In this document: piece after piece, positions 1 to 64,000 of the stretch
How positions within the stretch are numbered: position 1 is the stretch's first letter
How the letters are laid out: each line of letters begins with the position of its first letter
Source: a virus
Taxonomy: Duplodnaviria; Caudoviricetes
IMG/VR virus record: IMGVR_UViG_3300021164_001199
Span: 30,063-94,062 of that record
DNA: 64,000 nt
Direction: 5' to 3' (one strand)
Notes under the pieces: model-generated
What the model was told of the DNA's origin: nothing
The model's database searches: none
Seen by the model: the letters and a program-made list of their open reading frames with translations, nothing else
Program-made: the position numbers and the translations under genes

Positions 1-1050
1 AAATTTCAAGAAGGTTATAATAGATGGTATAAAGAAGCAACTGGAGAAGAATATTTTAGTGGAGACACAGAAAAATTACCATATGGTAAAGATAGTAAAC
101 CTGGTATTTATACAACTAGTGCTCCTGGTTTATCTAAACCTAAAGTTCCATCTACAATTACAAAAACTGAAGAAGATAAAAATACTGCTCAACAAATTAC
201 AGCAGGTAAACAAGGACCTCCAGGAGATATACCAGAAGTAGGTTGGTTTCCTCAAGATGTTAATAATCTATATGGTGCATTAGCAGATTGGACAGGAACT
301 AAAAAATATATGCCTTGGATGCCACAAGCAGACTTTCAATATTATGATCCTACATTTTATGATCCATCTAGAGCATTAGCTAATATTAATGAACAAACTA
401 ACATAGGTACTCAAGGATTAAATGCTTATGGAAATGATCAAGCTTATGCAGCAGGTTATAATCAAATGCAAGGTAAAGCTGCAGAACAAGCTGCTAATAC
501 TTTAGGACAATATGAGAATTTAAATGTTGGAGTAGCTAATGATGCTGCTAGATATAATGCTGAAGTAGATACTAAACAAGCATTATACAATGCCCAGAAA
601 ACTGGTAACTATTATGATCAAACTACTATAGCAAATCAACAGTTTGATAATGCTACTAAACAAAATAGACGTAATACTATTAATGCTTTTAATACAGGTA
701 TTACTAATAGAGCTATGGCTAATACTTTAAACTATATGAATCCTTATGAGTATTTTATAGATCCAGCAACTGGAGGAATTAGATTTAATAAAAACAATGT
801 ACCTAGCAATTTAGATGATACATATAAAGCAGATGCTCAAAGAAGAGAAGAACAATTAGCTAAATTTTTAGGTGATACTAAATGGTCATCCTATGATAAT
901 GATGCTAAATTTGAAATCTATGATAGATTATATCCAAGTGAATTTTCACCAGGTAATTATAGAAAACAAAAAGGATCAATTCCTCAACAAGATGATATGT
1001 ATATGAGAATGATGCAAATGATGATGGGTTCTGGTGCTTATCCTGGATAA
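1..1050 (+). CDS. 5'-truncated virion/ejection-associated protein (Q/N/A-rich C-terminal part)
   Basis: Frame 1 is open from base 1 (KFQEGYNRWY...) to TAA at 1048-1050, so the track ORF 310..1050 is only its C-terminal part. It lies upstream of the vRNAP block. Confidence 0.7.
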   Translation, partial: KFQEGYNRWYKEATGEEYFSGDTEKLPYGKDSKPGIYTTSAPGLSKPKVPSTITKTEEDKNTAQQITAGKQGPPGDIPEVGWFPQDVNNLYGALADWTGTKKYMPWMPQADFQYYDPTFYDPSRALANINEQTNIGTQGLNAYGNDQAYAAGYNQMQGKAAEQAANTLGQYENLNVGVANDAARYNAEVDTKQALYNAQKTGNYYDQTTIANQQFDNATKQNRRNTINAFNTGITNRAMANTLNYMNPYEYFIDPATGGIRFNKNNVPSNLDDTYKADAQRREEQLAKFLGDTKWSSYDNDAKFEIYDRLYPSEFSPGNYRKQKGSIPQQDDMYMRMMQMMMGSGAYPG

Positions 1051-1058
1051 ACAAATTG

Positions 1059-1108
1059 AATAAACTTTATAAGTTTAATAAACTTTATATATTTTTGTAT
1101 ATATTATA
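1059..1108 (+). promoter_or_regulatory. Putative phage promoter/operator: two copies of AATAAACTTTATA, an AAACTT-tat-AAGTTT palindrome and TTTTTGTATATATTATA
   Basis: Intergenic. 13-bp direct repeats at 1059-1071 and 1077-1089. Similar TGTATATT(A/G)TA motifs occur at 43204-43221 and 61613-61629. Confidence 0.45.
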
Positions 1109-1110
1109 AT

Positions 1111-3867
1111 ATGGCTACATACTTACCAGGTGTCACGGATGTGATCCCACAGTTTCAACCTTTCACTCCTAATTTTGATTTTTATAATCAAGCTTTACAA
1201 TTAAAGCATGAACAATATCAACAAGGGTATAAGCAATTAAGTGGATTATATTCTACAATATTAAATTCTCCACTTACAAGAGATGAAAATATAAGTAGAA
1301 GAGATCAATTTTTTAAAAATACTGATAAAGAAATTAAAAAGATTTCTGGTGTAGACTTATCATTACCACAAAACGTACAAGCAGCTTCACAAATTTTTAA
1401 ACCATTCTATCAAGATAAACCAATGATGGTAGATATGGTAGTAACTAAATCTATTGATGATTCAAGAACTGCTCATGAAATATTAAAGAATTGTGTTGGT
1501 AAAAATTGTGAAAAATTTGGTGCCTGGGATGAAGGTTTAAAAGCAGTAGAATATAAAAGAGAAGAATTTAAAAAAACTGGTACAGATGAATCATTAAACT
1601 TTGGTAAAGTATCTTATACTCCAAGAGTTAAATATGCTGAAGATGTATTAAAGTTTTTAAAAGAACAAAAATTTAAAATTACAAGAGAAGTAAATACAGG
1701 AAGATATAATGTAACATATGAAAATGGTGACCTATTAGAGAAACCATTATATAATATGATTAGAACATTATATGAAGATGATAGCAATGTAACAGCAATG
1801 TATGATACTAAAGCATATGTTGCTAGAAAAGATTATGCTAGATCAAATGCTCCATTATTTAATGGATCTGAAGAAGAAGCAGAAAAACAATATTTAACTG
1901 AAAGAGCTGATGCTATATCTCAGTCTTTAGATGGTCAATTATCTCAAATGGATTTAGAATTAAATTCTTCTAAAGCTAAATTGAAATTACTTGAATCTAA
2001 GATTAAAAGTACTGGTATTTCAATGGATAGTAAAGATGCTCAACAATATAGATACTTAAGTCAAGTAGTACCAGTATTAGAAAAAGGTAGAAACAATCTA
2101 GTAAGAAATAAAGAATATTTTACTGATCTTGGTTCTGTTGATATTAAAACTCTTAGAGGTAGAGTAGATGGTCTTGTAGCAAATGAATATTTTGATAATG
2201 ATGTTAGAGATATTGCTCATAATTATGCTGATGCAACAAGTTCAGTTACATTAAAAGCAGATCCATTTGCAGTAGAAGAATTTAGTTCAGCACTTACATT
2301 ACGTAATCAACAAGCAATGGCTGCACTTAATTTTAAGTATGATATTGCTAAACTAGATTATAAAGATCAGTTAGAAAGAAAACAAACTGCTGATCTATTA
2401 GGTGCTGGTGAAAAACTTAATGTCACTACTGGAAATCTTAGTGATGATAATATGAGTAAAGAAGATTTATATACTACTAACACTAAAACTATTGAATCAG
2501 AAACAACTGCGTATATGGATAATATGCGTGATGTATTAACAGATGTTTATAATCATTTATATAATGCATCTAAAGATAATAGTGAACAAGGTGATATTGC
2601 TAAAAAAGACTTTGCAAAATTATTTCCAGGAGCAAAACCAGGTGAAGATAGTTTTAATAAATATTATAGTTGGGCTAGAGGTTATAAAACTTATGAAAAT
2701 AAATATAACCAAGCATTAACATTAATAAAGGGTAATGATTTATATAAAGATTTACTTACTAATAAATCTGCAGCAATAAATAATGCAAATAGACAAAAGT
2801 TAACTGTTGATGCTATTGCTAAATTACAAGCTCAAAATGTGGGAAAGATAAAAACCTCAATGAAAAATGATATAGAATCTAAATTAGATTCAGATTATAT
2901 TCCATATGTAGATATATTTTTTACAAAACAAAATGGTATACTTTCTAAAGTTGAATTTCAAACTAAATTAGAATCATTAAGTATAGATGCTGAGGACTCT
3001 GGTGAAATATATGATGATATGACAGAAGAATACATGAGACAGTATTCTGATGGTTCAAGAAATGAAAGTGTTAGGGTAAGACCCTTCTATGGTGAAGTAG
3101 TTCAAGATGGTGGTGGTGGAGCTATTGGTATTAAACCAGTACAACTTGATGCAAATCCTTTAAAGAAACTTAGTGAGAATTATGCAGCTGCACAATCAAT
3201 ATTAAGTGATATTCAGAATTCAGGATTTCAATTAAAAGAAGGTTCTGCAGCAACAGTAGATATGGTTCAACAATTCATTAGAGACTTTTCTAAAGAGTAT
3301 GATCCTAAGAAAGAAAATGCTAAAATGCCTTTAGCTAGTTTTAAATATGAAGGTATATCTGATAAAGAAGGTTTTGCTAAAGTTACCATAACTCCTGATA
3401 AACAATGGTTAGAAGATAATATTGTAGGAGCTAAAAAAGATATTGAATCTGAAGAATTTAATAAACTAACAAAAGGATTTGAATTATATATTCCAAAAGA
3501 TAAAGCTAATAATGTATTAGAATCTAGAAATAAAACTTTTGCAGATGTAATATTTGATGCTAATGACAATAAAGTTCAAATTGGAGAAGTAAATGATAGA
3601 GCTGGATATGCAACTATAACTAGAGATCCTACTAATAATTCATTTTCAGTATTTCAAAAAAATCCAAGATGGAATCCAAATACATTAGAACCAGAACCAT
3701 TTGAGTACACAACAAATTCTTTACGTGGTGCAGATGCAGATAGGTTAATGAATGAAATTCAAGCTAGGGTTGAAATGTCTAAACAAACAGTTATGCAAAT
3801 TGATGCAAGTTTAGAAGCTATAAAAAATAAAACTAAAAATCCTCAAGAGATATTAAACGGTAAATAA
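1111..3867 (+). CDS. Large virion cargo/ejection protein (918 aa)
   Basis: Long helical/coiled-coil-rich ORF in an operon with the vRNAP. The function is inferred from position. Confidence 0.6.
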   Translation: MATYLPGVTDVIPQFQPFTPNFDFYNQALQLKHEQYQQGYKQLSGLYSTILNSPLTRDENISRRDQFFKNTDKEIKKISGVDLSLPQNVQAASQIFKPFYQDKPMMVDMVVTKSIDDSRTAHEILKNCVGKNCEKFGAWDEGLKAVEYKREEFKKTGTDESLNFGKVSYTPRVKYAEDVLKFLKEQKFKITREVNTGRYNVTYENGDLLEKPLYNMIRTLYEDDSNVTAMYDTKAYVARKDYARSNAPLFNGSEEEAEKQYLTERADAISQSLDGQLSQMDLELNSSKAKLKLLESKIKSTGISMDSKDAQQYRYLSQVVPVLEKGRNNLVRNKEYFTDLGSVDIKTLRGRVDGLVANEYFDNDVRDIAHNYADATSSVTLKADPFAVEEFSSALTLRNQQAMAALNFKYDIAKLDYKDQLERKQTADLLGAGEKLNVTTGNLSDDNMSKEDLYTTNTKTIESETTAYMDNMRDVLTDVYNHLYNASKDNSEQGDIAKKDFAKLFPGAKPGEDSFNKYYSWARGYKTYENKYNQALTLIKGNDLYKDLLTNKSAAINNANRQKLTVDAIAKLQAQNVGKIKTSMKNDIESKLDSDYIPYVDIFFTKQNGILSKVEFQTKLESLSIDAEDSGEIYDDMTEEYMRQYSDGSRNESVRVRPFYGEVVQDGGGGAIGIKPVQLDANPLKKLSENYAAAQSILSDIQNSGFQLKEGSAATVDMVQQFIRDFSKEYDPKKENAKMPLASFKYEGISDKEGFAKVTITPDKQWLEDNIVGAKKDIESEEFNKLTKGFELYIPKDKANNVLESRNKTFADVIFDANDNKVQIGEVNDRAGYATITRDPTNNSFSVFQKNPRWNPNTLEPEPFEYTTNSLRGADADRLMNEIQARVEMSKQTVMQIDASLEAIKNKTKNPQEILNGK

Positions 3868-3869
3868 TA

Positions 3870-6800
3870 ATGGAAGATATCTTCAAAGATTCAAACACAG
3901 TTATTACTCCAGAACTAAATGATTTTTATTCTAATTCATTTTTAGTAAAAGGTAATCCAGCTGATGAAAATGTATTACCTGCACCACAAGTTGGTGGTGA
4001 TAATGATGATAAAGCTAATGTTAGATCTTTAATTAATAAGCTTAATAACATATCTGATTTATCTAAAAATAATATATCTAATCTACAAGCTACTTATACA
4101 GATCCATTAAAGGATGCTAAAATGTTTGCTTTTAATCCTACTTATAAAGGATTAAATTGGGATAGATATAAAAGTCATTCAGCATTTAATGAATTAGGAT
4201 TTGATCCATTTAGAGATAATGAGAAGTTTTATAATGATAATACTTCTATCTATTCTGATATTACTAGAGGTATTCAAGGTTTTGGTAAAATAACTGCTAG
4301 TGCCTTTATGAATACTGCAGCAGATTTACCAAGATTATTAACAGGTAATTGGGATCCTAATACAGAAGCAGCAAAAGAAACAGAAAGAATTATGGCTGAG
4401 ACAATGTCCACTAGAGGAACATTTGGTTCAAGTGTAATTAACTTTGGTATCAATGCTGGTTTTACTGTAGGTATTATAGGTGAATTAATAGCAGAAGAAA
4501 TGATACTTGGTTTAGCTGGTTTAGCTGGTGCACCAGAAACTGGTGGTGCTTCATTAGGAGCAGCTGGTTATTTAATGGCAGTTAGAGCAGGATTAGCAGG
4601 TAGTAAAATTGCAGGACTTGGAAAAACAACAGGAGCATTATTAAAGACTATTAAAAATTTAGATAATGCTGTAGATGCAAAAAAATACTTCAATCAATTT
4701 GGAAGAGGGGCTGCTGAATTTTTAAACCCATTACAAGCAACTACTGACTTAGCTAAGAATTTTAAAAACTTAAATGGACTAGGACAAACAGCTAGAGCTG
4801 CTAAAAGCTTTGGTGCCTTTTTTAAAGATATAAGAGATATTAATAGATCTTTTTCTGAAGCTAAACTAGAAGGTGGGTTTGTTCAAAATGCAATGTTTGA
4901 AAAACTTTTAAATGAAGCTTATGCAAATGGTAAAACACCAACACCAGAAGAAATAGATAAAATTAAAGAAGCTTCATTACATGCTGGTTATGTGAATCAA
5001 ATGGTAAACTTTCCAGTTATACATTATACTAACAATATTGCATTTGGAAATTTAGTTAAACCACTTAATAGATTAATTGGATCTACAGAAGACTCAATTA
5101 AAATATTAAATAAGACTATAACTGCAGACATAACTAGAAAAAAAGTATTTCAAGAATTAGCAGGAGGTTGGAAAGAGTCACTTAAAAGAGGTTTTAATCC
5201 TAAACTAATGGCTAAGAATAGTCTTAACTATTTTTCAGCAAACTTAGCAGAAGGTTTACAAGAATCATTTCAGGAAGCATCAGCAATTGCTATAGAAGAT
5301 TATTATACTAAACAGTTTATTAATGAGAATAGTATAGTAAGAAATCAATATGAATTAAGCATACTTGATAGTTATGGTAAAGGTATTGGTGAACAATTTA
5401 GTGCTCAAGGTGCTGAGACTTTCTTAAGTGGTTTCCTAATGGGAGGACTGATGGGTAGAGGTGGTAAGATAGCTAGAAAAATAGGTACTGGATTAAATGA
5501 AAGTTCAAATAAAGTAAAAGACTTATTTTATTCTAAAACTGATCCAGAAAAATATAAAGAAATTAAAGAAAAAAGAGAAATAGCAAAAGCAGAAAAAGAA
5601 GCTAAGATTAAAAAATATGATGAGTTTAGAACTAATCTTATTAATAGTCTAAATGATTTTTATGAAGATGCTGGTAAAATGTTCTCTCGTGATTTAGCAC
5701 ATATGTCAGCTCAAGAAATACTTGATGCTAAAGCTAAACAAGCACAAGAAACTGGTGATGATAAATTCTTAATTGATTTTACAGATGCATCATTATTTGA
5801 AAGTGTAAGTAATGCTTTATACTTTGGTAAGTTTGATTTATATCTAGAACACTTAGATAAAATTAAATCATTAGATGATCAAGGTTTAATGGAAGCTATG
5901 GGTATTGATGATGCTCAAGCTGGTAGACAAAGATTAGAAGTATCTATTGAAAGAGCAAAAGAAATTAAAAGTAGATCAAAGAAGTTCTCAGAAAACCCTT
6001 ATAAATATAATGATTATAAAGAGGGCACAGATGAGTACAATGAAATGGTTTTAATGCATAATGCTTTTGAAGATGCTAAACAATCAGCAATATTTACCCC
6101 ATATCAATTTGATAGGGTACTATCAAGAATGAATTCAATTGCTGAATCATTTTCTAGTATTGATTTAGTAGCTAATGGTAATGCAACTGAATTCCTACAT
6201 CTATTTGGTGTAGATAATATTCTTAATGAGGTAGAAATTTTAGATAATGAAATACAATCATTAAAAGATGGTACCAGAGAGAATGAAGCATTAGCTAGAA
6301 GAAAAGAAAAACAAATTAAAGATTTAGCTGAAGTACGTGATGCAATAATTGCTCATAGAGCTTATTTTAAAGCATTAAAAGAAACTGATACAGTTGATAC
6401 TTCATATGAGAAAAATCTTAAAAATGCTTTTATAAAATACTTAGGGTCTTATGGTGAAAATAAAAGTAGAATATTAAAGTCTGATAAACTTGATGATGCT
6501 TTCAAACTATTTCATGATTATTATAGATTAAATATAGATGCTGAATATCTTAGTAAGAGTGTTGCTATAGTAGCAGATCCCGATTTCTTAAGACAAGAAT
6601 CTTTAAGAAGATATAATGCATTAAAGAAACAATATACAAATAGAAAAGAATTAATAAAAAAGAAATGGGATACTTATCTTAGAAAGATAGGATTAAATGG
6701 TGTATTCCAAAAGTTATATGAAGCTGGTTTTGCTGGAGATCCAGAACAAATGGTTGCATATAACTTATCAGGAGGAAAAACACCTGTAAATCTATTTTAT

Positions 6801-9236
6801 AGAATATCTGACTTTAGTAGAGTAACTGCAGCTGATGTAGAAGACATTAAAAAGATTAAAGAGATTTTTGATGAGTATGAAGATATAACTGGTATAACTA
6901 AAGCTAAAGAAGAAGCTGCAAAAAAAGCTGCTGAGGCTGCTGCTAAAAAACTAGAAGAAGAAGCTGAAGCTGCTAGAGTAGCTGCAAAAGAAAAAGCTCT
7001 TGATATATATACTCCAGAAACTAAAGCTAAACTAGTAGCAGACTATGAAAACTATCCAGAGAAAGATACTGAATCTTTTGAAGAGTATTTAGAAACACCT
7101 AGAGCAGCAGTTATAATCTATAAGGAAAAACAAAAAGAACAACAACTAACTCCTGCTGAATTATTAGGTCAATTTATATCTGGTTTAGCTACAGATCAAG
7201 GATTAAAAATAATAGAAGCTAGTTTACTCAAATCAGGTAAATTTATTATTTCTAATATATCTAGAGCTACTTCAGAACAAAGACAAAAAATAGATTCAGA
7301 TATAGAAAAACTTAGAAATAAATATACTGAAAAGAATATTGTAACTAGAATAGAAAATGGTAATCTTATTATTGAAGTAGATATAAGACCAACACCTATT
7401 AATATAAATGAACCAACTCCAAAAACATTTCAAGAATTAAAAAGTGAAATAGAAAGACTAAGAGCAGAAGAAGAAACTAAGTATGCTGCTATGTCTGATC
7501 CTAATGATGCAGTAGCAAGAGCTAAAATTTATGAGGAGTATAATGTTTTAATAACTCCTTTAATAAAAGAAGCAGAAGCAGACATAAAAGCAAGAAAAGA
7601 AAAAGATATAAATTCAATATCAACAGATCCTATTAAGGAACCTTCTGAGTATAATGCTTATATATCTAAAATCAATGATATATATAATGCAGAACTAGAA
7701 TCTTTAAAGAAAAAAGAAACACCACAAACTAAAGTACAATCTTCTACAATAGAAGGTCAAGTAGGTACTTCTAATTATACTGTAGAAGAAGGATTAATCT
7801 TTTATGAAAATGAAGATGGATCTAGAAGACCAGTAGCTAATCCTGATGGTAGACCTATTTTAGATGTTATTAAATCTGATATAGAAAATAGAAGAAATGA
7901 AGAGTTAACAAAATATGATGAAGGAAAATTAACTAATACTGAAATAAAAGTTAATAATTATAAAGCTTATATACATTCAACCCCAACAAATGTTATTTTA
8001 AAAATAGGAGATAGATATGGAGAAATAATTTTTGAAGGTTCTGGTATTTATGGGTATAATCTTGAAAAACTTATAAATGCAGAAACAGGGAATACTATAG
8101 AGCAACAGCATAATGGAAGAGATGTAATACAATCTAAATATAATGAAGAACTAACTGCTTTAGAATCTGAACAACCTAAAAAAGAAGAGCCTGAAGTAAA
8201 AGAAGCATTTCCTTTATCTCCACAGTTTGAAGGTAAGATAATTTACTTCTCTCCAGGTTTAGGAAAAACTACATTAGTAAATCAGTATCCAGATCAGTTT
8301 GTAGATATGGATGTATTACTATATGAAGAATTTAAAGATGAACCTGGATTTGAAGATGCAACACCAGAAACTTTTGGTACAGCTATTTCTGCAATTTATA
8401 AAAATTTAAAAATTACTGGACAACCTGCTGAGGCATTTAATGTAATTAAAAATAAACTTTATGATAATGCATTTAAAAAAGCTAAAGAATTAACTAAGCA
8501 AGGTAAAACAGTATTAACAGGATCTGGTGCCTTTATTTCTAAAGCTGATTTTAGTGTAAAAGCTAATGATGAAAAAATATCTAAGGAACAGTTACTGAAT
8601 AAAAATCCAAATATGGATGAAATAGATCTTTCAGAAGCTTTAAGTGGTATAAGAAGAAATGAAAATAGAAACAATATATTATTATCTGTTGATAAAGATT
8701 CATTCATTCAATTCTTAATGGGTAACTACGATATTCTTAAATATATCAATGAAGATATAACATTTAAACAACTTGATGAATTAGGTAAATTTATGATGGC
8801 TCCATTATCTCCAGAAGTTATGGAAGCTTTTAGTAAAAAAATGGAATATTTTCAAGCTAGAGAATTATTATTTAGTAGCTTGCAGCCTGGTGACACAGTC
8901 ATTATATATAATGAAAAAACTGGTAAAAATTATACAACTAAAATAATGAATAAAAAAGATGCAAATAGTTATAATTTAGAAATTGTACCTGATGGAAGTT
9001 CATATCTAATGCGTAGTAATCTTCCCAACTTAATAAATGTCATACCAACACAAGGTACTAGTGAAGGTATTAAAATAGATGAAGTAGATAACTCAGATGC
9101 TGAAGATAATAAAACAAAAGTAAATGATGTTGCTACAGAAACAGAAAGATTAAAAGCTTTATTAAATGAATCATTCAATGATGATGATTTATTTGAAGAT
9201 GCTGAAGACCCTAATAATTGTAAAATTAAAAAGTAA
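3870..9236 (+). CDS. Giant virion cargo protein (1788 aa) with Gly/Ala-rich hydrophobic segments and a C-terminal P-loop kinase-like domain
   Basis: Hydrophobic GLAGLAGAPETGGASLGAAG segment. Walker A-like IIYFSPGLGKTT followed by FVDMD near 8240-8315. Its stop overlaps the vRNAP start (TAATG). Confidence 0.65.
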   Translation: MEDIFKDSNTVITPELNDFYSNSFLVKGNPADENVLPAPQVGGDNDDKANVRSLINKLNNISDLSKNNISNLQATYTDPLKDAKMFAFNPTYKGLNWDRYKSHSAFNELGFDPFRDNEKFYNDNTSIYSDITRGIQGFGKITASAFMNTAADLPRLLTGNWDPNTEAAKETERIMAETMSTRGTFGSSVINFGINAGFTVGIIGELIAEEMILGLAGLAGAPETGGASLGAAGYLMAVRAGLAGSKIAGLGKTTGALLKTIKNLDNAVDAKKYFNQFGRGAAEFLNPLQATTDLAKNFKNLNGLGQTARAAKSFGAFFKDIRDINRSFSEAKLEGGFVQNAMFEKLLNEAYANGKTPTPEEIDKIKEASLHAGYVNQMVNFPVIHYTNNIAFGNLVKPLNRLIGSTEDSIKILNKTITADITRKKVFQELAGGWKESLKRGFNPKLMAKNSLNYFSANLAEGLQESFQEASAIAIEDYYTKQFINENSIVRNQYELSILDSYGKGIGEQFSAQGAETFLSGFLMGGLMGRGGKIARKIGTGLNESSNKVKDLFYSKTDPEKYKEIKEKREIAKAEKEAKIKKYDEFRTNLINSLNDFYEDAGKMFSRDLAHMSAQEILDAKAKQAQETGDDKFLIDFTDASLFESVSNALYFGKFDLYLEHLDKIKSLDDQGLMEAMGIDDAQAGRQRLEVSIERAKEIKSRSKKFSENPYKYNDYKEGTDEYNEMVLMHNAFEDAKQSAIFTPYQFDRVLSRMNSIAESFSSIDLVANGNATEFLHLFGVDNILNEVEILDNEIQSLKDGTRENEALARRKEKQIKDLAEVRDAIIAHRAYFKALKETDTVDTSYEKNLKNAFIKYLGSYGENKSRILKSDKLDDAFKLFHDYYRLNIDAEYLSKSVAIVADPDFLRQESLRRYNALKKQYTNRKELIKKKWDTYLRKIGLNGVFQKLYEAGFAGDPEQMVAYNLSGGKTPVNLFYRISDFSRVTAADVEDIKKIKEIFDEYEDITGITKAKEEAAKKAAEAAAKKLEEEAEAARVAAKEKALDIYTPETKAKLVADYENYPEKDTESFEEYLETPRAAVIIYKEKQKEQQLTPAELLGQFISGLATDQGLKIIEASLLKSGKFIISNISRATSEQRQKIDSDIEKLRNKYTEKNIVTRIENGNLIIEVDIRPTPININEPTPKTFQELKSEIERLRAEEETKYAAMSDPNDAVARAKIYEEYNVLITPLIKEAEADIKARKEKDINSISTDPIKEPSEYNAYISKINDIYNAELESLKKKETPQTKVQSSTIEGQVGTSNYTVEEGLIFYENEDGSRRPVANPDGRPILDVIKSDIENRRNEELTKYDEGKLTNTEIKVNNYKAYIHSTPTNVILKIGDRYGEIIFEGSGIYGYNLEKLINAETGNTIEQQHNGRDVIQSKYNEELTALESEQPKKEEPEVKEAFPLSPQFEGKIIYFSPGLGKTTLVNQYPDQFVDMDVLLYEEFKDEPGFEDATPETFGTAISAIYKNLKITGQPAEAFNVIKNKLYDNAFKKAKELTKQGKTVLTGSGAFISKADFSVKANDEKISKEQLLNKNPNMDEIDLSEALSGIRRNENRNNILLSVDKDSFIQFLMGNYDILKYINEDITFKQLDELGKFMMAPLSPEVMEAFSKKMEYFQARELLFSSLQPGDTVIIYNEKTGKNYTTKIMNKKDANSYNLEIVPDGSSYLMRSNLPNLINVIPTQGTSEGIKIDEVDNSDAEDNKTKVNDVATETERLKALLNESFNDDDLFEDAEDPNNCKIKK

Positions 9237-12200
9237 TGGCTTGTCTTACACAAAAACAATTAGATAACATATTTAAATCAATTGGTAATTATTTTAAAAA
9301 TTTAAATGATCCAAAAGATTATAATCACTTAGAACATCTATTATATATTTATAATAAAGGTATATCTAGTGGAATGACACCAGCAACAGCTCTATCATAT
9401 GTGCAAGCTGTACCTAAACTAGTTCAAGCATATAAAGCTATAACTGGAATTAAATTAATTAAAGATGAAAATATTCAAGTAGCAAGACTTGAGTCTGATT
9501 TTGAAGATAATGATTTAAATTTTATTGCAGATACTTTAGAATTAACTAGTGAAAAAGAACCTGAAGAAATTACTGAAGTAACAACAGATGAGGTAGTTGC
9601 ACCTAAAGGTCAAACATTAAAAATATTTACTGCTAAGACAAATGATCCAACTTCTACTACTGGTCCTGATGAAAGAAAGGATGATGGTACTCAAAGTATA
9701 GATCCTAAGAAAACTTGGTACCACGGATTTACACGTAAACTTATTGCTAATGCTGTAAGTGGATTTGATGGTTCTACTATAACAATTAAAAATCATACTG
9801 GCTTTAAACTTAAAGCTATCAAAATGTCTGAGATTCCTTATGAGGAATTATATGATTTTCTAAAAACTCAAAGTTTATCTGAAGAGCAATTAAAAGCAAT
9901 ATTAGATAGAGACCAGATTGTAGCATTAGTAATTACTGATAATAATGGTAAAATATTAAAGTTTAATCAAGATTATGCAGTTGCACCTGATGGAAAGTTA
10001 ATATACTTTCAAATGAGAGATACTAACTATGATTTACTAGATGTTGTAGGAGCAAGAGGTGTAATTCAAAGTGTTGAAGAAATATCTAGTAATTTAAATA
10101 TATCTTATAAAGAAGCAGAAAGAAGAGTTAGAGAAGGTGTAAATAATTTAAGAGCAATCCAGAAAGGAGTATTTGAAAATAAAAATGTAATACTTGATAT
10201 TACTGGAGGCAGTCGTGGCTACTTACCTTTACTAGAAAAAAATATTAAACTGAATTATCAAACTGCTCCATCTACATTAGGTCAAGTAGTTGCTAATATG
10301 GATTACTTTGAAATTAGTTACAATACTACTGGTGGAACAACTAATAGATTTATTACTCTATATGGTAATACGATTAATTTATTTACACGTAAGGCAAATG
10401 ATGAAGAATTAAGTCTATTTAGTGATGCTGTTGTAGAAAACTTATTAAATTCTGATGATACTACTGTAGGTTTAGAATTCTTAAGTCAGTATTTAGCAAT
10501 GACTAATTCTAATAAGAATGAACTTAGAAAATTACTTGAAAGTATTAAAGAATCAAGAGATAAAGAAAATGGTGTAGATAGATTAAAAAAATATTTAAAA
10601 ACAGCAGGTTCTAATAAGAATGGTTTTTGGTTAACATACCAAAAAGAATTACCTGAATATTTTGGTATTAAGAATGGAGAACTTGCTATTATCAATAGAG
10701 AAGAGTATTATAATTTTTGGAAAGATGTTTTAAAAACAGCTTTACCATTAAATGATGATGATAAAGTACAATTGTTTAATTCATATTTAAATTTTGAAAT
10801 TGATAATAAAACTAAAGAAACTTTAGGATTAAGTAAATCTGAAGAACCTAAAATAGAAAAGAAAACTAGTGCTATTGTAGCAAATACAAATTTTGACATA
10901 GATTCTTTAATGAAAGAAAAAGGAATATCTTCTGAAGCTACAAAGAAACAAATTCAAGATGCTTTAGATTGGTATGAAAATAGTCCTTTAAAAAATGTAG
11001 TACCTGTTAATGTACTTTTTAATGTTTTAAATTCAAATTCAAAAGCTGTTTGGGAAAGATCAGGAATTACTTTATTTTTTGGTTCTAACTACACAGATTT
11101 ATATCATGAGGCTTGGCATGCTTTCTCTCAATTGTTTTTAACAATAGATGACAAACAAAAGTTATATGCTGAAATTGGAAAAATGTCTGGAACATTTGCT
11201 TTACCAGGTGGTGGTAGAATTAAATATTCAGATGCAAAACCAGTTCAAATAGAAGAGTTATTAGCTGAAGACTTTAGACAATATAGATTATCTAATGGTA
11301 CAAAAGTATTTGGGCAAAGACCAGTGACTAATAGAATCTTTTCTCAAATTTTAAAGTTATTAAATTGGTTATTTGATAAAGTTTCATATCAACAAACACA
11401 AACAGATTTTAATTCATTAAAGAATGTAAAAACATTATATGATAAATTATATCTAGGTAACTTCATAGATATGAAACCTGATGCTAAAAATATCATGTTT
11501 GGTTCATTAGCATCTCCTATAGGTTCAGTAGAAAATGGTACTCAATTAACTATTACTCAATCAAATGAAATAGCAGATACAATGGATGCTATTATATCTG
11601 ATGTATTAGAAAATATTGCAAAAGAAACTGGTAAAGTTATTATTGGTAACTTTTTAAATTCTAAGAATTCAATTAAATATGTTTATGGTAAAATAAAAGA
11701 AGCTTTTGAAAAAAGAGTAGTTGAATTAAGTGAAGATGTAGTAGCCAATGAGTATGCTATAAACTTATTAAATATTGCTATAACTGACTTTGGAAATATA
11801 GATGATACAATAGATAACAAGAAATTAAATGATAGCACAACTATATCGTATCACCTTAGAAGATCTAAGATATTAGATTTTAAAACTAAAACTTTAGATG
11901 ATAATGATGAAAAAACTGTTGACTTAGATACACATATTAAAAAAGAATTAGCTGATAATGGTGAACTATCTTTTGAAGAACTAGCAAATGAAAGAGTATT
12001 ATTTCTTATTAAAACATTAAAACAATATGATTCTAATGGTAATGTAGAAATGAATGACTTAGGCTTTCCTAAACTTGTTAAATTCAACAAAGTATTAGGA
12101 ATTCTAATTAGAGAACTTAATAATAACTCAGGGCCTAAATCTATTAAAGCTAAACTAGAAGCATTGAGAGATAATGGTCAACATGAAATTGGTGAACTAT

Positions 12201-15200
12201 TAATTAAACTAGGTGATTTAGATTTAGTAAAAGAAGATGATAAAGCAGATATCATGAATGCTTGGATCTTATTTGCTAATAGTTTTAATACAACATCACT
12301 ACCATTAATTATTACAAGATTAGAACAAACTACAAATAGAGATGAAAATACATTTGAATATTCTTTATATAACACTCAAGGTAAATTAGATTTATCAAAT
12401 ACTAAAAGAAAGTTTATTCAAGAGTTTTCTATAAATAGATTAAATAGATTCACTTCAGAATTTGAAGGATTAAAAGTTATTGATAAAAATAAACTAGAGA
12501 ACTTCAATATACAAGAATATAATAACTTACAATTTGGAGATCCTAAAAAATTCAATAAGGCTGTATTATTCTATAATGCTATTGGTATTCCAGTAGGTAA
12601 ATCTGAACAATACAAAGAATTACTAAGTAATAAAACTGTATTAGAAGGAGTAACTTATATCTATAACATGCTTATGGAATATAAGAGTAAAGGAAAGAAT
12701 AGTGACTTTATTCCAGATCATATAAACTATTTAACTAAATCAAAAGAAGGTAATCAGTCTAATGTAATTGATACAGTTATCCAAGCATATCTTAAAGTAG
12801 AAGATATAGTTAGTACATTTAGTTTACTAAATGCTGAAGGTAATAGGCAATATGAGAATGTTCTTAATAATACAATTACTATTACAAAGAATGGACTTAA
12901 TGATGTAAATACATTTCAGGAATTTTATAGTAAACCTGAGTTTGCACATTTTAATCCTGCAATAAATCCAATGGTTAGAAACTCTCAAGTATTAAAAAAA
13001 TTATTTGGAGAAGATTTAACTGGTAGAATAGATACCTTAAACTTAAGTAATTACTCTGGTATACAGTTAGATAAAGATGGTGTGAATATAAACTCAGTTT
13101 CTATTACAGAAACAGATACAGCTACAAAATTTTACATTGATTTATATTCTTATATCAATAATGGTTATGTGGAACTACCAAGACATGCTGATAAGAAAAT
13201 GGCATTAGCATATCATACTTCTAAAAATCCACATTTTATTACACCTACTTCATATTATCAAAGTCCTGAGTTATCAGATGACAAGTTTTTTAAAATCATG
13301 TTTGGTTATTTAAAAGCAGAGCATGAAAGAGTTCAGGATATTAGAAACAATACTATTAGTGATTTAGATTATTTTCCAGAGTTTAAAAATCAAGGAAAAG
13401 AGTTCTTGATATTCCATGACATCTTAACTCCTGAATTAAAAAATAAACTATATGATACTTCTATAGAAGAATTAGCTGCCTTAAATTCTGATACTCAATT
13501 ACATAAAGAAATTAAAGATAGAATAGTAGCATACTTATCAAATCTAACTTCTAAAAATAAAGTTGTATTTGATGAAATGAATTATTTAGATGCTGACTCA
13601 ATTAAAAAATTAATTAAACCAGGGTTTGTTAATCAAGGATTGAGTAATGACGAAAAAGCAAATAGACTAGTTAGAGCTTATAGTGCTAACTCATTCATAT
13701 CATTTGTAGAATCTACCATATTATTCTATGGTGACATAGCTGCATATAACTTATTAAAAGAAGAATTTCATAAACGTAATGCTTCTGCAGGTTCTACAGG
13801 TAGAACATTTATTAGTGATCCTGAATTTCTATATGCATATAAAAAACATTTTGGTAATAAGTATGCTAACAAACAAGGATATAAATCTTATGGTGTTGCA
13901 GATAATGGTGTTTTAAGAACAGCTGTATTTGATGATATACAAGTGCAAAATGATGATTTAATAAAAGAATATAAAATACTATTTGAAAAACAATATACTA
14001 AAGATTATACAGCATTTGGATTAACTGGTAAAGCTTTAACAGATAAAGTAGAAGCAGAAGTAAAAAAATCAATTGCTAAATATTTTGAAAAAGAAATTAA
14101 AGAAGGTGATGGTCAAGGTTGGTTAACTTTTGATGCTTATAGAATGCTGGCAAAGCTTTCTAATGAGTGGTCTCCAGCTCAAGAGGAACTATACAATAAA
14201 ATTGTAGAAGGTAAAGATATAGGTATAAATGAGATAGTTAAAAACTTTCCTCCTAGGAAATATCAATACTATGGTCCAATTGTAACAGAAAAGTATCATT
14301 TAAATGCTCTTCATAAGTTTTCATTAATGCCACTTATACCTAGTGTTATTAAGGATACAAATCTTGCACAGATACATGAAAGAATGATGAACAGTAATGT
14401 TCAATATGCTACATTTAAATCTGGTTCCAAAACTGCTACAAGAACATATGAAAATGGAAAATCTGATCAATTTTATACAGATTTATCAGTTAGAAAAGCA
14501 ATGCCTAAAGATGCTGCATTATTAATTAATGAGATCAATATTAAATATTTACGTAATCAAGTATCTATTAATGATGAATTCAAAGAAGAAGTAGTATTCT
14601 CTACTCAAATGAGAAAATTAATCATTAATGAGTTATTTGAAAAAGGTATTCCATTAAATGCTAATGTAGAAGAACTAGTAAAATCTTACTTAAGAAATAT
14701 TGAAAGATATATTGAATTTAATAAACAAGAGTTAAGAGATGAAATAGAACTTAAAAGTGATGGTAAGTTTAATGCAGAATCTTTAGCTAAGATTATTAAA
14801 ATTGAAATGTCTAGAAGAGATTTTCCTGAACACTTGCAAGATACTGTAACTAAAATTGAAAATGGAAATTTTGCTTATGACTTATCCTATGCATTAAATG
14901 CTGAAGACATTGAAAAGATTTTATTCTCAATTGTAAATAAAAGAATTGTAAGAAGAAAAGTAAATGGTGAACCATTAATTCAAGCTGCTGTATCTGGTTT
15001 TGAAAGTGAAAGACCTGACTTAACTAATGCTACTGAAGAAGACTTAGTTAAATATAGAGCTGATGAACTTAAATTCTATAGAGTAGATCCAGTAACTGGT
15101 AAAACATTACCAATGCAAGTTAAAATTGCATTACAAGGAAAGTTTAAAAAACTATTATATTTAGAACATAATGGTCAAGTAATTGGGACTAGAGATAATT

Positions 15201-18200
15201 TAAATAAAGCATTAAAAGATTCTGAATGGATGAAAGTACATGGTAAAATGGTTACCCTTGTGGGTGTACGTATTCCAGTTCAAGGATTTAATTCAATGGA
15301 AATGATGGAAGTTGCAGAATTCTTAGATGAATCTGCAGGTAACATTGTAGTTGCTCCAACACAGATTGTATCTAAATCAGGTGGTGACTTTGATATTGAT
15401 AAGTTATCTATATTCTTTCCTAATATTGAAAAAGTTGGTAATAAAATATTCTTATCAAGATATGATAGATCAATCAAAGAATCAACAGGTGAATTAAAAG
15501 GTAAAATTTCTGATTTAAAGAAAAGAATAAAAGAAATTAAAGGTGATTCACAAAAAGAATTTGAAAATCTTAAGAAACAAAAACAATTTAGTAAACTTGA
15601 AAATACTGAAAAACAGTTAATTAATCAATTGTATGAAAACTACAATAGACTACTTGCAGAGAACAATAATTTAATAGAACTTTGGTCAAAAGAATCTGCT
15701 AATACTAGAAAAGGTAAAATTTTATCTAATGAAATTGATGAACTAAAAAATATTTCTATTTCATTTGAAGATAAATTCCAAGAGTTAACTTTAGCAGAAG
15801 CTGAATTAAAACAAAATTTAAAAGTATACTATGGTGCCTTTTATGAAGATAAGCAACAAAAATTCTGGGATACTCAAGATGTAAAATTACAAGTTGTATT
15901 TGATGAAATGAATATCATTAAGGAGAAATTAATTAATTCTTCTAATAGTGCATATGAAAATGATATTACTCAAGACATTATAAATATTCTTTCAGCTCCT
16001 GAAATTGCTGCAGCATTAGTTAGACCTAATGATACTGACTTAGTACAGCCATTATCTAAAGACATGCTTAAGTATTTTGCTAAGTCATATAATCCAAAAG
16101 AAAATTTTAATACAGATCCTTCAATAATGGAATTTGTTGATGATCTAGAAACTAATCCTGAAAAGAAAAATAAAATAAGACCTGTATCACCTACTAGAAT
16201 ATTTGAAACAAGATATAATATTTATAAACAATACTCTAACTCAGTTGGTAAAAGAGCTTTAGGTATAGGTGCCGTAGATAATGCTTATAATGCACTATTC
16301 AATCAAGTTGGTTTGTACCTAAATGATGAATATGAACATGTCAGAACTGATAAAAAAACAGGTAAGGATATAACTCAAATAAGAAAGAATAGATTACTAT
16401 TAAGTCATAACAAAATGAATAATGGTAAAATATCTTTATCTAATATATTCAATACAGAAGGAACTAAAATATCTGATTTAATTAATCAGTTGATCAATGG
16501 TTGGGTAGATGTTGCTAAAGATCCTTGGATTGCTTATGTAATGGGTACTCCTGAAGCATCACCATCTTTATTATACTTAGTACAAGCTGGTGTACCATTT
16601 AAACAAGCTGTATACTTCCTAGCTAATCCATTAGTAAGACAATACTTTGATACTCTTAAGAAAATGGAAAGCCCATTAGCTGCTTTAAGTCAATCAATTG
16701 AGGAAAATGATTATGGTGATCCTATAATAAAATCTAAATTACCTGAAAATGAATTTAGACTTAAAGCTGAAATGTTAGGTTATGGTAAATCAGATTATCC
16801 AAATGGTCATCAGTTATATGATAGGATTCAAGACTATACAAAAGGATTTGAAAATATAACAGAAAAAGAACTATTTGATAGATTAGAGGCTAGTATACAA
16901 CCAGGTTGGTCACGTAATGAAACAGACATGGCTGTATTAGCGCACTTCATAGAAATACTTGATGTAGCAAAAGGACTATTTAAAATTAAATCATCTCTAA
17001 ACTTTGATACTAAGACATCTGCTACAATGTATGATGCTTATGCAAGAAGTCAAAAAAGAGATTTAATTGTTAGTGATAATGAAGATGAGGTAAATATTCT
17101 TAAGATATTTCCAAAGCATAAGTTAAAAGCATTATATGAAGATACTATTCTTCACAACTTTGATGTGAGTGACATGCAAATGGAAATGTTTAAAGATTTA
17201 TATGGTGTTAGAAATAATCCTAATTTAAATAAATATTTATACGAATTCTATAAGAATAGTTTAATATTTGGAAGTAATATATTTGATAGAGTAAAACAAA
17301 TTTTTGGTGGAAATGATAAAATGATTTCTGAATTCAAAAATGATTTTACTACAGCTATTACTTTATCTGCTCTAAGAGATATTGGTGTTACAGAAACTAT
17401 GTACAAAGGATATGAAGTTGTACAAGTTAATAGTAAAGAATATGAAAAAGTTATAAATAAAAAAGTAAATAAATCTTTACCTACTGATAAATTATATTTT
17501 GCTAAAAATAATTATACTAAAGATACTCCAGAGAAATATCCAAAGTATGGTTTTATTTTTACTGAGAATGCAGAAAAACTAGGTACTAATTATAATGTAT
17601 CAACAACTCAAGCAGTTATTAGAACTAATAAAAAAGGAGAAAGAAATCCTAATGCATTAGCTATTGTAACTAAGAAAATGCAGAAAGCTGGGGCTAACTT
17701 TACAAATTCTGAAGCAGATTTTAATCAGTTTAAAGAACTTAATACTAAGTTGATTAATGACATAGTTGATTCTAAGTTTGAAAGAATTATAGTTCCTACT
17801 GGTGGATTTGCAATGGAAAAAGCACAACTACCTACAAGGTTTGCAGAATGGTTACAGAATGAATTGCAAACTAAATTAGGTATTGCTACAGAATTAGTTG
17901 ATAGAGGAACTGGAATGAGTGGCTTAACTAACTCTAAAAAATATGAAGAACCTACTACTCAACAATCTACCAATCCACTAGTAGAAGCAGGAATTAAACC
18001 TACTGATATGTATGGTAATGCTGCTAAAGATATCCAGATGGCATCTGAATCTACTCAGTTTATTGGATTTGGTACTATAATGAAAGAAGGTAATGTATCT
18101 TCTACAGATAAATATGCTAAAGCTTGGGGTAACAAAGCTAATACTGGAGAATATACTGCTAATGATATAATTATGGTATCTGGTAGTGGTAACTTTGGTA

Positions 18201-21200
18201 GAGGTGGTGTGGATAAAACAGAAGAAGCAGCAGCAATTAAAAAAACATTATCTGAAAAATATAAACCTTTATTATTAAAAGCTATAGAAGCTGGTGCCTC
18301 TTTTAGAATTGGTAACCAATATGCTAAAGGTAATTTATCTGATGAAACTGTTGCTAAATTTTTACAACAAAAAGGATATACTGAAGAAAAACTTAATGGA
18401 TATTCTAGATGGAATGCTCCTGTTAAACCAAAGGGAGAAAAAGTTGCGGATGGTATATATGTAAATCAAGAAGGTTTATCACCACAAGAAGAACTTGAAT
18501 TATTTGAACTTATTAGACCAGTACTAGAAGAACAAGCTGTTAAAAGTAATGCAGGTAAGAATGCTCCAAAAATGGCAGGTCTAGGTCTTAACTGGGATTA
18601 TGTTAATGGAGTGACTAAAAGAAGAGATAATGGATTTGAAAAAATTGATATACAAGATCCTTTAAGAAAGAATAGTGCATATGGGTGGTTTACATCTTCA
18701 TCTACTGGTGAGAAATTAGGTTCTATATCTAAAAGAATGGTAGAGTTAATGAGTAAAGCTACTGGTATAGATGTTACTGATTATGATGGTTCTATTATAA
18801 ATATTTATAATTCAGATAGTTTTATTGGTAATCATCCTGATATTGATGAAAGTAAAACAGCAGAAAAATATCCTGTTGTTGTTGTTAATATAGGAGGTCC
18901 AGGAAATATTGTATTAGGTAGTGATAAGGTAAATTTAAAATCAGGAGCAGGTTATGTATTTGGTGTTGATGGTAAAAATAGAACCATATCTCATTCTACT
19001 TACGCATCACCTATTAAAGGTACATTACCAGCTATAACTACTGCTATGGATGGTGAAACATTAAAAGCTGGTTCTTATAGAGTTTCAATTACAATGAGAA
19101 GAGTCATGCCTTTAAAGAAAGGAATGCCTGAATCTCCAAAAGTTATTTCTAAAAAACCATCTACTAGTGCTAATGAATTTGATATAGCAGATAAATTAAC
19201 ACCTATAGAACAAAACTTTAAAGATGGTTCAGGTGGTAGACAAATGCAACCACAGTTTAAAGGTAAATCTACTATGGATCTTATTATGTCAGGAGATAGA
19301 ACTAGAACTACTAGAGCTAAGACTGATGTTGGAAGAATGTTGAAAGACTATAACCTTTCTAAAATTGAAGATCTTGTTGGTAAAATTATACGCATGACAG
19401 ATAATACAGGTAAACAAGTCTATACTAGAATTACTAAAGTTGCTCCATTTACACAAGAATATCAAGATTCTACATGGAAAAAAGAAGGCTGGGAAAAGTC
19501 TGTAACAGATAAACTTGTTGGACAGTATCCTTATGCTATAGAGTTTGAAGTAGTAAATAAACCTACTCAATCATCTACTAGTACTAATATTGGACCAGAA
19601 ACTATAATTAATGTATATTCTAAAGATAAAAATGGATTTGAAGATTTGAGCAATTTTGCTGAAAGATCTGTTAAGCTTGGTAATGAAACTTTTAGAACTC
19701 CTGAAGGTGCTTATCAAGCTATGAAAATTTGGTTTACAAATGCTGCTTTATTACGTACACCTATTAGTAAAGAAAATCTTGAAATATTAGAAAAATTAAA
19801 AACAGCTTCAGGTCTAGAAGCAAAAGCTTTAGGAAATAATATTACAGATTTATCTAAAGACACCTGGGATAGAGATTCATCAGGTGTAATGAAAAATATT
19901 TTAACACTTTCATTTCAACAAAATTCTAAAGCTTTAGATAAACTTCTTTCTACTGGTAATGCTACTCTAACTCATACTCAAGATAAAACTAAGTGGAAAA
20001 CTGAATTTCCTAAATTATTAATGGAAGTTAGAAATGAACTTAGAGGTGAACAACCTAAAGTTAATGAGCCAGTTGAAGTAGAACAAGTTCCCACTAAGGG
20101 AACTAATATACCAGGATATATTCCTACAGGAGTATTTATTCAAGATGATAAAATGTATGTTGATAAAGATACATTATATGAACAATTTGAAACTCAAGAA
20201 TATTCTACCAATAATACACAAGCATATGGAACTATTATAACAACTCCTGAAGGTGGTAAATTCTATTTACAAAAAGTAAGTCCAAGGACTTTCAATGATA
20301 ACTTTAGTGAGTATGTAAAGTTTGTAATGGAAAGAGAATATCAGAGAAGTGTATTAAAAGCTTCAGACATAACCAATTTTGATGAACTACTTAAAACAAC
20401 TACTGCTAAATTAATAACTCCTAAAAAAGTACAAATTAATATTGCTGAATTACAAAATAAACTTAAAACAGATGTGGCATTTGTAGGTAATAAATATGGA
20501 CTAGAAGATTTAGTAGACGTATATTCTGGTGAAGTGATTTATGATAATTTGAAGCCTGGCTTTAGAAAACCAGGAATTTATGAACAATATACAATAACTG
20601 AAGAAAGAGGGTCTGCTGTAAAATATAAAATAATTGAAAGTTATTTAACTAATAAAGCATTAAAGAATATTCTTAATTCTTATTCTTATATGCAGGATCC
20701 AGAGAATTCATATGCCAGACAATTATTAGATTTAGTAAAAAAATATAAGTTAGCAAAAGACTATAGTCTTCTTGATGCATTGACACTTAATAAGTCTAAT
20801 GGTAATGACATCTTTAATTTAGTATTTAAAGAAGGTAAACCTGATTCTAATACTATAGATAACTATATTGATGAATTAATGAGACTATCTAATCCTGATG
20901 TTGAAAAACATCCAGATATACATATTAATAAAGAGATTTCTGAATTCTTTGATAAATTTCAATATTATGTATTGTTATCTAGTGGATTTAGTTCAGGTAA
21001 CAAATATTCATTAAATTCTATTATATCTCAAGAAAAGATATTAAACTATACTAATTCAGATGCAATTAAAAAAGCAACTAATAGAATTTTAAATGATTCA
21101 GATTATTATGGTAAAGTTGAAAAAACTTTAAATATTTTTACTGATAAGTTTTTAAGACATAGGTTAGGTATTATTGTAAATCCAAGATCTAAAATAGTTA

Positions 21201-21799
21201 CTAATATTGCAGGATTTTCAATTGATAATTCTAATAGAATTAAAAAGTATATATCTCAAGGTATATCTAAACCTGTAACAGAATATCCTAATGTAGATAT
21301 TTTTGATGATACTCTGAAAAAAGTAAATGATTCATTATATTTAATTGATCTAGATTTAATAAGACAACAAGGAAATCAAGCTGCTTTATCTGGTGATAAA
21401 AAATATTTTACTAATGCAGTTTTAAAATTAGCTGAGACACATGATGATAAATTGTTTATTTTTACAGCAGCTGATCAAATTCCAGTAACTGTTAAAGCAA
21501 GTAATATATCAATCTTTAATACACCAGAACAAATTAGAAATGCTGAATTTGAAGGACCTATTATTTTATCAAGCAAAGGATTAAAAGGAAAAACTGATGT
21601 TGGAACTGCTATGTTATCTGAAGCACTATTTGAAAAATATAGAATTAAAAATCCTGGATTTCAAAAAGGAATTGCCAAACTTACTATTCGTGAAATGATG
21701 AATAGTGACTCTTTTATAACATCAATAGATGTAATTGATAGTATTAGATTAAAATCTCATGCTATATTAGACGAATTAAATAACTCTTGTAATATATAA
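9236..21799 (+). CDS. Virion-packaged two-barrel DNA-dependent RNA polymerase (crAss-like, phi14:2 gp66 type) with zincin and accessory domains
   Basis: RIPVQG...GGDFDIDK catalytic DxDxD (15386-15400). DGQGW motif. HEAWH...EELLAEDF zincin motif (from 11105). 4187 aa. Confidence 0.9.
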   Translation: MACLTQKQLDNIFKSIGNYFKNLNDPKDYNHLEHLLYIYNKGISSGMTPATALSYVQAVPKLVQAYKAITGIKLIKDENIQVARLESDFEDNDLNFIADTLELTSEKEPEEITEVTTDEVVAPKGQTLKIFTAKTNDPTSTTGPDERKDDGTQSIDPKKTWYHGFTRKLIANAVSGFDGSTITIKNHTGFKLKAIKMSEIPYEELYDFLKTQSLSEEQLKAILDRDQIVALVITDNNGKILKFNQDYAVAPDGKLIYFQMRDTNYDLLDVVGARGVIQSVEEISSNLNISYKEAERRVREGVNNLRAIQKGVFENKNVILDITGGSRGYLPLLEKNIKLNYQTAPSTLGQVVANMDYFEISYNTTGGTTNRFITLYGNTINLFTRKANDEELSLFSDAVVENLLNSDDTTVGLEFLSQYLAMTNSNKNELRKLLESIKESRDKENGVDRLKKYLKTAGSNKNGFWLTYQKELPEYFGIKNGELAIINREEYYNFWKDVLKTALPLNDDDKVQLFNSYLNFEIDNKTKETLGLSKSEEPKIEKKTSAIVANTNFDIDSLMKEKGISSEATKKQIQDALDWYENSPLKNVVPVNVLFNVLNSNSKAVWERSGITLFFGSNYTDLYHEAWHAFSQLFLTIDDKQKLYAEIGKMSGTFALPGGGRIKYSDAKPVQIEELLAEDFRQYRLSNGTKVFGQRPVTNRIFSQILKLLNWLFDKVSYQQTQTDFNSLKNVKTLYDKLYLGNFIDMKPDAKNIMFGSLASPIGSVENGTQLTITQSNEIADTMDAIISDVLENIAKETGKVIIGNFLNSKNSIKYVYGKIKEAFEKRVVELSEDVVANEYAINLLNIAITDFGNIDDTIDNKKLNDSTTISYHLRRSKILDFKTKTLDDNDEKTVDLDTHIKKELADNGELSFEELANERVLFLIKTLKQYDSNGNVEMNDLGFPKLVKFNKVLGILIRELNNNSGPKSIKAKLEALRDNGQHEIGELLIKLGDLDLVKEDDKADIMNAWILFANSFNTTSLPLIITRLEQTTNRDENTFEYSLYNTQGKLDLSNTKRKFIQEFSINRLNRFTSEFEGLKVIDKNKLENFNIQEYNNLQFGDPKKFNKAVLFYNAIGIPVGKSEQYKELLSNKTVLEGVTYIYNMLMEYKSKGKNSDFIPDHINYLTKSKEGNQSNVIDTVIQAYLKVEDIVSTFSLLNAEGNRQYENVLNNTITITKNGLNDVNTFQEFYSKPEFAHFNPAINPMVRNSQVLKKLFGEDLTGRIDTLNLSNYSGIQLDKDGVNINSVSITETDTATKFYIDLYSYINNGYVELPRHADKKMALAYHTSKNPHFITPTSYYQSPELSDDKFFKIMFGYLKAEHERVQDIRNNTISDLDYFPEFKNQGKEFLIFHDILTPELKNKLYDTSIEELAALNSDTQLHKEIKDRIVAYLSNLTSKNKVVFDEMNYLDADSIKKLIKPGFVNQGLSNDEKANRLVRAYSANSFISFVESTILFYGDIAAYNLLKEEFHKRNASAGSTGRTFISDPEFLYAYKKHFGNKYANKQGYKSYGVADNGVLRTAVFDDIQVQNDDLIKEYKILFEKQYTKDYTAFGLTGKALTDKVEAEVKKSIAKYFEKEIKEGDGQGWLTFDAYRMLAKLSNEWSPAQEELYNKIVEGKDIGINEIVKNFPPRKYQYYGPIVTEKYHLNALHKFSLMPLIPSVIKDTNLAQIHERMMNSNVQYATFKSGSKTATRTYENGKSDQFYTDLSVRKAMPKDAALLINEINIKYLRNQVSINDEFKEEVVFSTQMRKLIINELFEKGIPLNANVEELVKSYLRNIERYIEFNKQELRDEIELKSDGKFNAESLAKIIKIEMSRRDFPEHLQDTVTKIENGNFAYDLSYALNAEDIEKILFSIVNKRIVRRKVNGEPLIQAAVSGFESERPDLTNATEEDLVKYRADELKFYRVDPVTGKTLPMQVKIALQGKFKKLLYLEHNGQVIGTRDNLNKALKDSEWMKVHGKMVTLVGVRIPVQGFNSMEMMEVAEFLDESAGNIVVAPTQIVSKSGGDFDIDKLSIFFPNIEKVGNKIFLSRYDRSIKESTGELKGKISDLKKRIKEIKGDSQKEFENLKKQKQFSKLENTEKQLINQLYENYNRLLAENNNLIELWSKESANTRKGKILSNEIDELKNISISFEDKFQELTLAEAELKQNLKVYYGAFYEDKQQKFWDTQDVKLQVVFDEMNIIKEKLINSSNSAYENDITQDIINILSAPEIAAALVRPNDTDLVQPLSKDMLKYFAKSYNPKENFNTDPSIMEFVDDLETNPEKKNKIRPVSPTRIFETRYNIYKQYSNSVGKRALGIGAVDNAYNALFNQVGLYLNDEYEHVRTDKKTGKDITQIRKNRLLLSHNKMNNGKISLSNIFNTEGTKISDLINQLINGWVDVAKDPWIAYVMGTPEASPSLLYLVQAGVPFKQAVYFLANPLVRQYFDTLKKMESPLAALSQSIEENDYGDPIIKSKLPENEFRLKAEMLGYGKSDYPNGHQLYDRIQDYTKGFENITEKELFDRLEASIQPGWSRNETDMAVLAHFIEILDVAKGLFKIKSSLNFDTKTSATMYDAYARSQKRDLIVSDNEDEVNILKIFPKHKLKALYEDTILHNFDVSDMQMEMFKDLYGVRNNPNLNKYLYEFYKNSLIFGSNIFDRVKQIFGGNDKMISEFKNDFTTAITLSALRDIGVTETMYKGYEVVQVNSKEYEKVINKKVNKSLPTDKLYFAKNNYTKDTPEKYPKYGFIFTENAEKLGTNYNVSTTQAVIRTNKKGERNPNALAIVTKKMQKAGANFTNSEADFNQFKELNTKLINDIVDSKFERIIVPTGGFAMEKAQLPTRFAEWLQNELQTKLGIATELVDRGTGMSGLTNSKKYEEPTTQQSTNPLVEAGIKPTDMYGNAAKDIQMASESTQFIGFGTIMKEGNVSSTDKYAKAWGNKANTGEYTANDIIMVSGSGNFGRGGVDKTEEAAAIKKTLSEKYKPLLLKAIEAGASFRIGNQYAKGNLSDETVAKFLQQKGYTEEKLNGYSRWNAPVKPKGEKVADGIYVNQEGLSPQEELELFELIRPVLEEQAVKSNAGKNAPKMAGLGLNWDYVNGVTKRRDNGFEKIDIQDPLRKNSAYGWFTSSSTGEKLGSISKRMVELMSKATGIDVTDYDGSIINIYNSDSFIGNHPDIDESKTAEKYPVVVVNIGGPGNIVLGSDKVNLKSGAGYVFGVDGKNRTISHSTYASPIKGTLPAITTAMDGETLKAGSYRVSITMRRVMPLKKGMPESPKVISKKPSTSANEFDIADKLTPIEQNFKDGSGGRQMQPQFKGKSTMDLIMSGDRTRTTRAKTDVGRMLKDYNLSKIEDLVGKIIRMTDNTGKQVYTRITKVAPFTQEYQDSTWKKEGWEKSVTDKLVGQYPYAIEFEVVNKPTQSSTSTNIGPETIINVYSKDKNGFEDLSNFAERSVKLGNETFRTPEGAYQAMKIWFTNAALLRTPISKENLEILEKLKTASGLEAKALGNNITDLSKDTWDRDSSGVMKNILTLSFQQNSKALDKLLSTGNATLTHTQDKTKWKTEFPKLLMEVRNELRGEQPKVNEPVEVEQVPTKGTNIPGYIPTGVFIQDDKMYVDKDTLYEQFETQEYSTNNTQAYGTIITTPEGGKFYLQKVSPRTFNDNFSEYVKFVMEREYQRSVLKASDITNFDELLKTTTAKLITPKKVQINIAELQNKLKTDVAFVGNKYGLEDLVDVYSGEVIYDNLKPGFRKPGIYEQYTITEERGSAVKYKIIESYLTNKALKNILNSYSYMQDPENSYARQLLDLVKKYKLAKDYSLLDALTLNKSNGNDIFNLVFKEGKPDSNTIDNYIDELMRLSNPDVEKHPDIHINKEISEFFDKFQYYVLLSSGFSSGNKYSLNSIISQEKILNYTNSDAIKKATNRILNDSDYYGKVEKTLNIFTDKFLRHRLGIIVNPRSKIVTNIAGFSIDNSNRIKKYISQGISKPVTEYPNVDIFDDTLKKVNDSLYLIDLDLIRQQGNQAALSGDKKYFTNAVLKLAETHDDKLFIFTAADQIPVTVKASNISIFNTPEQIRNAEFEGPIILSSKGLKGKTDVGTAMLSEALFEKYRIKNPGFQKGIAKLTIREMMNSDSFITSIDVIDSIRLKSHAILDELNNSCNI
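18430..19110 (+). other. AlkB-like 2OG-Fe(II) dioxygenase domain inside the vRNAP ORF
   Basis: IINIY...IGNHPD (HxD, 18833-18841)...VVVVNIG...H...YRVSITMRR matches the AlkB-family layout. Boundaries are approximate. Confidence 0.8.
19190..19555 (+). other. ASCH/PUA-like domain inside the vRNAP ORF
   Basis: MDLIMSGDRTRTTR (GxKT/RxTxR)...TRITKV...KEGW...AIEFEVV. Boundaries are approximate. Confidence 0.75.
19600..20047 (+). other. NADAR (YbiA-like) domain inside the vRNAP ORF
   Basis: LSNF...FRTPEGAYQAMK...AKALG...WD...M...SFQQN...LLSTGNATL...LMEVRNEL. Boundaries are approximate. Confidence 0.85.
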
Positions 21800-21801
21800 T
21801 T

Positions 21802-24800
21802 ATGGCTTGCAAAATAATTAGAAATGAAGATGGTACTGTAGATAGAGTACTTGCTGATAATAATGAACGTTCAATTCTCTATAATCAAATTAGAGAAACA
21901 ACAACTGAAGAACAAGCCTTATTAGATTATTCTGGAACGTTTACAGAAGAGTTTAAAAATGTAATTGAATCATTTAAAAACTCAGAAGATAGTACTAACA
22001 TATATGATGAGAATGGAGAAGTCCAGTATTACATATATGATTATATTATGCATCCTGAAAAGTTCTTTGGTCAAAATAATGTAGTTAATACTAAATTTCA
22101 AAAAGATAGAAATAATAATTTAAGAATTGCTGGATTATCTTATTTAGTAGGCACTTTAGAAATGCTTTCTGTGAAATTTGGATTATCTTATGAAGTTATT
22201 TTTGATGAAAGTAATCCTAACAAAGGATATATAGATGTAATATCTTATGGTAAACCCACTATTATAATAAATGCTTCTAAAGCTTCACATGACACTCCTT
22301 TACATGAGTATGGTCATATTTTTATAAATCTTATTAAATTATCCAATAAAAACTTATATTCAAATTTAGTAAAAGAAATATTAAATACAGAAATAGGTAA
22401 AAAAGAATTATCCGATGTTAAAAATTATTATTCAAATTATACTTTAGAAGAACAAATTGAAGAAACAATAGTTGAACTATTAGGCAGATATGCTAGAAAT
22501 GAGTTTGATCCTGAATCAGGTATACATAAAACAATTAAAAAAATATGGAATACTATATTAGAATTTTTATCTAAGACATTCAATGTTGAAATTAAAGATA
22601 TTTCTCCAAACATGTCAATTGAACAACTTTCTAAACTTTTAAGTAATCCTAATGTAAACTTTAATCAAAAATCTTTCATAGAACAAAATTTAGAAACTAT
22701 TAAGAATACTAACATTAAAAATAAAGAAAGATTAGAAAATGAATATACCGATTTTAAAAAGATTAATAATCCATCATTAATAAGAGAAAATGGTTATACG
22801 TTAATTATAAACAAAAATGAGTTTGATATATTTAAAAAGGAAATAGAAACTACCATCAATAGTATAAAAGAATATAGTAAAAGTCAACTATTAATAGATA
22901 TTAATAATATTAAATCTGAAATTACAACTTTTCAAGAAAGAAACAATTTTGATTACAGTAGATATCCTATGTTTACTAAAATTTTAAAATTTTTTCATCC
23001 AACTCCAAACACTGCATTATATGTATTAGATAGAGAAATACAAAATGGAAATTTAGATAATGAAATTAAAGATAATTTAAAATTTTTAGATAAATCACTA
23101 ACTGAAATAACACAAGATGTATTATCTGGATATATGATAAGTGATCAATTAGGAATAAAAATTCCAGATTTTTATAAAATGTCATCTTATACATTTAGCA
23201 GTTTTAATTCTGTTGAAGAAATTGAAAATAGTTTTATAGATAAACTTTCTGAATTGAATAAAATAATTCAAAATCCTGAAAAATCTGACTCTTATTATGA
23301 TCGTAGTTTTAAATTTTCAACAGAAACTGATACATATAAAGTATATGGAAAATTTAAAGATGGAAATATAAGTATTAGTTTTAGTTCTGATAAGTATGGA
23401 ATGAAAGATGTGAATAATAGTCTTTTTTTCAAAATTCTTCCTAAAGTTATAGATTCAATTTCTTATATGTTTTCAGATTTAGAATATAACACTATATCAT
23501 TTACTCCCGTTTCTGGAGAATCATCTAAAGGTAGAGATTTAAGGCTTAAAGGATATAATATTTTTGCTAAAAGACTTTTTGGACAATTTAGTTTAGTAGC
23601 AGAAAATGATAATACTACTATTATTCCTATTCCTGAAATGTTTAAAAATCAAATACATATAAAAGAAAATATGTATCAGAAAGACAGGACTGATATACCT
23701 GTTATACAATCAGCCCAGTTTAATCAAATACAAAATGATACTAATGAAAATATTGCAGTTGAAGTATTAAATAAAATTGCAAATAGAATATCTAAAAATC
23801 TAAATGGGGTGCCTTATAATAGTATTGAAGAAGCTGATGCTGTATCTTTGTTAGCTTCTACTAAAGAGAAATATACTGGTCAACCAGCATTCTTTTATAA
23901 TGGTCAAGTATACTTTATAAAAGATAAATTAAACTTAGAAAACTTATTCCATGAATTTAGTCACCCTTTCATTAAGGCTATTAAGAAAACAAACCCTGGT
24001 CTTTTTAATAAATTATATGACAATCTTATTCAAACAGAAGAAGGTCAAAAACTTAAAGATCTAGTTAAAGAATATTATAACCATGATGAAAATTCTGAAG
24101 AGTTTAAAGAAGAAATGCTAGTAAGAGCATTAACTACTAGAGCTAGAAATAATGAATTAAAAGTTCAAGAGAGTTCTGGTTTTGATAAGTTAATGAATCA
24201 ATTGTGGTATGCTGTTAAACAAATAATACGTAAGATATTTGGTAAGGTTAAAATAGACAAGTTAAATGAGAATACAACTCTAGATGAACTTGTAAAAATG
24301 CTTAATAATGAATCTTTTGAAATTAGTGCAAAAGATATTACAGATTCAGAAAGAGCAGATTTTAATAATCTAAAAAAAGAGTCAGTTAAAGAACTAATAT
24401 CTAAAGCTAATGCTACATTAGTTCAAAGTAATATTGACAAATTATTTAAATTAATAAGGTCTGGTCAACAAGTTTTAGAACAAGGTGAAACAAACTATCC
24501 TGGCTTAGAAGAAAGTATTTCAAAAGAAAAATTAGATAGTCCTTTTCAAGAAGAATACAATGCAATATCTAGATATCAAACATATACTAAAACTAATGAA
24601 GAACCTTTAGATTTAGTAAACTATAGAGAAAAACAAATTGAAGGTTTAGTTTTATCTATAGAAGCTTATAATGACTCTATTGAAAAAATAATTCTTGAAA
24701 TTAATAGATTAAAATCAGATCCCAATTCAATTGTAACTATTTCTAAAAATATGTATTTCTTGAAAATACTTAAACAAACTTTACAAACGTTTGTGGAATT

Positions 24801-27800
24801 AAGACAAGAAATGACAGATGCAGGAGTTAATGTAGCTAGTCCCATATTTCAATTACTAACTAAAGCAACTATTAATGCTGAATCTGGTATTAGAATAATA
24901 TATGAAGAAAATAAGAAAGCATTACCTTTAGTATTAGCACCACATTTAAAAGGAATCAATGAAGTACTTATTAAAGAATTTAATAAAGTAATTGAGGAAA
25001 TGGTTGCTAGAGGTTCATCTCGTGAAGCAATTGCTGCTAAGGAAAGAGAAAGAGATAGTTATCTTAGAGATGAGAATACATTAGCTAAAGTAATGGTTGG
25101 TGAAACACCAGAGCCAGCAGGATTAGGTTTAAGTACTTTAGTTGAAAGTGCTGTATCTAGTCCAGATGAATTAATATCAAGTTTTGCGTTATATGTTAAG
25201 GAAGCTTTAATTGATGTAGAACTTAATGCTACTGCAAACTTTAATGATTTCTTAGCTGATACTAGAAAACTTTTAAAAGACGCAGGATTAGATGATTTTA
25301 AATTAGTATCCAAACTTGGTAAGATTATTACTTTTAAAGAAGAACTAGGATATACTGACCCTAAAACAGGAGAATTCAAAACTCATGAAGTTCATACATT
25401 TTTAAATAAATTTAAAGGATATGAATTAGTATTATCTAAATTTAAATATGATATAAATAAAGCATTAGAGAATGGTGATTCAGAATTAGCGGCATCTCTT
25501 GAAATGGACCGTGAGGAATGGAAAAGAACATATATGCATGATAAATGGAAACCTGAAGTTTATAAAATATATGATGTCTTCAAAAAAACTTATGTTAACT
25601 CTGCAGGAGTTACTGTTGAAATTGGCAAAATGGCCAAAGAAAGATATAATAAAATAATGGATAATATCAATAATGGTATTAAACTCATTGATGATGAATT
25701 AGAGAGAGTTGAAATTCAGAATAGAATGAAAATTGATACTCTATGGGTAGATTATAAAAAATTATTTAGTAAATATGATGATGATGGTCTTCTCAAAACA
25801 GGAGATGAAATGGCTATTACAGAAACATTACTAGAATATAGAGCTCAAAGAAAGGAATATTTTGAATGGGAGTCAGATGAAAGTCCTGATAGTATGCCTA
25901 TTCTTAGATTTAAGAAAGCTAGAAGTTTATTTATAGATCAACTATTAACTAAGTTTGAGAGATCTGATCTAGAATTTGCTCAGAAGTTACAAGAGTGGGA
26001 TGATATGAATACTAGAAAGGTTATTGATAAACAATTCTATGTAGATAAAGCCTTAATACTTGAAAAAATAAATGAAATATATAATAGTTTATCAGGTTCT
26101 TTTGCAGAAGATTCTAAAATTGTAAAAGAAACTAAAGAGTATTGGGATTTAATTATTAATCAACTGTATGCTTACAGAGATGAGGAAAATCATCCTAATG
26201 GACTTTTAGTTTCTAAAGAAAAAATAGCTGAGATTAAAAAAGCTCAAGAAAAAATCCAGGAACTACAAGACATGATTAAAAATGGAAATGGTTTATCTAG
26301 AGCAGAAACAAGAGAATATAGAAGATTAGATGAATTAGTAAAACGTGGAATTGAGTTATCTGCAAAAGACTATTCTGACTATGAAAATTTAGAAATTAGA
26401 TCTAATTTTTCTTCAATACCAAAAGGAGTTAAAAGTGATTTAAAGAAATTATATGCTGATCTTGAAAATTTACAAAGTAAAAAAGCTACTGATTATTATT
26501 TAGAAGTTTATAATTATCAGATTGACTTACATAATCGTAGACAAGAAGCAAAAGGATTACCTGTTACAGTGAAACATTTTGATAGATTTGCTATTGATTA
26601 TGATGCATTAGATAGAGGGTTTGTAGAGAGTGTATTTAAAAAAGATCCAGAGTTTAAAAAATGGTTCATGGCTAATCACGTTGAAGTAGAAAGATGGGAT
26701 GATGAACTTCAAATGAGAGTAATAAGATTTGAAAGATTATTCTTATGGAATCAAATTGAACCTAGAGACTCTAAATATAAAAAAAGAGTTCAATGGAGAG
26801 ATGAAACAGGTAGAGATATATTTGTATGGGGATTACCTTCTTTATCATATTACAAACAAAATATTAAACCAGAATATGCTACTGAAGAAATTGTAGGAGA
26901 AACTGTAGATAATAGAGGTAACTATTTGCCAAGAGAAAATGTAGTTAATAGTCCTTATATTAATCAAGCATATTTTGATTTAAAAAGAGATAATATAGGT
27001 GCATTTAACTTACTTGAAAAAATTAAAGAGTATCATATTAAGTTTCAAGAAAAAGCTGATAAATCTGATAGATTATGGATGCAAGTTCCTAGATATGAAA
27101 AGACTAGTAAAGAACTTACAGAAACTAATAAGTTTTTTTCTGATAAAACTTCAACTGCTAAAGCTGCACTTAAGAATTTTTTAAATAAATTTAAAGTAAA
27201 TGCTGAAGATACTGATGAAGGTTTAGGTGTTGAAGATAAATTTAAACTTACAAGATTAGACTTCTTTAATGATGATGAACAAAAAATTCATATATCAGGT
27301 AAACCATTAATAGATGAAGATCAAGTATCATTAGATGTAATTACATCTGTGCTTAGACATATGCATTCAGTTGAGAGAGCTCATAAATTAGCTGAGATTG
27401 AACCAATTGCAAAAGCATTAATGGAATTAATGAATGATCCTAAAAATCAACCTAAAGATATTACTAAAGCTAGTATGTATCATTGGATTACTCAAAAGAT
27501 ACCAATATTTGCTAATAAAAAAGGTGAGAATATTAGAGCTAAGGCAATTAAAGGATTAATAGACAGAACTTTCTATAATGTTCAGCAAACAGGATTTGGT
27601 TCTGATGCTATAGTTCTACAGAAATTATCTAAAGTAATGATGAAAGCTGCATCTTTTGGATTCTTTGCCTTAGATATACCTTCAGCTGTTAAAAATAGAT
27701 TTGGTCAACAGTTACAACAAGCTATTGAATTAGCTGCTGGAACAAGTTATGATGGAAAGAGTTTCCTAAAAGGGAAAATTATTGCATCTAAAGCTATGTT

Positions 27801-28959
27801 AGAAATATCTGGATCTATTTATAGCAAAGGTAAACTTCCATACTATGCTCAATTAGTAAATGCTTTTGATCCATCGCAAGGTATGGCTATGGATAAACTA
27901 CCACTGTATATTACAAGAACAATTTATAAGGATGTTGCTTCTCCAGGAAACATTTTAATGTCACCTAGAAAATTCTTAGAAATTGAAGGAACATTAGAGT
28001 TTTTCTTTGGTGTAATGGAATTTACTAAAGTAGATCAGACTATCAATGGTGTTACTACACAAATTCCATATCATGAAGCTTTTGAGTTAGTTAATGATAG
28101 ACTAAAATTAAGAGAAGGTATTGATGAGAAATGGGATTTAGGAGGAAGTGAATTCAAAAGAAAAAGAATATTCATACAGGAAAAGCAAAATATTCTAAAT
28201 GGAGTCTATTCTAAATTTGATCAACCAGAAGGTAATAGATATTTGTTCTATAGAATGTTTATGTTCTTAAGAAAATTCTTCATTACAGGTATGGTAAATA
28301 GATTTGGTTTTTCAGGATCCTTATTTGCTCCTAGATTTAGAAGAAATAATGCATCTCAAACTTTAGAAATGGGATACTGGATACAAAGTGCTAGAGCATT
28401 AGCAAAACTATTAGTTACTACAGGTAAACACTGGCACTTTATGAGACCATCTGAGAAAGGTGCTGTATATAAAGCTTTAACTGAAATGGCATTGTTAACT
28501 ATATTGTCTGCTTTAATTCCAATGTTATTTGGTTGGGATGGAGATGATGATGATAAATATGAGAAACTAAGGAAGAGACAAGGTGGACCATTAGGTTCAG
28601 ATGATTTTGAAATGGGTGGATGGTTAGCTAATCATTTATTATATCAAACAATGAGTGTTGCTTCTGAGAATATGCAGTATTATAAAGTAGGATTCTATTC
28701 TGATATGCTTAGTAACTTTAACTTAGCAAACGGACCATCATTACAAACTTATGGTAAAATATTAGGTGATATTATTAATATGGTAACAGATGATGATGCA
28801 GCATATTATAAAAAAGATGTTGGTCCATATTCTTGGCAAAAAGCAGAATCAGCTAAAATTCTTAATCACGTAGCTAAAATGTTCTCATTAACTGGTAAGA
28901 CATTAGATCCATCAAAAGCAATTCAAGATTTTAAATCAGCAGAAAATATATATAAATAA
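21802..28959 (+). CDS. Giant virion cargo protein (2385 aa) with two zincin-like HExxH domains and a C-terminal hydrophobic segment
   Basis: TPLHEYGH...EETIVELLG and LFHEFSH...EEMLVRALT. Hydrophobic MALLTILSALIPMLFGW near the C-terminus. It follows the vRNAP as in crAss-like genomes. Confidence 0.7.
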   Translation: MACKIIRNEDGTVDRVLADNNERSILYNQIRETTTEEQALLDYSGTFTEEFKNVIESFKNSEDSTNIYDENGEVQYYIYDYIMHPEKFFGQNNVVNTKFQKDRNNNLRIAGLSYLVGTLEMLSVKFGLSYEVIFDESNPNKGYIDVISYGKPTIIINASKASHDTPLHEYGHIFINLIKLSNKNLYSNLVKEILNTEIGKKELSDVKNYYSNYTLEEQIEETIVELLGRYARNEFDPESGIHKTIKKIWNTILEFLSKTFNVEIKDISPNMSIEQLSKLLSNPNVNFNQKSFIEQNLETIKNTNIKNKERLENEYTDFKKINNPSLIRENGYTLIINKNEFDIFKKEIETTINSIKEYSKSQLLIDINNIKSEITTFQERNNFDYSRYPMFTKILKFFHPTPNTALYVLDREIQNGNLDNEIKDNLKFLDKSLTEITQDVLSGYMISDQLGIKIPDFYKMSSYTFSSFNSVEEIENSFIDKLSELNKIIQNPEKSDSYYDRSFKFSTETDTYKVYGKFKDGNISISFSSDKYGMKDVNNSLFFKILPKVIDSISYMFSDLEYNTISFTPVSGESSKGRDLRLKGYNIFAKRLFGQFSLVAENDNTTIIPIPEMFKNQIHIKENMYQKDRTDIPVIQSAQFNQIQNDTNENIAVEVLNKIANRISKNLNGVPYNSIEEADAVSLLASTKEKYTGQPAFFYNGQVYFIKDKLNLENLFHEFSHPFIKAIKKTNPGLFNKLYDNLIQTEEGQKLKDLVKEYYNHDENSEEFKEEMLVRALTTRARNNELKVQESSGFDKLMNQLWYAVKQIIRKIFGKVKIDKLNENTTLDELVKMLNNESFEISAKDITDSERADFNNLKKESVKELISKANATLVQSNIDKLFKLIRSGQQVLEQGETNYPGLEESISKEKLDSPFQEEYNAISRYQTYTKTNEEPLDLVNYREKQIEGLVLSIEAYNDSIEKIILEINRLKSDPNSIVTISKNMYFLKILKQTLQTFVELRQEMTDAGVNVASPIFQLLTKATINAESGIRIIYEENKKALPLVLAPHLKGINEVLIKEFNKVIEEMVARGSSREAIAAKERERDSYLRDENTLAKVMVGETPEPAGLGLSTLVESAVSSPDELISSFALYVKEALIDVELNATANFNDFLADTRKLLKDAGLDDFKLVSKLGKIITFKEELGYTDPKTGEFKTHEVHTFLNKFKGYELVLSKFKYDINKALENGDSELAASLEMDREEWKRTYMHDKWKPEVYKIYDVFKKTYVNSAGVTVEIGKMAKERYNKIMDNINNGIKLIDDELERVEIQNRMKIDTLWVDYKKLFSKYDDDGLLKTGDEMAITETLLEYRAQRKEYFEWESDESPDSMPILRFKKARSLFIDQLLTKFERSDLEFAQKLQEWDDMNTRKVIDKQFYVDKALILEKINEIYNSLSGSFAEDSKIVKETKEYWDLIINQLYAYRDEENHPNGLLVSKEKIAEIKKAQEKIQELQDMIKNGNGLSRAETREYRRLDELVKRGIELSAKDYSDYENLEIRSNFSSIPKGVKSDLKKLYADLENLQSKKATDYYLEVYNYQIDLHNRRQEAKGLPVTVKHFDRFAIDYDALDRGFVESVFKKDPEFKKWFMANHVEVERWDDELQMRVIRFERLFLWNQIEPRDSKYKKRVQWRDETGRDIFVWGLPSLSYYKQNIKPEYATEEIVGETVDNRGNYLPRENVVNSPYINQAYFDLKRDNIGAFNLLEKIKEYHIKFQEKADKSDRLWMQVPRYEKTSKELTETNKFFSDKTSTAKAALKNFLNKFKVNAEDTDEGLGVEDKFKLTRLDFFNDDEQKIHISGKPLIDEDQVSLDVITSVLRHMHSVERAHKLAEIEPIAKALMELMNDPKNQPKDITKASMYHWITQKIPIFANKKGENIRAKAIKGLIDRTFYNVQQTGFGSDAIVLQKLSKVMMKAASFGFFALDIPSAVKNRFGQQLQQAIELAAGTSYDGKSFLKGKIIASKAMLEISGSIYSKGKLPYYAQLVNAFDPSQGMAMDKLPLYITRTIYKDVASPGNILMSPRKFLEIEGTLEFFFGVMEFTKVDQTINGVTTQIPYHEAFELVNDRLKLREGIDEKWDLGGSEFKRKRIFIQEKQNILNGVYSKFDQPEGNRYLFYRMFMFLRKFFITGMVNRFGFSGSLFAPRFRRNNASQTLEMGYWIQSARALAKLLVTTGKHWHFMRPSEKGAVYKALTEMALLTILSALIPMLFGWDGDDDDKYEKLRKRQGGPLGSDDFEMGGWLANHLLYQTMSVASENMQYYKVGFYSDMLSNFNLANGPSLQTYGKILGDIINMVTDDDAAYYKKDVGPYSWQKAESAKILNHVAKMFSLTGKTLDPSKAIQDFKSAENIYK

Positions 28960-28965
28960 TTAATT

Positions 28966-29097
28966 ATGAAAAAGGGAACAGCAGTAAGTAAATCTATTAA
29001 ATCAAAAGTTAAAAGAAAGGGAGTTCATAGTAAAAACAAGAACTCCCGTTCTAAAAACTCTAAGAATTATGCAAAAAAATATAAAGGTCAAGGTTGA
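28966..29097 (+). CDS. Small highly basic protein (43 aa, ends KKYKGQG); not in the ORF track
   Basis: ATG 6 nt after the preceding stop. MKKGTAVSKSIKSKVKRKGVHSKNKNSRSKNSKNYAKKYKGQG. Confidence 0.7.
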   Translation: MKKGTAVSKSIKSKVKRKGVHSKNKNSRSKNSKNYAKKYKGQG

Positions 29098-29396
29098 ATT
29101 ATAGGTTCTAAATCTAGTAATTTTCTAGAGTTTTCATCATGAGGTTGGAATACTGTAGTATGATATCTTTTAATAGCATGCATAGTATAAATGACAAAAA
29201 ATTCACTTATAGATTTTTCCTCTTTATTTATAACCCTATTAGTGTAATATAATGCTCTTAGATGAGATAATATTTCTTTATCATCATATCCACTAGCTTT
29301 TGACATCATCACTGCTAAGTTAAAATCATCTATTAGTGGTGACATAAACATATCATTAATTGTCACTAAAGATTTAAGGTTTTCATTTTTTTTCAT
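29088..29396 (-). CDS. Hypothetical protein
   Basis: ORF at the end of the minus-strand block, converging on the cargo operon. Confidence 0.55.
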   Translation of the reverse strand: MKKNENLKSLVTINDMFMSPLIDDFNLAVMMSKASGYDDKEILSHLRALYYTNRVINKEEKSISEFFVIYTMHAIKRYHTTVFQPHDENSRKLLDLEPIIQP

Positions 29397-29422
29397 AAAA
29401 AAAGGGGAGTGTTTAGCTCCCC
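29397..29422 (-). terminator. Rho-independent terminator
   Basis: GGGGAG/CTCCCC stem followed by T7 on the minus strand. Confidence 0.7.
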
Positions 29423-29428
29423 GTTGGT

Positions 29429-29656
29429 TTAATCAAAACTAATGTTATTTTCATTCATGATATCACGTAACTTATCTCTAACTTTGACATAAGTATCATA
29501 AGCATCTTCACTAAGTGCATCATTATATTTGATTTCAGATCTTAAGTGTTGATCTAAATCCCATAATGCTAAGTAATAGGAATTTGCTTTTGTTGACATT
29601 GTAAACTCTGCATTGTCATCAGGCAAGTTAAATTCAAGAATTGCTTTCATCTTCAA
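29429..29656 (-). CDS. Hypothetical phage protein
   Basis: MKAILEFNLPDD...; overlaps the upstream gene. Confidence 0.65.
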   Translation of the reverse strand: MKMKAILEFNLPDDNAEFTMSTKANSYYLALWDLDQHLRSEIKYNDALSEDAYDTYVKVRDKLRDIMNENNISFD

Positions 29657-30032
29657 AGAATTGTTTTAAGTTAGGTCTTTCATAAGTTTCAGGCTTTAAT
29701 ATTTTACCATCTTCTCTCCTTCTTACTTTACCATCAGGTTCAAGTTTGGTCATGTTACTTCTATGTATTTCATTAAATACATCTACAATAACATCTTGCA
29801 TACCGTGAGCTATTATAGTACCCAAAAGGATATATAGCTTATCACCTAATGCATCAGCAATTTCAACTAAGTCTTTTTTAGTTGCTCCAACATGATACTC
29901 TTGATTCTCTTCAAACATTAAAGAGAATCTAAGATCAACTTCTTTATTTTCTAAATTAGTTGGTTCTGTATTATATGGAATATCAAAAGCTTCATTGAAT
30001 TCAATTAGTTTATTAATAAGATCCTGTATCAT
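29634..30032 (-). CDS. MazG-like (PRA-PH family) NTP pyrophosphohydrolase
   Basis: EE..E...DLVEIADALGD..Y...FNEIHRSNMTK...DGKILKP. Confidence 0.85.
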   Translation of the reverse strand: MIQDLINKLIEFNEAFDIPYNTEPTNLENKEVDLRFSLMFEENQEYHVGATKKDLVEIADALGDKLYILLGTIIAHGMQDVIVDVFNEIHRSNMTKLEPDGKVRRREDGKILKPETYERPNLKQFFEDESNS

Positions 30033-30390
30033 AAATTAGATTATTGTTATTATTTGTTTCTTTTAATCTTTCAAGCAACATTGCTCTAAGTAATAAGAGA
30101 TAATTAATATTATCTCCTATCTTTTCATCTACATATTCTTGAGTATAATGTCCACGTACTTCTCCACCTATTTCTAGATCTGTGACAATATCTCTAATAC
30201 TAATTATATGTTTTACCATATAGTGCCATAGTACTCCTTCTCTTGTATCACACATTGATACTCCTATACCATTTTCAAAATTAGCAAAAGCATTATACTC
30301 CTTAGAATATTCTTTTCCTTTTTGCTTAAGGGTTTCCATTAAGTGCATTAAAGCATCTTCACTTGATTTTATAAATTCATCTCTTTTCAT
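30013..30390 (-). CDS. All-alpha NTP-pyrophosphatase-like / nucleotide-modification-associated domain protein
   Basis: KGKEYS...FANF...KH...KIGDNINYLLLL pattern. Confidence 0.55.
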   Translation of the reverse strand: MKRDEFIKSSEDALMHLMETLKQKGKEYSKEYNAFANFENGIGVSMCDTREGVLWHYMVKHIISIRDIVTDLEIGGEVRGHYTQEYVDEKIGDNINYLLLLRAMLLERLKETNNNNNLIYDTGSY

Positions 30391-32375
30391 TAGAATAAAG
30401 CTAATTGTTGTTGTTTATAAGTAGGAATTATTTTTGTTATTTCTTCTTCAACTTTACCTAAATAATACAGTTTATCAATATCATATTCACTAAAGTCTTT
30501 GTTAATATCAATCTTATTAAGAAGTGTTTGTTTATTTTCTCCTGCAATAACATTGATGACTCTTTTGTCAATTATATTGTATTTGTAATATTTTTTACCT
30601 TTTTTACTTACTAGTAGTCTTAGAACTTTTTGTTGAGGTACACCTTCATTATCTTGAAAAACCCAATCAGAACCTTTAATTTTGGTACCAATACAGAAAT
30701 CAAAAATATCTTTGTTATTATCTATATACTCATCTGGTTTTATATCCTTGATGAAATAGTTATAAATAGCTTTTGGTATAACTAATGCACTATGATTCTT
30801 ATGTAGAGGAAGATTAAAGAAATCAAGTCTACCTTTACACTTTGTTGCATTATAAAAATATTTATCATCCTTTATAGTAAACTTATAATGAGGATATTCT
30901 ATCATTATTTTGTCATAGTCTTCCTTTGATACTTCTTTGTCTTTTAATACAGCAATATAGTTATTTACATCAGCAATAATCATTTCTTTATATTGATCAT
31001 GTTCTAACTTCAACTTTGTTATTTTTTCCCATTGAGCACAAATTTCAAGATATTTATCTATATACTTTACAGGAATCATTGTTTCTAAACCATCTGTATT
31101 TTGCATGATTGGAAAGCAATGTGGTATTCCCTGGGTTAACATCTCATATAACATGCATAGACTAAGTTGCCCATTCATAGTTATTCTCATTGTAAACTCT
31201 GGATCATATAGAAAACAATCTTTATCATTACTTAAACCATAAGTTGAATTAAGAATAATTTTATATACATAGTTCTTTGGATCTTTTTTAGATAGTTTTC
31301 TACGTTCATCAAAGAACCATTCATATTGCTCACAGAATTCAGCTTTAGGTAAATGAGCAGGAGCCCATTGATTTTGGATAGCTAGATTTGGATAAAATGA
31401 TGTAACATCACTAGTCATAATAACCATTTGTTCATTTGATCTATAAATACCTTTTTCTATGGCACCATGTAAACCACCTAAACCAAATACGGTCTTTACT
31501 CCTTTGTAATTTAAAGTATATTTAAATGCATCTTTAGTTTGTAACGGATCTATTTCTACTTCTTTGAAAGCTTCATGTAGTTCTTGAAATTCTTTAGTTT
31601 CAAATTTAATATAGTCAAGAAGAATATCCTTAACTACAATCTTTTCTCTGAATGTTCTTTGTTTTTTTAACTCTGATTTACTTATTCCTGTTTTCTTTGA
31701 TAAGAAATATAAGAATAATTCCTTTGACATTTTTGGTTCAGAAGCACTGAATAGGTTTATACCATATTCATTAGTAAGAGTCTTCCTTAAATCTATTTGA
31801 TCTTTACTTTGATGTAGTATCCATTTAGTTGCTTTGACATCATTTAAACAATAATCAATGATCATATCTATTTGATCAGATTCAATCCAAGCAGCGTGAT
31901 GTAATGGCATATCTACTATGTTATGCCATTTAGAAGTAAACTCAATCCATTTCAATGAAGATGCTTTAGCTGGGTTATCCCAATGATTAAGTTTAAATAC
32001 ATCTATTTGTCTTATAGATAAATCCTTCTCACTAAAATCAGCAAATCCTTCATCATTTTTCTTCTCAATAATATATTGAGCATATTCATATAGCCAATTT
32101 GCTATTGATTCACCATTTTCTTCATCATACAAAACTTCTTGATTATGAAGCAAGTACTGAGTAATCTGAGAGTCAAAAGCTAAACCATTATATGAGATAT
32201 GCCATTCATTATTTGAAGCATTTTGATTTAAGAAATTAAGTAGTTCTTTAATTTGATTTTTACTTTTATGAACTACAAATACCTTAGTTTCTTCTGTCTT
32301 ATAATGTTCAAAGCATCCTATGAAGCAATTAATTATCGTCTCATAATCCATTACATAATGATTCATCATATACAA
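30390..32375 (-). CDS. Family B DNA polymerase with 3'-5' exonuclease (true start probably ATG at 32369 or 32366)
   Basis: Exonuclease motifs DYET, YNGLAFD, YCLNDV. Polymerase motifs SDVTSFYPN, KIILNSTYG, NTDG. Confidence 0.92.
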   Translation of the reverse strand: MYMMNHYVMDYETIINCFIGCFEHYKTEETKVFVVHKSKNQIKELLNFLNQNASNNEWHISYNGLAFDSQITQYLLHNQEVLYDEENGESIANWLYEYAQYIIEKKNDEGFADFSEKDLSIRQIDVFKLNHWDNPAKASSLKWIEFTSKWHNIVDMPLHHAAWIESDQIDMIIDYCLNDVKATKWILHQSKDQIDLRKTLTNEYGINLFSASEPKMSKELFLYFLSKKTGISKSELKKQRTFREKIVVKDILLDYIKFETKEFQELHEAFKEVEIDPLQTKDAFKYTLNYKGVKTVFGLGGLHGAIEKGIYRSNEQMVIMTSDVTSFYPNLAIQNQWAPAHLPKAEFCEQYEWFFDERRKLSKKDPKNYVYKIILNSTYGLSNDKDCFLYDPEFTMRITMNGQLSLCMLYEMLTQGIPHCFPIMQNTDGLETMIPVKYIDKYLEICAQWEKITKLKLEHDQYKEMIIADVNNYIAVLKDKEVSKEDYDKIMIEYPHYKFTIKDDKYFYNATKCKGRLDFFNLPLHKNHSALVIPKAIYNYFIKDIKPDEYIDNNKDIFDFCIGTKIKGSDWVFQDNEGVPQQKVLRLLVSKKGKKYYKYNIIDKRVINVIAGENKQTLLNKIDINKDFSEYDIDKLYYLGKVEEEITKIIPTYKQQQLALF

Positions 32376-32386
32376 TTTTAAAAAAC

Positions 32387-32410
32387 AAAAAAAGGGGAAT
32401 TACCCCCTTT
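32387..32410 (-). terminator. Rho-independent terminator-like hairpin
   Basis: AAAGGGG/CCCCTTT stem with a T-tract on the minus strand. Confidence 0.6.
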
Positions 32411-32430
32411 CCTTGTTAATAGTAATAAAA

Positions 32431-32811
32431 TTAAGCTAGAACGGCTTGAGTCTCAAAATACTTATTAGAATTAAAAGTATCATAGTTAATACTAAACATT
32501 TCTAAAAAACTTTTAATCTCAGCTTTGTCTGTAATATAATATTCGTGAAATGTTTGAATAGTTTTTCTTTCCTCACGGTAAGGTTTACCATTCATTCTAG
32601 GTTTACCTTTACCAACTGGTACTGGATCACCATTTTCATCTACACGTGGAATCATGTGAAATGATTCTTTAGATTCTTTTAGAAACAGAACTAATACTTT
32701 AGTTTCTGTATCAAAGATTCCTTCTACATATGGGCAATCTCCTGTTATAGGTATCATCCTAAAGGCTTCACGCCCTTCCCATTCGGATGAAATCATTAGC
32801 ATATTCTTCAT
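32431..32811 (-). CDS. Hypothetical protein
   Basis: 126-aa ORF with its own putative promoter and terminator. Confidence 0.65.
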   Translation of the reverse strand: MKNMLMISSEWEGREAFRMIPITGDCPYVEGIFDTETKVLVLFLKESKESFHMIPRVDENGDPVPVGKGKPRMNGKPYREERKTIQTFHEYYITDKAEIKSFLEMFSINYDTFNSNKYFETQAVLA

Positions 32812-32825
32812 TATTTTGGTTTTTA

Positions 32826-32833
32826 CAAAGATA
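32826..32833 (-). promoter_or_regulatory. Bacteroidota primary-sigma -7 element (TATCTTTG)
   Basis: Matches TAnnTTTG; intergenic, just upstream of the ATG at 32811. Confidence 0.55.
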
Positions 32834-32839
32834 CATAAG

Positions 32840-33409
32840 TTATTTTGTTAAATCCAATTCTAGAAGTTCTAATTTAAGATCTTCTTTTTCAAAATCAGGT
32901 TTTTCACAAAGTTCTCCAACTTCAACTAAAGCTGCTTTCACAGTTTTAAAATCATCAGATGATAATATTTCAGCATATTTGTCTATATACTTATCAGGAT
33001 ACAGATAACTATCTATATACTCCTGGTGTGTTTTAGACTGCTTAAAGAAACTTAAAACATTTTGTTTATAGTCTTCATTAAATTTTGAATATTTACCTTC
33101 AACAAAGGCAGAAAATTCATACTTATATAAACTAAGATCAAAGATATAAACTGCTTTTTCTTCTCCTACATATTGAAAATCATCAAATTTAGGATTAGCA
33201 AATAGTTTTATCTTCTCAAATGTTTTAAATTCTTGATCTTGCCTAATATGATATAGGCAAATCAATTTATTATCATCTACACTATAATGATCTTTCCAAG
33301 AAATATAAGTTTCTATTGGAGTAACACTACTACCACGCTTTATGTCTAAAGCTGGATATAAGAAAATTCTTGATTTTTGTATGTATTCAATATACAACTG
33401 TTTAATCAT
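32840..33409 (-). CDS. Hypothetical protein of the replication block
   Basis: 189-aa ORF. Confidence 0.65.
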   Translation of the reverse strand: MIKQLYIEYIQKSRIFLYPALDIKRGSSVTPIETYISWKDHYSVDDNKLICLYHIRQDQEFKTFEKIKLFANPKFDDFQYVGEEKAVYIFDLSLYKYEFSAFVEGKYSKFNEDYKQNVLSFFKQSKTHQEYIDSYLYPDKYIDKYAEILSSDDFKTVKAALVEVGELCEKPDFEKEDLKLELLELDLTK

Positions 33410-33421
33410 AAGATTAATATT

Positions 33422-34420
33422 TTACAAAGTTACATTCCCCATAGCGAATCTATAGGGTAAAGTGAAATCACCACTATTAAGGTGGTATTTTGCTTCTTCA
33501 ACTCTTTGTATAAACTTAGATGTCCATAACTCCATTGTTTCATTTGACACTGGAAAGCAATATACTTGCTCATAAGTATCATAAACTATGAAATTAAATT
33601 CAATGGTCCAAAGTTCTTGGTCTTTGAATCTAGATAATATTTGGTTTTTAACTAATTTGTAATATATAGCAGCTTGGAGCCAATAGTTATAATACTGAAC
33701 TGTTTCTTCAAAATCTACTATAGATTTACCTGTGGTTTTTAAATCATTAATTCTTACAACTTTGTTTTGATAATCTATAACTAAATTATCTAATACACCT
33801 TTGAATCCAAAATCTTGTTCTTTATCAAAATACTTAAGCTCAATCTCATTAAAGCATTCTAATAGTTCCCAGGAACTTTGTGTAACTAATTTGCTTGATA
33901 CTACTTTGTCTTCTTTAATTCTCTCAACACCTTTAACACACTTGTTATAAGTTTCTTGAGATACTAAAATCTTTGAATCTTTAATCTTTAGGAATTCAAA
34001 ATAACTTTGATTTTCACTTGTATTTATTTTATCTAGTCTTTGTTGATCTGTCTTTAATGTTTGATATAAATTAATTTGTTTTAAATAAAAGAGTATGCTA
34101 TCACTAAAATCACTTAGTTGTGAATTAAGACTAACATCTTCTTCTTTGTAAATAGAATCAATTAATTCTTTAATATTTGGATTAGGAATCTTTGAGGGAG
34201 TGATGATAAAATTATCATCAAACTTATCTTTTTCTAATAGTAAAGCATGAATTAACTTACCTTCAATCAAAAAACTTTCTGGTTTTTCTTCTCTTTGGTT
34301 TAAGATGTAATGAGCATAAAATACTCTTGGTGAAAAACTTAGCTTATTCAGACTTGAATAACTGAAGAAAAAAGGAGTCTTTACAAACTCCTTCTCTTCT
34401 ACGCTTCTTGGTTCAAACAT
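33422..34420 (-). CDS. PD-(D/E)XK exonuclease (RecE/Cas4-like)
   Basis: SYSSL...GKLIHALLLE...FKGVLD...DLKTT...YWLQAAIY. Confidence 0.85.
   Translation of the reverse strand: MFEPRSVEEKEFVKTPFFFSYSSLNKLSFSPRVFYAHYILNQREEKPESFLIEGKLIHALLLEKDKFDDNFIITPSKIPNPNIKELIDSIYKEEDVSLNSQLSDFSDSILFYLKQINLYQTLKTDQQRLDKINTSENQSYFEFLKIKDSKILVSQETYNKCVKGVERIKEDKVVSSKLVTQSSWELLECFNEIELKYFDKEQDFGFKGVLDNLVIDYQNKVVRINDLKTTGKSIVDFEETVQYYNYWLQAAIYYKLVKNQILSRFKDQELWTIEFNFIVYDTYEQVYCFPVSNETMELWTSKFIQRVEEAKYHLNSGDFTLPYRFAMGNVTL
33425..33432 (-). promoter_or_regulatory. Possible Bacteroidota -7 element (TAACTTTG) in the last codons of the nuclease gene
   Basis: Matches TAnnTTTG about 16 nt upstream of the ATG at 33409, nearly the same spacing as the 32826 site. 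Confidence 0.4.
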
Positions 34421-35544
34421 TCTTCTTCTATTTCATTGTTTAATTCATCAGGTTCTATATCAATTTCAGCAACTATATTGAAATTAAAAGCCTTAAAATC
34501 AATATTCTTAAATCTCCAATCACCTAGGTAACTTATAATTTCATCACGATATAGTTCATTCATTATATCATAGTTGTATTGTGTAAATACATTTTTAGAT
34601 TTTAAGAAATCAATTATAAGATCTAAAGTTATTTTACTATACTTATTTACACCATAATACTCAATCATTGACTTGAAATTAACATGATTCCTAGATTTAG
34701 CATAAGCCATACGTGAACCATAATACTCTCTAAGTAATAGAAAGTTATATAAAGCAGATTTATCTAAATCTGAATTAGCCATAATTTCCATAGCTACAGT
34801 CCAATCAGATTCTTGATTACTTTGAAGTAATTTTTCAATACTTTCATACATCTCCTTATTAATAACATTATCACTATTGATTTTAGATAATATTAGTTCT
34901 TGATTAATAAGTTTAATGTTTGGATTAAATACTAATTCAAAAGTTTTTCTATCATCAATATGTATAATTCTTTGAGAACCTGACAACTCTTTCTTAAAGT
35001 CTGCTCCATGAGATAAAAAACCAATGTTTTGAAGCATTAATATACATTTCTCTAATAAACATCTAGTTGGATAACTTATCAGTATTTTATCTTTGTATTC
35101 AGCATCTGCTAATTTTTGCTTAATTAATAATACATCAGAAGCTGTAAACATTTTACTATTGTCAAGTATATTCATTAACAACTCATTAGTAACTGTATAA
35201 TTCCAATTATATGATATTAAATTATCTATAGACTTTTTTGAAAATACAACATAATTAGCTTTATTTGGATCTCTAATTACTTTCATATTGTTAGTTTCAC
35301 AATATGTTTTAAATTTACCTCTTGGTACTGAACAGTTTGGAGTAAAATAAAATTTATCTTTTTCTACAAAACTAACATCTACCTTTCTTTTTTCTATTTC
35401 CTTAAAGAAATAATCTGAATAATTACTTATATGATCAGGTAACTTTGTTACATTTTGTAACTCAACAGTTCTAATATATGGTTCCATTATACCAGTACCT
35501 CTACCATTATCATTCATATCTAAATAAACAACACTTTTTACCAT
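34399..35544 (-). CDS. Hypothetical protein associated with the AAA/VWA pair (possible BRCT-like N-terminal segment)
   Basis: 381-aa ORF. FYF...K...KVIRDPNKANYVVF weakly resembles BRCT. Confidence 0.55.
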   Translation of the reverse strand: MVKSVVYLDMNDNGRGTGIMEPYIRTVELQNVTKLPDHISNYSDYFFKEIEKRKVDVSFVEKDKFYFTPNCSVPRGKFKTYCETNNMKVIRDPNKANYVVFSKKSIDNLISYNWNYTVTNELLMNILDNSKMFTASDVLLIKQKLADAEYKDKILISYPTRCLLEKCILMLQNIGFLSHGADFKKELSGSQRIIHIDDRKTFELVFNPNIKLINQELILSKINSDNVINKEMYESIEKLLQSNQESDWTVAMEIMANSDLDKSALYNFLLLREYYGSRMAYAKSRNHVNFKSMIEYYGVNKYSKITLDLIIDFLKSKNVFTQYNYDIMNELYRDEIISYLGDWRFKNIDFKAFNFNIVAEIDIEPDELNNEIEEECLNQEA

Positions 35545-35559
35545 TTTTAATAAAGTTAT

Positions 35560-35577
35560 GGGGGGATAAATCCCCCC
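35560..35577 (-). terminator. GC-rich hairpin (terminator or processing site)
   Basis: GGGGGGA/TCCCCCC stem just after the AAA gene stop; weak U-tract. Confidence 0.45.
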
Positions 35578-35587
35578 TGTTAAATAC

Positions 35588-36757
35588 TTATTTTACTGAC
35601 ATTTGAATTACTTTAGGATCCATCATAAGTTTACTAAACTTAGATTTATTCCCATTAAGTATAGTTCTAATTACATAGTAATTTAGATCTGTACCAAAGA
35701 TTTCATCTGTAACTAACATTGATATTCTACTAATCATAGGATCAGGAATACTATTAGTAGTTGCATAATTCAAACTAAAATTTACAAGTCTTGTTGCTAG
35801 AGTACTAGCAATATCTGCTCTATAGCTATTGTTTTCTCCAATTACACCATTAAGTACACCTTTTACATACTTCTCATCTTTTGTAAGCATGTCTTGTGGT
35901 GTTATCAATTTATCTAGTTTATTATTAATAAACAAAGTAAACAAACTTGCGAACTCACTTCCAACACTACCCTCACCAATATTTTGAATAAGATTTAGTT
36001 TATCTTCAAATACTGGAATAGAACTAATAGCATTAAAGAATGTTGTAATACTTCTAGCATTAGTTTGTGTTGTTACTAGCTCAGGATGCATCAATAAGAA
36101 ATTAATACATCTAGTATCTAGTTTGTTTGCTTCTGCCCAACGTGCCCATACTTTAATATCAAACTTAAGATTAGCTGTGATATATCTAGTTCTTTGTGCA
36201 TTATCTGTTGAGTTTACTAAATAATCTCCATTGTCTGGATTACTAGTTAAGATAATATGCCAATCTTGTGGTAATTTCCAAGAGATATATTGTTGTCTAT
36301 CAATCAATTCCATAACTGCTTGAATAAACCTTACATCTGCACGGTTCCAGTCATCAAGAATTAATATACCACCTTCTGTTTTATCTGCAATCCATTCTGG
36401 TGGACAGTAAGACATTCTCTTTAGTCCTGTAAACTGATAACCTCTACGTGTATAATCTTCTACAGCATGCTCATCAGCCCACATACATTCACCATCTTTA
36501 CAAACTTCAAATTGTCTAATAGGAAAACCTACTAAGTCACCTAATTCTTCTATCTGTGCTAAGTTAATCTTTACACAATTAAAACTTAGTTCATCTGCAA
36601 TCTGTAGAATAGCTGATGTTTTACCAATACCAGAATCACCCATTACTTCTACAGCAACAGAAGGTTTACCTTGTGCTTGTAAATATCTATTATTCTCTAC
36701 AATATGTTTTACAAAGTCTTTAACTTCGTCAATATTTAAGTTTACTTCTTTAGCCAT
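35588..36757 (-). CDS. MoxR-like AAA+ ATPase
   Basis: Walker A GDSGIGKT, DLVGFP, Walker B ILILDDWNRA, LTSNP, RS. Confidence 0.88.
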   Translation of the reverse strand: MAKEVNLNIDEVKDFVKHIVENNRYLQAQGKPSVAVEVMGDSGIGKTSAILQIADELSFNCVKINLAQIEELGDLVGFPIRQFEVCKDGECMWADEHAVEDYTRRGYQFTGLKRMSYCPPEWIADKTEGGILILDDWNRADVRFIQAVMELIDRQQYISWKLPQDWHIILTSNPDNGDYLVNSTDNAQRTRYITANLKFDIKVWARWAEANKLDTRCINFLLMHPELVTTQTNARSITTFFNAISSIPVFEDKLNLIQNIGEGSVGSEFASLFTLFINNKLDKLITPQDMLTKDEKYVKGVLNGVIGENNSYRADIASTLATRLVNFSLNYATTNSIPDPMISRISMLVTDEIFGTDLNYYVIRTILNGNKSKFSKLMMDPKVIQMSVK

Positions 36758-36758
36758 T

Positions 36759-37922
36759 TTAATTTAGTTTTATAGTATTACCTGGTAAGTTTTCACTGTC
36801 TTTTGATTGGGAAGACAATACCCATAAACATCTACCTCTTGGTACTAATTGAGTACTACATTCACCATCAGTAAAATAGATTAGTGAACAATATTTTTTA
36901 TTATGATTATACATATCAATTACTGGGTCAAATGAGGTACCACCTCTACCATGTAATTTTATTTCCTTTCTAGGATTATAAGCTTCAATTGAACTAATAG
37001 CAGTATCACATTGTACTAATGTTATTTCTGTACCAGTCTTATGAATGTGTGTTATTTCCTGAAAGAATTCTATAAGTTCATTTTGTGAAACTGAACCAGA
37101 TGTATCTACAGCAACAAGAATATGTTTTTTAGGCTTAATTTTTAAACCAGGACTATCTTCATATCTCTTATTATATTTTCTTCTTAGTTTCTTAGTATAA
37201 GTTTTAGTGGAACCTCCAGCAAATCTTCTAAGATAACCTTTCCAATCAAACTTAGGTTCTTCTTTTGCATTTATTAAATCTAACAAAGTAGATATCTCAC
37301 CAGGAAGATTACCTTTTGCTTTTTTAATTTGTTCAGCAACCTCATTCATTAAATGATTAGTTTGCTTTTCAATTAACTTTTTAGTTGACTCATCTAACTC
37401 ATCAAACTCATTCCATGTAGCATGGTTAGTAGGATGACCTGGATCCATACCCATTTCATCTAATAAATCACTTAACTCTTTTGATTTATTATTTTGAGCA
37501 GCATTAAGAAGAATGGTATAATAAGTCTTGGTACCTTCTTTAATTCCTAATTTTAAATCAGGAAAACTAGATGGTAATAATGCACCTTCTGGTAATTGAT
37601 GTGAATCTATATATTGATTAATTTCAATATCTGCAGCAATATTAAATATTTTATGATCATTTAAAATATCTCTAAGAGACAAATGATGAAAACAGATATG
37701 TAATAACTCATGCTTTAATAATCCAATCTTATGATCTTCAGATAAACTATTCCAGAACTCTGGATTTATTGCTAACTGAAAGTTTATATTGTTTCTTGAT
37801 ACACCTGCAGTAGGTAAATCTTTTCTCCATACTTTGTTAAGCATAATGAGAAAAAGCCCGTAATAGGGCTCTTTTAACATTAATGACTTAGCAATTTTTT
37901 CTAAATTTTCATTGTTTGTCAT
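36759..37922 (-). CDS. Metallopeptidase-like plus VWA domain protein (DUF2201 type)
   Basis: HELLH...NIAADIEIN. MIDAS DTSGS, GRGGTSF, YFTDG. Confidence 0.88.
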   Translation of the reverse strand: MTNNENLEKIAKSLMLKEPYYGLFLIMLNKVWRKDLPTAGVSRNNINFQLAINPEFWNSLSEDHKIGLLKHELLHICFHHLSLRDILNDHKIFNIAADIEINQYIDSHQLPEGALLPSSFPDLKLGIKEGTKTYYTILLNAAQNNKSKELSDLLDEMGMDPGHPTNHATWNEFDELDESTKKLIEKQTNHLMNEVAEQIKKAKGNLPGEISTLLDLINAKEEPKFDWKGYLRRFAGGSTKTYTKKLRRKYNKRYEDSPGLKIKPKKHILVAVDTSGSVSQNELIEFFQEITHIHKTGTEITLVQCDTAISSIEAYNPRKEIKLHGRGGTSFDPVIDMYNHNKKYCSLIYFTDGECSTQLVPRGRCLWVLSSQSKDSENLPGNTIKLN

Positions 37923-38343
37923 GGGGTTTCTGTTTATAAAATCTACCTAGTATATTACCATTTAACCATTCATTTGATTCAAGTACCTCATTTACAAATT
38001 GGTACTTAGTTTCATAGTAAGATAATTCAGTTTTAGAATAACATATCCTAAGTATTTCTCGCTTTATTGGGCAACCTTCTTTATGTAAATTCTTCAATAA
38101 AAAGTTACTACTATAGTAATTTTCATAAGTCATCTTTCTAACTCTAGTGTAAGTTTTCTTACGTTTATCTTTAGGAAGATTTTTCTTAAGAATTTTTGCT
38201 TTAGCATCAGTAAAAAAATTCTTTCTACCAATATAACTAACTACTTTACCTTCATATGTTGTATCCATTCTATATATGAACCCAATTGCATCATCAGGTA
38301 TCATTTCATCAGTAAATTTAACTCCTTTGTATATCCAACTCAT
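37909..38343 (-). CDS. GIY-YIG-like nuclease
   Basis: GFIYRM...YIGRK...YYSS...REIL...E...N.NI. Confidence 0.7.
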   Translation of the reverse strand: MSWIYKGVKFTDEMIPDDAIGFIYRMDTTYEGKVVSYIGRKNFFTDAKAKILKKNLPKDKRKKTYTRVRKMTYENYYSSNFLLKNLHKEGCPIKREILRICYSKTELSYYETKYQFVNEVLESNEWLNGNILGRFYKQKPHDKQ

Positions 38344-39293
38344 TTTACAATATTTTTTAATAGGTTATATATATTTGTTTTAACTATATCGGGCCCATAA
38401 TCTTTTACAGAATCTGATATATCTTTTGATAAGTCTAAATTAGCATAAGGAAGATTGTATAAACTATTATATTTAAGCATAGCCCTTAATCCTGCATCAT
38501 CATTATCAAGTATAGTTATTATTTTTTGGTACTTTGTTTTTAACAACTCTATTACATCTTGTTGAATAATTGTATTCTCACTTGCTGGTGCTATAAATTC
38601 TACTGATAAACCTAAACTATTAAGAGACATACCATCTTTTAATGATGATACTATAACCAAATACTTATGTTTAAATTCCAATTGATCATAACCTTGAATA
38701 TGAGACTTAAATGATAGAAACTTATTGTCTTGATTATAAGGTTGATACATTTTATATATTTCACCATTACTATCAAAATAACCATATATCATTCTACCTC
38801 TTAAGTCTATTATCTTATCACCTTTTCTTAAGATGATATCACAAGGTTTAACATTATATAGTTCTAACAACTTAGAACCTATGTTATACTTAGACCAGAA
38901 CTTAGCATCACGTTGTGTCCAGGGTTTAATTTCATAACTATCAACTACTGTTTTATCTTTAGCTTTGAAACTTTGTTTGACATATTTTTTTCCATTACAA
39001 TGATAAGACTTGTAATCACTTATGATCTTGCTTATCGTTTCTCCATATGTTAACCCATGTAATTTTTCAACTAAGTTAATAGCTGTACCTCCATTACCAG
39101 AAGAAAAGTCTTTATAGAAATATCTACCATCTTTATGGAAGATCTTCATTGAAGGAGTTTTCTCATTTGGTTTAAATAGAGATTTTAGGGTTATATCTTC
39201 TCCCAACAAACCACCTGATAAACCTGCATAAAACTCAAATATCCAGCTTTCTGGAACATCATTAATTGAAAATAAATCTTTGGTTGAGAGCAT
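38340..39293 (-). CDS. DNA primase (TOPRIM)
   Basis: EKTPSM...YKDFSSG N-terminal domain, SSLKD, LDNDDAG, KDISD. Confidence 0.85.
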   Translation of the reverse strand: MLSTKDLFSINDVPESWIFEFYAGLSGGLLGEDITLKSLFKPNEKTPSMKIFHKDGRYFYKDFSSGNGGTAINLVEKLHGLTYGETISKIISDYKSYHCNGKKYVKQSFKAKDKTVVDSYEIKPWTQRDAKFWSKYNIGSKLLELYNVKPCDIILRKGDKIIDLRGRMIYGYFDSNGEIYKMYQPYNQDNKFLSFKSHIQGYDQLEFKHKYLVIVSSLKDGMSLNSLGLSVEFIAPASENTIIQQDVIELLKTKYQKIITILDNDDAGLRAMLKYNSLYNLPYANLDLSKDISDSVKDYGPDIVKTNIYNLLKNIVK

Positions 39294-39300
39294 AATATTA

Positions 39301-39331
39301 AAATAAAAAGGGCGAGTATTACTACTCGCCC
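39301..39331 (-). terminator. Rho-independent terminator
   Basis: GGGCGAGTA/TACTCGCCC 9-bp stem followed by TTTTTATTT on the minus strand. Confidence 0.8.
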
Positions 39332-39353
39332 AAATTTATAAAAAATTTAATAA

Positions 39354-40049
39354 CTATAATTCAAAATCATTACCAACTGAATTGCTTACAGGAAGTAATC
39401 CTTCAAAGCCATCAACTGGTGCTGATGTGTTTGACTTATTTAGTCTCTTAATATGGACATCTGTATCAAACTTGATAAGAGTGCCTTGATTTGCAGTATC
39501 AACTGCATTTAGTGCTTCCATAGGTTTAGATACTTTGTCAAATTTTGGAAAGAATAAGTCATAGTTAATATAACTATTTTTTTCATATTCTTTGCCACAA
39601 ACTACAGCTTTAAAATATATATTTTTGAATGGCTTAGAGTTATCAAGATGATTAACAAAGTCTTCAATTGTATTGAACTTGTTATCTTGAGCTTCAAACC
39701 ATTCATAAAATCCTAGTTCAGTTGCAACATTCTTTACAAATTGTAGAATAGTCCTATCTCTTTCTATTTTAATTCCTGATTTGGTTGTACCATCAGAAAA
39801 TGGAAATGAGCCTGCTTTAATTCTACCAATTTGACCTAGATATTTACCTTTTGATGTATCATCTTTATCAATAAAGAAACCATCTAACCCCTCTACAGGG
39901 TCTGTTTCACAATGAAGAGTTAAGTGATATGCATCTTCTTTATAAGACACTTTATCTAAAGTGATTGCATTAATTTTTAATACCTTGTCTCCAGGTAAAA
40001 TACTTTTAGACATTCCTGATCCCGATGGGATGTTTTTTGTACTTAGCAT
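39354..40049 (-). CDS. Putative ssDNA-binding protein
   Basis: Lies between the AAA_24 ATPase and the primase. Beta-rich, with a flexible tail ending DFEL. Function is inferred. Confidence 0.45.
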   Translation of the reverse strand: MLSTKNIPSGSGMSKSILPGDKVLKINAITLDKVSYKEDAYHLTLHCETDPVEGLDGFFIDKDDTSKGKYLGQIGRIKAGSFPFSDGTTKSGIKIERDRTILQFVKNVATELGFYEWFEAQDNKFNTIEDFVNHLDNSKPFKNIYFKAVVCGKEYEKNSYINYDLFFPKFDKVSKPMEALNAVDTANQGTLIKFDTDVHIKRLNKSNTSAPVDGFEGLLPVSNSVGNDFEL

Positions 40050-40059
40050 AGTTATTATA

Positions 40060-40746
40060 TTAGTTGTTTTCGTAATTTAAAATTGTTGTTCTTACATACT
40101 CTAGATCATTTGGTATTTCAAATGTATCAAACATTCCTTTAGGTGACTTACATGTATTCTCACCATTAGTTTGGGTCTCATACACATACCTAATACCTTT
40201 ATCTTTATCTTTTCTTGCTTTAGCAAATAAAACAACAGAGAATAAACCTTCTAGAGTTACGGTGTTATCAATCATTTTACCAATGGTCTTTGCTTTAATT
40301 CTTCTATTACCATCAATATCTACAGATTCTTCTGAGTGATTAAGGATAAAGATAACTAAATCATCTCTTAACTCATTTTGAATTCTTGCTACTTTGGTTA
40401 AATTGACAGCCATTTTAGTGAACTTGTCAAAACCTTTCTCCATTGCTTTATCCATATAGTCAAAAGCACTCATATACTGAAAATCATCTATTACAATAGT
40501 TTTGATTTCAGGTCTTGACCTAGATACATATTGCAGACAAGATATGATATTATCAGATTCTGGTCTTACATACATGTTTCCTGCTGGGTCAGATTTACTC
40601 CAAGAGATATACTTATTCTTCCAGCCTTTAAAAGGGAGAGGTTTGTTTGCAACATTTATCAAAAATGTAGATGCTGGATCTAAATTTTCAATACCTGTTG
40701 ATTTACCAGAACCTGAGTCCCCTACAATTAATACACTTGATGCCAT
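40060..40746 (-). CDS. AAA_24 / Sak4-like P-loop ATPase (recombination)
   Basis: GDSGSGKST, IVIDDFQY, KTIGKM, CKSPKGMF. Confidence 0.82.
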   Translation of the reverse strand: MASSVLIVGDSGSGKSTGIENLDPASTFLINVANKPLPFKGWKNKYISWSKSDPAGNMYVRPESDNIISCLQYVSRSRPEIKTIVIDDFQYMSAFDYMDKAMEKGFDKFTKMAVNLTKVARIQNELRDDLVIFILNHSEESVDIDGNRRIKAKTIGKMIDNTVTLEGLFSVVLFAKARKDKDKGIRYVYETQTNGENTCKSPKGMFDTFEIPNDLEYVRTTILNYENN

Positions 40747-41288
40747 TAGTTAGAAATTAATTTATTTAAAAAAGGTTTGTCACTACAAGGTTTATTTAAT
40801 AGGATAGCAGCTAAGTCTTTGATTGTTAACTCACTTATAGGAGCATCACCATCTATTGATACTGAAGCTTTTGGAGTAAGTTCAAATTCATTAGTAACAA
40901 TCCTATCTTTCAAATCAACTATATATAGTTCAGATACTGGTACCATTGCCCATGTATAATTACCATTGTCAATTTGTTCATATTCAGTTTCCCAAAACTG
41001 ATTATACTTCCATAAGTATAACTTTCTTTCTGGGTCTTCTGGTTGTAAATTCTTATCTACAAATTCTGTAAAGAAGTCTACACCTCTTTTCATTTCAGAA
41101 GGAAAAAATCCTATACATAACTCTTCTTTCCCTTTAGGAATATAAGCCATCTTAGGTATAAAATCTGCATCTGGTCTACCATAAGCATCTAATGTTGCTT
41201 GATGATACTTTCTCAGTTCTTGTACTTTAGCATATCTACTCTCTACTTGAGTAGGCTCTGCTTTCTTGTCATTTGTTTTTAGCTTCAT
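40746..41288 (-). CDS. Hypothetical protein
   Basis: 180-aa ORF overlapping both neighbours. Confidence 0.65.
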   Translation of the reverse strand: MKLKTNDKKAEPTQVESRYAKVQELRKYHQATLDAYGRPDADFIPKMAYIPKGKEELCIGFFPSEMKRGVDFFTEFVDKNLQPEDPERKLYLWKYNQFWETEYEQIDNGNYTWAMVPVSELYIVDLKDRIVTNEFELTPKASVSIDGDAPISELTIKDLAAILLNKPCSDKPFLNKLISN

Positions 41289-42241
41289 AATTTAATTTTT
41301 GCTTGAGCTGGTGTTTCACTTTCAATTATTCTCATTCTATTGAACTCAGCTTTGAAGAAACTCATACGAGTATCACCATTTCTACACTTAAGAAAGTGCA
41401 TAGCTAAGACAGTTTCATCATTAATAATAAATCTATCTGGTCCATAAAATTTGATTTTTTGCTTTGCTGGTCTATTGATACCAATAACTGTATCTGCATG
41501 CTGTAGTAATGCATCACCACCAAAAATATCAGATTCTAGTATATAATTAGAATACTTACCATCTTCATTTCTTTCTGGGTTATCTACATTTCTATTAAGC
41601 TGGCTTAGTACAATAAACAAAATAGGATACTTCCTTTTTAGTTCTGTAAGTACTTCACCAAGATCAGATAGGGCATCAGTTCTTTGTTGTCCACTTTTTT
41701 TTCTTAGTAAGATTGAGTGATCTAAAGTAATAATAGTTTTAACAAACTTACCTAATACTTTTTTCTCAAACATATACCTTTCAATAATCTCTTTGAATTC
41801 ATCAGCTGTGATAGATTCTTCAACAATATCAATTGGTAATCCTACTTTCTTCTTTGCATACTCATAACATCTTTGTAAATCATCTTCTGATAATACACCA
41901 TCTGCACTACATAAGTATTTATAAGACTTACCTAGTATAGCTGAGTATTCCCTAACTGCAGAAGTTCTTGCAAGCATCTCTAACTGAAACTCAAGTACAT
42001 TAAAATCTTCTTTTGGATTGAGTACAAAAGCTTCTCTTATGATTTGATCTTTAATTAGAGTTTTACCAGAACCTGGTCTGCCACCAATAACAGTAAGAGT
42101 ATTCCACTCTAAACCATCAGTAGTAGCATCATTGAACTTTGACCAAGGGGTTTTTATAGAGGTAATTAAACCTGCTTTCCTATCCCTCAAATAGTCTAAG
42201 GATTCTTTCAAACCCTCCTTCTGTGTTTTCCATGTAACCAT
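41285..42241 (-). CDS. DnaB-like replicative helicase (SF4, C-terminal domain only)
   Basis: GGRPGSGKT, FQLEM, LDH, LSQLNR, HADTV, KCRNG. Confidence 0.9.
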   Translation of the reverse strand: MVTWKTQKEGLKESLDYLRDRKAGLITSIKTPWSKFNDATTDGLEWNTLTVIGGRPGSGKTLIKDQIIREAFVLNPKEDFNVLEFQLEMLARTSAVREYSAILGKSYKYLCSADGVLSEDDLQRCYEYAKKKVGLPIDIVEESITADEFKEIIERYMFEKKVLGKFVKTIITLDHSILLRKKSGQQRTDALSDLGEVLTELKRKYPILFIVLSQLNRNVDNPERNEDGKYSNYILESDIFGGDALLQHADTVIGINRPAKQKIKFYGPDRFIINDETVLAMHFLKCRNGDTRMSFFKAEFNRMRIIESETPAQAKIKL

Positions 42242-42250
42242 AAATATAAA

Positions 42251-42808
42251 TTATACCACCTTATCTGAAAAGTGATTGGGTTGTTGAACTAAAGTACCAT
42301 CTTCATACATATTACAATAATTTGCTAATTCTGATTCTTTAGTTCTATCAATTTTGGTTTTACATATAAAATACTGAGAAGTCATCATATACATATAATT
42401 CCTTGATTCAAAATCCTGGACATAAAAACTAGTTGCTTTAAGAATAGTATTCCATGAATAGTCATAGTTCTTGAAAAACCAATCAAAACATGTTTTAATA
42501 TTAACCTTATGAGATCTAGCATATTTACCACTAGGTAATTTGAGCTTTGGAAATAAACTTATATACGCATCAATATTATCTACAGTGTCTACTTTGTCTT
42601 CAGTCTTTGTTAGTAAGTGCTTTATTTTATCTAGTTTATCTGTTATTTTAAAACCTTTGTCTAAGTAATCTTTGTTTTGTAATTTTCTTAATTCTAAATG
42701 TGCATTTACAATCTTAGGTTTTTCTTGTTTAATTAAACATTGTAAAACATAAAATTCATTAGGAGACAAATGCATCTGAAATATCTCCTCCAAGAATGTT
42801 TCTTCCAT
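42251..42808 (-). CDS. Hypothetical replication-associated protein (possible initiator or loader)
   Basis: Directly upstream of the helicase; inferred from position only. Confidence 0.5.
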   Translation of the reverse strand: MEETFLEEIFQMHLSPNEFYVLQCLIKQEKPKIVNAHLELRKLQNKDYLDKGFKITDKLDKIKHLLTKTEDKVDTVDNIDAYISLFPKLKLPSGKYARSHKVNIKTCFDWFFKNYDYSWNTILKATSFYVQDFESRNYMYMMTSQYFICKTKIDRTKESELANYCNMYEDGTLVQQPNHFSDKVV

Positions 42809-43187
42809 AGTATTTTAATATTTCATCATTAATCTTTTTACAATAAGCAAGAGTATTTTTATCTCCAACCTGAAGATATCCATCTATTTTATGTCTTGCT
42901 AAAGTAACACTTGTTCTATTTTGTTTTAGAACTCTTGCAACATCTGCATCAGTATATCCAATGGAATTTGCAAATTTACAAAATATTTGTCTTTTAAACA
43001 CAATTTCAGACTTTCTATTTTCAAACATAAAGTCATGACTATCAAACACTTTGGTGCAAATACCTCGTAATGAGTTCAATGAAATTTCAGACTGATTTGT
43101 GATTATAAATTCTGCGTGATAATATTGATCATTATTTAAGGAGTCCAAAAAGCTCCTAATTTTGGCTTCAAATTCTACTCTAGTCAT
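42759..43187 (-). CDS. DnaA C-terminal (domain IV)-like HTH protein
   Basis: NRKSEIVFKRQIF...YTDADVARVLKQNRTSVTLARHKI resembles DnaA R.R.I...RQ...IG..F.RDHSTV.HA..KI. Confidence 0.6.
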   Translation of the reverse strand: MTRVEFEAKIRSFLDSLNNDQYYHAEFIITNQSEISLNSLRGICTKVFDSHDFMFENRKSEIVFKRQIFCKFANSIGYTDADVARVLKQNRTSVTLARHKIDGYLQVGDKNTLAYCKKINDEILKYYGRNILGGDISDAFVS

Positions 43188-43203
43188 ATATATTTTAGTT
43201 TAA

Positions 43204-43221
43204 TTTTTTGTATATTGTATA
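43204..43221 (+). promoter_or_regulatory. Putative phage late-promoter motif TTTTTTGTATATTGTATA
   Basis: Divergent intergenic gap before the membrane cassette; resembles 1092-1108. Confidence 0.45.
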
Positions 43222-43240
43222 GATACCTTATCTATAATCT

Positions 43241-43507
43241 TTGTTTTCAATGCCTGATAATGATACTACAAAAAGTAATGATAGTATTGCAAACGTTAAA
43301 GCCTGGCTTGCTCCTATATTAATGAGCATACTTGGTATTATGATTTGGCAAGACCTTATTGAAATGAAAGGTGATTTAAAAGAGTTAATAAAAAGAGATA
43401 GTGCTACTCAGATAAGAATATTTGAATTAGAGAAAGATATAGAATTAATACAAAAACAATTATACATAGGTAATTCAAGAGAAGTAATGCCAAAGAAAAA
43501 TGACTAA
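43241..43507 (+). CDS. Single-TM coiled-coil membrane protein (holin-like; probable start ATG 43250)
   Basis: TM WLAPILMSILGIMIW followed by coiled coil. Confidence 0.5.
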   Translation: MFSMPDNDTTKSNDSIANVKAWLAPILMSILGIMIWQDLIEMKGDLKELIKRDSATQIRIFELEKDIELIQKQLYIGNSREVMPKKND

Positions 43508-43718
43508 AAGACTATATTGTAACATTTTTAAAAGTATTAAGACTACTATTATTGGTTTACTAATAATCTGTATATCTATATATAGCCTTTTCATTAAAGA
43601 TTCATTATCTTGGTCTGATATTATAGTACCTATATTAATTGGTATTGTATTAATATTATCACCAGATTCAATTGTCCAAATAATCAAACAATATCTAAAG
43701 AAAGATGAAATTAAGTGA
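43500..43718 (+). CDS. Putative holin (2 TM)
   Basis: 72 aa, two hydrophobic helices, charged C-terminus. Confidence 0.55.
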   Translation: MTKRLYCNIFKSIKTTIIGLLIICISIYSLFIKDSLSWSDIIVPILIGIVLILSPDSIVQIIKQYLKKDEIK

Positions 43719-44022
43719 AAGTACTCAATTAAAAATTAGTTTATTAGTAAACGTTATTAGTTTGTTTTTAGTTATTCTTATATCTATTAAAAAACCTGAT
43801 GAAAAAGTACGTTTAGTTATTGATCCTAATCTTGAGAAAAAAATTGAAATAATTGAAGATGTAAATAAACAACTTAACAACGAAATTGATAAATTATATA
43901 ATAAATTAGATACCTTAGAACATGCTAAACCTAAAATTGAATACATCTATCGCGAAAAAATTAAATTTATTAGTTCTGCTAATTCTATGCAGTTGGACTC
44001 TATCATTCGCTCAAACTGGTAA
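43705..44022 (+). CDS. Putative i-spanin-like protein
   Basis: N-terminal TM plus coiled coil; overlaps the next ORF by about 100 nt. Confidence 0.5.
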   Translation: MKLSESTQLKISLLVNVISLFLVILISIKKPDEKVRLVIDPNLEKKIEIIEDVNKQLNNEIDKLYNKLDTLEHAKPKIEYIYREKIKFISSANSMQLDSIIRSNW

Positions 44023-44350
44023 GGATACAGTACAATGCTATAATGTTAAAGAGTTAAGAAAAATATCTGTAGCATTAGTTAAGGGTAGTGAGTGTAAAGA
44101 ACAATTAAACATTTGCAAAAATGAGGTTGAGATATTAAAAGATATTACTGTTAAACAAAAGACTCAACTAATCAATAAAGATACAATAATTTCAATGCAA
44201 GAATATGTTATTGTCTCATTACAACATGAAAATATTGAACTTAAAGAAGAAGTAAAAATGGAAACTAAAAAAGTAAGAAGAGTAAAAACTAAGTTTGGTA
44301 TTCTTTCTGCTTTACTTTTAATTTCTACAGGATACTTCATATTTAACTAA
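43922..44350 (+). CDS. Putative spanin-like protein (signal peptide, coiled coil, C-terminal TM)
   Basis: KKLNLLVLLILCSWTLSFA-Q signal, two further Cys, C-terminal FGILSALLLISTGYFIF. Confidence 0.5.
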   Translation: MLNLKLNTSIAKKLNLLVLLILCSWTLSFAQTGKDTVQCYNVKELRKISVALVKGSECKEQLNICKNEVEILKDITVKQKTQLINKDTIISMQEYVIVSLQHENIELKEEVKMETKKVRRVKTKFGILSALLLISTGYFIFN

Positions 44351-45061
44351 CTACCATATAATTGCTTGTTTACCTTTACGTACTAGACAAGTATTTATCT
44401 TATTAAATACATCACTACTATCCCACTTCTCTAGTTTATTATGTGCAGCACTAGCAGGATGTGTTATCAAAAATTTATGATTTGTTTCTGGTATACTTAC
44501 AGACCATTCTTGTGCTTTTTTTCCTAAGAATGCATATATAAGTTCAGGTTTATCATATTGGAGTATGTCTAATAAGAATGACATAAATGGCTCCCATAGT
44601 TTATAATGAGAACCAACTTTATTTACAGTTGTAGTAAATGCTGTATTAATTAGTAATACACCCTGGTTACTCCAATTTTTCAAATCTGTTACTTTATTAT
44701 ATACTTCATTAGGATATACAGTATCTTGAATTTCATTATGAATAAACCTTAGTGAAGGTTGTACATAATTATCAATAGAACATGAAAATGCTATACCATC
44801 AGCTACATTAGGTGTTGGATAGGGATCTTGACCAAGTATAATTACACTAGTTTTATCATAAGGACATTCTTCAAATGCTCTAAATAAATATTTAACTATT
44901 GGTGTAAACTTCTTGCCATCTTGGGATTGTCTAAGTAATTCTTGAAGTATTTTATCAAAGTCATTACTTAATATGAATGTTTTTAGTACATCTGCCCAAC
45001 CAGATGTTTTTAATTTATGATAAAGTTTTATCTTTACCTCTTCTAAATCAATTGTTGTCAT
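44351..45061 (-). CDS. ung: Uracil-DNA glycosylase, family 1
   Basis: ILGQDPYP, GIAFS, PSL, QGVLLIN, HPAS. The track extends the ORF to 45103, but ATG at 45061 is the likelier start. Confidence 0.92.
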   Translation of the reverse strand: MTTIDLEEVKIKLYHKLKTSGWADVLKTFILSNDFDKILQELLRQSQDGKKFTPIVKYLFRAFEECPYDKTSVIILGQDPYPTPNVADGIAFSCSIDNYVQPSLRFIHNEIQDTVYPNEVYNKVTDLKNWSNQGVLLINTAFTTTVNKVGSHYKLWEPFMSFLLDILQYDKPELIYAFLGKKAQEWSVSIPETNHKFLITHPASAAHNKLEKWDSSDVFNKINTCLVRKGKQAIIW

Positions 45062-45377
45062 GGATAATAAAGTTAAAGCAATTAAAAGCACTGCTAATTT
45101 CAACGTTCCTTTTACAGGAGTATTATATTCTAGAATAGTAGATCTTATGATCTATGTAACTTCTTTAGAAACTAAAGAAGACTTAGATAAAGCACTAAAA
45201 AGAATTATGGGTAATGACCCTACATTAAATCCTGATGAACATGCTTATCATTTACAAACACTTATGGTTTTTCTAAAAGTTATAGAAAAAAGTGCAACAT
45301 CTCAAAGTGTTATTGAAGAAATGACAGAAGAGGAGTTACAAAAACAAAGACAAGAAAGAAATGCTCCTAACTTATAG
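45060..45377 (+). CDS. Hypothetical protein (isolated plus-strand gene)
   Basis: 105-aa ORF filling the gap between two minus-strand genes, with phage-like codon usage. Confidence 0.65.
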   Translation: MDNKVKAIKSTANFNVPFTGVLYSRIVDLMIYVTSLETKEDLDKALKRIMGNDPTLNPDEHAYHLQTLMVFLKVIEKSATSQSVIEEMTEEELQKQRQERNAPNL

Positions 45378-45756
45378 GATTATTAATCTTGTTTGAAAAT
45401 TCTATACACATCTGTATAGCAAATCCTAATTCATCTTTAGAGCAATCAGCAAATGATTTTACTCTGGATATCTTCTTACCTTCAATAACTCTCTCAGTTA
45501 CAAAACCTGAGAGGTGTTTAATATACATTTTCATGTCCTCAAAGTCATAGCCAAGGTGTAAAGCAAGTTCTCTGATTGAAGCATGTAACTTAGCAAGTTG
45601 ACCCATAGAGCCATCTTGAGAAGATATTTCAAACATAGCACATATTTTACTACCTTCTGGTACTTGTTTTACCATTAAGTTATATTGATTTTCATCAGTA
45701 ACATTAAAGTAAGACACTTTACCATCTTTCTTAACTAAACGTACTTCTACAAACAT
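45367..45756 (-). CDS. Hypothetical protein, weakly NinB-like
   Basis: S..Q..KLHA.IRELA...GY...MK...KSFADCSKDEL pattern. Confidence 0.5.
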   Translation of the reverse strand: MFVEVRLVKKDGKVSYFNVTDENQYNLMVKQVPEGSKICAMFEISSQDGSMGQLAKLHASIRELALHLGYDFEDMKMYIKHLSGFVTERVIEGKKISRVKSFADCSKDELGFAIQMCIEFSNKINNPIS

Positions 45757-45758
45757 AT

Positions 45759-45899
45759 TTATTTTTTTGTAATTACAAAACCGTAATTAAACCAAGCAAG
45801 GAATATCTCATAGTTTCCAGTAAGATCTTTTTTATATGTTATACCAATACATGGTAGTATATAAAATTGCGAATCAATTTTGAATGTTTCAAATTTCAT
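45759..45899 (-). CDS. Small hypothetical protein (46 aa); not in the ORF track
   Basis: MKFETFKIDSQFYILPCIGITY...; fills the gap almost exactly. Confidence 0.55.
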   Translation of the reverse strand: MKFETFKIDSQFYILPCIGITYKKDLTGNYEIFLAWFNYGFVITKK

Positions 45900-45909
45900 A
45901 AGTTAATTT

Positions 45910-46536
45910 TTAAGATTCTTTAATTTCTTTTATATCATAATAAAATGAATTACTATCTTCTGTAATCCATCTATCTGATTGATTTTCAACAGAAATAAGT
46001 TCTGTATCTACCTTAAATTGTTTTAAGTTATCTGAAGGTTGTTTAGTTATCCAGTTACTATCTTTCCAGAAAAGTCTATTGTTAGGTTGACATAATAGAT
46101 ATCCTTCATCTGATTCAAATATGTGACCACATTTATAATCTGAAGGCTCATCACTATATGAGTTACTATACCAATCTACTGTAAACATATAATTTGCCCA
46201 TATTTTGGTACCATCTCTCAATACAACTTGTGCTCTATGAAATGCTAGAAAATCATATTCAATTACAGAAACATTTTCTGAAAAACAATCCCAGAGTTGT
46301 TTATAATTGAAAGGTATATCGTTAGTAGGTTTTTTTGTATAAATCTCAGATATAGGAACTCTGCTTCTTAGCATACCATCATCTGTCATTACATGAAATG
46401 TTAATATTTGGCCAGCACAAGACTGAATACCAAAAACATATACATTATAGAATTCATCATTATCTTCTTCATTTTTAGTGAAATAAGATTTTCTTACCAA
46501 TCCTTTAAAGGATGGTATATTAGAATTTAGTTTCAT
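45910..46536 (-). CDS. Hypothetical phage protein (LNSNIP...QLWDCFS...QPNNR)
   Basis: 208-aa ORF with an enzyme-like aromatic/His/Cys pattern; function unknown. Confidence 0.65.
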   Translation of the reverse strand: MKLNSNIPSFKGLVRKSYFTKNEEDNDEFYNVYVFGIQSCAGQILTFHVMTDDGMLRSRVPISEIYTKKPTNDIPFNYKQLWDCFSENVSVIEYDFLAFHRAQVVLRDGTKIWANYMFTVDWYSNSYSDEPSDYKCGHIFESDEGYLLCQPNNRLFWKDSNWITKQPSDNLKQFKVDTELISVENQSDRWITEDSNSFYYDIKEIKES

Positions 46537-46539
46537 AAT

Positions 46540-47658
46540 TTAATTATTTAAAGGTGCTTTAATGATTGAATGTGATTTATAATTAAGTAATTGAAAGTCA
46601 TCAATATTAAAACTACTTATTAGTCCATCAACAGTTTGATATTCTTTATTCCAGAATTCAGTACTAATTACCAAATTTGGTAACTCTAAAGGTTCTCTAA
46701 CTCTTTTAGGTGTATATTCATAATACTCATTATCAAAATCAGGAATAGAATCTAAATTATACCCCATACCTGTTTGGGAATTATTATTAAACCAAGTATG
46801 ATATCTTTCTTTATAAGTTAGATCTCTACCTATTTGTTCTTTAGCTTGTTCAACATGATTAAGATATAAATGTACATCACCTAGATTACCAATTAATTCA
46901 TCTGGAACCATATTAACTATCTCAGCAATAATTTCTAATAGTAATCCATAAGAAGCAATGTTGAATGGTAACCCTAAGAATGTATCTACTGATCTTTGAT
47001 TCCATATTAAAGAGATTGCTCTACTAGGTACAGGATATAATTTATCAATCTCTTCGTGAGTTACCTCAAAAAAATCTGTAGGGTCAAATACTGAGTATTT
47101 TTTAGATGCTAAATCTAATCTTTCAGAAATAGTCAACTCTCTTGTATAAACTTGAAATCCATAATGACAAGGAGGAAGTACCATTTGGTCTAATTCACCT
47201 ACATTCCAAGCATTAACCATTAATCGTCTTGAGTCTGGGTTTGTTTTGAGTTCGTTGATTAGGTTTGCAATTTGGTCTATTGAATATTCGTTATAAACTC
47301 CATTTACTTTTGTATTACTCTCATAACCAGTCCAACTTCTCCATTGTCTACCGTAGATTGGACCTAAATCACCATCTGTTCTACCAGATTTATTATAATC
47401 ACCATCCCAAATATGACAATCATTATCTTGTAAAAACTTAATATTAGTATCACCTCTAAGAAACCAAAGTAACTCAGTCACAATACCTTTGAAGTACATC
47501 TTTTTTGTAGTAAGTAATGGAAAACCTTCAGACATTTTGTGTCTAATAGTTCTACCAAATACTGATAAGGTACCTGTACCTGTTCTATCTTGTTTTTCTA
47601 CTCCGTTGTCTAAAACATCTTGAAGTAGATCTGTGTATTGTAAATCTATATTATTCAT
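46540..47658 (-). CDS. thyA: Thymidylate synthase
   Basis: DRTGTGT, FPLLTTKK, ELLWFLRG, GPIYG.QWR, LPPCH, QRSVD.FLGLPFNIASY, GDVHLY.NH. Confidence 0.96.
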   Translation of the reverse strand: MNNIDLQYTDLLQDVLDNGVEKQDRTGTGTLSVFGRTIRHKMSEGFPLLTTKKMYFKGIVTELLWFLRGDTNIKFLQDNDCHIWDGDYNKSGRTDGDLGPIYGRQWRSWTGYESNTKVNGVYNEYSIDQIANLINELKTNPDSRRLMVNAWNVGELDQMVLPPCHYGFQVYTRELTISERLDLASKKYSVFDPTDFFEVTHEEIDKLYPVPSRAISLIWNQRSVDTFLGLPFNIASYGLLLEIIAEIVNMVPDELIGNLGDVHLYLNHVEQAKEQIGRDLTYKERYHTWFNNNSQTGMGYNLDSIPDFDNEYYEYTPKRVREPLELPNLVISTEFWNKEYQTVDGLISSFNIDDFQLLNYKSHSIIKAPLNN

Positions 47659-47662
47659 TTGG

Positions 47663-48967
47663 TTAATTTGATGTTATGTTACCTATTGTAATATTGTTAT
47701 TTCCATTTAAGTTATATGAATAAACGTAATCTAAACATTGTGTTTTAAATCTTAGAGTAAGTGTATTGTTACCTACAATAGTTGTATTTAAATTTGGTAA
47801 AGTACTGACAACAACTCCATTAATTAACCATTCAATATTCTGCACAGTGTTAATACAGTCTAATACTGGAAGACCTGCTAGTAGATTATTACAATTTAGA
47901 TTATAAGAAAATGGGAGTATTACAGGTAAAGGGCAAGGTTGTATATTATTAGGTAATCCAAACTCTAGCATGATTGCTGTTGCATAAAAGTTAGGAGTAA
48001 AAGTACATCCTGCACCTAATACATTTGGAAATCTAATACAATGTAAAAATGATGAAAACTTTTGTGCTATAAATATTCTACCATCAGGTGTAGCTTGCAT
48101 AGTTCCTATTAAATTACCTATTCCTGGAATAATGGTATAAGATAAACTGTTTGTACATACATCAAACTGCTGTATTTTATTAGTAGCATTAAAACTTAAG
48201 TATAATAATTTACCATTAGGAGAAAACTCACAAGAATATGGCCCAGGTTCAGCACTTAATAAAACTTGATTAGATACTAGACCTGTAGCATTATTAAAAT
48301 TATAAACACAAAAAGTACCTTGAGCATAATTAGCCATAGCTAATCTGTCTCTCAAAGGTGAACTTCTTAATGCTCCAATTTCTCCAGTAACATTAGTTCC
48401 AGCATTACTTGTAGTCCATGTCGTTAAGCCAAATGATGTTAGTTTAACAGCTCTGAATGTACTATTATTCATTTCATGAGTAATAATCCACTTATCTATA
48501 TTATTAGCAGCCATACACATAGTCATTCTTTCACTAGTATTAGGAGCTATAATTATATTTTTTACAATTACATCACCTAGCCCTGAATTTAAAGCCATGT
48601 TTACTATAGAATAGGAATGTAATCCGCCACCACCTTGTTGAGGTACTGTAAATACATAATAGAAAACGGAGCTTCCTGGTTGTGCTGTTATTATAACTGA
48701 TTGAGCAGAACTAATACCACCATTTAATCCAAAACCATTAGTCATTTGAACATGATTTCTATTCCATACTCTAACACCATCACTATACATTAATAGTTGC
48801 CCTGTGTTATCACTAATAGTAGCACAACCTTCTGTTGCTGTAATTTGAGATATGGGTTGATTAGTTGGGCCTGGAAATCTAATATGATTATTTCTGCTAA
48901 TAACCCAATTGTTAAATTCTTGAGCATTAGCAGAAATAGTTAATAGTATTAAAATTAGTGTTCTCAT
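47663..48967 (-). CDS. Secreted beta-propeller protein resembling the N-terminal domain of Bacteroidota T9SS cargo proteins
   Basis: Signal peptide ending ANA-Q. EGCATISD..GQLL.YSDG..VWNRNH..M.NG.GL.G..SS.QS, EFSPNGKLLY, PDGRI, GLPN. Confidence 0.75.
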   Translation of the reverse strand: MRTLILILLTISANAQEFNNWVISRNNHIRFPGPTNQPISQITATEGCATISDNTGQLLMYSDGVRVWNRNHVQMTNGFGLNGGISSAQSVIITAQPGSSVFYYVFTVPQQGGGGLHSYSIVNMALNSGLGDVIVKNIIIAPNTSERMTMCMAANNIDKWIITHEMNNSTFRAVKLTSFGLTTWTTSNAGTNVTGEIGALRSSPLRDRLAMANYAQGTFCVYNFNNATGLVSNQVLLSAEPGPYSCEFSPNGKLLYLSFNATNKIQQFDVCTNSLSYTIIPGIGNLIGTMQATPDGRIFIAQKFSSFLHCIRFPNVLGAGCTFTPNFYATAIMLEFGLPNNIQPCPLPVILPFSYNLNCNNLLAGLPVLDCINTVQNIEWLINGVVVSTLPNLNTTIVGNNTLTLRFKTQCLDYVYSYNLNGNNNITIGNITSN

Positions 48968-49212
48968 ATCAATTTACCATATTTGGATACACCATCTAAT
49001 TTTTGTTGTTCTACAATATTAAATTTTACTATAGGATTAACAGCAATTCTAGCTTCCATATTATCAAAGATTTCTGAAGCTCTGTTAATAAACTCTACAT
49101 CATCAGGATGAAGTTGAATATCTGTAATTTCTGTAGCATCTACAAGATATGTAATCATCCACTGATTATATTCTGCTTTATATAGTTTTCCTACTATTAT
49201 ATCTTCATTCAT
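48964..49212 (-). CDS. Hypothetical protein
   Basis: ORF with overlapping start/stop coupling. Confidence 0.6.
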   Translation of the reverse strand: MNEDIIVGKLYKAEYNQWMITYLVDATEITDIQLHPDDVEFINRASEIFDNMEARIAVNPIVKFNIVEQQKLDGVSKYGKLI

Positions 49213-49472
49213 ACTAAAAATATTTTAAGTGTTCTGCCACCATCTTGATAATCTAACTCTATGTTAGTAAAATGACCAAGTTCTTTATACATAGTAAGTA
49301 TTCTACCTATTGGTTTATCATTAGTAGCATGATTAATTACTTCTAATCTAGTTACTTTAGCATCTTTATCATTATTCATTTTATCAATTACTTGATCTGA
49401 ATGTGATGAATTTACTTCTTTCTGTAAATCACTCCATTCTTCTTTTGTCATATTACTTTTTAAGTTTCCCAT
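49209..49472 (-). CDS. Hypothetical protein
   Basis: VTRLEVINH...QDGGRTLKIF; coupled ORF. Confidence 0.6.
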   Translation of the reverse strand: MGNLKSNMTKEEWSDLQKEVNSSHSDQVIDKMNNDKDAKVTRLEVINHATNDKPIGRILTMYKELGHFTNIELDYQDGGRTLKIFLV

Positions 49473-49473
49473 A

Positions 49474-49710
49474 TTATTTTATATTAGTTAAAGGATAAGC
49501 ATTTAATATTGATTCTTTATCAATTTCATAATCATTAGTATTTCTAATGTGTATTGTATCGGCATTTTCACTTGCTGCTTTTAAAGCTGCTTCTACATGA
49601 AGTTTAGCAAATTGTATCATATTACTATGAATAGATTCAATACTAAAAGGTTTTCCTCTTAAAAATTCTTCTGCTGTTTGTTTCACACTATTTCTTTTTA
49701 AATTATTCAA
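49474..49710 (-). CDS. Hypothetical small phage protein
   Basis: FAKLHVEAALKAA...IDKESILNAYPL. Confidence 0.6.
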   Translation of the reverse strand: MNNLKRNSVKQTAEEFLRGKPFSIESIHSNMIQFAKLHVEAALKAASENADTIHIRNTNDYEIDKESILNAYPLTNIK

Positions 49711-49894
49711 AGTTAGTTAGTTTAAAATAACCTATTATATAAGCTAATAATACTGAAAAACTCCAGAATCCATATTGAGATGATTTACCAATTAAAATAA
49801 TGCACACTAGTAATCCTAAACAAAAAGGATAATATTTTAAAAATATACTTTTCATATTATTTCTTTTTAAATCGTTCAAAGTTATACATAGCAT
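49703..49894 (-). CDS. Small membrane protein (probable start at the internal MKSIF)
   Basis: Two hydrophobic segments. Confidence 0.5.
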   Translation of the reverse strand: MLCITLNDLKRNNMKSIFLKYYPFCLGLLVCIILIGKSSQYGFWSFSVLLAYIIGYFKLTNFE

Positions 49895-50129
49895 GAAGTT
49901 TGTTTTCTGACATTAGATTAAAAGGTACACCCATAAGTTCACTAATATAATGGTAAGTATTAAAAGCAAATTCAATCATATCTTCCTCACTATACATTTT
50001 TTCTGCTTGCCATTTAGCACCTTCAATAAAAGCTTCTTGTAGTGCATACTGAATAGTAACACCTTCAACAAATATTTCTTCATTAAAATGTTTAGCAGCA
50101 GCTTTTTCAAGTGTTTCTTTCATAACCAT
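49857..50129 (-). CDS. Hypothetical small phage protein
   Basis: KETLEKAA...AFIEGAKWQAEKMYSEED. Confidence 0.6.
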   Translation of the reverse strand: MVMKETLEKAAAKHFNEEIFVEGVTIQYALQEAFIEGAKWQAEKMYSEEDMIEFAFNTYHYISELMGVPFNLMSENKLHAMYNFERFKKK

Positions 50130-50485
50130 TCTTTATCTTTTAAGTATTGTAAAAATGTTTGTAAAAAATGAATATCTCCACTACCCATTTCAGGCAATTC
50201 TTTCCATGAATCAGGATTATTATTTAATATACCTCTTAACCAATTATTATTGTCCCAATGTTCTACTTTCCAATCTTTTCGATTTTCAAATCGTTTATCA
50301 GTGGCTTCAATAGTAAGACCATCATAGGGTGTACCATCATCTTTAAATATAATAGTTGCATCAAAGCAAAAATCACTATTTTCTACAGAGTATCCTTCAT
50401 AATGAGTAGGATCTAATATAATATTTTCTTTTTGTATGCTATCTTCTCTAACATACCATTTACCATTAATCTCTATTCTGTCCAT
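50120..50485 (-). CDS. Hypothetical protein
   Basis: Coupled 121-aa ORF. Confidence 0.6.
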   Translation of the reverse strand: MDRIEINGKWYVREDSIQKENIILDPTHYEGYSVENSDFCFDATIIFKDDGTPYDGLTIEATDKRFENRKDWKVEHWDNNNWLRGILNNNPDSWKELPEMGSGDIHFLQTFLQYLKDKEWL

Positions 50486-50723
50486 AAGTTTCGTTGTAGT
50501 ATTGTTCTGCTGTTAAATCTGTATCATCATGGAATAAAAAATCATTTGCAAATTTTATCATATTCTGCTTTTCCATTGCTTTGGCTTGTTCAAATGCTAA
50601 TTTACTTTGAGTATTGTAATCTTCAATTGATGTATAAATTTTATTTGATAATTGCTTTTGTAACCACTCTACTGCTGTGACTTGTTTATTATTTTCCATA
50701 GGTTTCTTTATAATATTGTTCAA
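50466..50723 (-). CDS. Small TAVEWL-family protein (paralog 1)
   Basis: TAVEWL..QL...EQAKAMEKQ...EQYYNETYG. Confidence 0.6.
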   Translation of the reverse strand: MNNIIKKPMENNKQVTAVEWLQKQLSNKIYTSIEDYNTQSKLAFEQAKAMEKQNMIKFANDFLFHDDTDLTAEQYYNETYGQNRD

Positions 50724-50892
50724 AATTAATTCTTTTTAATGTTGAAGGATAAAAATAAATAGCAGTTTGTTGATGTTGCTGCTTTTCCATATCTATAGCT
50801 TGCTCAATTTTATCCATAATTGCCATTTTACCTGATAATGGTAATTGCTCAACTAACCATTGTACTGCTGTTTTATTTTTCATAGCTCTCAA
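50689..50892 (-). CDS. Small TAVEWL-family protein (paralog 2)
   Basis: TAVQWL..QL...EQAIDMEKQ...EQYYKETYG. Confidence 0.6.
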   Translation of the reverse strand: MRAMKNKTAVQWLVEQLPLSGKMAIMDKIEQAIDMEKQQHQQTAIYFYPSTLKRINFEQYYKETYGK

Positions 50893-51109
50893 TTTCTTGT
50901 TTTACTTCTTGATAATAGTCAATAATTTTCTGATTCTGCCATTTATGCTCTTCTAAAGCAATAATAATTTCATCTACAGCTTTTAAAGCACATATTACTC
51001 CTTCTTTATATCTTGAAGTAGTACTATTAAGTCCTGTTTGACTACCATTATTAGGTAAAATACAATAAAATGTGTTTATTAGACTTTCTGCTTTTTCTTT
51101 TGGTGTCAT
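50873..51109 (-). CDS. Hypothetical small phage protein
   Basis: MTPKEKAESL...CAL.AVDEII...YYQEVKQEIE. Confidence 0.6.
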   Translation of the reverse strand: MTPKEKAESLINTFYCILPNNGSQTGLNSTTSRYKEGVICALKAVDEIIIALEEHKWQNQKIIDYYQEVKQEIESYEK

Positions 51110-51110
51110 A

Positions 51111-51944
51111 TTAGAATATGTATCTTATTGTTTCTAAATCAAAGAATTTAGAATAGATTTTTTTAAATTCCTCTAATAGTGCTGTTTTATGCACTAATGG
51201 GTATCTCATTACTCCTGATGCATTCTTAACTTCAGAACTATATTTCATAATCTCTCTAGCTTCATCAGTAGTTTTAGCCATTTGATTAGGATGATTAGTT
51301 AAAGCTATAACTTCACACTTATTTTCACCTGCTACAACTTTTACTAAACTAAATAACTCTCTGTAAGCTTCTTGCCAATCAGTATAAAAGATTAATGGAC
51401 TAAAGTTAATATGTACTTCCCAACCTAAATCTTTTAATCTATTGATATCATTTACTCTATTAGTTATCTTTTGCATGCCAGGTTCTAGTATATTAGAATA
51501 CCTTTGTGGCATTAGACTAACTCTAACTCTAGGTTTTTTGTTAAAATGATTAACATCTAGCTTTAATAATCCTGGATATTTAGTAGCCATAGTACTATTT
51601 AGTCTAGGATGATCATCATATCTTTTAAGATAATCTAATAATGATTCAGGCATATGTTTTTGCATAAGAACTAAATCACTATTACAAGCTATATCTACCA
51701 TAGTATATACAGGATCTTGTTGATCTGGTACTTTAGTATATAATTTCTCCCACTCTACAACAGAATTAAATATATCATCTACATTAGTATTAATATATAC
51801 TCTAGTGCCATTATACCTAGACATATAGCAGTATGTATTAACACAACCACCAAAACATCCGTATATAACATTAGGTGCTATACAATTAGCACTATTATCA
51901 TTGTCTTTAGTTACAAGAGTTTTAGTTTTTTGTATTTTAATCAT
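51111..51944 (-). CDS. Spore photoproduct lyase-like radical SAM protein
   Basis: IAPN..YGCFGGCVNTYCYM.R, DIACNSD, ATKY, VRVSLMPQ, GWEVHINFSP. Confidence 0.8.
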   Translation of the reverse strand: MIKIQKTKTLVTKDNDNSANCIAPNVIYGCFGGCVNTYCYMSRYNGTRVYINTNVDDIFNSVVEWEKLYTKVPDQQDPVYTMVDIACNSDLVLMQKHMPESLLDYLKRYDDHPRLNSTMATKYPGLLKLDVNHFNKKPRVRVSLMPQRYSNILEPGMQKITNRVNDINRLKDLGWEVHINFSPLIFYTDWQEAYRELFSLVKVVAGENKCEVIALTNHPNQMAKTTDEAREIMKYSSEVKNASGVMRYPLVHKTALLEEFKKIYSKFFDLETIRYIF

Positions 51945-52327
51945 TCTTGTTTTCTATATTTATTTACAATTTGAAATACTTTATGAGCTTCTGTTTCTGC
52001 CCATGTTATAATTTCTTCTTCATCAGTATGCAAATCAAAAGATTGATGCAATAATTCATGCATTATTAATGCAAAGGTTTCTATATCACTATTACATCTA
52101 TTAAGATTTATGAATACAAATTTAGGATCTACATCTTTATAATCTTTATCAGATTTAGGTACATAGTTACATAAACCTGCAATATAAGCATCTTGTGATG
52201 TATTATTATAATTTTCACAATCTGCAAGGTTTAACCCATGCATTTCTGTGACTTTATAATATGTAAATACATCACAAGGATTGTAACTTAATATTAAAGT
52301 ATACAATGTAAATTTAAATACTACCAT
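51941..52327 (-). CDS. Small zincin-like (HExxH) protein with a hydrophobic N-terminus
   Basis: LIMHELLH...EEE; three Cys. Confidence 0.55.
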   Translation of the reverse strand: MVVFKFTLYTLILSYNPCDVFTYYKVTEMHGLNLADCENYNNTSQDAYIAGLCNYVPKSDKDYKDVDPKFVFINLNRCNSDIETFALIMHELLHQSFDLHTDEEEIITWAETEAHKVFQIVNKYRKQE

Positions 52328-52343
52328 AGTTTTAGTTATTAAG

Positions 52344-52393
52344 TGTGTTATATAACTAACAATAACATATAGTTTTGCTAGTTATATGACACA
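52344..52393. repeat. Near-perfect 19-bp inverted repeat (hairpin)
   Basis: TGTGTTATATAACTAACAA ... TTGCTAGTTATATGACACA, with 17 of 19 pairs Watson-Crick. Confidence 0.7.
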
Positions 52394-52398
52394 TTAAG

Positions 52399-52507
52399 TG
52401 GTCAGGACAAGATTTGAACTTGTATAGTTACCTCCTTTATTCACGTACGGTTGGGAGGATTACTGAATTCGTGATACTACTACTGGCACCAATTCTGCCA
52501 CCTGACT
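52399..52507 (-). tRNA. tRNA-like element with an enlarged central region and no assignable anticodon
   Basis: Minus strand: AGTCAGG-TGGCAGAATTGGTGCCA ... ACAAG-TTCAAAT-CTTGT-CCTGACCA. Acceptor stem, D-like arm and T arm are present; about 109 nt. Confidence 0.55.
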
Positions 52508-52525
52508 ATTTGTTCCTTATTCTCT

Positions 52526-52674
52526 TACCCTTTTATATCAGAACTAACCTGCTTATCTTTAAATACGAGTTTACATTACTCCAGTAAGTTCAATGATACG
52601 CAAACTACATTGACTATTTACTCCCACTTGTTGCGATTAGGGTTCTGGTTTCATAACTTCAAGGGTACAGGTTA
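52526..52674 (-). ncRNA. Candidate structured non-coding RNA
   Basis: No convincing ORF; higher GC than the flanks. Three long-range helices: TACCCTT/AAGGGTA, CAGAAC/GTTCTG, TAACCTG/CAGGTTA. Confidence 0.4.
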
Positions 52675-52679
52675 TTTTA

Positions 52680-52859
52680 TTATTTTAGTATAAATCTATA
52701 TATCTCAAATATAGATATAATGAAAACAAATAATCCACACATTTTAATTATAGATGAGATTATGAATTGTTTTTTTGAATCTTCAAAACCATCTATGGTT
52801 GCTAAAAAATAGCTAAATCCCATTATTAGTGTTAAAATATAAAATATAATTTTTATCAT
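52680..52859 (-). CDS. Small 2-TM membrane protein (59 aa); not in the ORF track
   Basis: MIKIIFYILTLIMGFSYFLA...CGLFVFIISIFEIYRFILK. Confidence 0.55.
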   Translation of the reverse strand: MIKIIFYILTLIMGFSYFLATIDGFEDSKKQFIISSIIKMCGLFVFIISIFEIYRFILK

Positions 52860-52871
52860 AGTTTTTAAGTA

Positions 52872-53324
52872 TTAACTCCACCAGTATTCACTGTATTGTA
52901 AAAGTAATTTATGATATAATTCAAAATCTCTTTTTTCAATAGCTCTAGCATTAGATTTACATTTGTAATAATTTTTTTCATCAGATGATATTCTATAATC
53001 TGGAGATAATTGATAACCTAAATCAACTTTAATAAAAATTAATTTTTGATCTATATAGTCACTAAATAACCCAAAATAGAAATCATTTTTCCTACGTTTA
53101 AGTATAGTAATACAAATTTTAAGAGCTTTTAAAGATTGTGTTCTATCATTATTAAAATCAGACATTACATGAGACTTTAATAAGCTTTTATACATTCTCT
53201 TTAACTTAAAGAGCATAAGTTTCTCATAAAAACTGTAATCCCAATCTCTATCTTTATATATTAATGGAGCGTATTGAATTATGTTTTTTAAACCTTTGTA
53301 GATTATTTTAAAATAAGTTAGCAT
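52872..53324 (-). CDS. Hypothetical protein
   Basis: IYKDRDWDY...KLKRM...YWWS. Confidence 0.65.
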   Translation of the reverse strand: MLTYFKIIYKGLKNIIQYAPLIYKDRDWDYSFYEKLMLFKLKRMYKSLLKSHVMSDFNNDRTQSLKALKICITILKRRKNDFYFGLFSDYIDQKLIFIKVDLGYQLSPDYRISSDEKNYYKCKSNARAIEKRDFELYHKLLLQYSEYWWS

Positions 53325-53343
53325 AGTTAGTTAAAATTTGATT

Positions 53344-53372
53344 AAAAGGGGTTGCCCATTACAGACAACCCC
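53344..53372 (-). terminator. Rho-independent terminator
   Basis: GGGGTTG/CAACCCC stem plus TTTT after the VWA gene. Confidence 0.7.
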
Positions 53373-53378
53373 GTAAAA

Positions 53379-54797
53379 TTATAAATTATCTGGATACATA
53401 TTTAAATTTCCATTATAATCAACAAAGACATATTTACCACCATTCTGCAAGCAAAGTTCTTTTAATTCTTCATTTGATCCATCAATAAGTGATATAGCAT
53501 TTGTTTTATAAGGGAAATTTTCTGTTTTTACACTATCCTGACCATCATTAATAGCTAGAATTTCTGGCATTTCTTTAGACAAATCAATATCAAGATTACA
53601 TAGTCTATTACAATTATTAATCTCATAATCAATATGATTTACCATATCACCAAGAAAAGTGTCACCACCATTAGGTTCTGTAGAAAAAGTTGACCAAAAA
53701 TCTATAGCTGTTTTTCTATCATAGATATGAGTAAAATGAAGTGTTTCTGTTTTTCTAACAAAATAACTAAAGAATATCTCAGCTTCTTCTTTGATAGCAT
53801 ATCTCAAACGATCTACCAATATTGCTACAACCATTTGTTGTTTATTAGTATCACCCATACTACCAGAATAGTCTAATAGAATAATGATCTTTTGCTTATG
53901 TTCTGTTCTATCAATTGGAGTATTAATAACCAATGATTTAGTTAGAAGTTTAGCATCAAATGTTGGCATTAATCTTTGATACAAGTCTGCCTGATGCACT
54001 TGAGAATAATCTCTCATGATCTTTTTAGAATTGATTCTAGAATTTACAACTATCTTTTCTTCTATTTCCTTTTCAATCTTGAATTCAGAACCTAGATTTT
54101 TAATCATAGACATAAATTTAATAATGTCAAGTTTATAATCTTTACTAAATTCATGCATGTCAAGTAACTCATTTACAATAGGATCCTTATATAGTTCTTC
54201 ATGAAATTGAACACCATTTTTATCAATTTTTTCAATTGTTTCTAGTGTTGTCAATTCTTCAGGATTTGAAGAGTTTGCTATTAGTTCCTTAAACACACTT
54301 AAAGCTTGTTCTAATGGAGTAAAACCAGGAATATACTTATCCCATAGCTCATCATAGATTTGCTTCTTACGTGATAGCTCATCAATTTCACTTTCAGAAA
54401 GATTAGCTTCATCTTTATATTTCTCATCAAAATAATCTTTATCATCAATCATTTTATGAAAAAAGAATCTAGCATATTCCTTAATTACTTTACGATTTGC
54501 AGCAGTGTTATTATGAGTAGCAATCTTAGTACGTATATCAGAGTCTTTTGGTGTAAAATAACTATCATGATTTTTTATGTATAAATCATTGTCATTATCT
54601 TCTGTAAATGTTGTACCACCAAAGTTACCCCAATTCCAAGAGGAACCACTTCCGTAACTAGTTCTATATCCTGAATTTCCATAAGAGGAGCCACCTCCCC
54701 AACCATAATCATTACCGTACCAATCATTGGTATAGGATTTAGTGGAGGAATTACCTCCACTATACCCGCTAAAATATTTACCCATTAGTGTCTTCAA
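53379..54797 (-). CDS. VWA domain protein (ViaA-like) with a G/S/Y/W-rich N-terminus
   Basis: MIDAS LLDYSGSM, PNGGDT, INDG. Confidence 0.8.
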   Translation of the reverse strand: MKTLMGKYFSGYSGGNSSTKSYTNDWYGNDYGWGGGSSYGNSGYRTSYGSGSSWNWGNFGGTTFTEDNDNDLYIKNHDSYFTPKDSDIRTKIATHNNTAANRKVIKEYARFFFHKMIDDKDYFDEKYKDEANLSESEIDELSRKKQIYDELWDKYIPGFTPLEQALSVFKELIANSSNPEELTTLETIEKIDKNGVQFHEELYKDPIVNELLDMHEFSKDYKLDIIKFMSMIKNLGSEFKIEKEIEEKIVVNSRINSKKIMRDYSQVHQADLYQRLMPTFDAKLLTKSLVINTPIDRTEHKQKIIILLDYSGSMGDTNKQQMVVAILVDRLRYAIKEEAEIFFSYFVRKTETLHFTHIYDRKTAIDFWSTFSTEPNGGDTFLGDMVNHIDYEINNCNRLCNLDIDLSKEMPEILAINDGQDSVKTENFPYKTNAISLIDGSNEELKELCLQNGGKYVFVDYNGNLNMYPDNL

Positions 54798-55851
54798 TTG
54801 AAATTAATAAATCAAGTTTCTTTTTGTTAGTTTCATATACAGCAGTAAATGCTTTAACAGCATCACTAGTAGTTTGTACAAGAGTATCATCAGCTTTAAT
54901 TGCTTTAAGCTTGGTGATAGTAGAATACATTGATTTGTTAATTGCCATTGCAGTCTTAACATCTTGAAGAGTTGTTAATTCAGCAACATCAAAGTTATTT
55001 TTGATTTCAGTAAGCTTTGCAATAAGCTCATTAATCTCATAAATACTTTTAAATTTAGCAATTGATGTCTTTAAGATATCTGGTTTACCAGAAAAATCTG
55101 CAACATAATTCAATGACTCAGGACCACATTGTGCAATAATCTTTGCAGCTTTAATTGCAATTCTTGGAGAGATCACACTGTTGGCAACAGCATATTGCTC
55201 TAGAATATACGTAAGCAAAGGATCTGCAAAACCTAGTTTAGTTTGCAATAAATTCTCATAAGTAATACGGTTATGATTATCCCACTTTACTTCTAGTTCT
55301 AATGGAAAACGTTCCATTAAAGCTTTCAATGAATTATTCTTAGCAAACTCCTCACGAGTCTTGTTAGTACAACAAACAATTACTTTTGTTTTAATATCAA
55401 CTATCTGAGTACCATTACGGAATGTACCAGATGATAATATATCTTTCAATTGCTCAAGAATAAAATCAGGAGCATCAAATAATTCCTCAAAAATCACATA
55501 TTCATGATTCATGAAGCTATTATCTACAAGGTATTCTATCTTACCAGACTGGTTAAATTTAGGTAAATCTAAACCACCAAATAATCTATCTGTGGTCATA
55601 CCTGTACCCATAGTAATTACATAGGGATCAATACCCATTTCACGTAAGTATTCAATAGTAAATTCTGATTTACCATATCCACCCTTACCATAGAGTATTA
55701 CATTTTCTTCTGTATTTAATGCAATATTGAGAACTTTCCCAACATTATCCATATATACAAATCCTGATGTTGCATTATTTATATGCAAGTTTACATTTTG
55801 AGTTTCAACTTTGTTTTCAACAATTGGTTGCTTTTTTGTTAATGTTGCCAT
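54778..55851 (-). CDS. MoxR/RavA-like AAA+ ATPase
   Basis: LYGKGGYGKS, LFGG, IFEELFDA, CTN, ALMERF, ISPR. Confidence 0.85.
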   Translation of the reverse strand: MATLTKKQPIVENKVETQNVNLHINNATSGFVYMDNVGKVLNIALNTEENVILYGKGGYGKSEFTIEYLREMGIDPYVITMGTGMTTDRLFGGLDLPKFNQSGKIEYLVDNSFMNHEYVIFEELFDAPDFILEQLKDILSSGTFRNGTQIVDIKTKVIVCCTNKTREEFAKNNSLKALMERFPLELEVKWDNHNRITYENLLQTKLGFADPLLTYILEQYAVANSVISPRIAIKAAKIIAQCGPESLNYVADFSGKPDILKTSIAKFKSIYEINELIAKLTEIKNNFDVAELTTLQDVKTAMAINKSMYSTITKLKAIKADDTLVQTTSDAVKAFTAVYETNKKKLDLLISIEDTNG

Positions 55852-55941
55852 TATTTTGTTTTTTAAGTTTAAGATTTAAATTACTTTGAGATTTACAATT
55901 TATTCCAACAAAAATTTATTTATACAAGTACTTTGTTAAGA

Positions 55942-56142
55942 TCACTTATTTTTAAATACTATTTTAGAATATACTTCTTGGGTATCCACAACGGCACCAT
56001 TTTTCATATAGTCTATAGCTTTTTCTTCTGATATTTCAGTAATAATATTTACATATTCATCTCTTTGAATACTATAATAATGTTCTTCGCATTTACCATC
56101 AAATAATAATATTGAGTAAATTACTGTTACAACTTTTAGCAT
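55942..56142 (-). CDS. Hypothetical protein
   Basis: 66-aa ORF overlapping the helicase end. Confidence 0.5.
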   Translation of the reverse strand: MLKVVTVIYSILLFDGKCEEHYYSIQRDEYVNIITEISEEKAIDYMKNGAVVDTQEVYSKIVFKNK

Positions 56143-57221
56143 AATATTTGAATTTTAGTTTGATCAAAATCTAATAATGAGTCACTTACCCATTTTTCAT
56201 CAATAGTATTCCTATAACATAATATATGAATTTCTGATGTTTCTTCTGGATTTAGTCTTAAAAGCCTACCTATTCTTTGAGATGATTTTCTATTATTACC
56301 ATATGCATGCAATATGATACCACGTTTAAGTTCAGGTATAGTAATACCTTCACTAAGTTGTAGTACACATGATAGTTGCATAATTTTACCTGACTTAAAA
56401 TCTACAAGGTTTTTTTCTGCGTTTGATTTTCCAGAGTAATAGCTAGTCTTGCAGATTGAATCAGCTTGTTTTTTGGTATTAGCAAATACAATAGTTTTAG
56501 AAGTACTTTTATCAAGAAATTTTTTAGCATAATTGGTTTTAGAAGCAAATGTTTGTAAAGCCCTCATTCTCATAATACTAATATTCTGTATTGCAAGTTT
56601 GTTGGGTCTTGGATTATTAATTGCCTCAGATAATTTATTAGACCAAAATTTATAAATAATTTCTTCTGAAGCATAACCTTTACCAAATTTAGTATTCTTA
56701 GACTTATCTAAATCTATATTATGTATATAGATTTTATAGTCATTTAGAATTTTATTATCTACAGCAAAGGATACATCTTTAGTATATACTACTGGACAGA
56801 AACTGGATATTAAATCATGCTTAACTTTATCCCTACTTGTTGGTGGTGTACCTGTTAATCCAAGTATAGAACCTGAATAACTATTTAACCATTCTTTATG
56901 TGTAGGTAATAAGTTATGACACTCATCAAGATATATTTTCTGATAACCTAAAGACTTCTTAGATAAAGATCTATAAGTAGTAAAAGTTATATGTTCCAAT
57001 AAATGATCTAGTCCAAATCTATTAGCATCATCAATCCAAGACTTATAAATTGATACTTTAGGTGCTACAACTAAGAATGAACTGTATTCAGTAAAGTTAT
57101 GAGCCATATCAAGTAATCCAAGTAATGTTTTACCCAGGCCCATTGACATAACTACAGTACATCTATTATGTTTCTTTATTACATCTAAAGCTTCTTTTTG
57201 TATTTCATCTTTTTGAATCAT
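56136..57221 (-). CDS. Superfamily 2 (DExH) helicase
   Basis: MGLGKT, LDECH, GLTGT, LSEGI.IP, QRIGRLLR. Confidence 0.9.
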   Translation of the reverse strand: MIQKDEIQKEALDVIKKHNRCTVVMSMGLGKTLLGLLDMAHNFTEYSSFLVVAPKVSIYKSWIDDANRFGLDHLLEHITFTTYRSLSKKSLGYQKIYLDECHNLLPTHKEWLNSYSGSILGLTGTPPTSRDKVKHDLISSFCPVVYTKDVSFAVDNKILNDYKIYIHNIDLDKSKNTKFGKGYASEEIIYKFWSNKLSEAINNPRPNKLAIQNISIMRMRALQTFASKTNYAKKFLDKSTSKTIVFANTKKQADSICKTSYYSGKSNAEKNLVDFKSGKIMQLSCVLQLSEGITIPELKRGIILHAYGNNRKSSQRIGRLLRLNPEETSEIHILCYRNTIDEKWVSDSLLDFDQTKIQILC

Positions 57222-57637
57222 AATCTATTTTCTGATAAGCCTAATTCTTTAGCTTCTATTGGATGTAATTCAATGTATGTGTGGCAAACTCTGCAAACAG
57301 CAATCCAAGTTGATATATCAAGTAGAAAGGGACCACGCCCTTTTTTATGATGAATATCAGTTGCCTGAATAGTACAGATTGGTAGTCTAGCCTCACAAGT
57401 AGAATGTTTGGTTATATAATCAATTCTTAATTTACAATATAAGTTTTCAAGAGCTGCTAATTTAGTTGATTTTGATTTAAGTTTTACTATTTTTTTTGTT
57501 GTTGTAGAAATTGGTTTATTTTCTTTTTGCCAACAAGCTTTACAGTACTTACTTCCTTCAAAATTCTTCCAAATTAGCTTCTCTTGATTACACTTATTAC
57601 ATAGCTTTTTCTTAGCTGTTATCATCAGTTGTTTCAA
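57218..57637 (-). CDS. Zn-finger/HNH-like nuclease
   Basis: CNKC...CKAC, then CE....C...ATDIHHKKGR...VCRVCH. Confidence 0.7.
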   Translation of the reverse strand: MKQLMITAKKKLCNKCNQEKLIWKNFEGSKYCKACWQKENKPISTTTKKIVKLKSKSTKLAALENLYCKLRIDYITKHSTCEARLPICTIQATDIHHKKGRGPFLLDISTWIAVCRVCHTYIELHPIEAKELGLSENRL

Positions 57638-57947
57638 CTTCCTCAGACATATCTGCTAATGCATAAGCTGAATTATAAACATCTGGTGTTGCTTCTTTAA
57701 TGAAATCTGCAATAGGTTTTAACTTATCCTGAATAGATTTTGCAAAAAGATAACGTGTGTTACTTTTAATTTCTGCAATTTCTTCATCAGGAATTCTGTG
57801 AAAACTTTTTATTGTACCCATCATAGGTATTTCTATATTTCTAGATATACCTTTTTCACGTATAACTCTCTCATAGGTTTCTACAAGAATGTCATTAACT
57901 GTATTCAAGAATACAAGTTGTTCTGCTGTTAATTCATTTAGATTCAT
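57612..57947 (-). CDS. Hypothetical protein
   Basis: Coupled ORF. Confidence 0.6.
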   Translation of the reverse strand: MNLNELTAEQLVFLNTVNDILVETYERVIREKGISRNIEIPMMGTIKSFHRIPDEEIAEIKSNTRYLFAKSIQDKLKPIADFIKEATPDVYNSAYALADMSEEVETTDDNS

Positions 57948-58392
57948 TTAATTCAAAGAAATTTTTAGGTAAAACATTGTGAGTAATTAGTTTATTAACA
58001 ATCTGCATCTTAGATACTCCAAGATCTTTAAAATTAATATAATTTTTGAAATTATGATCAATTTGATTAGAATATTCTTCAGTCAATTCTTTTGTAATTG
58101 GTGATTTAGGAAATAAAGTTTTAAATAAATTATTTACTATACCATTACATAATTCTTGCTTCCAAATATTCAATATAGATTGAGCATGTCTATGAGCTTT
58201 GTTAATTCTATTTTGTTCTTTGTAAGGAATAGATTTAATTTCTGTCTCCGAAAAATTAGATAGTCCAAATAAAACTTCTTTGTAAAGTTTGTTTTGAATA
58301 CTATTAAATTCATCTCTTTCATATTTCATTCTGAAATTTGAATTTACAATTTGATTTGTAACTTTGGTTTGGGTAACTTTGATTTTGTTCAT
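57934..58392 (-). CDS. Hypothetical protein
   Basis: 152-aa ORF. Confidence 0.65.
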   Translation of the reverse strand: MNKIKVTQTKVTNQIVNSNFRMKYERDEFNSIQNKLYKEVLFGLSNFSETEIKSIPYKEQNRINKAHRHAQSILNIWKQELCNGIVNNLFKTLFPKSPITKELTEEYSNQIDHNFKNYINFKDLGVSKMQIVNKLITHNVLPKNFFELNESK

Positions 58393-58404
58393 TTTGATTT
58401 AGTT

Positions 58405-58860
58405 TTAAAGTGAGAAAGCCTCGTTTGGTTTTAAAGTAATTGTTTTTTTGTATTGTGACTTAATTTCATCTGAGTTTGTATGTTGAATAAACTCATCAGA
58501 CTGTGTTAAGTCTTCTGTATATATACATTTTCTATAAATTGGTTCGGTACCAACTTTACACTGAATACCAGTAATACCAGCAAGTTTAATATCCTTCTCA
58601 GGATTTTTAACATTGAATGGTTTTAAGGATTCTTTAATAATAATTTTGCCATTTAAGACTTGACCTTCTGCATAACCTGCATCTTCTAAGTCTTCAACTT
58701 TACCAGGGATGAAAGCAATTAACTTTTTTCTTGTTAACCAACCTTTTTCATCAATAATTGATCTTGTTTGTTCAACTCTAATATGACCAAAACCTGAATT
58801 TGATTCAGATTGGTTCACAACATTTCCATCTTCGTTTGTTACAACTGTTACTTTTGACAT
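58405..58860 (-). CDS. Hypothetical protein
   Basis: 151-aa beta-rich ORF. Confidence 0.65.
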   Translation of the reverse strand: MSKVTVVTNEDGNVVNQSESNSGFGHIRVEQTRSIIDEKGWLTRKKLIAFIPGKVEDLEDAGYAEGQVLNGKIIIKESLKPFNVKNPEKDIKLAGITGIQCKVGTEPIYRKCIYTEDLTQSDEFIQHTNSDEIKSQYKKTITLKPNEAFSL

Positions 58861-58876
58861 AATAAAAAATTTTAGT

Positions 58877-58902
58877 AAAAAAAAAGAGGAACTATTCCTC
58901 TT
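58877..58902 (-). terminator. Rho-independent terminator overlapping a stop codon
   Basis: AAGAGGAA/TTCCTCTT stem plus a T-tract. Confidence 0.55.
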
Positions 58903-59146
58903 CTGTGTAATCTTGATCTAGTAGTTTTTCTAGATCTGAAACATCATCTAATTCTTTAATTAGAGATTCTTCTTCTTCATCATCATCTACTTCTTGCTCA
59001 ATGTTAAGAGCTGAATTAAACCAAGGATTATTTGTGTAATCACCTTGATTATATCCTATTAAATTTTGAAAATCTGCATCAGACATACTTAAGTAGTCTT
59101 CTATAGACATTTCAACTACTTTACCATTTGAGAGTTGATACAACAT
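58892..59146 (-). CDS. Small acidic protein
   Basis: MLYQLSNGKVVEMSIEDYL...; D/E-rich C-terminal half. Confidence 0.65.
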   Translation of the reverse strand: MLYQLSNGKVVEMSIEDYLSMSDADFQNLIGYNQGDYTNNPWFNSALNIEQEVDDDEEEESLIKELDDVSDLEKLLDQDYTEEE

Positions 59147-59235
59147 TACAATAACTGTTATGATGTAAAAGTAGTTAATATATCTATTTTTATTATATTC
59201 TTGAAACTATAATCTTATTAAATCGCTAAGTACTA

Positions 59236-59799
59236 CTAACGTATAAGAATAACTTTACCAATCTGTGATTTCCATCTTTTTCTTATATCTAACCACTTTG
59301 CTGAGTAAACATAAATATCATCTTGAACAGGTTCTTTATTTTGATTAAATGTACCATCCCAACCAATATTTATATCATTTGATTCAAATAGTAATTCACC
59401 CCACCTATTATAAATTAGTAGATTGAATTCTTTTACATTTTCTCCTTTTGCTGCAAAACTATCATTAAGTCCATCACCATTTGGAGTGAATGAATTTGGG
59501 AAGTATATATTAGTAGTATAGCATCCATCTACTTGTATTTTGTATATCTTTTTAATGACATTACAAGCAAAGTTGTATTCAGCTTTTATAATATACTCTC
59601 CAGGTTCTGTCCAATTAATTTGTAAGTTGGTACCTGTTTCACCTTGGTTATTATAAGTCCATAATAAAGGATAAGTGTTATCAGGAATGTAATAAGTAAA
59701 GTTGCTTTGTGAATCAGGACATAATGAAACAAATTGATTTACTTGAGAATAACTTTTAAAAACGTAAAATATTAAAAATATAATATTTAAGTTTCTCAT
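59236..59799 (-). CDS. Secreted protein with a T9SS type-B C-terminal sorting domain (gliding-motility-associated CTD, CHU_C)
   Basis: Signal ending SYS-Q and one Ig/PKD-like domain, then IYFPNSFTPNGDGLNDSF...IYNRWGELLFES...GWDG...DIYVY...GKVILIR. Confidence 0.9.
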   Translation of the reverse strand: MRNLNIIFLIFYVFKSYSQVNQFVSLCPDSQSNFTYYIPDNTYPLLWTYNNQGETGTNLQINWTEPGEYIIKAEYNFACNVIKKIYKIQVDGCYTTNIYFPNSFTPNGDGLNDSFAAKGENVKEFNLLIYNRWGELLFESNDINIGWDGTFNQNKEPVQDDIYVYSAKWLDIRKRWKSQIGKVILIR

Positions 59800-60356
59800 T
59801 AGTGAGTTATATTTCCAAGAGTTATTGTACCATTAACAATTATTGCTATTGTAGCTGTTACAGGACATCCTGCTATTGTTCCATTAAATGTCACATTGAA
59901 TGTACCATTACCTGATATATTAGGACAAAAAGTATCACCTGATACACCTACTCCAGTCCATGTACCTATAATATTAGGTACAGTGGTTAAAGTAACACAA
60001 GGGTCTGTTGAACACAATGGACTTACAGGTTGTATAGTAACTATAGGATTAATTATCTCTACATCTAATGTTTGAGGTGTAACAGGACAATTAGTACCAG
60101 TTAAAGAAACAGTAATAGCATTAGTAATATAAGATACTGCAGCTGAAGACCAATTTACTATAATAGAGTTAGTACCCTGTCCAGAAACTAATATACCAGG
60201 AGCTGTCACAGTCCATACTATTGTTCCTACTGAAGGTTGAGGTATACTATATACAGTTGATGTATTTCCTAAACATACCGTGTCAGGATTAATTGTACTT
60301 TGAGCATATGTTAGACCTGATAACATTATTGCACATACTAAGAGAATTGCTTTCAT
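59799..60356 (-). CDS. Secreted protein with two Ig/PKD-like repeats (SprB-like adhesin fragments)
   Basis: Signal ending TYA-Q. DTVC...Y...WTV...GQGTNSI.VNW and LC...GTWTG.GV....F.P...G.G.F.VT. Confidence 0.75.
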   Translation of the reverse strand: MKAILLVCAIMLSGLTYAQSTINPDTVCLGNTSTVYSIPQPSVGTIVWTVTAPGILVSGQGTNSIIVNWSSAAVSYITNAITVSLTGTNCPVTPQTLDVEIINPIVTIQPVSPLCSTDPCVTLTTVPNIIGTWTGVGVSGDTFCPNISGNGTFNVTFNGTIAGCPVTATIAIIVNGTITLGNITH

Positions 60357-60377
60357 GATTAATTTATTAGAGATTTA

Positions 60378-60860
60378 TTAAAATAAGTTTTTTTGAAAAT
60401 AGTCTGTGTGAACCTCATACTTGTAAGCATTATCAGTAACTAAGTTTTTTATTAGTATTTCTTTAGTTCTGCTTTTCTTTAACTTAACAACTTGATTAGT
60501 AGTTAAATTAATAATAGCTGATATCTTACAACTCATTTTCTTCTGTGAGAGTACATTAATTGTATCATTAGCAAATGTTACAATAGTAAGTTCTGTTTGA
60601 TCAGAACAATATGATTCCATATAGGTACCATCTCTAAGAAGTATTTTGTTTTCCATAGGGTCCACATAATACACTTTTAAAGTTCTTGTATATCTAAATT
60701 CAGGCTCACTATCTTCATTTTCTAAGATGGGAACTATATAGTTCTTAGCATCTAGAAATAAAGGAGCAGGTTGAATATTATTAAATACTTCTTTTGGACC
60801 ACTAAAGTCAATAGTAAAAAGTAATAATAAGAAAGTACAGGACAATAAAGTATTTTTCAT
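60378..60860 (-). CDS. Exported or membrane-anchored hypothetical protein
   Basis: N-terminal hydrophobic signal MKNTLLSCTFLLLLFT. Confidence 0.6.
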   Translation of the reverse strand: MKNTLLSCTFLLLLFTIDFSGPKEVFNNIQPAPLFLDAKNYIVPILENEDSEPEFRYTRTLKVYYVDPMENKILLRDGTYMESYCSDQTELTIVTFANDTINVLSQKKMSCKISAIINLTTNQVVKLKKSRTKEILIKNLVTDNAYKYEVHTDYFQKNLF

Positions 60861-61600
60861 TTTATTTTAATTAGTCTACCAGATAAATCATAATAATTAT
60901 TGTAGCTATCTGAAACTTCTGGAGCTACAATATAATCAACAAACACTTGTGATAAATTTCCATTCAAATCTTCTTCAATAACTCTATAATAACTTACACC
61001 AGGTAAATATTTATAGTCATCAAATTCATATTTGTTTAATGTTGAACTATATGCCACTGATTTAATCTCACAAACTCTTGTCCAATTAACTAAATCAACA
61101 GATTTGTCTACTAAAAACTGTTTGCTAGCACTAGATGAACATATCATAAATTGACATTGTACCCTAGAGTTAAATAGTAAAGTATATCCGCATAATTCAA
61201 CAGCTAATGGATTTAAGTCTAAGTAATATGGACAAATGTTGTCTATACCTGTACAATTGTCTCCATAGGTTGTTATAGTTATACTCACATTATATGGTTG
61301 ATCTATAGTTAAACCAAAATACACATAACCTAAATAAACTATATTACCTGAAGTGTCCGTTACAACTACATCACTAATTTGAATTCCTCCATTATTACAA
61401 AGAGCACTAGAGTATCCAAAGTATAATGCAATTATTGAACTTGTAGGTATAAGTGTAAAATTTACAACAGTGTCTTGAGTTGGCTCAAAGAAAGCAGTAC
61501 AATAATCTTTATCATACAATTGTGCAAAACTCAAATTAGATTGAGCTTGCTTAATAGTATCAGTTAATAAAGTTAAAGAAAGTAATAATGAGGCTAACAT
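60857..61600 (-). CDS. Secreted protein with an LPVEL-type Ig module and a truncated T9SS type-A CTD-like tail
   Basis: Hydrophobic N-terminus. PLAVEL...F.V.KS.D..NW...YEFDD...YYRVIEEDLNG; ends YYDLSGRLIKIK. Confidence 0.7.
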   Translation of the reverse strand: MLASLLLSLTLLTDTIKQAQSNLSFAQLYDKDYCTAFFEPTQDTVVNFTLIPTSSIIALYFGYSSALCNNGGIQISDVVVTDTSGNIVYLGYVYFGLTIDQPYNVSITITTYGDNCTGIDNICPYYLDLNPLAVELCGYTLLFNSRVQCQFMICSSSASKQFLVDKSVDLVNWTRVCEIKSVAYSSTLNKYEFDDYKYLPGVSYYRVIEEDLNGNLSQVFVDYIVAPEVSDSYNNYYDLSGRLIKIK

Positions 61601-61612
61601 GCACTGAATAGA

Positions 61613-61629
61613 TATACTATAATATACAG
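61613..61629 (-). promoter_or_regulatory. Putative phage promoter motif CTGTATATTATAGTATA
   Basis: Lies between a strong terminator and the ATG at 61600; resembles the motifs at 1092 and 43204. Confidence 0.45.
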
Positions 61630-61640
61630 TATTTCAGCTT

Positions 61641-61678
61641 AAAATAAAAACCTATTACCTAAATGAATAGGTAATAGG
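61641..61678 (-). terminator. Rho-independent terminator downstream of the guaC-like gene
   Basis: 11-bp stem CCTATTACCTA/TAGGTAATAGG followed by TTTTTATTTT on the minus strand. Confidence 0.8.
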
Positions 61679-61811
61679 CTCTTAAAAAATCTTACAAAAA
61701 TATATGCTTTACTTTACAAGTTTTCCCCCAAGAAAAAACGCAATATCTGACATGGTTAGTATTAGAAATTAAGTTTTTTAGCAAAACATACAATAAAGAA
61801 CGAATAAGATT

Positions 61812-62849
61812 TTACTTATTAAAACGGTTAAAAGAATTGTAAGATATCTCAATAATCTCAGGTTTACCAATAAATTGCTCTAGATTATATGCTCCTGTGT
61901 ATGACATTGCTGAAGCTAAGTAGTCTATAAAATTATTAACCCAAGAGTTGTAAGTATATTCTACTTCTCTAATTGTTTCAATCCCTTCTGATGTTTTTAT
62001 TTCATCTCTATTCCAAAGTTTCTGTACTGTTTTGCTACTCATACCTCTAAATTCTTTATAAAATTGCTCATTGTTATGAACAAAATTATCATAAACTAAT
62101 AGAGGATCTACTAAATTACCATTTACATCTAACGTTGGTGCACAACTCTCAAGCATTTTGTTGAGTATTGAACCTAACATGACATAATCAGCACCTAATG
62201 CTAAAGCTTTAATAATATCTGAATACTTTTTAAAGCCACCATCAGCCACAATTTTAGTATTAGTACATCTAACCCAGTTATTACAGTTGTGGTCCCTGAT
62301 CTCTTTACATTCTTTGATAAGAGAAGCCATAGGATATCCAACTCCTGTTTGCACAGTTGTTAGACATCCATTGCCATTACCTATACCAACACGTATATAA
62401 TCTGCACCAGCTTCCTGTAAATGACCAAAAGTCTCTGGGGTAGCAACATTGCCAACCATAAGAACAAGTTGTTTACCAAATTTATCCTTAAATTTATGAA
62501 CATAGTCATGTAATTTATACATATGACCATTAGCAACATCAATAAGTGCATATACAGTTTCATCAGGTTTCAATTCTAATTTATCAAAAACTTTGTAAAA
62601 GTCATCATAACCATATGAATAAAAATGTTTGTTACTTACAGCATTGTTATTTAGTCTTGGTAAACAGATATGAAAGTTACTTTCAAAAATATGAAGATTA
62701 TCCTGATTAATCACAGTATCCATAGGAGCTGTAAATAAAGGTAGCTTTAAACCATCCATATAAGGGTTGATAGCTTTTCTTGAATCAATTACAGTACACA
62801 TTGTAGGTTTAATCAATATATCATCAAAATCAAATTTCATATTTTCCAT
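61812..62849 (-). CDS. GMP reductase / IMP dehydrogenase family enzyme without CBS domains
   Basis: DFDDILI.P, APMDTV, DVANGH, GNVATPE, VGIGNGNGCLT, ADGG, KALALGADYVMLG, FRGMSS, SAMSY.GA. Confidence 0.9.
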   Translation of the reverse strand: MENMKFDFDDILIKPTMCTVIDSRKAINPYMDGLKLPLFTAPMDTVINQDNLHIFESNFHICLPRLNNNAVSNKHFYSYGYDDFYKVFDKLELKPDETVYALIDVANGHMYKLHDYVHKFKDKFGKQLVLMVGNVATPETFGHLQEAGADYIRVGIGNGNGCLTTVQTGVGYPMASLIKECKEIRDHNCNNWVRCTNTKIVADGGFKKYSDIIKALALGADYVMLGSILNKMLESCAPTLDVNGNLVDPLLVYDNFVHNNEQFYKEFRGMSSKTVQKLWNRDEIKTSEGIETIREVEYTYNSWVNNFIDYLASAMSYTGAYNLEQFIGKPEIIEISYNSFNRFNK

Positions 62850-63142
62850 TATTTAAAAACTATATACTTAGGATCTGCTCCACCTTCTAACATTCTATCT
62901 CTGATTGCAGCATTGCACTCATCTGATAAATTCTGGGACAAAGTTAATTGATTTCCTATATCAAACATAGCAGCCATGTCCATAAAATTTCCACTAATAT
63001 TATAAAGAGACTTGATTTGGTCTATTTTATTGGTAGCATAGTTATAGGTGTCATCAAATGTTTTCCATAAATCAATACAAGCGTTCTTTAATTCATCAAA
63101 TAGTTCTTGATCTGGTGGAGTATAATATAATCTAGTCTGCAT
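62849..63142 (-). CDS. Hypothetical protein
   Basis: Coupled ORF. Confidence 0.6.
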   Translation of the reverse strand: MQTRLYYTPPDQELFDELKNACIDLWKTFDDTYNYATNKIDQIKSLYNISGNFMDMAAMFDIGNQLTLSQNLSDECNAAIRDRMLEGGADPKYIVFK

Positions 63143-63437
63143 CAGCTACAATATTAAATAAATCTACAGCTCTTTGGTGCCCAATACAAGCTTTTTCATA
63201 AGAATCATATCTTTCCATGTATTGATCATGTTGACCACCAAATATCATAGTTTCCCATAATACTGGTCCTTTACTACCAAAACCATGATCTAAACCTAGA
63301 AATACTGTTGACACCATAACATCATCAAAATGATCTTGTTTAAGAATTTTTTGATTCATGTTATCTTTTTCCCATTCTGAGAATTCTACTGCCTCACAAG
63401 GCACTGGATTGTTTTCTTTATCTAGTTTGTACCACAT
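63132..63437 (-). CDS. Hypothetical phage protein (VSTVFLGLDH...ETMIFGG)
   Basis: 101-aa ORF with a distinctive motif. Confidence 0.65.
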   Translation of the reverse strand: MWYKLDKENNPVPCEAVEFSEWEKDNMNQKILKQDHFDDVMVSTVFLGLDHGFGSKGPVLWETMIFGGQHDQYMERYDSYEKACIGHQRAVDLFNIVADAD

Positions 63438-63439
63438 TG

Positions 63440-63811
63440 TTATTTAGTTTTTACAATTTCAATTAGTTTTATTAAACAAGCAAGTTCTGCTTCTTCGTAG
63501 GTTTTATAATGTTCTATACCGTTCCATTCTATTTTATCTTCAACAAAATAGTATTGATAAGAATAATTATTCCAATCGTGTTGCCAATAAGTAGCAATAT
63601 GTGAAGCCAAATCATACTTCTCTCTAAACCATCTGAAGGATTGTGAGAATGTTGGTGTTGCAATAAAATTACGCCTTGTTAGGTTAGAATCTAAATTACA
63701 ACTGATTTCAATATATAATTCATTTTCTAATCCATAATAACCAAAACATTTTTCATTAAAATTAAGTTTTGCTAATTCTAATGCTTGTTCATAAGGAATG
63801 AAATCTTTCAT
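63440..63811 (-). CDS. Hypothetical phage protein (FIPYEQALEL...TYEEAELACL family)
   Basis: 123-aa ORF; a paralogous C-terminus occurs at the window end. Confidence 0.65.
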   Translation of the reverse strand: MKDFIPYEQALELAKLNFNEKCFGYYGLENELYIEISCNLDSNLTRRNFIATPTFSQSFRWFREKYDLASHIATYWQHDWNNYSYQYYFVEDKIEWNGIEHYKTYEEAELACLIKLIEIVKTK

Positions 63812-63823
63812 ATTTATTTGTTT

Positions 63824-63943
63824 TTAACTATTTCTATCTTCAATAAACTGTTTAATAGCTTCATCTGTATGCTCATAAATCCACCAAGCATCAGGACTAT
63901 TAATTTCAGCCCATTCTATAAATTCTCTAATTATTTCTTCCAT
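63824..63943 (-). CDS. Small hypothetical protein (39 aa); not in the ORF track
   Basis: MEEIIREFIEWAEINSPDAWWIYEHTDEAIKQFIEDRNS. Confidence 0.5.
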   Translation of the reverse strand: MEEIIREFIEWAEINSPDAWWIYEHTDEAIKQFIEDRNS

Positions 63944-63999
63944 TTTTTTACAATTTCTATTAATTTTTTAAGACATTCAAGTTCTGCTTCTTCATAAGT
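63931..63999 (-). CDS. C-terminus of a truncated paralog of 63440..63811
   Basis: TYEEAELECLKKLIEIVKKWKK* versus TYEEAELACLIKLIEIVKTK*. Confidence 0.6.
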   Translation of the reverse strand, partial: TYEEAELECLKKLIEIVKKWKK

Positions 64000-64000
64000 A

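Follow-up and report, generated by a model that had tools for sequence, protein, structure and literature searches.

Two groups of phages bear on what follows. In the Schitoviridae, a giant virion RNA polymerase and its partners—gp50, gp51 and gp52 of N4, and gp71-gp73 of DEV—are nearly free of cysteine (PMC11445570), and are probably unfolded at the time of ejection (Lokareddy et al. 2024, PMC11445570). The cysteine frequency published for this family is 0.00075%, versus 0.865% (Lokareddy et al. 2024, PMC11445570). We count none at all in the 4,294 aa of the N4 ejection proteins, versus 1.4% in N4 DNA polymerase. The second group is the Crassvirales, whose cargo blocks comprise three giant genes in phi14:2 (gp67-gp66-gp65) and in crAss001 (gp47/gp50/gp49), the middle one encoding a polymerase with a DFDxD motif. 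The N4-like polymerase, by comparison, is a single chain with an unrelated fold. The phi14:2 and crAss001 cargo proteins have been detected in virions (Drobysheva et al., bioRxiv 10.1101/2020.03.07.982082; Bayfield et al. 2023, PMC10172136), and in some lineages of the order the block is fused into polyproteins. How megadalton cargo can move along a channel only a few nanometres across is regarded as an open question both in the 2023 crAss001 atlas (PMC10172136) and in a 2026 paper on N4.

Depletion of cysteine from ejected proteins has thus been published already, for N4-like phages. A tether formed by cysteines at gene junctions is, in contrast, undescribed: neither 10.1101/2020.03.07.982082 nor PMC10172136 mentions cysteines in the three cargo proteins, or links among them, and we found no paper that describes the terminal-cysteine rule set out below, or a tether.

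A crassvirus cargo block and its four cysteines

The window—the whole 64,000-nucleotide stretch of phage DNA that we analysed—has its late and virion genes in a + strand block, 1111-28959, and its replication genes on the opposite strand, the layout of phi14:2. Three genes in this block are giant, and we refer to their products as P1, the first link of the proposed chain (3870..9236, + strand; 1788 aa), the virion RNA polymerase, the middle link (9236..21799, + strand; 4187 aa), and P3, the last link (21802..28959, + strand; 2385 aa). The polymerase gene, flanked in this way by two other giant cargo genes, encodes the DFDxD catalytic motif at residue 2051 (15386..15400, + strand). A tblastn search with its product matched RNA polymerase genes in 84 phage records, mostly from crassviruses, among them those of crAss001 gp50 (3e-8), phi14:2 g066 (4e-7) and p-crAssphage gp44. 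P1 occupies the same place, and has the same cysteine pattern, as phi14:2 g067 and crAss001 gp47. Judged by their sequences, then, the three genes make up the cargo block, RNA polymerase included, of a crAss-like phage, and all three giant proteins are probably packaged in the head and injected; the mass-spectrometric evidence for packaging in virions is confined to phi14:2 and crAss001 (PMC10172136).

Alike in gene block, giant sizes and middle DFDxD polymerase, the window nevertheless differs from phi14:2 and crAss001 in that its polymerase is approximately twice as long, holds a zincin-like module, Z1 (HExxH at 11105..11119, + strand; traced by BLASTP and hhalign), and further enzyme domains, and is separated from P1 at a different place. 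The further domains—DUF7831, a 2OG-Fe(II) oxygenase and NADAR in Pfam (17507..19981, + strand)—form a C-terminal extension between the catalytic core and the junction with P3; NADAR, at 36.1 bits, scores over its cut-off, and the other two score under theirs. HExxH is also found in P3, at residues 168 and 717. Among PHROGs, P1 and P3 were unmatched and the polymerase matched just two families, both of unknown function, while Z1 and the other HExxH modules matched no family in Pfam or PHROGs. The polymerase core had no phmmer match among PDB sequences, the junction DNA matched nothing among phage records, and p-crAssphage gp45 had no significant BLASTP match to crAss001 gp49 or gp47.

The lengths of the three proteins sum exactly to the 8,360 aa that the preliminary description of this DNA gave as approximate, and a script count finds four cysteines in them, precisely those that had been counted by eye. 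At junction 1, these are residue 1784 of P1, fifth from its end (codon 9219..9221, + strand), and residue 3 of the polymerase (9242..9244, + strand); at junction 2, residue 4185 of the polymerase, third from last (21788..21790, + strand), and residue 3 of P3 (21808..21810, + strand). All four lie 3 to 5 residues from ends that face one another, and there are none elsewhere, either internally or at the two outer ends of the set. As had also been read correctly at the outset, the polymerase and P3 both begin Met-Ala-Cys, and both C-terminal cysteines follow an acidic stretch and Asn-Asn, with a serine between Asn-Asn and Cys in the polymerase.

Cysteine makes up 0.05% of the three cargo proteins versus 1.51% of the window's other ORFs (150 in 9,952 aa). 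At that background rate, 8,360 aa should contain approximately 126 rather than four. Were four cysteines placed uniformly over 8,360 aa, all four 5-residue junction windows would receive one with a probability of ∼3e-12. The ends themselves are conserved, too. The C-terminal cysteine of P1 is kept in two relatives (L001 and L002); the last 30 residues of the polymerase are nearly invariant among relatives that are only ∼60% identical overall; and when the first 300 residues of P3 are aligned across 10 diverse crassvirus proteins, the cysteine is the sole invariant column.

Conservation of the rule, and its co-variation with gene breaks

The same rule is present in phi14:2 and crAss001. In phi14:2, cysteine occurs only as the last residue of g067, only at positions 3 and 2179 (of 2180) in g066, and only at position 3 in g065; crAss001 gp47 (Cys2339), gp50 (Cys5 and Cys2404) and gp49 (Cys5), as well as the proteins of cr106_1 and cr85_1, follow this pattern, despite inversion of the P1 gene. 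Among 15 genomes with whole chains, cysteine is present within 6 residues of the end in 36 of 38 junction-facing ends, two of which, the N-ends of crAss002 and cr110_1, are circular since the ATG was chosen for yielding the cysteine. No outer end in these genomes (0/30) has one within 75 residues (Fisher 2.8e-17, with the proviso that the sequences surveyed are often related and the counts are not independent events). The C-side cysteine of Suoliviridae junction 2 lies within 6 residues of the end in 26 of 30 distinct junction types, and in a sample retrieved with a query lacking the tail, all 13 types of Intestiviridae junction 1 obey the rule.

For a broader view of the polymerase, a cysteine-free core was used as a query against 1.84 billion representatives, yielding 134 full-length clusters. 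Cysteine is found within the last 9 residues in 133 of these, and within the first 9 in 125; 97 have exactly two cysteines, and the cluster representatives together have 63 non-terminal cysteines in 484,689 aa. Exceptions occur: the cysteine of cr273_1 is 50 residues from the end, that of crAss001 gp50 is 9 residues from it, and there can be up to 15 internal cysteines in gut lineages. Terminal cysteines are conserved, in short, in cargo sets across Crassvirales—the orthologue survey that the preliminary description had called for—and the complete loss seen in Schitoviridae is not found. Where N4-like phages retain no cysteines, crassviruses retain exactly those at the junctions.

The cysteines also follow the gene breaks. 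Where a junction is fused—P1 with the polymerase in Suoliviridae, the polymerase with P3 in Intestiviridae—the pair is absent. It is absent, too, where the break consists solely of a group I intron, and where the break is at an A6 run, a frameshift, both sides lack the cysteine. Conversely, where P3 is split in two (L182, L183 and L184), the new junction carries a new pair. The break between P1 and the polymerase can itself shift. Z1 is inside the polymerase ORF in the window and at the end of P1 in crAss001 and p-crAssphage; its homology between lineages is supported by BLASTP (E 3e-5) and hhalign (probability 89.5%, E 2e-6), and it stands 1,427 to 1,667 aa from DFDxD in all four lineages compared. 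The break comes ∼620 aa before Z1 in the window and ∼185 aa after it in crAss001, and the cysteine pair flanks the break in both alike. The rule also predicted two wrongly called starts and an in-frame TGA that aligns with Trp. These patterns suggest that the cargo block is in effect one long polyprotein, cut into genes at lineage-specific places, from which selection appears to have purged nearly all cysteines, much as in the N4-like ejection proteins, keeping exactly one on each side of every break.

Could these cysteines reflect chance, faulty annotation, or a constraint on the DNA of coupled stop-start junctions? Both window junctions are compact stop/start overlaps, after all, and both downstream genes begin Met-Ala-Cys. 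The window by itself speaks against chance, at the probability given above, and the same pattern is found even with P1 encoded on the opposite strand, a long way from the start of the polymerase, and across very different tail sequences and spacings. Retention of the pair when the first gene is inverted means that it is not an effect at the level of DNA, and the inverted P1 genes of some phages led us to reject an artefact of stop-start coupling. On the comparative sequence data, explanations of this sort are refuted.

Alternatively, the bonding partner of each terminal cysteine might be a second copy of its own protein, or a structural component of the virion—portal, inner capsid or tail. Several inter-subunit disulfides occur among the tail and portal-vertex proteins of crAss001 virions, and the cargo proteins are unresolved in the crAss001 maps (PMC10172136), both of which are compatible with such partners. 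We think them improbable, nonetheless, for they leave unexplained why outer ends are cysteine-free (0/30), why N-side and C-side cysteines are equal in number, why both are lost together at fusions and at breaks healed in RNA, and why a new split gains one cysteine per side.

The cysteines could, instead, mark ends without forming any lasting link—for recognition by a packaging or ejection factor, as redox sensors, or as the 'cysteine switch' of a zincin, HExxH modules of zincin type being close to both junctions, a few hundred residues away at most, in several lineages. We consider this unlikely. One would expect a generic end signal to mark the outer ends as well, and the extra junctions of the genomes in which P3 is split also have pairs. 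A cysteine switch requires a single cysteine for each zinc rather than a cysteine on either side of every break, and phi14:2 g067 and g066 have the junction 1 pair yet no HExxH. Lipidation of the lipobox type was considered separately and rejected, there being no signal peptide.

A proposed head-to-tail tether

What the sequences show is a rule that is conserved and that changes in step with gene architecture; from it we infer a physical link, along with its chemistry, the time at which it would form, and its purpose. Across each junction, the facing cysteines would couple one protein's C-end to the N-end of its successor, in the simplest case through a disulfide that forms once the particle has left the reducing cytoplasm. 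Proteins made separately would then act as a single linear thread of approximately 8,360 residues. As each cysteine is separated from its end by 1 to 6 residues, a joint would be hardly thicker than an unbroken chain and could fit through a narrow tail channel. Reduction of the joints in the cytoplasm of the host would then release the proteins. That links of some kind, most simply disulfides, turn the split polyprotein into one thread by joining its parts head to tail strikes us as somewhat more probable than the opposite. The fuller version, in which the facing cysteines re-join the cargo covalently after assembly into one unfolded chain of ∼8,360 residues, in fixed order and 1:1:1 stoichiometry, to be cut by host reductants, is plausible, although we would not quite give it even chances.

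Much of this had been anticipated in the preliminary description, which suggested disulfides or a bridging metal, a role in packaging, ordered threading, and release by reduction; like ours, these are suggestions. Its head-to-tail chain gains from the lack of internal cysteines, the conservation of the terminal ones, and their co-variation with fusion and splitting. The gene order that it assigned to the threading is incidental: the P1 gene is inverted and elsewhere in crAss001, cr106_1 and cr85_1, yet the C-terminal cysteine is kept.

Disulfides in virions have precedents, in the tail hub, ring and portal-vertex proteins of crAss001 (PMC10172136) and in siphovirus tail tubes (PMC13576161). 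As in our proposal, cysteines of proteins made separately become linked covalently after assembly, with the difference that structural disulfides hold together a shell or tube that is rigid and symmetric, whereas here unlike proteins, destined for ejection, would be joined end-to-end by links that would have to reopen in the host. The inter-subunit bonds of crAss001 virions lend the scheme feasibility, and were observed in particles purified aerobically (PMC10172136). In single-chain AlphaFold2 models, the polymerase C-end and the P3 N-end have low mean pLDDT, 61 and 48; at this low confidence, too poor for the models to count as evidence, the last 43 residues of the polymerase form a detached helix (pLDDT below 50), and the start of P3 a weak hairpin. 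Against the scheme stand the site of particle assembly, a cytoplasm in which disulfides do not form readily, and the anoxic habitat of crassviruses from the gut. No thioredoxin-like CxxC protein is encoded in the window. The sole ORF there with CxxC, 57218-57625, is cysteine-rich and has three such motifs.

A metal ion—Zn, Fe or Cu—shared by the facing cysteines would function in an anoxic habitat. Since it would pair the ends just as a disulfide does, the comparative data support both equally, and in some Suoliviridae tails a histidine adjoins the cysteine. Two thiolates alone make a poor site, however, and there is no further conserved ligand, flanking residues vary freely, histidine is near the C-terminal cysteine in just 7 of 133 polymerase clusters, and replacement of a terminal cysteine by His or Asp was not seen. 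We doubt, on balance, that a metal forms the bridge. Ligation of the thioester type, which would remake a true polyprotein, is more improbable by far. The geometry alone, a C-end cysteine facing an N-end cysteine, speaks for it; the N-side cysteine is at position 3 to 6 rather than at the N-terminus itself, spacing is variable on both sides, and no intein-like or ligase domain was found in PHROGs or Pfam.

What a conserved tether would mean

Viral polyproteins and the 'polyvalent' proteins that phages inject offer a further parallel, in the shape of fused forms of this very block. The fused polyproteins of Suoliviridae and Intestiviridae have a domain order collinear with that of the split blocks, and the disulfide-linked chain that we favour would restore what these have by way of peptide bonds. 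Unlike a polyprotein, the link would be post-translational and reversible, and would join separate gene products. For annotation, the rule is already of practical help: gene starts have been corrected with it, and a recoded TGA, an intron and frameshifts flagged. A conserved end-to-end tether would explain the order and stoichiometry with which the cargo is delivered, the freedom with which the cargo block has fused and split in the course of evolution, and the purge of all other cysteines. Crassvirales being the most abundant order of phages in the human gut, the tether, if real, would amount to a redox-cleavable 'polyprotein made after translation' employed throughout it.

Cysteines of the three giant cargo proteins

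The three giant ORFs of the window adjoin one another, all on the + strand, and their cargo proteins contain four cysteines in 8,360 aa. P1 (3870–9236; 1788 aa) has one, residue 1784; the predicted virion RNA polymerase (9236–21799; 4187 aa), the middle link, has two, residues 3 and 4185; and P3 (21802–28959; 2385 aa) has one, residue 3. These positions, counted by script, are exactly those counted by eye in the preliminary description, and there are no others. At the rate of the other ORFs in the window (150 Cys in 9,952 aa, or 1.51%), ~126 Cys would be expected; and were the four placed uniformly, one would fall in each of the 5-residue windows at the facing ends—those on either side of the P1|polymerase break (junction 1) and the polymerase|P3 break (junction 2)—with P ~3e-12. 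The acidic stretch described before each C-side Cys is likewise present and is more general: the preceding segment is acidic and amphipathic, with 21.8% Asp + Glu versus 14.3% overall.

The polymerase matches crassvirus virion RNA polymerases in tblastn searches, with hits in 84 phage records, mostly crassviruses, crAss001, phi14:2 and p-crAssphage among them. At roughly double the length of phi14:2 gp66, it has the catalytic motif, DFDxD, at residue 2051. Between the polymerase core and the C-end, in the C-terminal half, lie matches to DUF7831, a 2OG-Fe(II) oxygenase (AlkB-like) and NADAR (17507–19981), possibly serving, as injected domains, in de-modification or counter-defence. The flanking proteins, P1 and P3, match no Pfam or PHROG family; they occupy the positions of phi14:2 g067 and g065. 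Two HExxH motifs occur in P3, at residues 168 and 717 (22303–22317 and 23950–23964), without a Pfam match. The 918-aa protein encoded upstream of P1 (1111–3867) has only two Cys, 128 and 133, five residues apart, and similar close pairs are found in crAss001 gp45 (390, 398) and phi14:2 g069 (369, 378). A 135-aa ORF on the − strand (57218–57625) has 9 Cys and three CxxC motifs; no other CxxC protein is encoded on the window's replication side.

Terminal cysteines across the Crassvirales

A survey of orthologues finds the terminal cysteines kept in cargo sets across the Crassvirales; judged from these sequences, the rule is real, order-wide and junction-specific. All four Cys are kept in IMG/VR relatives at 56–74% identity, and the junction-2 pair in a relative at 28%. 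In phi14:2 the pattern is identical to that of the window: the sole Cys of g067 is the last residue, those of g066 are 3 and 2179 of 2180, and that of g065 is 3. The same pattern occurs in crAss001, cr106_1 and cr85_1 despite inversion of the P1 gene, which lies beyond P3, and this rules out a DNA effect of coupled stops and starts.

Among the 15 genomes in which whole chains were readable, a Cys lies ≤6 residues from the end at 36 of 38 junction-facing ends, the Cys-yielding ATG having been chosen for the N-ends of crAss002 and cr110_1, as annotated in the sister genome cr107_1. At the outer ends (the P1 N-end and the P3 C-end), none of 30 has a Cys within 75 residues (Fisher 2.8e-17). The two exceptions still have a Cys, at 9 residues from the end in crAss001 gp50 and at 50 in cr273_1. 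The GenBank starts of crAss002 gp33 (L014:14896) and cr110_1 gp40 (L016:14062) are probably too far upstream; the downstream ATG gives Met-Ser-Cys, as in cr107_1.

A search of 1.84 billion cluster representatives with the Cys-free polymerase core returned 1,890 hits, and from the best 150 we kept the 134 of at least 2,900 aa that start with Met. Cys is present in the first 6 residues of 123 of these, in the last 6 of 120 and in the last 9 of 133; 97 have exactly two Cys, and 63 of the 306 Cys in their 484,689 aa are non-terminal. In the Suoliviridae, the upstream Cys lies ≤6 residues from the end in 26 of 30 distinct junction types (78 contigs); since the downstream Cys was part of one search pattern, the sample is unbiased on the upstream side alone. 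In the Intestiviridae, searched with a query that excluded the tail, Cys is second from the P1 end in 13 of 13 junction types, and the first ATG of the next ORF places Cys at position 3 or 5 in 11 of 13, the p-crAssphage-like and cr110_1-like types, whose start the script output left unsettled, not being counted. Across ten diverse crassviruses, an alignment of P3 residues 1–300 has a single invariant column, the Cys.

Membrane-type cargo proteins of the Intestiviridae also carry a Cys, 6–12 residues from the C-end and followed by Gly-Gly (L008 gp48 and gp47; crAss002 gp30; L016:2035–2841; L188:814–3192); in p-crAssphage gp47, Cys is second from the end. These loci showed no N-side Cys opposite, and hence this may be a different link.

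Cysteine pairs and gene breaks

The Cys pair tracks the gene break, not a domain. Suoliviridae with P1 and polymerase as one gene have the junction-2 pair only; Intestiviridae with polymerase and P3 as one gene have the junction-1 pair only; and where P3 is in two pieces (loci L182, L183 and L184) there is a new pair at the new junction. The zincin-like HExxH module, Z1, is found inside P1 in two phages, ~185 aa (crAss001) and 214 aa (p-crAssphage) short of its end, but at residue 624 of the polymerase ORF in the window; homology of these modules is supported by BLASTP (E 3e-5) and hhalign (89.5%). Spacing from Z1 to DFDxD is similar in every lineage compared (1,427–1,667 aa), and the P1|polymerase break is therefore differently placed in the window lineage.

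Two breaks lack Cys. That in the cr108_1 polymerase (MT774385) is a group I intron (RF00028, 80 bits; L011:22168–22486); GenBank splits this polymerase into two separate hypothetical proteins. The other, at L191:13930–14015, is a frameshift, whether programmed or due to faulty assembly. Here an A6 run marks the end of the polymerase ORF, there is no Cys on either side, and a PIF1/AAA_30 helicase ORF goes on in another frame, open across the overlap. The helicase ORF, for its part, has a C-terminal Cys opposite a Met-Thr-Cys start.

The rule also proved predictive. In protein P0007 the Cys is seemingly absent, and the frame runs upstream (L184:9929–10000) through a TGA (Trp in aligned homologs) to Met-Val-Cys directly after the upstream stop; this in-frame TGA, ten codons past the Met-Val-Cys start, either encodes Trp or reflects a sequencing error, and the caller's start for this gene is 24 codons too late. 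At L190 a start six codons upstream gives Met-Glu-Cys, and at L189 a frameshift detaches the first 148 residues, which bear the Cys. A crAss-like contig with a muzzle protein upstream encodes a lone giant protein of 3,840 aa (L185:10001–21523), with zero Cys and no giant neighbours.

A putative head-to-tail link

The proposal that facing terminal cysteines chain the three cargo proteins head to tail, by disulfides or a bridging metal, is partly supported, on sequence grounds. Because N-side and C-side Cys are equal in number, are missing from the outer ends and come and go jointly on the two sides, heterotypic N-to-C pairing, which would yield a linear chain, seems to fit better than homodimers or shell anchoring. 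A disulfide would be the simplest link, since the Cys is never seen replaced, flanking residues vary freely and no conserved second metal ligand was found beside it; of 133 polymerase clusters, 7 have a His close to the C-side Cys. Counting against a disulfide, the cytoplasm in which the particles assemble is reducing and the habitat of gut phages is anoxic, which bears on when and where oxidation would occur. Tail and portal-vertex proteins of crAss001 virions do contain inter-subunit disulfides (PMC10172136). Single-chain structure models of two facing ends were of low confidence. The terminal cysteines go unmentioned in the crAss001 atlas, the phi14:2 preprint, the N4 and DEV papers, and full-text literature searches.

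In N4, Cys is absent from the 4,294 aa of gp50, gp51 and gp52 but makes up 1.4% of the DNA polymerase, and suppression of Cys across the Schitoviridae has been ascribed to passage through the periplasm (Lokareddy et al., PMC11445570). Depletion of Cys from ejected proteins is thus already known and is common to both groups of phages; keeping exactly the junction cysteines, in contrast, is particular to crassviruses.

Follow-up and report, generated by a model that had tools for sequence, protein, structure and literature searches.

[quoted passage not shown]

The window, a stretch of 64,000 nucleotides (positions 30,063 to 94,062) of the viral record IMGVR_UViG_3300021164_001199, contains a giant ORF whose features are collected in Table 1. 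By tblastn, its core (aa 1589-2721) matches g066 of Cellulophaga phage phi14:2, annotated as "Catalytic RNA polymerase subunit" (E 5e-16), as well as the "putative RNAP catalytic subunit" of crAss002, and it also has matches in cr108_1 and others. The DFDID motif lies in the context GGDFDIDK (aa 2049-2056), and D[FYM]D.DK or a close variant was present in all 52 aligned rows (D.D.DA in one row). Given that the core matches phi14:2 g066 and that the DFDID motif is present in all relatives, the ORF is, as judged from its sequence, a homologue of the crAss-like virion RNA polymerase (vRNAP). The HEAWH motif, zincin-like by motif alone, is embedded in a YHExxH.F[ST]Q context in 23 of 26 aligned rows, and no Pfam family matched this region. 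Pfam assigned no domain to either end of the vRNAP (N- or C-terminal) or to the three neighbouring giant ORFs, and in a PHROGs search the NADAR part alone was matched, to families of unknown function. The C-terminal region is 54-70% conserved in three relatives (L003, L004 and L005) and about 30% in a fourth (L024). Over the whole chain, Cys occurs at positions 3 and 4185 only, and the cassette modules are Cys-free.

Table 1. Position of the vRNAP homologue and its features in the window
Feature	Residues (aa)	Position (nt)	Strand	Basis or remark
Giant ORF, crAss-like vRNAP homologue with cassette	4187 aa	9236..21799	+	ORF list
HEAWH (HExxH, zincin-like motif)	624-628	11105..11119	+	motif position
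DFDID catalytic motif of two-barrel RNAP	2051-2055	15386..15400	+	corresponds to 1361-DFDID-1365 of gp66
M1, DUF7831 domain	2750-2895	17483..17920	+	Pfam, Foldseek, ESM Atlas
Linker 1 (Pro/Thr/Gln/Ser-rich) and conserved M2 lead-in peptide		17921..18007	+	pLDDT <50, model residues 144-167; linker motif aa 2908
M2, unnamed Rossmann-like alpha/beta domain	2925-3062	18008..18421	+	
M3, AlkB-type Fe(II)/2-oxoglutarate dioxygenase	3063-3298	18422..19129	+	H3200, D3202, H3253, R3282, R3288
Left copy of 20-nt direct repeat, linker-coding (Pro-Ser-Thr-Ser)		19155..19174	+	repeat search; junction alignment with L003
M4, ASCH-like (PUA-like beta-barrel) domain	3312-3445	19169..19570	+	
Right copy of 20-nt direct repeat		19569..19588	+	90% identical; 414 nt from left copy
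M5, NADAR domain of phage gp30.3 type	3453-3606	19592..20053	+	Pfam, YbiA match
vRNAP C-terminal region	3607-4187	20054..21796	+	conserved in relatives

A preliminary description of the window had placed five modules in frame after the polymerase core, at 17500-20050 (aa 2755-3605). Five linker-separated modules were indeed found there, at aa 2750-3606, and the motifs quoted for them are in frame and in place (FIFTENA at aa 2773, TQAVIR at 2791, IIVPTGG at 2851, KDIQMA at 2931, FIGFG at 2942, IMVSGSG at 2979 and HPDID at 3200). The resulting cassette of 857 aa is internal and not terminal, with 581 aa of vRNAP coming after it. In two relatives (L007 and L015), the first part of the vRNAP C-terminal region comes directly after the core, and the cassette is therefore an insertion. 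The AlphaFold models have well-folded blocks with stretches of pLDDT below 50 between them (aa 2888-2911, 3291-3311 and 3445-3450), and each module occurs without the others in relatives; both findings support the view of five separate folded units, joined by flexible linkers of Pro, Thr, Gln and Ser.

The two modules assigned earlier to AlkB and NADAR kept these assignments. M3 has a double-stranded beta-helix fold nearest to AlkB proteins, and the catalytic residues of the proposed HxD..H..R signature are intact: its metal triad (H3200, D3202 and H3253) is invariant across divergent copies, and the 2OG-binding R3282-x5-R3288 (RVSITMR) is present, its first Arg being Thr in L011. The HxD loop is of low pLDDT (model residues 136-146). 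Against the Pfam model 2OG-FeII_Oxy_2, M3 scored 26.3 bits, below the cut-off of 31.2, and three homologues scored above it (L056, 55.6; L009, 31.6; L011, 31.5). No AlkB module of the M3 type was found in 50,697 GenBank phage records. For M5, the assignment stands on Pfam (PF08719, 45 bits, cut-off 35.1), on its similarity to YbiA (PDB 2b3w, E 6.6e-7) and on conserved active-site residues, with LSN, E38, K45, W92, L-T-H and W135 invariant in eight members of the family. There is also a weak match to Pfam Phage_30_3. In the last strand, the position that tells NADAR types apart is a His, although the alignment of Thr/His with the YbiA Glu is ambiguous by one residue; a His here marks NADARs of the phage gp30.3 type, for which hydrolysis of guanine-ADPr in vitro is on record (PMC11125620; PMC11543638).

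For the remaining three modules, the earlier assignments had to be revised in part. M1, taken with low confidence as Macro-like, bears only a weak Macro resemblance and is instead a DUF7831 domain by Pfam (PF25176, 27.2 bits, cut-off 27, E 3.8e-6) and by predicted fold. Foldseek aligned it with DUF7831 proteins of BFVD at E 6.6e-6 to 3e-4 and rmsd 2.4-3.7 A (best 2.4 A), and an ESM Atlas cluster, 91% DUF7831, matched over 127 aa with a TM of 0.83 (by the match) and an rmsd of 2.2 A. The M1 profile had no significant match among PDB sequences, and a literature search for DUF7831 found no paper. M2 was described as an alpha/beta domain, possibly SLOG-like, of which the alpha/beta (Rossmann-like) part holds. 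SLOG is not supported, with no Pfam match and hhalign probabilities of 0.1% against the cpYpsA segment of L011 and 0.3% against replacement module X of L003. Searches with M2 gave nothing below E 0.5 among PDB sequences, and no usable match in the ESM Atlas feature search. Its family comprises 487 sequence clusters, mostly within giant proteins. M2 co-occurs with NADAR, AlkB, DUF4326, SLOG (cpYpsA), DUF7831, RNase H and LPD3, and in one case (P0083) is fused to DUF4326. DUF7831 is elsewhere fused to DUF4326 and to YAcAr/SLOG (ESM Atlas clusters). These fusion partners make ADP-ribose or nucleotide derivatives the probable targets of DUF7831 and M2.

In the case of M4, called ASCH before, the PUA-like beta-barrel does superpose on an ASCH protein, but the Pfam ASCH model (PF04266) is blind to it: no match at E <= 10 was obtained, nor did the ASCH HMM match in any of the six frames of the whole 94-kb record, while control genomes do match. 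The M4 profile found nothing significant among PDB sequences, hhalign against YqfB gave a non-significant probability of 7.5%, and the ESM Atlas feature search returned a weak lead (0.78). When compared with the E. coli amidohydrolase YqfB, M4 has a further conserved peptide at its N terminus and a helical insertion. YqfB works with a Thr-Lys-Glu triad and an Arg oxyanion hole. The equivalent of Thr24 is Thr or Ser in the M4 family, that of Glu74 lies in an invariant EGW, and that of Arg26 is Arg in most members and Gly in L070 and L071. The base Lys21, required by YqfB (K21A is inactive; PMC6972931), is replaced by an invariant Arg.

Alignment of the vRNAP relatives, which the preliminary description had proposed as a check for an insertion hotspot, revealed a genuine hotspot of variation in this interval. 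The modules recur in about 60 related viral contigs, where their order and position differ; they may precede or follow the core, and they always stay in frame within the vRNAP ORF. The cassettes of relatives additionally hold an SF1 helicase and a cpYpsA SLOG domain; that of L011 combines AlkB, cpYpsA and NADAR, and one M2-bearing relative has Pfam LPD3, a "large polyvalent protein-associated domain". Between relatives, the modules resemble one another much more closely than the polymerase cores do, also at third codon positions, where identity reaches 77.5% for M2 against L007 (core 51%), 82% for M4 against L031 (core 43%) and 99.4% for M5 against L003 (core 77.7%). M4 is bracketed by the two copies of a 20-nt direct repeat, and the closest relative (L003) has an M4-less junction with one copy. 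The linker motif is found at three module borders only across the 4187 aa, and among the relatives 25 of 41 linker-motif clusters are no more than 25 aa away from a module border, in zones that together cover about 4% of ORF length. The blastn matches of M2 in other phages start at 17945-17994, inside linker 1 and the lead-in segment. The varied orders, the excess of third-codon identity, the M4 repeat with its empty site and the linker motifs at borders together show, at the level of the aligned genes, that the modules are a shared pool exchanged in frame within the vRNAP gene between divergent phage lineages, and that they are gained and lost via recombination in short repeated linker-coding DNA.

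The gp66 protein of phi14:2 is translocated with the DNA and transcribes the early genes, and virions of PhicrAss001 contain gp47, gp49 and gp50 by mass spectrometry (PMC10172136). By analogy with these polymerase proteins, the whole vRNAP chain would be packed in the capsid and ejected with the DNA, and the cassette enzymes would therefore be in the cell ahead of any phage gene expression. Acting on the phage template or on the first transcripts, they would take off chemical groups. Judging from their families, M5 may remove ADP-ribose from guanine, M3 may demethylate single-stranded DNA or RNA (e.g., at 1mA and 3mC), and M4 may read or hydrolyse N4- or N6-modified bases. The variable cassette content would then mirror an arms race with hosts whose defences modify nucleic acids, and the swapping of modules suggests a customisable kit for first-minute repair or counter-defence. 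We assign a probability of roughly 55% to this reading as a whole, namely a vRNAP-borne cassette of five modules that is exchanged among phages, injected, and strips modifications against host defence; the earlier interpretation, a de-modification kit tethered to the transcribing enzyme, is partly supported. We know of no established host defence that methylates phage nucleic acid and could provide an AlkB target, which counts against a role in counter-defence. So does the T4 gp30.3 NADAR, which gave no protection against DarT1 in vivo (PMC11125620).

Extending this reading, we tentatively suggest that environmental crAss-like phages share a common pool of Cys-free modules, bracketed by short conserved linker DNA and shuffled in frame into and out of the vRNAP gene, through which a protein injected ahead of gene expression would be diversified in the manner of polymorphic toxins. 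The pool would include at least two undescribed enzyme families, M2 and the ASCH-like family with Arg for the catalytic Lys, both directed at host defences that put chemical marks on phage nucleic acids or use nucleotide derivatives as signals.

It is rather unlikely that the cassette serves a housekeeping function, repairing alkylation or adducts gathered outside the cell or at ejection so that first transcription proceeds. Such repair would parallel the AlkB domains of RNA-virus replicase polyproteins; however, fast exchange and presence/absence variation among close relatives typify conflict genes, and NADAR and its fusion partners sit in networks tied to ADP-ribose-based conflict. We consider it improbable, too, that the substrates of NADAR, DUF7831 and M2 are small molecules derived from ADP-ribose or NAD (e.g., immune second messengers or toxic by-products) instead of modified DNA, their early delivery blunting abortive-infection signalling. 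Phage NADAR, Macro, SLOG and DUF4326 domains have been proposed to process mostly low-molecular-weight ADP-ribose derivatives, and the view of Iyer et al. that such derivatives are the main targets of phage NADAR and Macro domains counts against a reading based on modified DNA (PMC9503650). The above-mentioned fusions of DUF7831 and M2, the occurrence of M2 with cpYpsA and NADAR, and the L011 combination would also fit such interception. On the other hand, AlkB and the ASCH-like domain belong to families directed at nucleic acids, and all NADAR types tested hydrolyse guanine-ADPr on DNA in vitro (PMC11125620). Finally, the modules could be cut off before packaging or be inert spacers or packing material of a cargo protein, for which the conserved HExxH, which could mean that the vRNAP chain gets cut up, the possibly proteolysis-dependent activation of gp66 and two ENA contigs with M2 or M4 called as short separate ORFs after the core ORF (behind masked bases) might speak, but this is very improbable considering that neither AlkB nor NADAR varies in its catalytic residues between divergent copies, that the modules are in frame in about 60 loci, and that their lack of Cys within a near-Cys-free vRNAP points to adaptation to the cargo context.

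Counter-defence proteins are usually viewed as early gene products, whereas enzymes on an injected polymerase would act earlier and at the template. The cassette points to ADP-ribosylation, methylation and N4-acylation as testable candidates for the attacks that the DNA or RNA of crAss-like phages meets in the first minute of infection, and it brings two domain families without annotation into the search for anti-defence functions. In addition, the rebuilding of giant phage cargo proteins can be followed at nucleotide resolution, as in-frame module exchange at repeated linker DNA.

The cassette belongs to the known "polyvalent protein" theme of phages (Iyer, Burroughs, Anand, de Souza and Aravind 2017, PMC5512222), with which it shares a giant phage protein, disparate enzymatic domains and the zincin-like HExxH motif. 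Polyvalent proteins are predicted to be packed in the virion, injected with the DNA and to act at once on several targets (PMC5512222); here, an RNAP is joined to AlkB, NADAR, ASCH-like, DUF7831 and M2 modules in architectures that vary over about 60 loci. The text of that study does not contain NADAR, AlkB, ASCH or crAss-like polymerases, whereas the carrier here is a two-barrel vRNAP. Its payload would consist of erasers (de-modification enzymes), in contrast to writers such as ARTs and methylases, and, unlike in PMC5512222, exchange at repeated linker DNA is recorded at the nucleotide level. Polymorphic toxins (PMC3482391) likewise recombine variable enzymatic cassettes onto a constant carrier, but they swap the C-terminal tip, while exchange in the vRNAP is internal, in frame and at linker repeats. 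With E. coli AlkB and the AlkB domains of RNA viruses, M3 shares the double-stranded beta-helix, HxD...H and RxxxxxR. In plant RNA viruses the AlkB domain lies within the polypeptide bearing the viral polymerase, as M3 does in the vRNAP. The RNA-virus domain is translated from the incoming genome, whereas M3, in a dsDNA phage, would arrive as protein.

M5 has the fold signature and the conserved Glu and Lys of NADARs, together with the His typical of phage NADARs (T4 gp30.3 type). Those phage proteins, and the orphan NADARs resembling antitoxins that neutralise DarTG1 (PMC11125620, PMC11257639, PMC11543638), are free-standing and made after infection, whereas M5 is part of a predicted virion polymerase. 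As in the viral SLOG-Macro-NADAR-DUF4326 fusions (Iyer et al. 2022, PMC9503650), NADAR, cpYpsA SLOG, DUF4326 and SF1 helicase are found in the relatives, yet the window's own cassette is without SLOG or DUF4326. With gp66 (2180 aa) and PhicrAss001 gp47, gp49 and gp50, the vRNAP shares a homologous DFDID core and a block of giant genes beside structural genes. Its length is about double that of gp66, and presence in the virion, known for those proteins, is predicted for it. A literature search found no accessory enzyme domains of this kind described for gp66 or the PhicrAss001 polymerases, and no paper on AlkB, NADAR or ASCH on crAss-like polymerases. In GenBank, a 2402-aa "DUF1768 domain-containing protein" of the human gut phage cr126_1 contains the DFDID core and is a NADAR-polymerase fusion, so far unremarked.

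The polymerase gene lies on a linear record of 94,062 bp with an estimated completeness of 79%, as a member of a series of giant ORFs that all run in the same direction (see table). The middle part of the 4187-aa virion RNA polymerase homologue (vRNAP) matches g066 (gp66), the catalytic virion RNA polymerase of Cellulophaga phage phi14:2 (E 5e-16), as well as polymerase-bearing giant proteins in many Crassvirales. Its DFDID motif, the counterpart of gp66 1361-DFDID-1365, is kept in all relatives aligned, and a YHEAWH (HExxH) motif is kept in most of them; no Pfam model matches the region around the latter. At E <= 0.01, Pfam likewise gives nothing for the neighbouring giant ORFs. Between the polymerase core and the C-terminal region lies a cassette of five linker-separated modules (M1 to M5), and the motif strings quoted for it in the preliminary description were all found in frame in the vRNAP ORF.

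Features of the vRNAP gene, its cassette and the related loci (nt, positions in the window or in the named locus or record; aa, positions in vRNAP)
Feature	Position	Remarks
vRNAP ORF	nt 9236-21799 (+)	single ORF, 4187 aa
Neighbouring giant ORFs	nt 1-9233, 21802-28956	349+, 918, 1788 and 2385 aa
HExxH motif	aa 623-628	YHEAWH
Polymerase core match	aa 1589-2721	phi14:2 g066
DFDID motif	aa 2051-2055	
M1	aa 2750-2895	DUF7831
M2	aa 2925-3062	
Conserved peptide ahead of M2	nt 17996-18010	also in homologues
M3	aa 3063-3298	AlkB fold
M4	aa 3312-3445	ASCH-like
M5	aa 3453-3606	NADAR
Direct repeat, 20 nt	nt 19155-19174 and 19569-19588	either side of M4; copies 90% identical
L002 (MT774391.1, uncultured phage cr126_1)	5509-12717	2402-aa protein; GenBank label only 'DUF1768 domain-containing protein'
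L003		closest relative, core 60-84% aa identity; M1, unrelated 188-aa module, M3, M5; without M2 and M4
188-aa module	L003:10487-11050	in the place of M2
L005		close relative; M1-M2 only
L024		close relative; M1 and another unknown module
167-aa module	L024:8433-8933	in the place of M2
L007, L045, L048, L057		more distant; modules upstream of core
L009		more distant; M3-like, M5-like, then M2
L031		more distant; M4 then M3
L056		more distant; M4, M3, M5, then SF1 helicase
L011		more distant; AlkB, cpYpsA SLOG, NADAR
DUF7831 copies with in-frame stops	L028:8001-8501, L029:8001-8492	
M2 and M4 listed by gene callers as short separate ORFs	L073:6001-6591, L074:6001-6495	M2 196 aa, M4 164 aa; upstream bases masked, so possibly split or fused

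The cassette was modelled with AlphaFold as aa 2745-3065 (mean pLDDT 79) and aa 3063-3450 (mean pLDDT 75). Both models form compact blocks, between which the pLDDT falls below 50 (aa 2888-2911, 3291-3311 and 3445-3450). The assignments of M5 and M3 made in the preliminary description held. M5 is a NADAR domain, with 45 bits against a Pfam cut-off of 35.1 and a match to YbiA (E 6.6e-7). The conserved Glu, Lys and Trp are retained in it along with an invariant Leu-Thr-His, where the His at the distinguishing position is the mark of phage NADARs of the T4 gp30.3 type. M3, described as AlkB-like with an HxD..H..R pattern, shows the fold of AlkB (E. coli AlkB is matched by Foldseek at E 7.7e-9); by itself it scores 26.3 bits, below the Pfam cut-off of 31.2, which the homologous modules of relatives exceed with up to 55.6 bits. 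Across five homologues its metal residues H3200, D3202 and H3253 do not vary, nor does the R3288-R3289 pair; in one of the relatives (L011) the RVSITMR motif has Thr in place of R3282. The HxD loop lies in a low-confidence part of the model. For M4 the proposed ASCH identity stands in part, based on one structural match and a motif alignment: the model superposes on YqfB, an ASCH-domain N4-acetylcytidine amidohydrolase, and GDRTxTTR aligns to YqfB GRKTITIR, but the Pfam ASCH model does not detect it. Of the YqfB residues known to be essential (Lys21, Thr24 and Arg26; PMC6972931), the first is replaced by an invariant Arg, the second corresponds to Thr or Ser, and the third to Arg in most members and Gly in L070 and L071; Glu74 corresponds to the invariant Glu of EGW.

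Structure searches with M1 and M2 make weak tests because both come from one joint model. M1 reaches 27.2 bits against the cut-off of 27 for Pfam DUF7831, and its part of the joint model resembles predicted DUF7831 proteins from giant viruses and phages (Foldseek E 6.6e-6, rmsd 2.4 A) and an ESM Atlas DUF7831 cluster (TM 0.83 by the match). M2 matches no Pfam model at E <= 10; its profile, run against 1.84 billion representatives, recovered 487 clusters at E <= 1e-3, mostly at variable positions within proteins of 1000-6000 aa, with a few proteins of 116-160 aa. Ten shorter matches (116-259 aa) similarly have no Pfam family across the M2 region. The conserved peptide NPL..AG.KP.DM.GNAAKDIQMA, in which the Met is invariant, always precedes M2; it could belong to the fold or serve as a processing site or internal start.

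When IMG/VR was scanned with the cassette and with profiles of M1 and M4, about 70 loci were recovered, some being duplicates of one virus, with module borders in the relatives taken from tblastn. In all of them the modules share the reading frame with the polymerase core, while the cassette content varies. Since the C-terminal region directly follows the core in L007 and L015, the cassette is an insertion, and the differing content, order and side of the core bear out the variable insertion hotspot that the preliminary description had proposed to look for among vRNAP relatives. The 188-aa and 167-aa modules that close relatives carry instead of M2 have no Pfam match and are candidates for further unannotated cassette domains. 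The cassettes of L009, L006, L056 and L011 bring in a cpYpsA SLOG domain, placed between AlkB and NADAR, and an SF1 (RecD/Pif1-like) helicase that includes UvrD_C_2. The stops inside two DUF7831 copies could reflect decay or a reassignment of stop codons of the kind that occurs in some crAss-like phages.

Modules are swapped by recombination between polymerase genes. They are much more alike than the cores, third codon positions included: identity at these positions is 77.5% for M2 against 51% for the core (compared with L007), 82% against 43% for M4 (L031) and 99.4% against 77.7% for M5 (L003), which points to recent exchange and not to mere constraint. The break-points are located in the linkers, and L003, which lacks M4, has exactly one copy of the repeat at that junction. 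Within vRNAP, the linker motif Q[PSQ]ST / PST[SNT] / TQ[PSQ]S occurs only at the M1/M2, M3/M4 and M4/M5 borders; of 41 motif clusters in the relatives, 25 are found no more than 25 aa from a module border (zones making up about 4% of ORF length), and the motif is present at only 27 of 146 borders. The GC content of the cassette (0.30-0.33) is slightly higher than that of its flanks (0.22-0.29).

Among 50,697 GenBank phage records, M3 has no match, M2 a marginal partial one and M4 a single one (pig-gut phage cr272_1), and M1 and M5 match gut crAss-like phages. The cr126_1 protein combines an N-terminal NADAR with the vRNAP mid and core regions, including FDFDIDK, so a NADAR-polymerase fusion exists in a human-gut crAss-like phage. 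Other domains in 58 M2-bearing proteins include SF1 helicase, cpYpsA SLOG, DUF7831, RNase H, NADAR, DUF4326, AlkB, PD-(D/E)XK nuclease, DSPc phosphatase and the polyvalent-protein domain LPD3, and ESM Atlas DUF7831 clusters show fusions with DUF4326 and with YAcAr/SLOG. Injected polyvalent proteins are an established general concept (PMC5512222); that text does not mention NADAR, AlkB, ASCH or crAss-like polymerases. The papers on crAss-like phages consulted here describe "large multidomain proteins" without NADAR, AlkB or ASCH-type enzymes, and our literature search found no paper connecting these enzymes with crAss-like polymerases. The cassette varies this known theme and brings with it two unannotated domain families as well as a documented way of exchanging modules.

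The data establish what the domains are, that AlkB and NADAR have intact catalytic residues, that the fusion to the polymerase is in frame and that modules are exchanged by recombination; the most economical reading of the cassette is a de-modification kit that would act on the template and the first transcripts. The homologue gp66 enters the cell by translocation and transcribes early genes. In PhicrAss001 the polymerase proteins are virion cargo, and partial unfolding is needed for their ejection (PMC10172136). If vRNAP behaves like these homologues, five small, independently refolding domains would enter with the polymerase before phage gene expression. The AlkB module may then act against methyl lesions of single-stranded nucleic acid, and the ASCH-like module may read or hydrolyse bases modified at N4 or N6. 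Going by the domains to which they are fused, DUF7831 and M2 may take part in the chemistry of ADP-ribose or nucleotides. The NADAR module would counter base ADP-ribosylation; gp30.3-type NADARs hydrolyse guanine-ADP-ribose in vitro, but T4 gp30.3 did not rescue cells from DarT1 (PMC11543638, PMC11125620). That cassette content changes so fast is consistent with an arms race. A rival view, the one favoured for phage NADARs in PMC9503650, is that the cassette intercepts small ADP-ribose-derived signals. Another would have it perform housekeeping repair of damaged virion DNA. The remaining alternative to entry with the polymerase is that processing removes the cassette.

In three consecutive giant ORFs (nt 3870-28959), Cys is nearly confined to the ORF ends: the 1788-aa protein has a single Cys, 5 residues before its C-terminal end, vRNAP has Cys at positions 3 and 4185 only, and the 2385-aa protein that follows has a single one at position 3. 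This pattern in the sequence suggests an end-to-end thiol linkage of cargo proteins. ORF-terminal fragments of the relatives likewise finish in a Cys-containing tail in the alignments, and the short M2 and M4 ORFs that gene callers place directly after the polymerase core ORF in L073 and L074 each carry a terminal Cys tail.

Follow-up and report, generated by a model that had tools for sequence, protein, structure and literature searches.

A phage operon of small beta-sandwich proteins, one with a type-B T9SS sorting domain, and its possible role in remodelling the surface of the infected Bacteroidota cell

Genes for proteins with a C-terminal sorting domain (CTD) of the host type IX secretion system (T9SS) have been described in phages of Bacteroidota before: Cryophage encodes T9SS cargo (Bellas et al. 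2020, PMC7468147), and crAss-like cluster 2 has proteins with T9SS sorting domains (de Jonge et al. 2019, PMC6949934). For this cargo a hijack of the host system was proposed, and roles in superinfection or competition were discussed. The operon described here, p1-p4, resembles these cases and, as they were reported earlier, the concept of phage T9SS cargo is not new. However, Cryophage carries type-A domains on enzymes or PA14 proteins, whereas here a type-B domain is found on a small non-enzymatic protein, p1, which lies within a conserved multi-gene module of CTD-less partners that are elsewhere fused into one protein.

Among bacterial systems, the module can be compared to SprB and SprF of Flavobacterium johnsoniae, with which it has in common a CHU_C/type-B CTD together with PKD-like domains and, for the fused phage form, weak SprB repeats. 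The phage version is, however, miniature, split among several genes and devoid of sprF. In F. johnsoniae the cognate PorP/SprF-like gene lies directly downstream for 9 of the 12 type-B cargos. [quoted passage not shown] 2025, PMC12618676), and overproduced CTD fusions are secreted only when the shuttle is co-produced (PMC12618676). For these orphans, the amount of shuttle limits secretion. Like them, p1 is a type-B CTD protein without an adjacent porP/sprF-like gene, its shuttle being encoded elsewhere; unlike them, it is phage-encoded and far smaller, the shuttle would be that of the host, and the pairing is putative. Small exported proteins that alter the envelope are also encoded by T5 (Llp) and lambda (Bor, Lom), where they are replication-accessory and often have their own transcription signals. 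Those are lipoproteins or beta-barrels that use the general Lol/Bam pathways, whereas delivery here would be by the T9SS and the function is putative.

The window analysed here, 64,000 nucleotides of DNA, belongs to an IMG/VR viral record, a linear metagenomic contig of 94 kb which is ~79% complete. The original prediction had taken this DNA for that of a phage, and the genes of the source contig bear this out: besides a helicase and tail genes, they include an A-family DNA polymerase and a run of ORFs for giant virion proteins (918, 1788, 4187 and 2385 aa). Four consecutive minus-strand ORFs had been predicted, and they were found at the same coordinates (Table 1). They form a tight operon (59236-61600) in the replication block, distant from the structural genes, with a guaC-like gene, a helicase and small ORFs as neighbours; G+C is even across the region, at ~28%. 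The genes are translationally coupled (p4 and p3 overlap by 4 nt, p2 and p1 by 1 nt, and p3 and p2 are spaced by 21 nt), and terminator-like hairpins flank the operon on both sides. The upstream hairpin had been announced as an 11-bp terminator between the cassette and the guaC-like gene, and its stem, loop and U-run are indeed present. An 11-bp, G+C-containing core stem (61651-61678) with extra A/U pairs encloses a loop of 6 nt, the U-run occupies 61641-61650, and the RNA folds at -22.2 kcal/mol (z -5.75), a stability equalled by 0 of 200 shuffles. The candidate promoter said to follow this terminator could not be upheld: from the upstream hairpin to the start codon of p4, neither a sigma-70-type promoter nor the Bacteroidota TAnnTTTG motif was seen on the minus strand. 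The acidic 84-aa ORF adjoining p1 is probably co-transcribed with it and is conserved at this place beside p1 in close relatives only.

Table 1. Features of the module and its surroundings (positions in the window)
Feature	Position	Strand	Description
p4	60857..61600	-	247 aa: signal peptide (weak), beta-sandwich at the N-terminus, Fn3-like module 'LAVEL...YYRV', 12-aa tail
p3	60378..60860	-	160 aa: hydrophobic helix at the N-terminus (signal or signal-anchor), compact beta-sandwich, two invariant Cys
p2	59799..60356	-	185 aa: signal peptide ...TYA↓Q, PKD_6, second Cys-containing region, tail ...LGNITH, no CTD
p1	59236..59799	-	187 aa: signal peptide ...SYS↓Q, small Cys-containing domain, type-B T9SS CTD
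Acidic 84-aa ORF	58892..59146	-	no export signal; between p1 and downstream hairpin
Upstream terminator-like hairpin	61641..61684	-	between guaC-like gene and p4
Downstream terminator-like hairpin	58882..58904	-	10 pairs, then T-run
Displaced fifth module member	47663..48967	-	434 aa: signal-like N-terminus, tail ...IGNITSN, ~10 kb from operon

The C-terminal domain of p1 is a true type-B domain. It had been described as complete, and both profiles matched it above their curated cut-offs, PF13585 (CHU_C) with E 7e-17 and 61.8 bits (cut-off 27) and TIGR04131 with E 1e-15 and 57.6 bits (cut-off 35); in a six-frame search of the contig the p1 CTD scored 64 bits. Residues 99-172 of the 187 align with positions 2-74 of the 85-position profile, at the extreme C-terminus, and conservation in the family runs to the final residues, G..x.L[IL][RK]. 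Five near-invariant blocks stand out in the family alignment (PNxFTPNGDGxND, NRWG, WDG, YxY and GxxxLxR). Secretion of type-B substrates requires five conserved motifs, A-E (PMC12618676), to which these blocks may correspond. At the other end of p1, a basic n-region and a hydrophobic stretch of ~11 residues, read by eye, precede the cleavage site, and the same signal-like layout is present in 27 of the 27 aligned family members. The small N-terminal domain cross-matches the p2 profile. The relatives of p1 form a full-length family of proteins of ~185 aa, and p1 itself shows a dN/dS of 0.17 against its orthologue in locus L004.

The original prediction had also pointed out that type-B cargo needs a PorP/SprF-family partner and that none was visible in the window. 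The partner is lacking from the whole 94-kb contig as well (no PF11751 match at E<=1), and from five further module-carrying phage records, one of them complete (six records in all); as a positive control, the same search picked up 16-17 copies per genome in two bacteria. Since the phage encodes no PorP/SprF protein, p1 would belong to the orphan type-B cargos and be served by a host shuttle. The lack of a partner is thus less puzzling than it had seemed, given that orphans are known to use an unlinked shuttle (PMC12618676).

These features suggest a phage accessory operon of exported beta-sandwich pieces that remodels the infected-cell surface or the T9SS/gliding-adhesin system, a reading to which we give an even chance. 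The products would be small exported beta-sandwich proteins that, taken together, match a SprB/PKD-type surface adhesin of Bacteroidota severed at the linkers between its domains. Each piece would reach the periplasm by its own Sec signal; p1, the only module protein with a recognised T9SS signal, would then cross the host's type IX translocon, and a PorP/SprF-family shuttle of the host would retain it at the cell surface, while the CTD-less p2, p4 and 434-aa protein would probably join p1 or a common partner by means of short conserved tails. The likeliest route to a remodelled surface or T9SS/gliding-adhesin system would be that p1 takes up the host shuttle and so displaces or masks T9SS adhesins, which serve as receptors of flavobacterial phages. 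Phages are believed to use SprB and RemA as receptors, and phage resistance arises from T9SS/gliding mutations (PMC9804748). The outcome might be superinfection exclusion, or protection of progeny against adsorption to debris and to cells already infected. The data establish the domains, the layout of the operon, its conservation and purifying selection, the relation of split to fused forms, the co-varying tails and the lack of a phage shuttle gene, while export, display at the surface, the joining of the pieces and their biological role are inferred. The original prediction had a virulent-type phage feed its own small cargo into the host T9SS, where it could jam or decorate the apparatus; the underlying observation is confirmed, and this interpretation is partly supported.

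A displayed mini-adhesin might instead act by adhesion, making infected cells stick to surfaces or to their neighbours, or halting gliding, so that progeny are freed beside new hosts. All parts have adhesin-type folds (PKD_6, Fn3 and beta-sandwiches) and the bacterial homologues are SprB/PKD-type surface proteins; adhesion control and receptor masking look alike in sequence, however, and the ~80-residue displayed part of p1 is very small for an adhesin unless other pieces join it; we consider control of adhesion or behaviour rather unlikely. Should surface or T9SS remodelling be correct, many Bacteroidota phages, crAss-like ones included, would use the host T9SS to display proteins of their own on the infected cell, and the target would be the shuttle/adhesin layer which drives gliding and serves as phage receptor. 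p1 would then be a natural minimal type-B cargo, made of a signal peptide, one small domain and a CTD, and a handy probe of how SprF-like shuttles choose their substrates, a question only newly addressed (PMC12618676).

The remaining products were examined for domains and folds. p2 had been described as two Ig/PKD-like repeats. Its N-terminal half does match PKD_6 (PF19408; E 5e-7, 30.5 bits, cut-off 25), but only over residues 20-83; the Cys-containing C-terminal half has no Pfam match, and there is no sign that the halves are copies of a repeat. For p3, the predicted model (pLDDT 91) gave no significant Foldseek match and only generic beta-sandwich matches by VIA-align, the best with Z 6.8 to Bartonella IalB; homologues of p3 stand upstream of the p2-p1 pair in the crAss-like loci L007, L022, L027 and L029. 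In the AlphaFold model of p4 (pLDDT 79.9), residues 131-228 take up an Fn3 fold (VIA-align Z 10.3, rmsd 2.1 A over 86 residues). Dozens of Fn3 entries match this segment at Z 9-10, and the match gives the predicted fold only, not the function. Searches with p4 by Foldseek and in the ESM Atlas returned generic two-sandwich architectures only. Many of the ESM Atlas matches bear Por_Secre_tail, which was taken as a lead only. PHROGs holds no family for p1, p2, p3 or p4.

Each ORF had been credited with an export signal. Judged by eye and with a hydrophobicity heuristic, the signals of p1 and p2 are canonical, with Gln after the predicted cleavage site, but p3 may keep an uncleaved signal-anchor and be membrane-anchored, and the signal of p4 is weak in the source clade, where it has no basic n-region; distant p4 homologues have canonical signals. 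Cysteines are invariant in p1, p3 and p4 and, together with the signal-like N-termini with Gln at +1, they fit extracytoplasmic proteins.

The C-terminus of p4 agrees with the earlier description of a YYR module followed by a short tail: the 'LAVEL...YYRV' module is followed by the 12-aa tail YYDLSGRLIKIK, in which Y, D, L, G and R are invariant in 17 homologues. The type-A CTD profile (TIGR04183 / PF18962) found nothing in p4 at E<=1, nor in its C-terminal part at E<=10, and PF18962 matched nowhere in the source contig. The p4 homologue in L053, on the other hand, bears a type-A CTD (39.1 bits, cut-off 27) and the one in L045 a weak one (19.9 bits against the same cut-off). Because homologues bear type-A CTDs and p4 has only 19 residues after its Fn3 module, its tail looks like the remnant of such a domain. 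The 12-aa tail would then be the short end of a series that extends up to a full type-A CTD, which appears to be new here.

Together, the proteins had been likened to one adhesin split into separately exported parts. Other phages do encode a single fused protein of 650-820 aa, whose parts run from signal peptide through N-domain, SprB repeat (a weak match), PKD_6 and Ig to CHU_C, and the split genes terminate at positions matching its inter-domain linkers. This lends the likeness genuine support; the fused form and the linker-matching ends seem to be new here. A 434-aa protein encoded away from the operon is a displaced fifth member, also new here. It has no Pfam match and is homologous to proteins of 453-464 aa that adjoin p2/p1 in other phages, with jackhmmer matches up to E 4e-230 after iteration. 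Its homologue comes after p1 in L013, and a relative of 103.5 kb has a 451-aa gene between p3 and p2.

The C-terminal tails of p2 and its upstream neighbour co-vary (permutation p ~0.002, on 8 sequence clusters which are not fully independent), the identity between the two being confined to the final 4-6 residues. On p2 and the 434-aa protein the tails are of lineage-specific types, 'I-x-H-N' or 'I-[FY]-T-N'. Such co-variation within each phage among CTD-less pieces appears to be new here, and it follows that these pieces probably act with p1 or with a common partner. An intein-like or isopeptide-forming strand was considered for the His-Asn tail and is speculation only, as there is no intein domain and the ends vary (HN, HD, TN, TD, HF). 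It is doubtful, though conceivable, that the short tails are minimal trans-acting tags which bind p1 or the host shuttle, so that the CTD-less pieces are exported along and the adhesin is reassembled on the surface of the infected cell. Such tags would be of two kinds, the tails of p2 and the 434-aa protein and the p4 YYDLSGRLIKIK type-A CTD remnant. If true, it would mean T9SS export by piggy-back, with sorting signals much shorter than any known CTD. The split and fused forms, the tails that co-vary and a type-A CTD shrunk by degrees to 12 residues would offer natural experiments on which parts of a signal are needed.

The position of the module varies, from the replication block here to the vicinity of lysis genes in crAss-like phages of the L007 type and, for the fused form, a place past the tail tube gene; expression timing and role may therefore differ among phages. 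In the crAss-like loci L007, L022, L026, L027 and L029 the module stands directly upstream of small membrane proteins, of an endolysin (Peptidase_M15_3, annotated in L007) and of one more membrane protein, and in L010 and L011 a glucosaminidase gene is directly upstream of it. This would suit envelope or lysis accessories which act late in the periplasm or outer membrane, breaching the envelope or timing lysis. However, the window and its relatives have no recognised lysis gene within five genes on either side, the module has no enzyme or membrane-disrupting domains, and morons commonly adjoin lysis genes for unrelated reasons; we regard a part in lysis as quite improbable.

Position bears likewise on whether the proteins are virion-associated, either as Ig-like pieces decorating the particle or with CHU_C docking onto PorP/SprF-type proteins from outside. 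The fused form directly follows two tail-sheath genes and a tail-tube gene, and in L007, a locus with Pfam CrAss ring, muzzle and cargo matches, the module lies among ring and muzzle genes. Such an association nevertheless seems very improbable, since canonical cleavable signal peptides and conserved Cys point to export, tailed-phage virions assemble in the cytoplasm, the operon here is far from structural genes and no PHROG structural family was matched.

The presence of host-type domains on a metagenomic, linear and incomplete contig might suggest an assembly chimera, or functionless, decaying fragments derived from a host. This explanation, to which we attach hardly any probability, is largely refuted by synteny and purifying selection. 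The gene order of the module, with its flanks, repeats in independent assemblies of other samples (L004, L013 and the 103.5-kb contig), and dN/dS lies at 0.08-0.36 over p1-p4, similar to flanking genes, so that all four genes are under purifying selection; even G+C and translational coupling argue the same way.

As to distribution, relatives of p1 are encoded on 131 viral contigs in IMG/VR. The profile of alignment A2 was required for this search, as pattern scans of IMG/VR with the single sequences of p1 and p4 had found nothing. The cassette is kept in related and unrelated phages, and the adjacent p2-p1 pair recurs on many divergent viral contigs, including crAss-like and jumbo-like ones and a 635-kb phage; this recurrence is new here. 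For phage ecology, the module would be a candidate system for excluding superinfection or remodelling the surface, in freshwater and marine phages that are abundant. In the GenBank phage collection, megablast of the region and tblastn of p3 and p4 gave no match, and p1 and p2 match uncultured phages of 635-642 kb only, so no cultivable system is at hand. The phage-specific clades that had been envisaged did not emerge, as the CTD tree mixes viral and bacterial sequences; a single phage-specific CTD clade was rejected, with 22 label changes against ~48 when shuffled, in a poorly resolved tree built on 91 kept columns. Clustering of loci by shared flanking genes over-lumped them through unflagged module proteins and was left unused for lineage counts. 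Among bacteria, the closest homologues are for the most part long CHU_C proteins of several domains, with p2-like repeats.

The four minus-strand ORFs predicted at 59236-61600 (p1-p4, see the table) are all present there and closely packed, with p4 and p3 overlapping by 4 nt, p2 and p1 by 1 nt, and a gap of 21 nt between p3 and p2. The 11-bp terminator claimed upstream of p4 proved to be a textbook intrinsic terminator (11-bp core stem, 6-nt loop, U-run), whose hairpin folds at -22.2 kcal/mol (z -5.75). The candidate promoter said to follow it found no support in the sequence between the hairpin and p4. Since a second terminator-like hairpin comes after orf84, which is kept in close relatives only (dN/dS 0.25), the transcription unit is probably p4-p3-p2-p1-orf84.

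Features of the p1-p4 module in the window and in compared loci (L-numbers, mostly viral contigs with p1-p4 relatives)
Feature	Location	Strand	Remark
p1	59236-59799	-	187 aa
p2	59799-60356	-	185 aa
p3	60378-60860	-	160 aa
p4	60857-61600	-	247 aa
orf84	58892-59146	-	84 aa, very acidic, without export signal; between p1 and downstream hairpin
434-aa protein	47663-48967	-	signal-like N-terminus; about 10 kb from the p1-p4 operon
p4 homologue	L053:2-757		full type-A CTD (PF18962 39.1 bits, cut-off 27)
p4 homologue	L045:5632-7848		full-length weak type-A CTD (19.9 bits)
p4 homologues	L035:7145-8212 and L016:6763-7671		partial type-A CTDs
p4 tail of 11-12 residues	window 60857-61600 and jumbo-like lineage	- (window)	short end of the series
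p1-like and p4-like genes of L143	5842-6267 and 8626-9903		

The window is the final 64 kb of a linear 94,062-bp IMG/VR viral record, about 79% complete by CheckV, and its G+C content is even throughout (26-31%). Giant ORFs of 918, 1788, 4187 and 2385 aa, with more virion and tail proteins upstream of them, lie in the plus-strand half, and the minus-strand half encodes an A-family DNA polymerase, helicase, thymidylate synthase, ATPases and a guaC/IMPDH-like gene. In L007, a contig carrying the same module, Pfam matches to crAss ring, muzzle and cargo proteins were found. The order guaC-like, p4, p3, p2, p1, small ORFs, helicase recurs in three further sources: a 14-kb contig of a different metagenome (proteins about 88-93% identical), the IMG/VR contigs L013 and L014, and a 103.5-kb contig. 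Relative to orthologues in L004, a close relative, dN/dS was 0.08 for p4, 0.23 for p3, 0.36 for p2 and 0.17 for p1, inside the range of the flanking genes. We regard p1-p4 as real genes and set the chimera reading aside.

Profile searches placed the predicted C-terminal domain (CTD) of type B on p1, with scores well above threshold (PF13585 61.8 bits, cut-off 27; TIGR04131 57.6 bits, cut-off 35). The description of p2 as two Ig/PKD-like repeats stands for one PKD_6 domain (30.5 bits, cut-off 25), but the C-terminal half, a second Cys-containing region, has no Pfam match. The p4 model (pLDDT 79.9) consists of an N-terminal beta-sandwich and an Fn3 domain spanning residues 131-228; the module reported as LPVEL...YYR actually reads LAVEL...YYRV and corresponds to this Fn3 domain (Z 10.3, rmsd 2.1 Å over 86 residues), after which the model has a floppy 19-residue tail ending in YYDLSGRLIKIK. 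The p3 model (pLDDT 91) shows an N-terminal helix and a compact beta-sandwich, and structure searches with it returned no convincing structural relative. An N-terminal export signal had been assigned to all four proteins. Judged by eye and by hydrophobicity, the N-termini of p1 and p2 read as canonical signal peptides that show a Gln directly past the predicted cleavage site, and Gln at +1 is typical for Bacteroidota signal-peptidase-I substrates. However, the hydrophobic N-terminal helix of p3 may be an uncleaved anchor, and p4 of the window's clade lacks a basic n-region, its distant homologues having canonical signals. An extracytoplasmic location would fit the invariant cysteines of p1, p3 and p4.

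Among phages the module is widespread and mobile. When 5.8 billion proteins were searched, 1,216 p1 relatives emerged, among them a full-length family of 183-204 aa with 33-43% identity, and a profile scan of IMG/VR found p1 relatives encoded on 131 viral contigs, 80 of which were retrieved. Iterative searches over the ORFs of the fetched loci revealed p2 followed by p1 as an adjacent, co-oriented pair, both members being about 187 aa long with signal peptides (26 distinct full-length p2 sequences). The whole cassette is conserved in the same order in relatives, and the pair occurs in unrelated contexts too, namely the window's clade, crAss-like contigs, jumbo-like contigs of up to 190 kb (one a complete 174.7-kb genome) and others. 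It is also present in the uncultured phage LR745206.1 (634,780 bp) at 26947-27912. In some lineages the pair is accompanied by homologues of p4 (BLASTP E 1e-15 to 5e-21) and p3 (E 2e-19). None of the cultured phages in the GenBank collection carries any of p1-p4. CHU_C matches also occur in LR756502.1, another huge phage. In L143, a MAG contig binned as Bacteroidia (JBBRND010000026.1), genes for a 141-aa p1-like and a 425-aa p4-like protein are separated by 2.4 kb, and either a prophage or wrong binning of a phage contig may account for them.

The 434-aa protein of the window, which has no Pfam match, is homologous to proteins of 453-464 aa directly adjoining p2/p1 elsewhere. Its homologue comes right after p1 in L013, and p3 and p2 flank a 451-aa gene in the 103.5-kb relative. 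Because homologues adjoin p2/p1 in other phages, we take it to be a displaced fifth member of the module. In the jumbo-like lineage (L010:10614-12032, also L008 and L020), a 456-477 aa protein without signal peptide is found between p1 and p4, and the L010 copy has a YadA_head repeat match (35 bits).

Another set of viral contigs has one gene for a protein of 650-820 aa, built in the order signal peptide, N-domain, weak SprB repeat, PKD_6, p1-like domain, CHU_C (the type-B CTD). Genes upstream of p2 in the split loci share motifs with the N-terminal parts of this fused form (N-domain motifs in L007 and L023, SprB-repeat-like sequence in L036, L045 and L082), and the ends of split genes correspond to its inter-domain linkers, e.g., ...PTITPITPYN before ...ELC... 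of the p1-like domain. Among the 80 nearest CHU_C homologues in bacteria, long proteins of several domains prevail (median length about 900 aa; the locus edge truncates many). Several hold p2-like repeats, and no p3 homologue was present at these loci. The shared motifs, linker-matched ends and bacterial multi-domain homologues thus support the original prediction of one adhesin cut into separately exported parts; the change between split and fused forms may have been a fission or a fusion. In L048 (7009-9210) and about 25 loci like it, the fused form comes directly after a myovirus-type module of two paralogous tail-sheath genes and a tail tube gene resembling gp19, which is an unusual position for a protein that is exported. 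This placement suggests a role in the virion, against which the signal peptides speak.

The tail motifs of the CTD-less pieces differ among phage lineages and match within one phage. Those of p2 and its upstream neighbour pair as ...PIQHN/...PISHN, ...IFTN/...IYTN, ...IQHF/...INHF and ...IQHD/...ISHD, and in the window p2 ends in ...LGNITH and the 434-aa protein in ...IGNITSN. Such co-variation, with endings HN, HD, TN, TD and HF, was seen in L017, L024, L045, L053, L055, L082 and other loci, and is limited to the last 4-6 residues, even when the preceding domains come from different families. With one representative per p2 cluster (60% identity, n=8) and neighbours shuffled 10,000 times, the final two residues were identical in five of eight clusters (permutation p about 0.002), and 22 of 32 final-four positions matched, a value reached by no shuffle; as the eight clusters are only partly independent, the result is suggestive of a common partner or sorting step and is not proof. 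For p4, no HMM detected a type-A CTD. Its homologues nevertheless form a graded series of C-termini after the same Fn3 module (see the table), and the tail residues Y, D, L, G and R do not vary across 17 homologues otherwise 26-65% identical. The 12-residue version keeps YDxxGR and terminal LIKxK motifs, and other PKD proteins with signal peptides at those loci finish in comparable tails (Y-x-I-D-G-K-L-[IV]-K-K-L). The p4 tail appears to be a remnant of a type-A CTD.

The predicted lack of a PorP/SprF partner holds for the whole 94-kb contig and for five other module-carrying phage records, one of them complete; the same search recovered 16-17 copies apiece from two bacterial genomes. This absence is not disqualifying, since in F. 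johnsoniae three of 12 type-B substrates are orphans sharing the unlinked shuttle Fjoh_1677 (PMC12618676). Phage-encoded type-A T9SS cargo has already been described in 'Cryophage' (PMC7468147), and T9SS sorting-domain proteins were noted in crAss-like contigs (PMC6949934). Unlike the 'Cryophage' cargo, p1 carries a type-B domain, and our literature search turned up no publication that treats type-B cargo of phages or the p1-p4 module. What appears new is the miniature orphan type-B cargo, the module's split and fused forms, the co-variation of the tails and the series of CTD reduction.

Given the domain content and established T9SS biology (PMC9143113, PMC12618676), Sec would export the module proteins, each from its own predicted signal, and p1 would pass the host T9SS and then be retained by a SprF-like shuttle of the host. 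CTD fusions made at high levels need co-production of the shuttle for their secretion (PMC12618676), so a phage mini-cargo under strong expression could rival the host's own substrates where the shuttle is limiting. The displayed proteins may mask or displace host surface adhesins, a plausible role because SprB and RemA are regarded as phage receptors and flavobacteria with T9SS/gliding mutations become phage-resistant (PMC9804748). An equally structural reading is that the module controls adhesion or motility. A lysis-linked role is suggested by crAss-like loci of the L007 type, where the module adjoins genes for small membrane proteins and an endolysin, and by the glucosaminidase gene next to it in L010, but the gene neighbourhood in the window lends this no support. 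In L007 (10561-12211), L022, L026, L027 and L029, a conserved set of genes comes after the module. It encodes a pair of small membrane proteins, an endolysin, which Pfam identifies in L007 as Peptidase_M15_3, and a further protein, about 190 aa long, whose N-terminus is hydrophobic; located among tail ring genes, the set is probably a lysis cassette.
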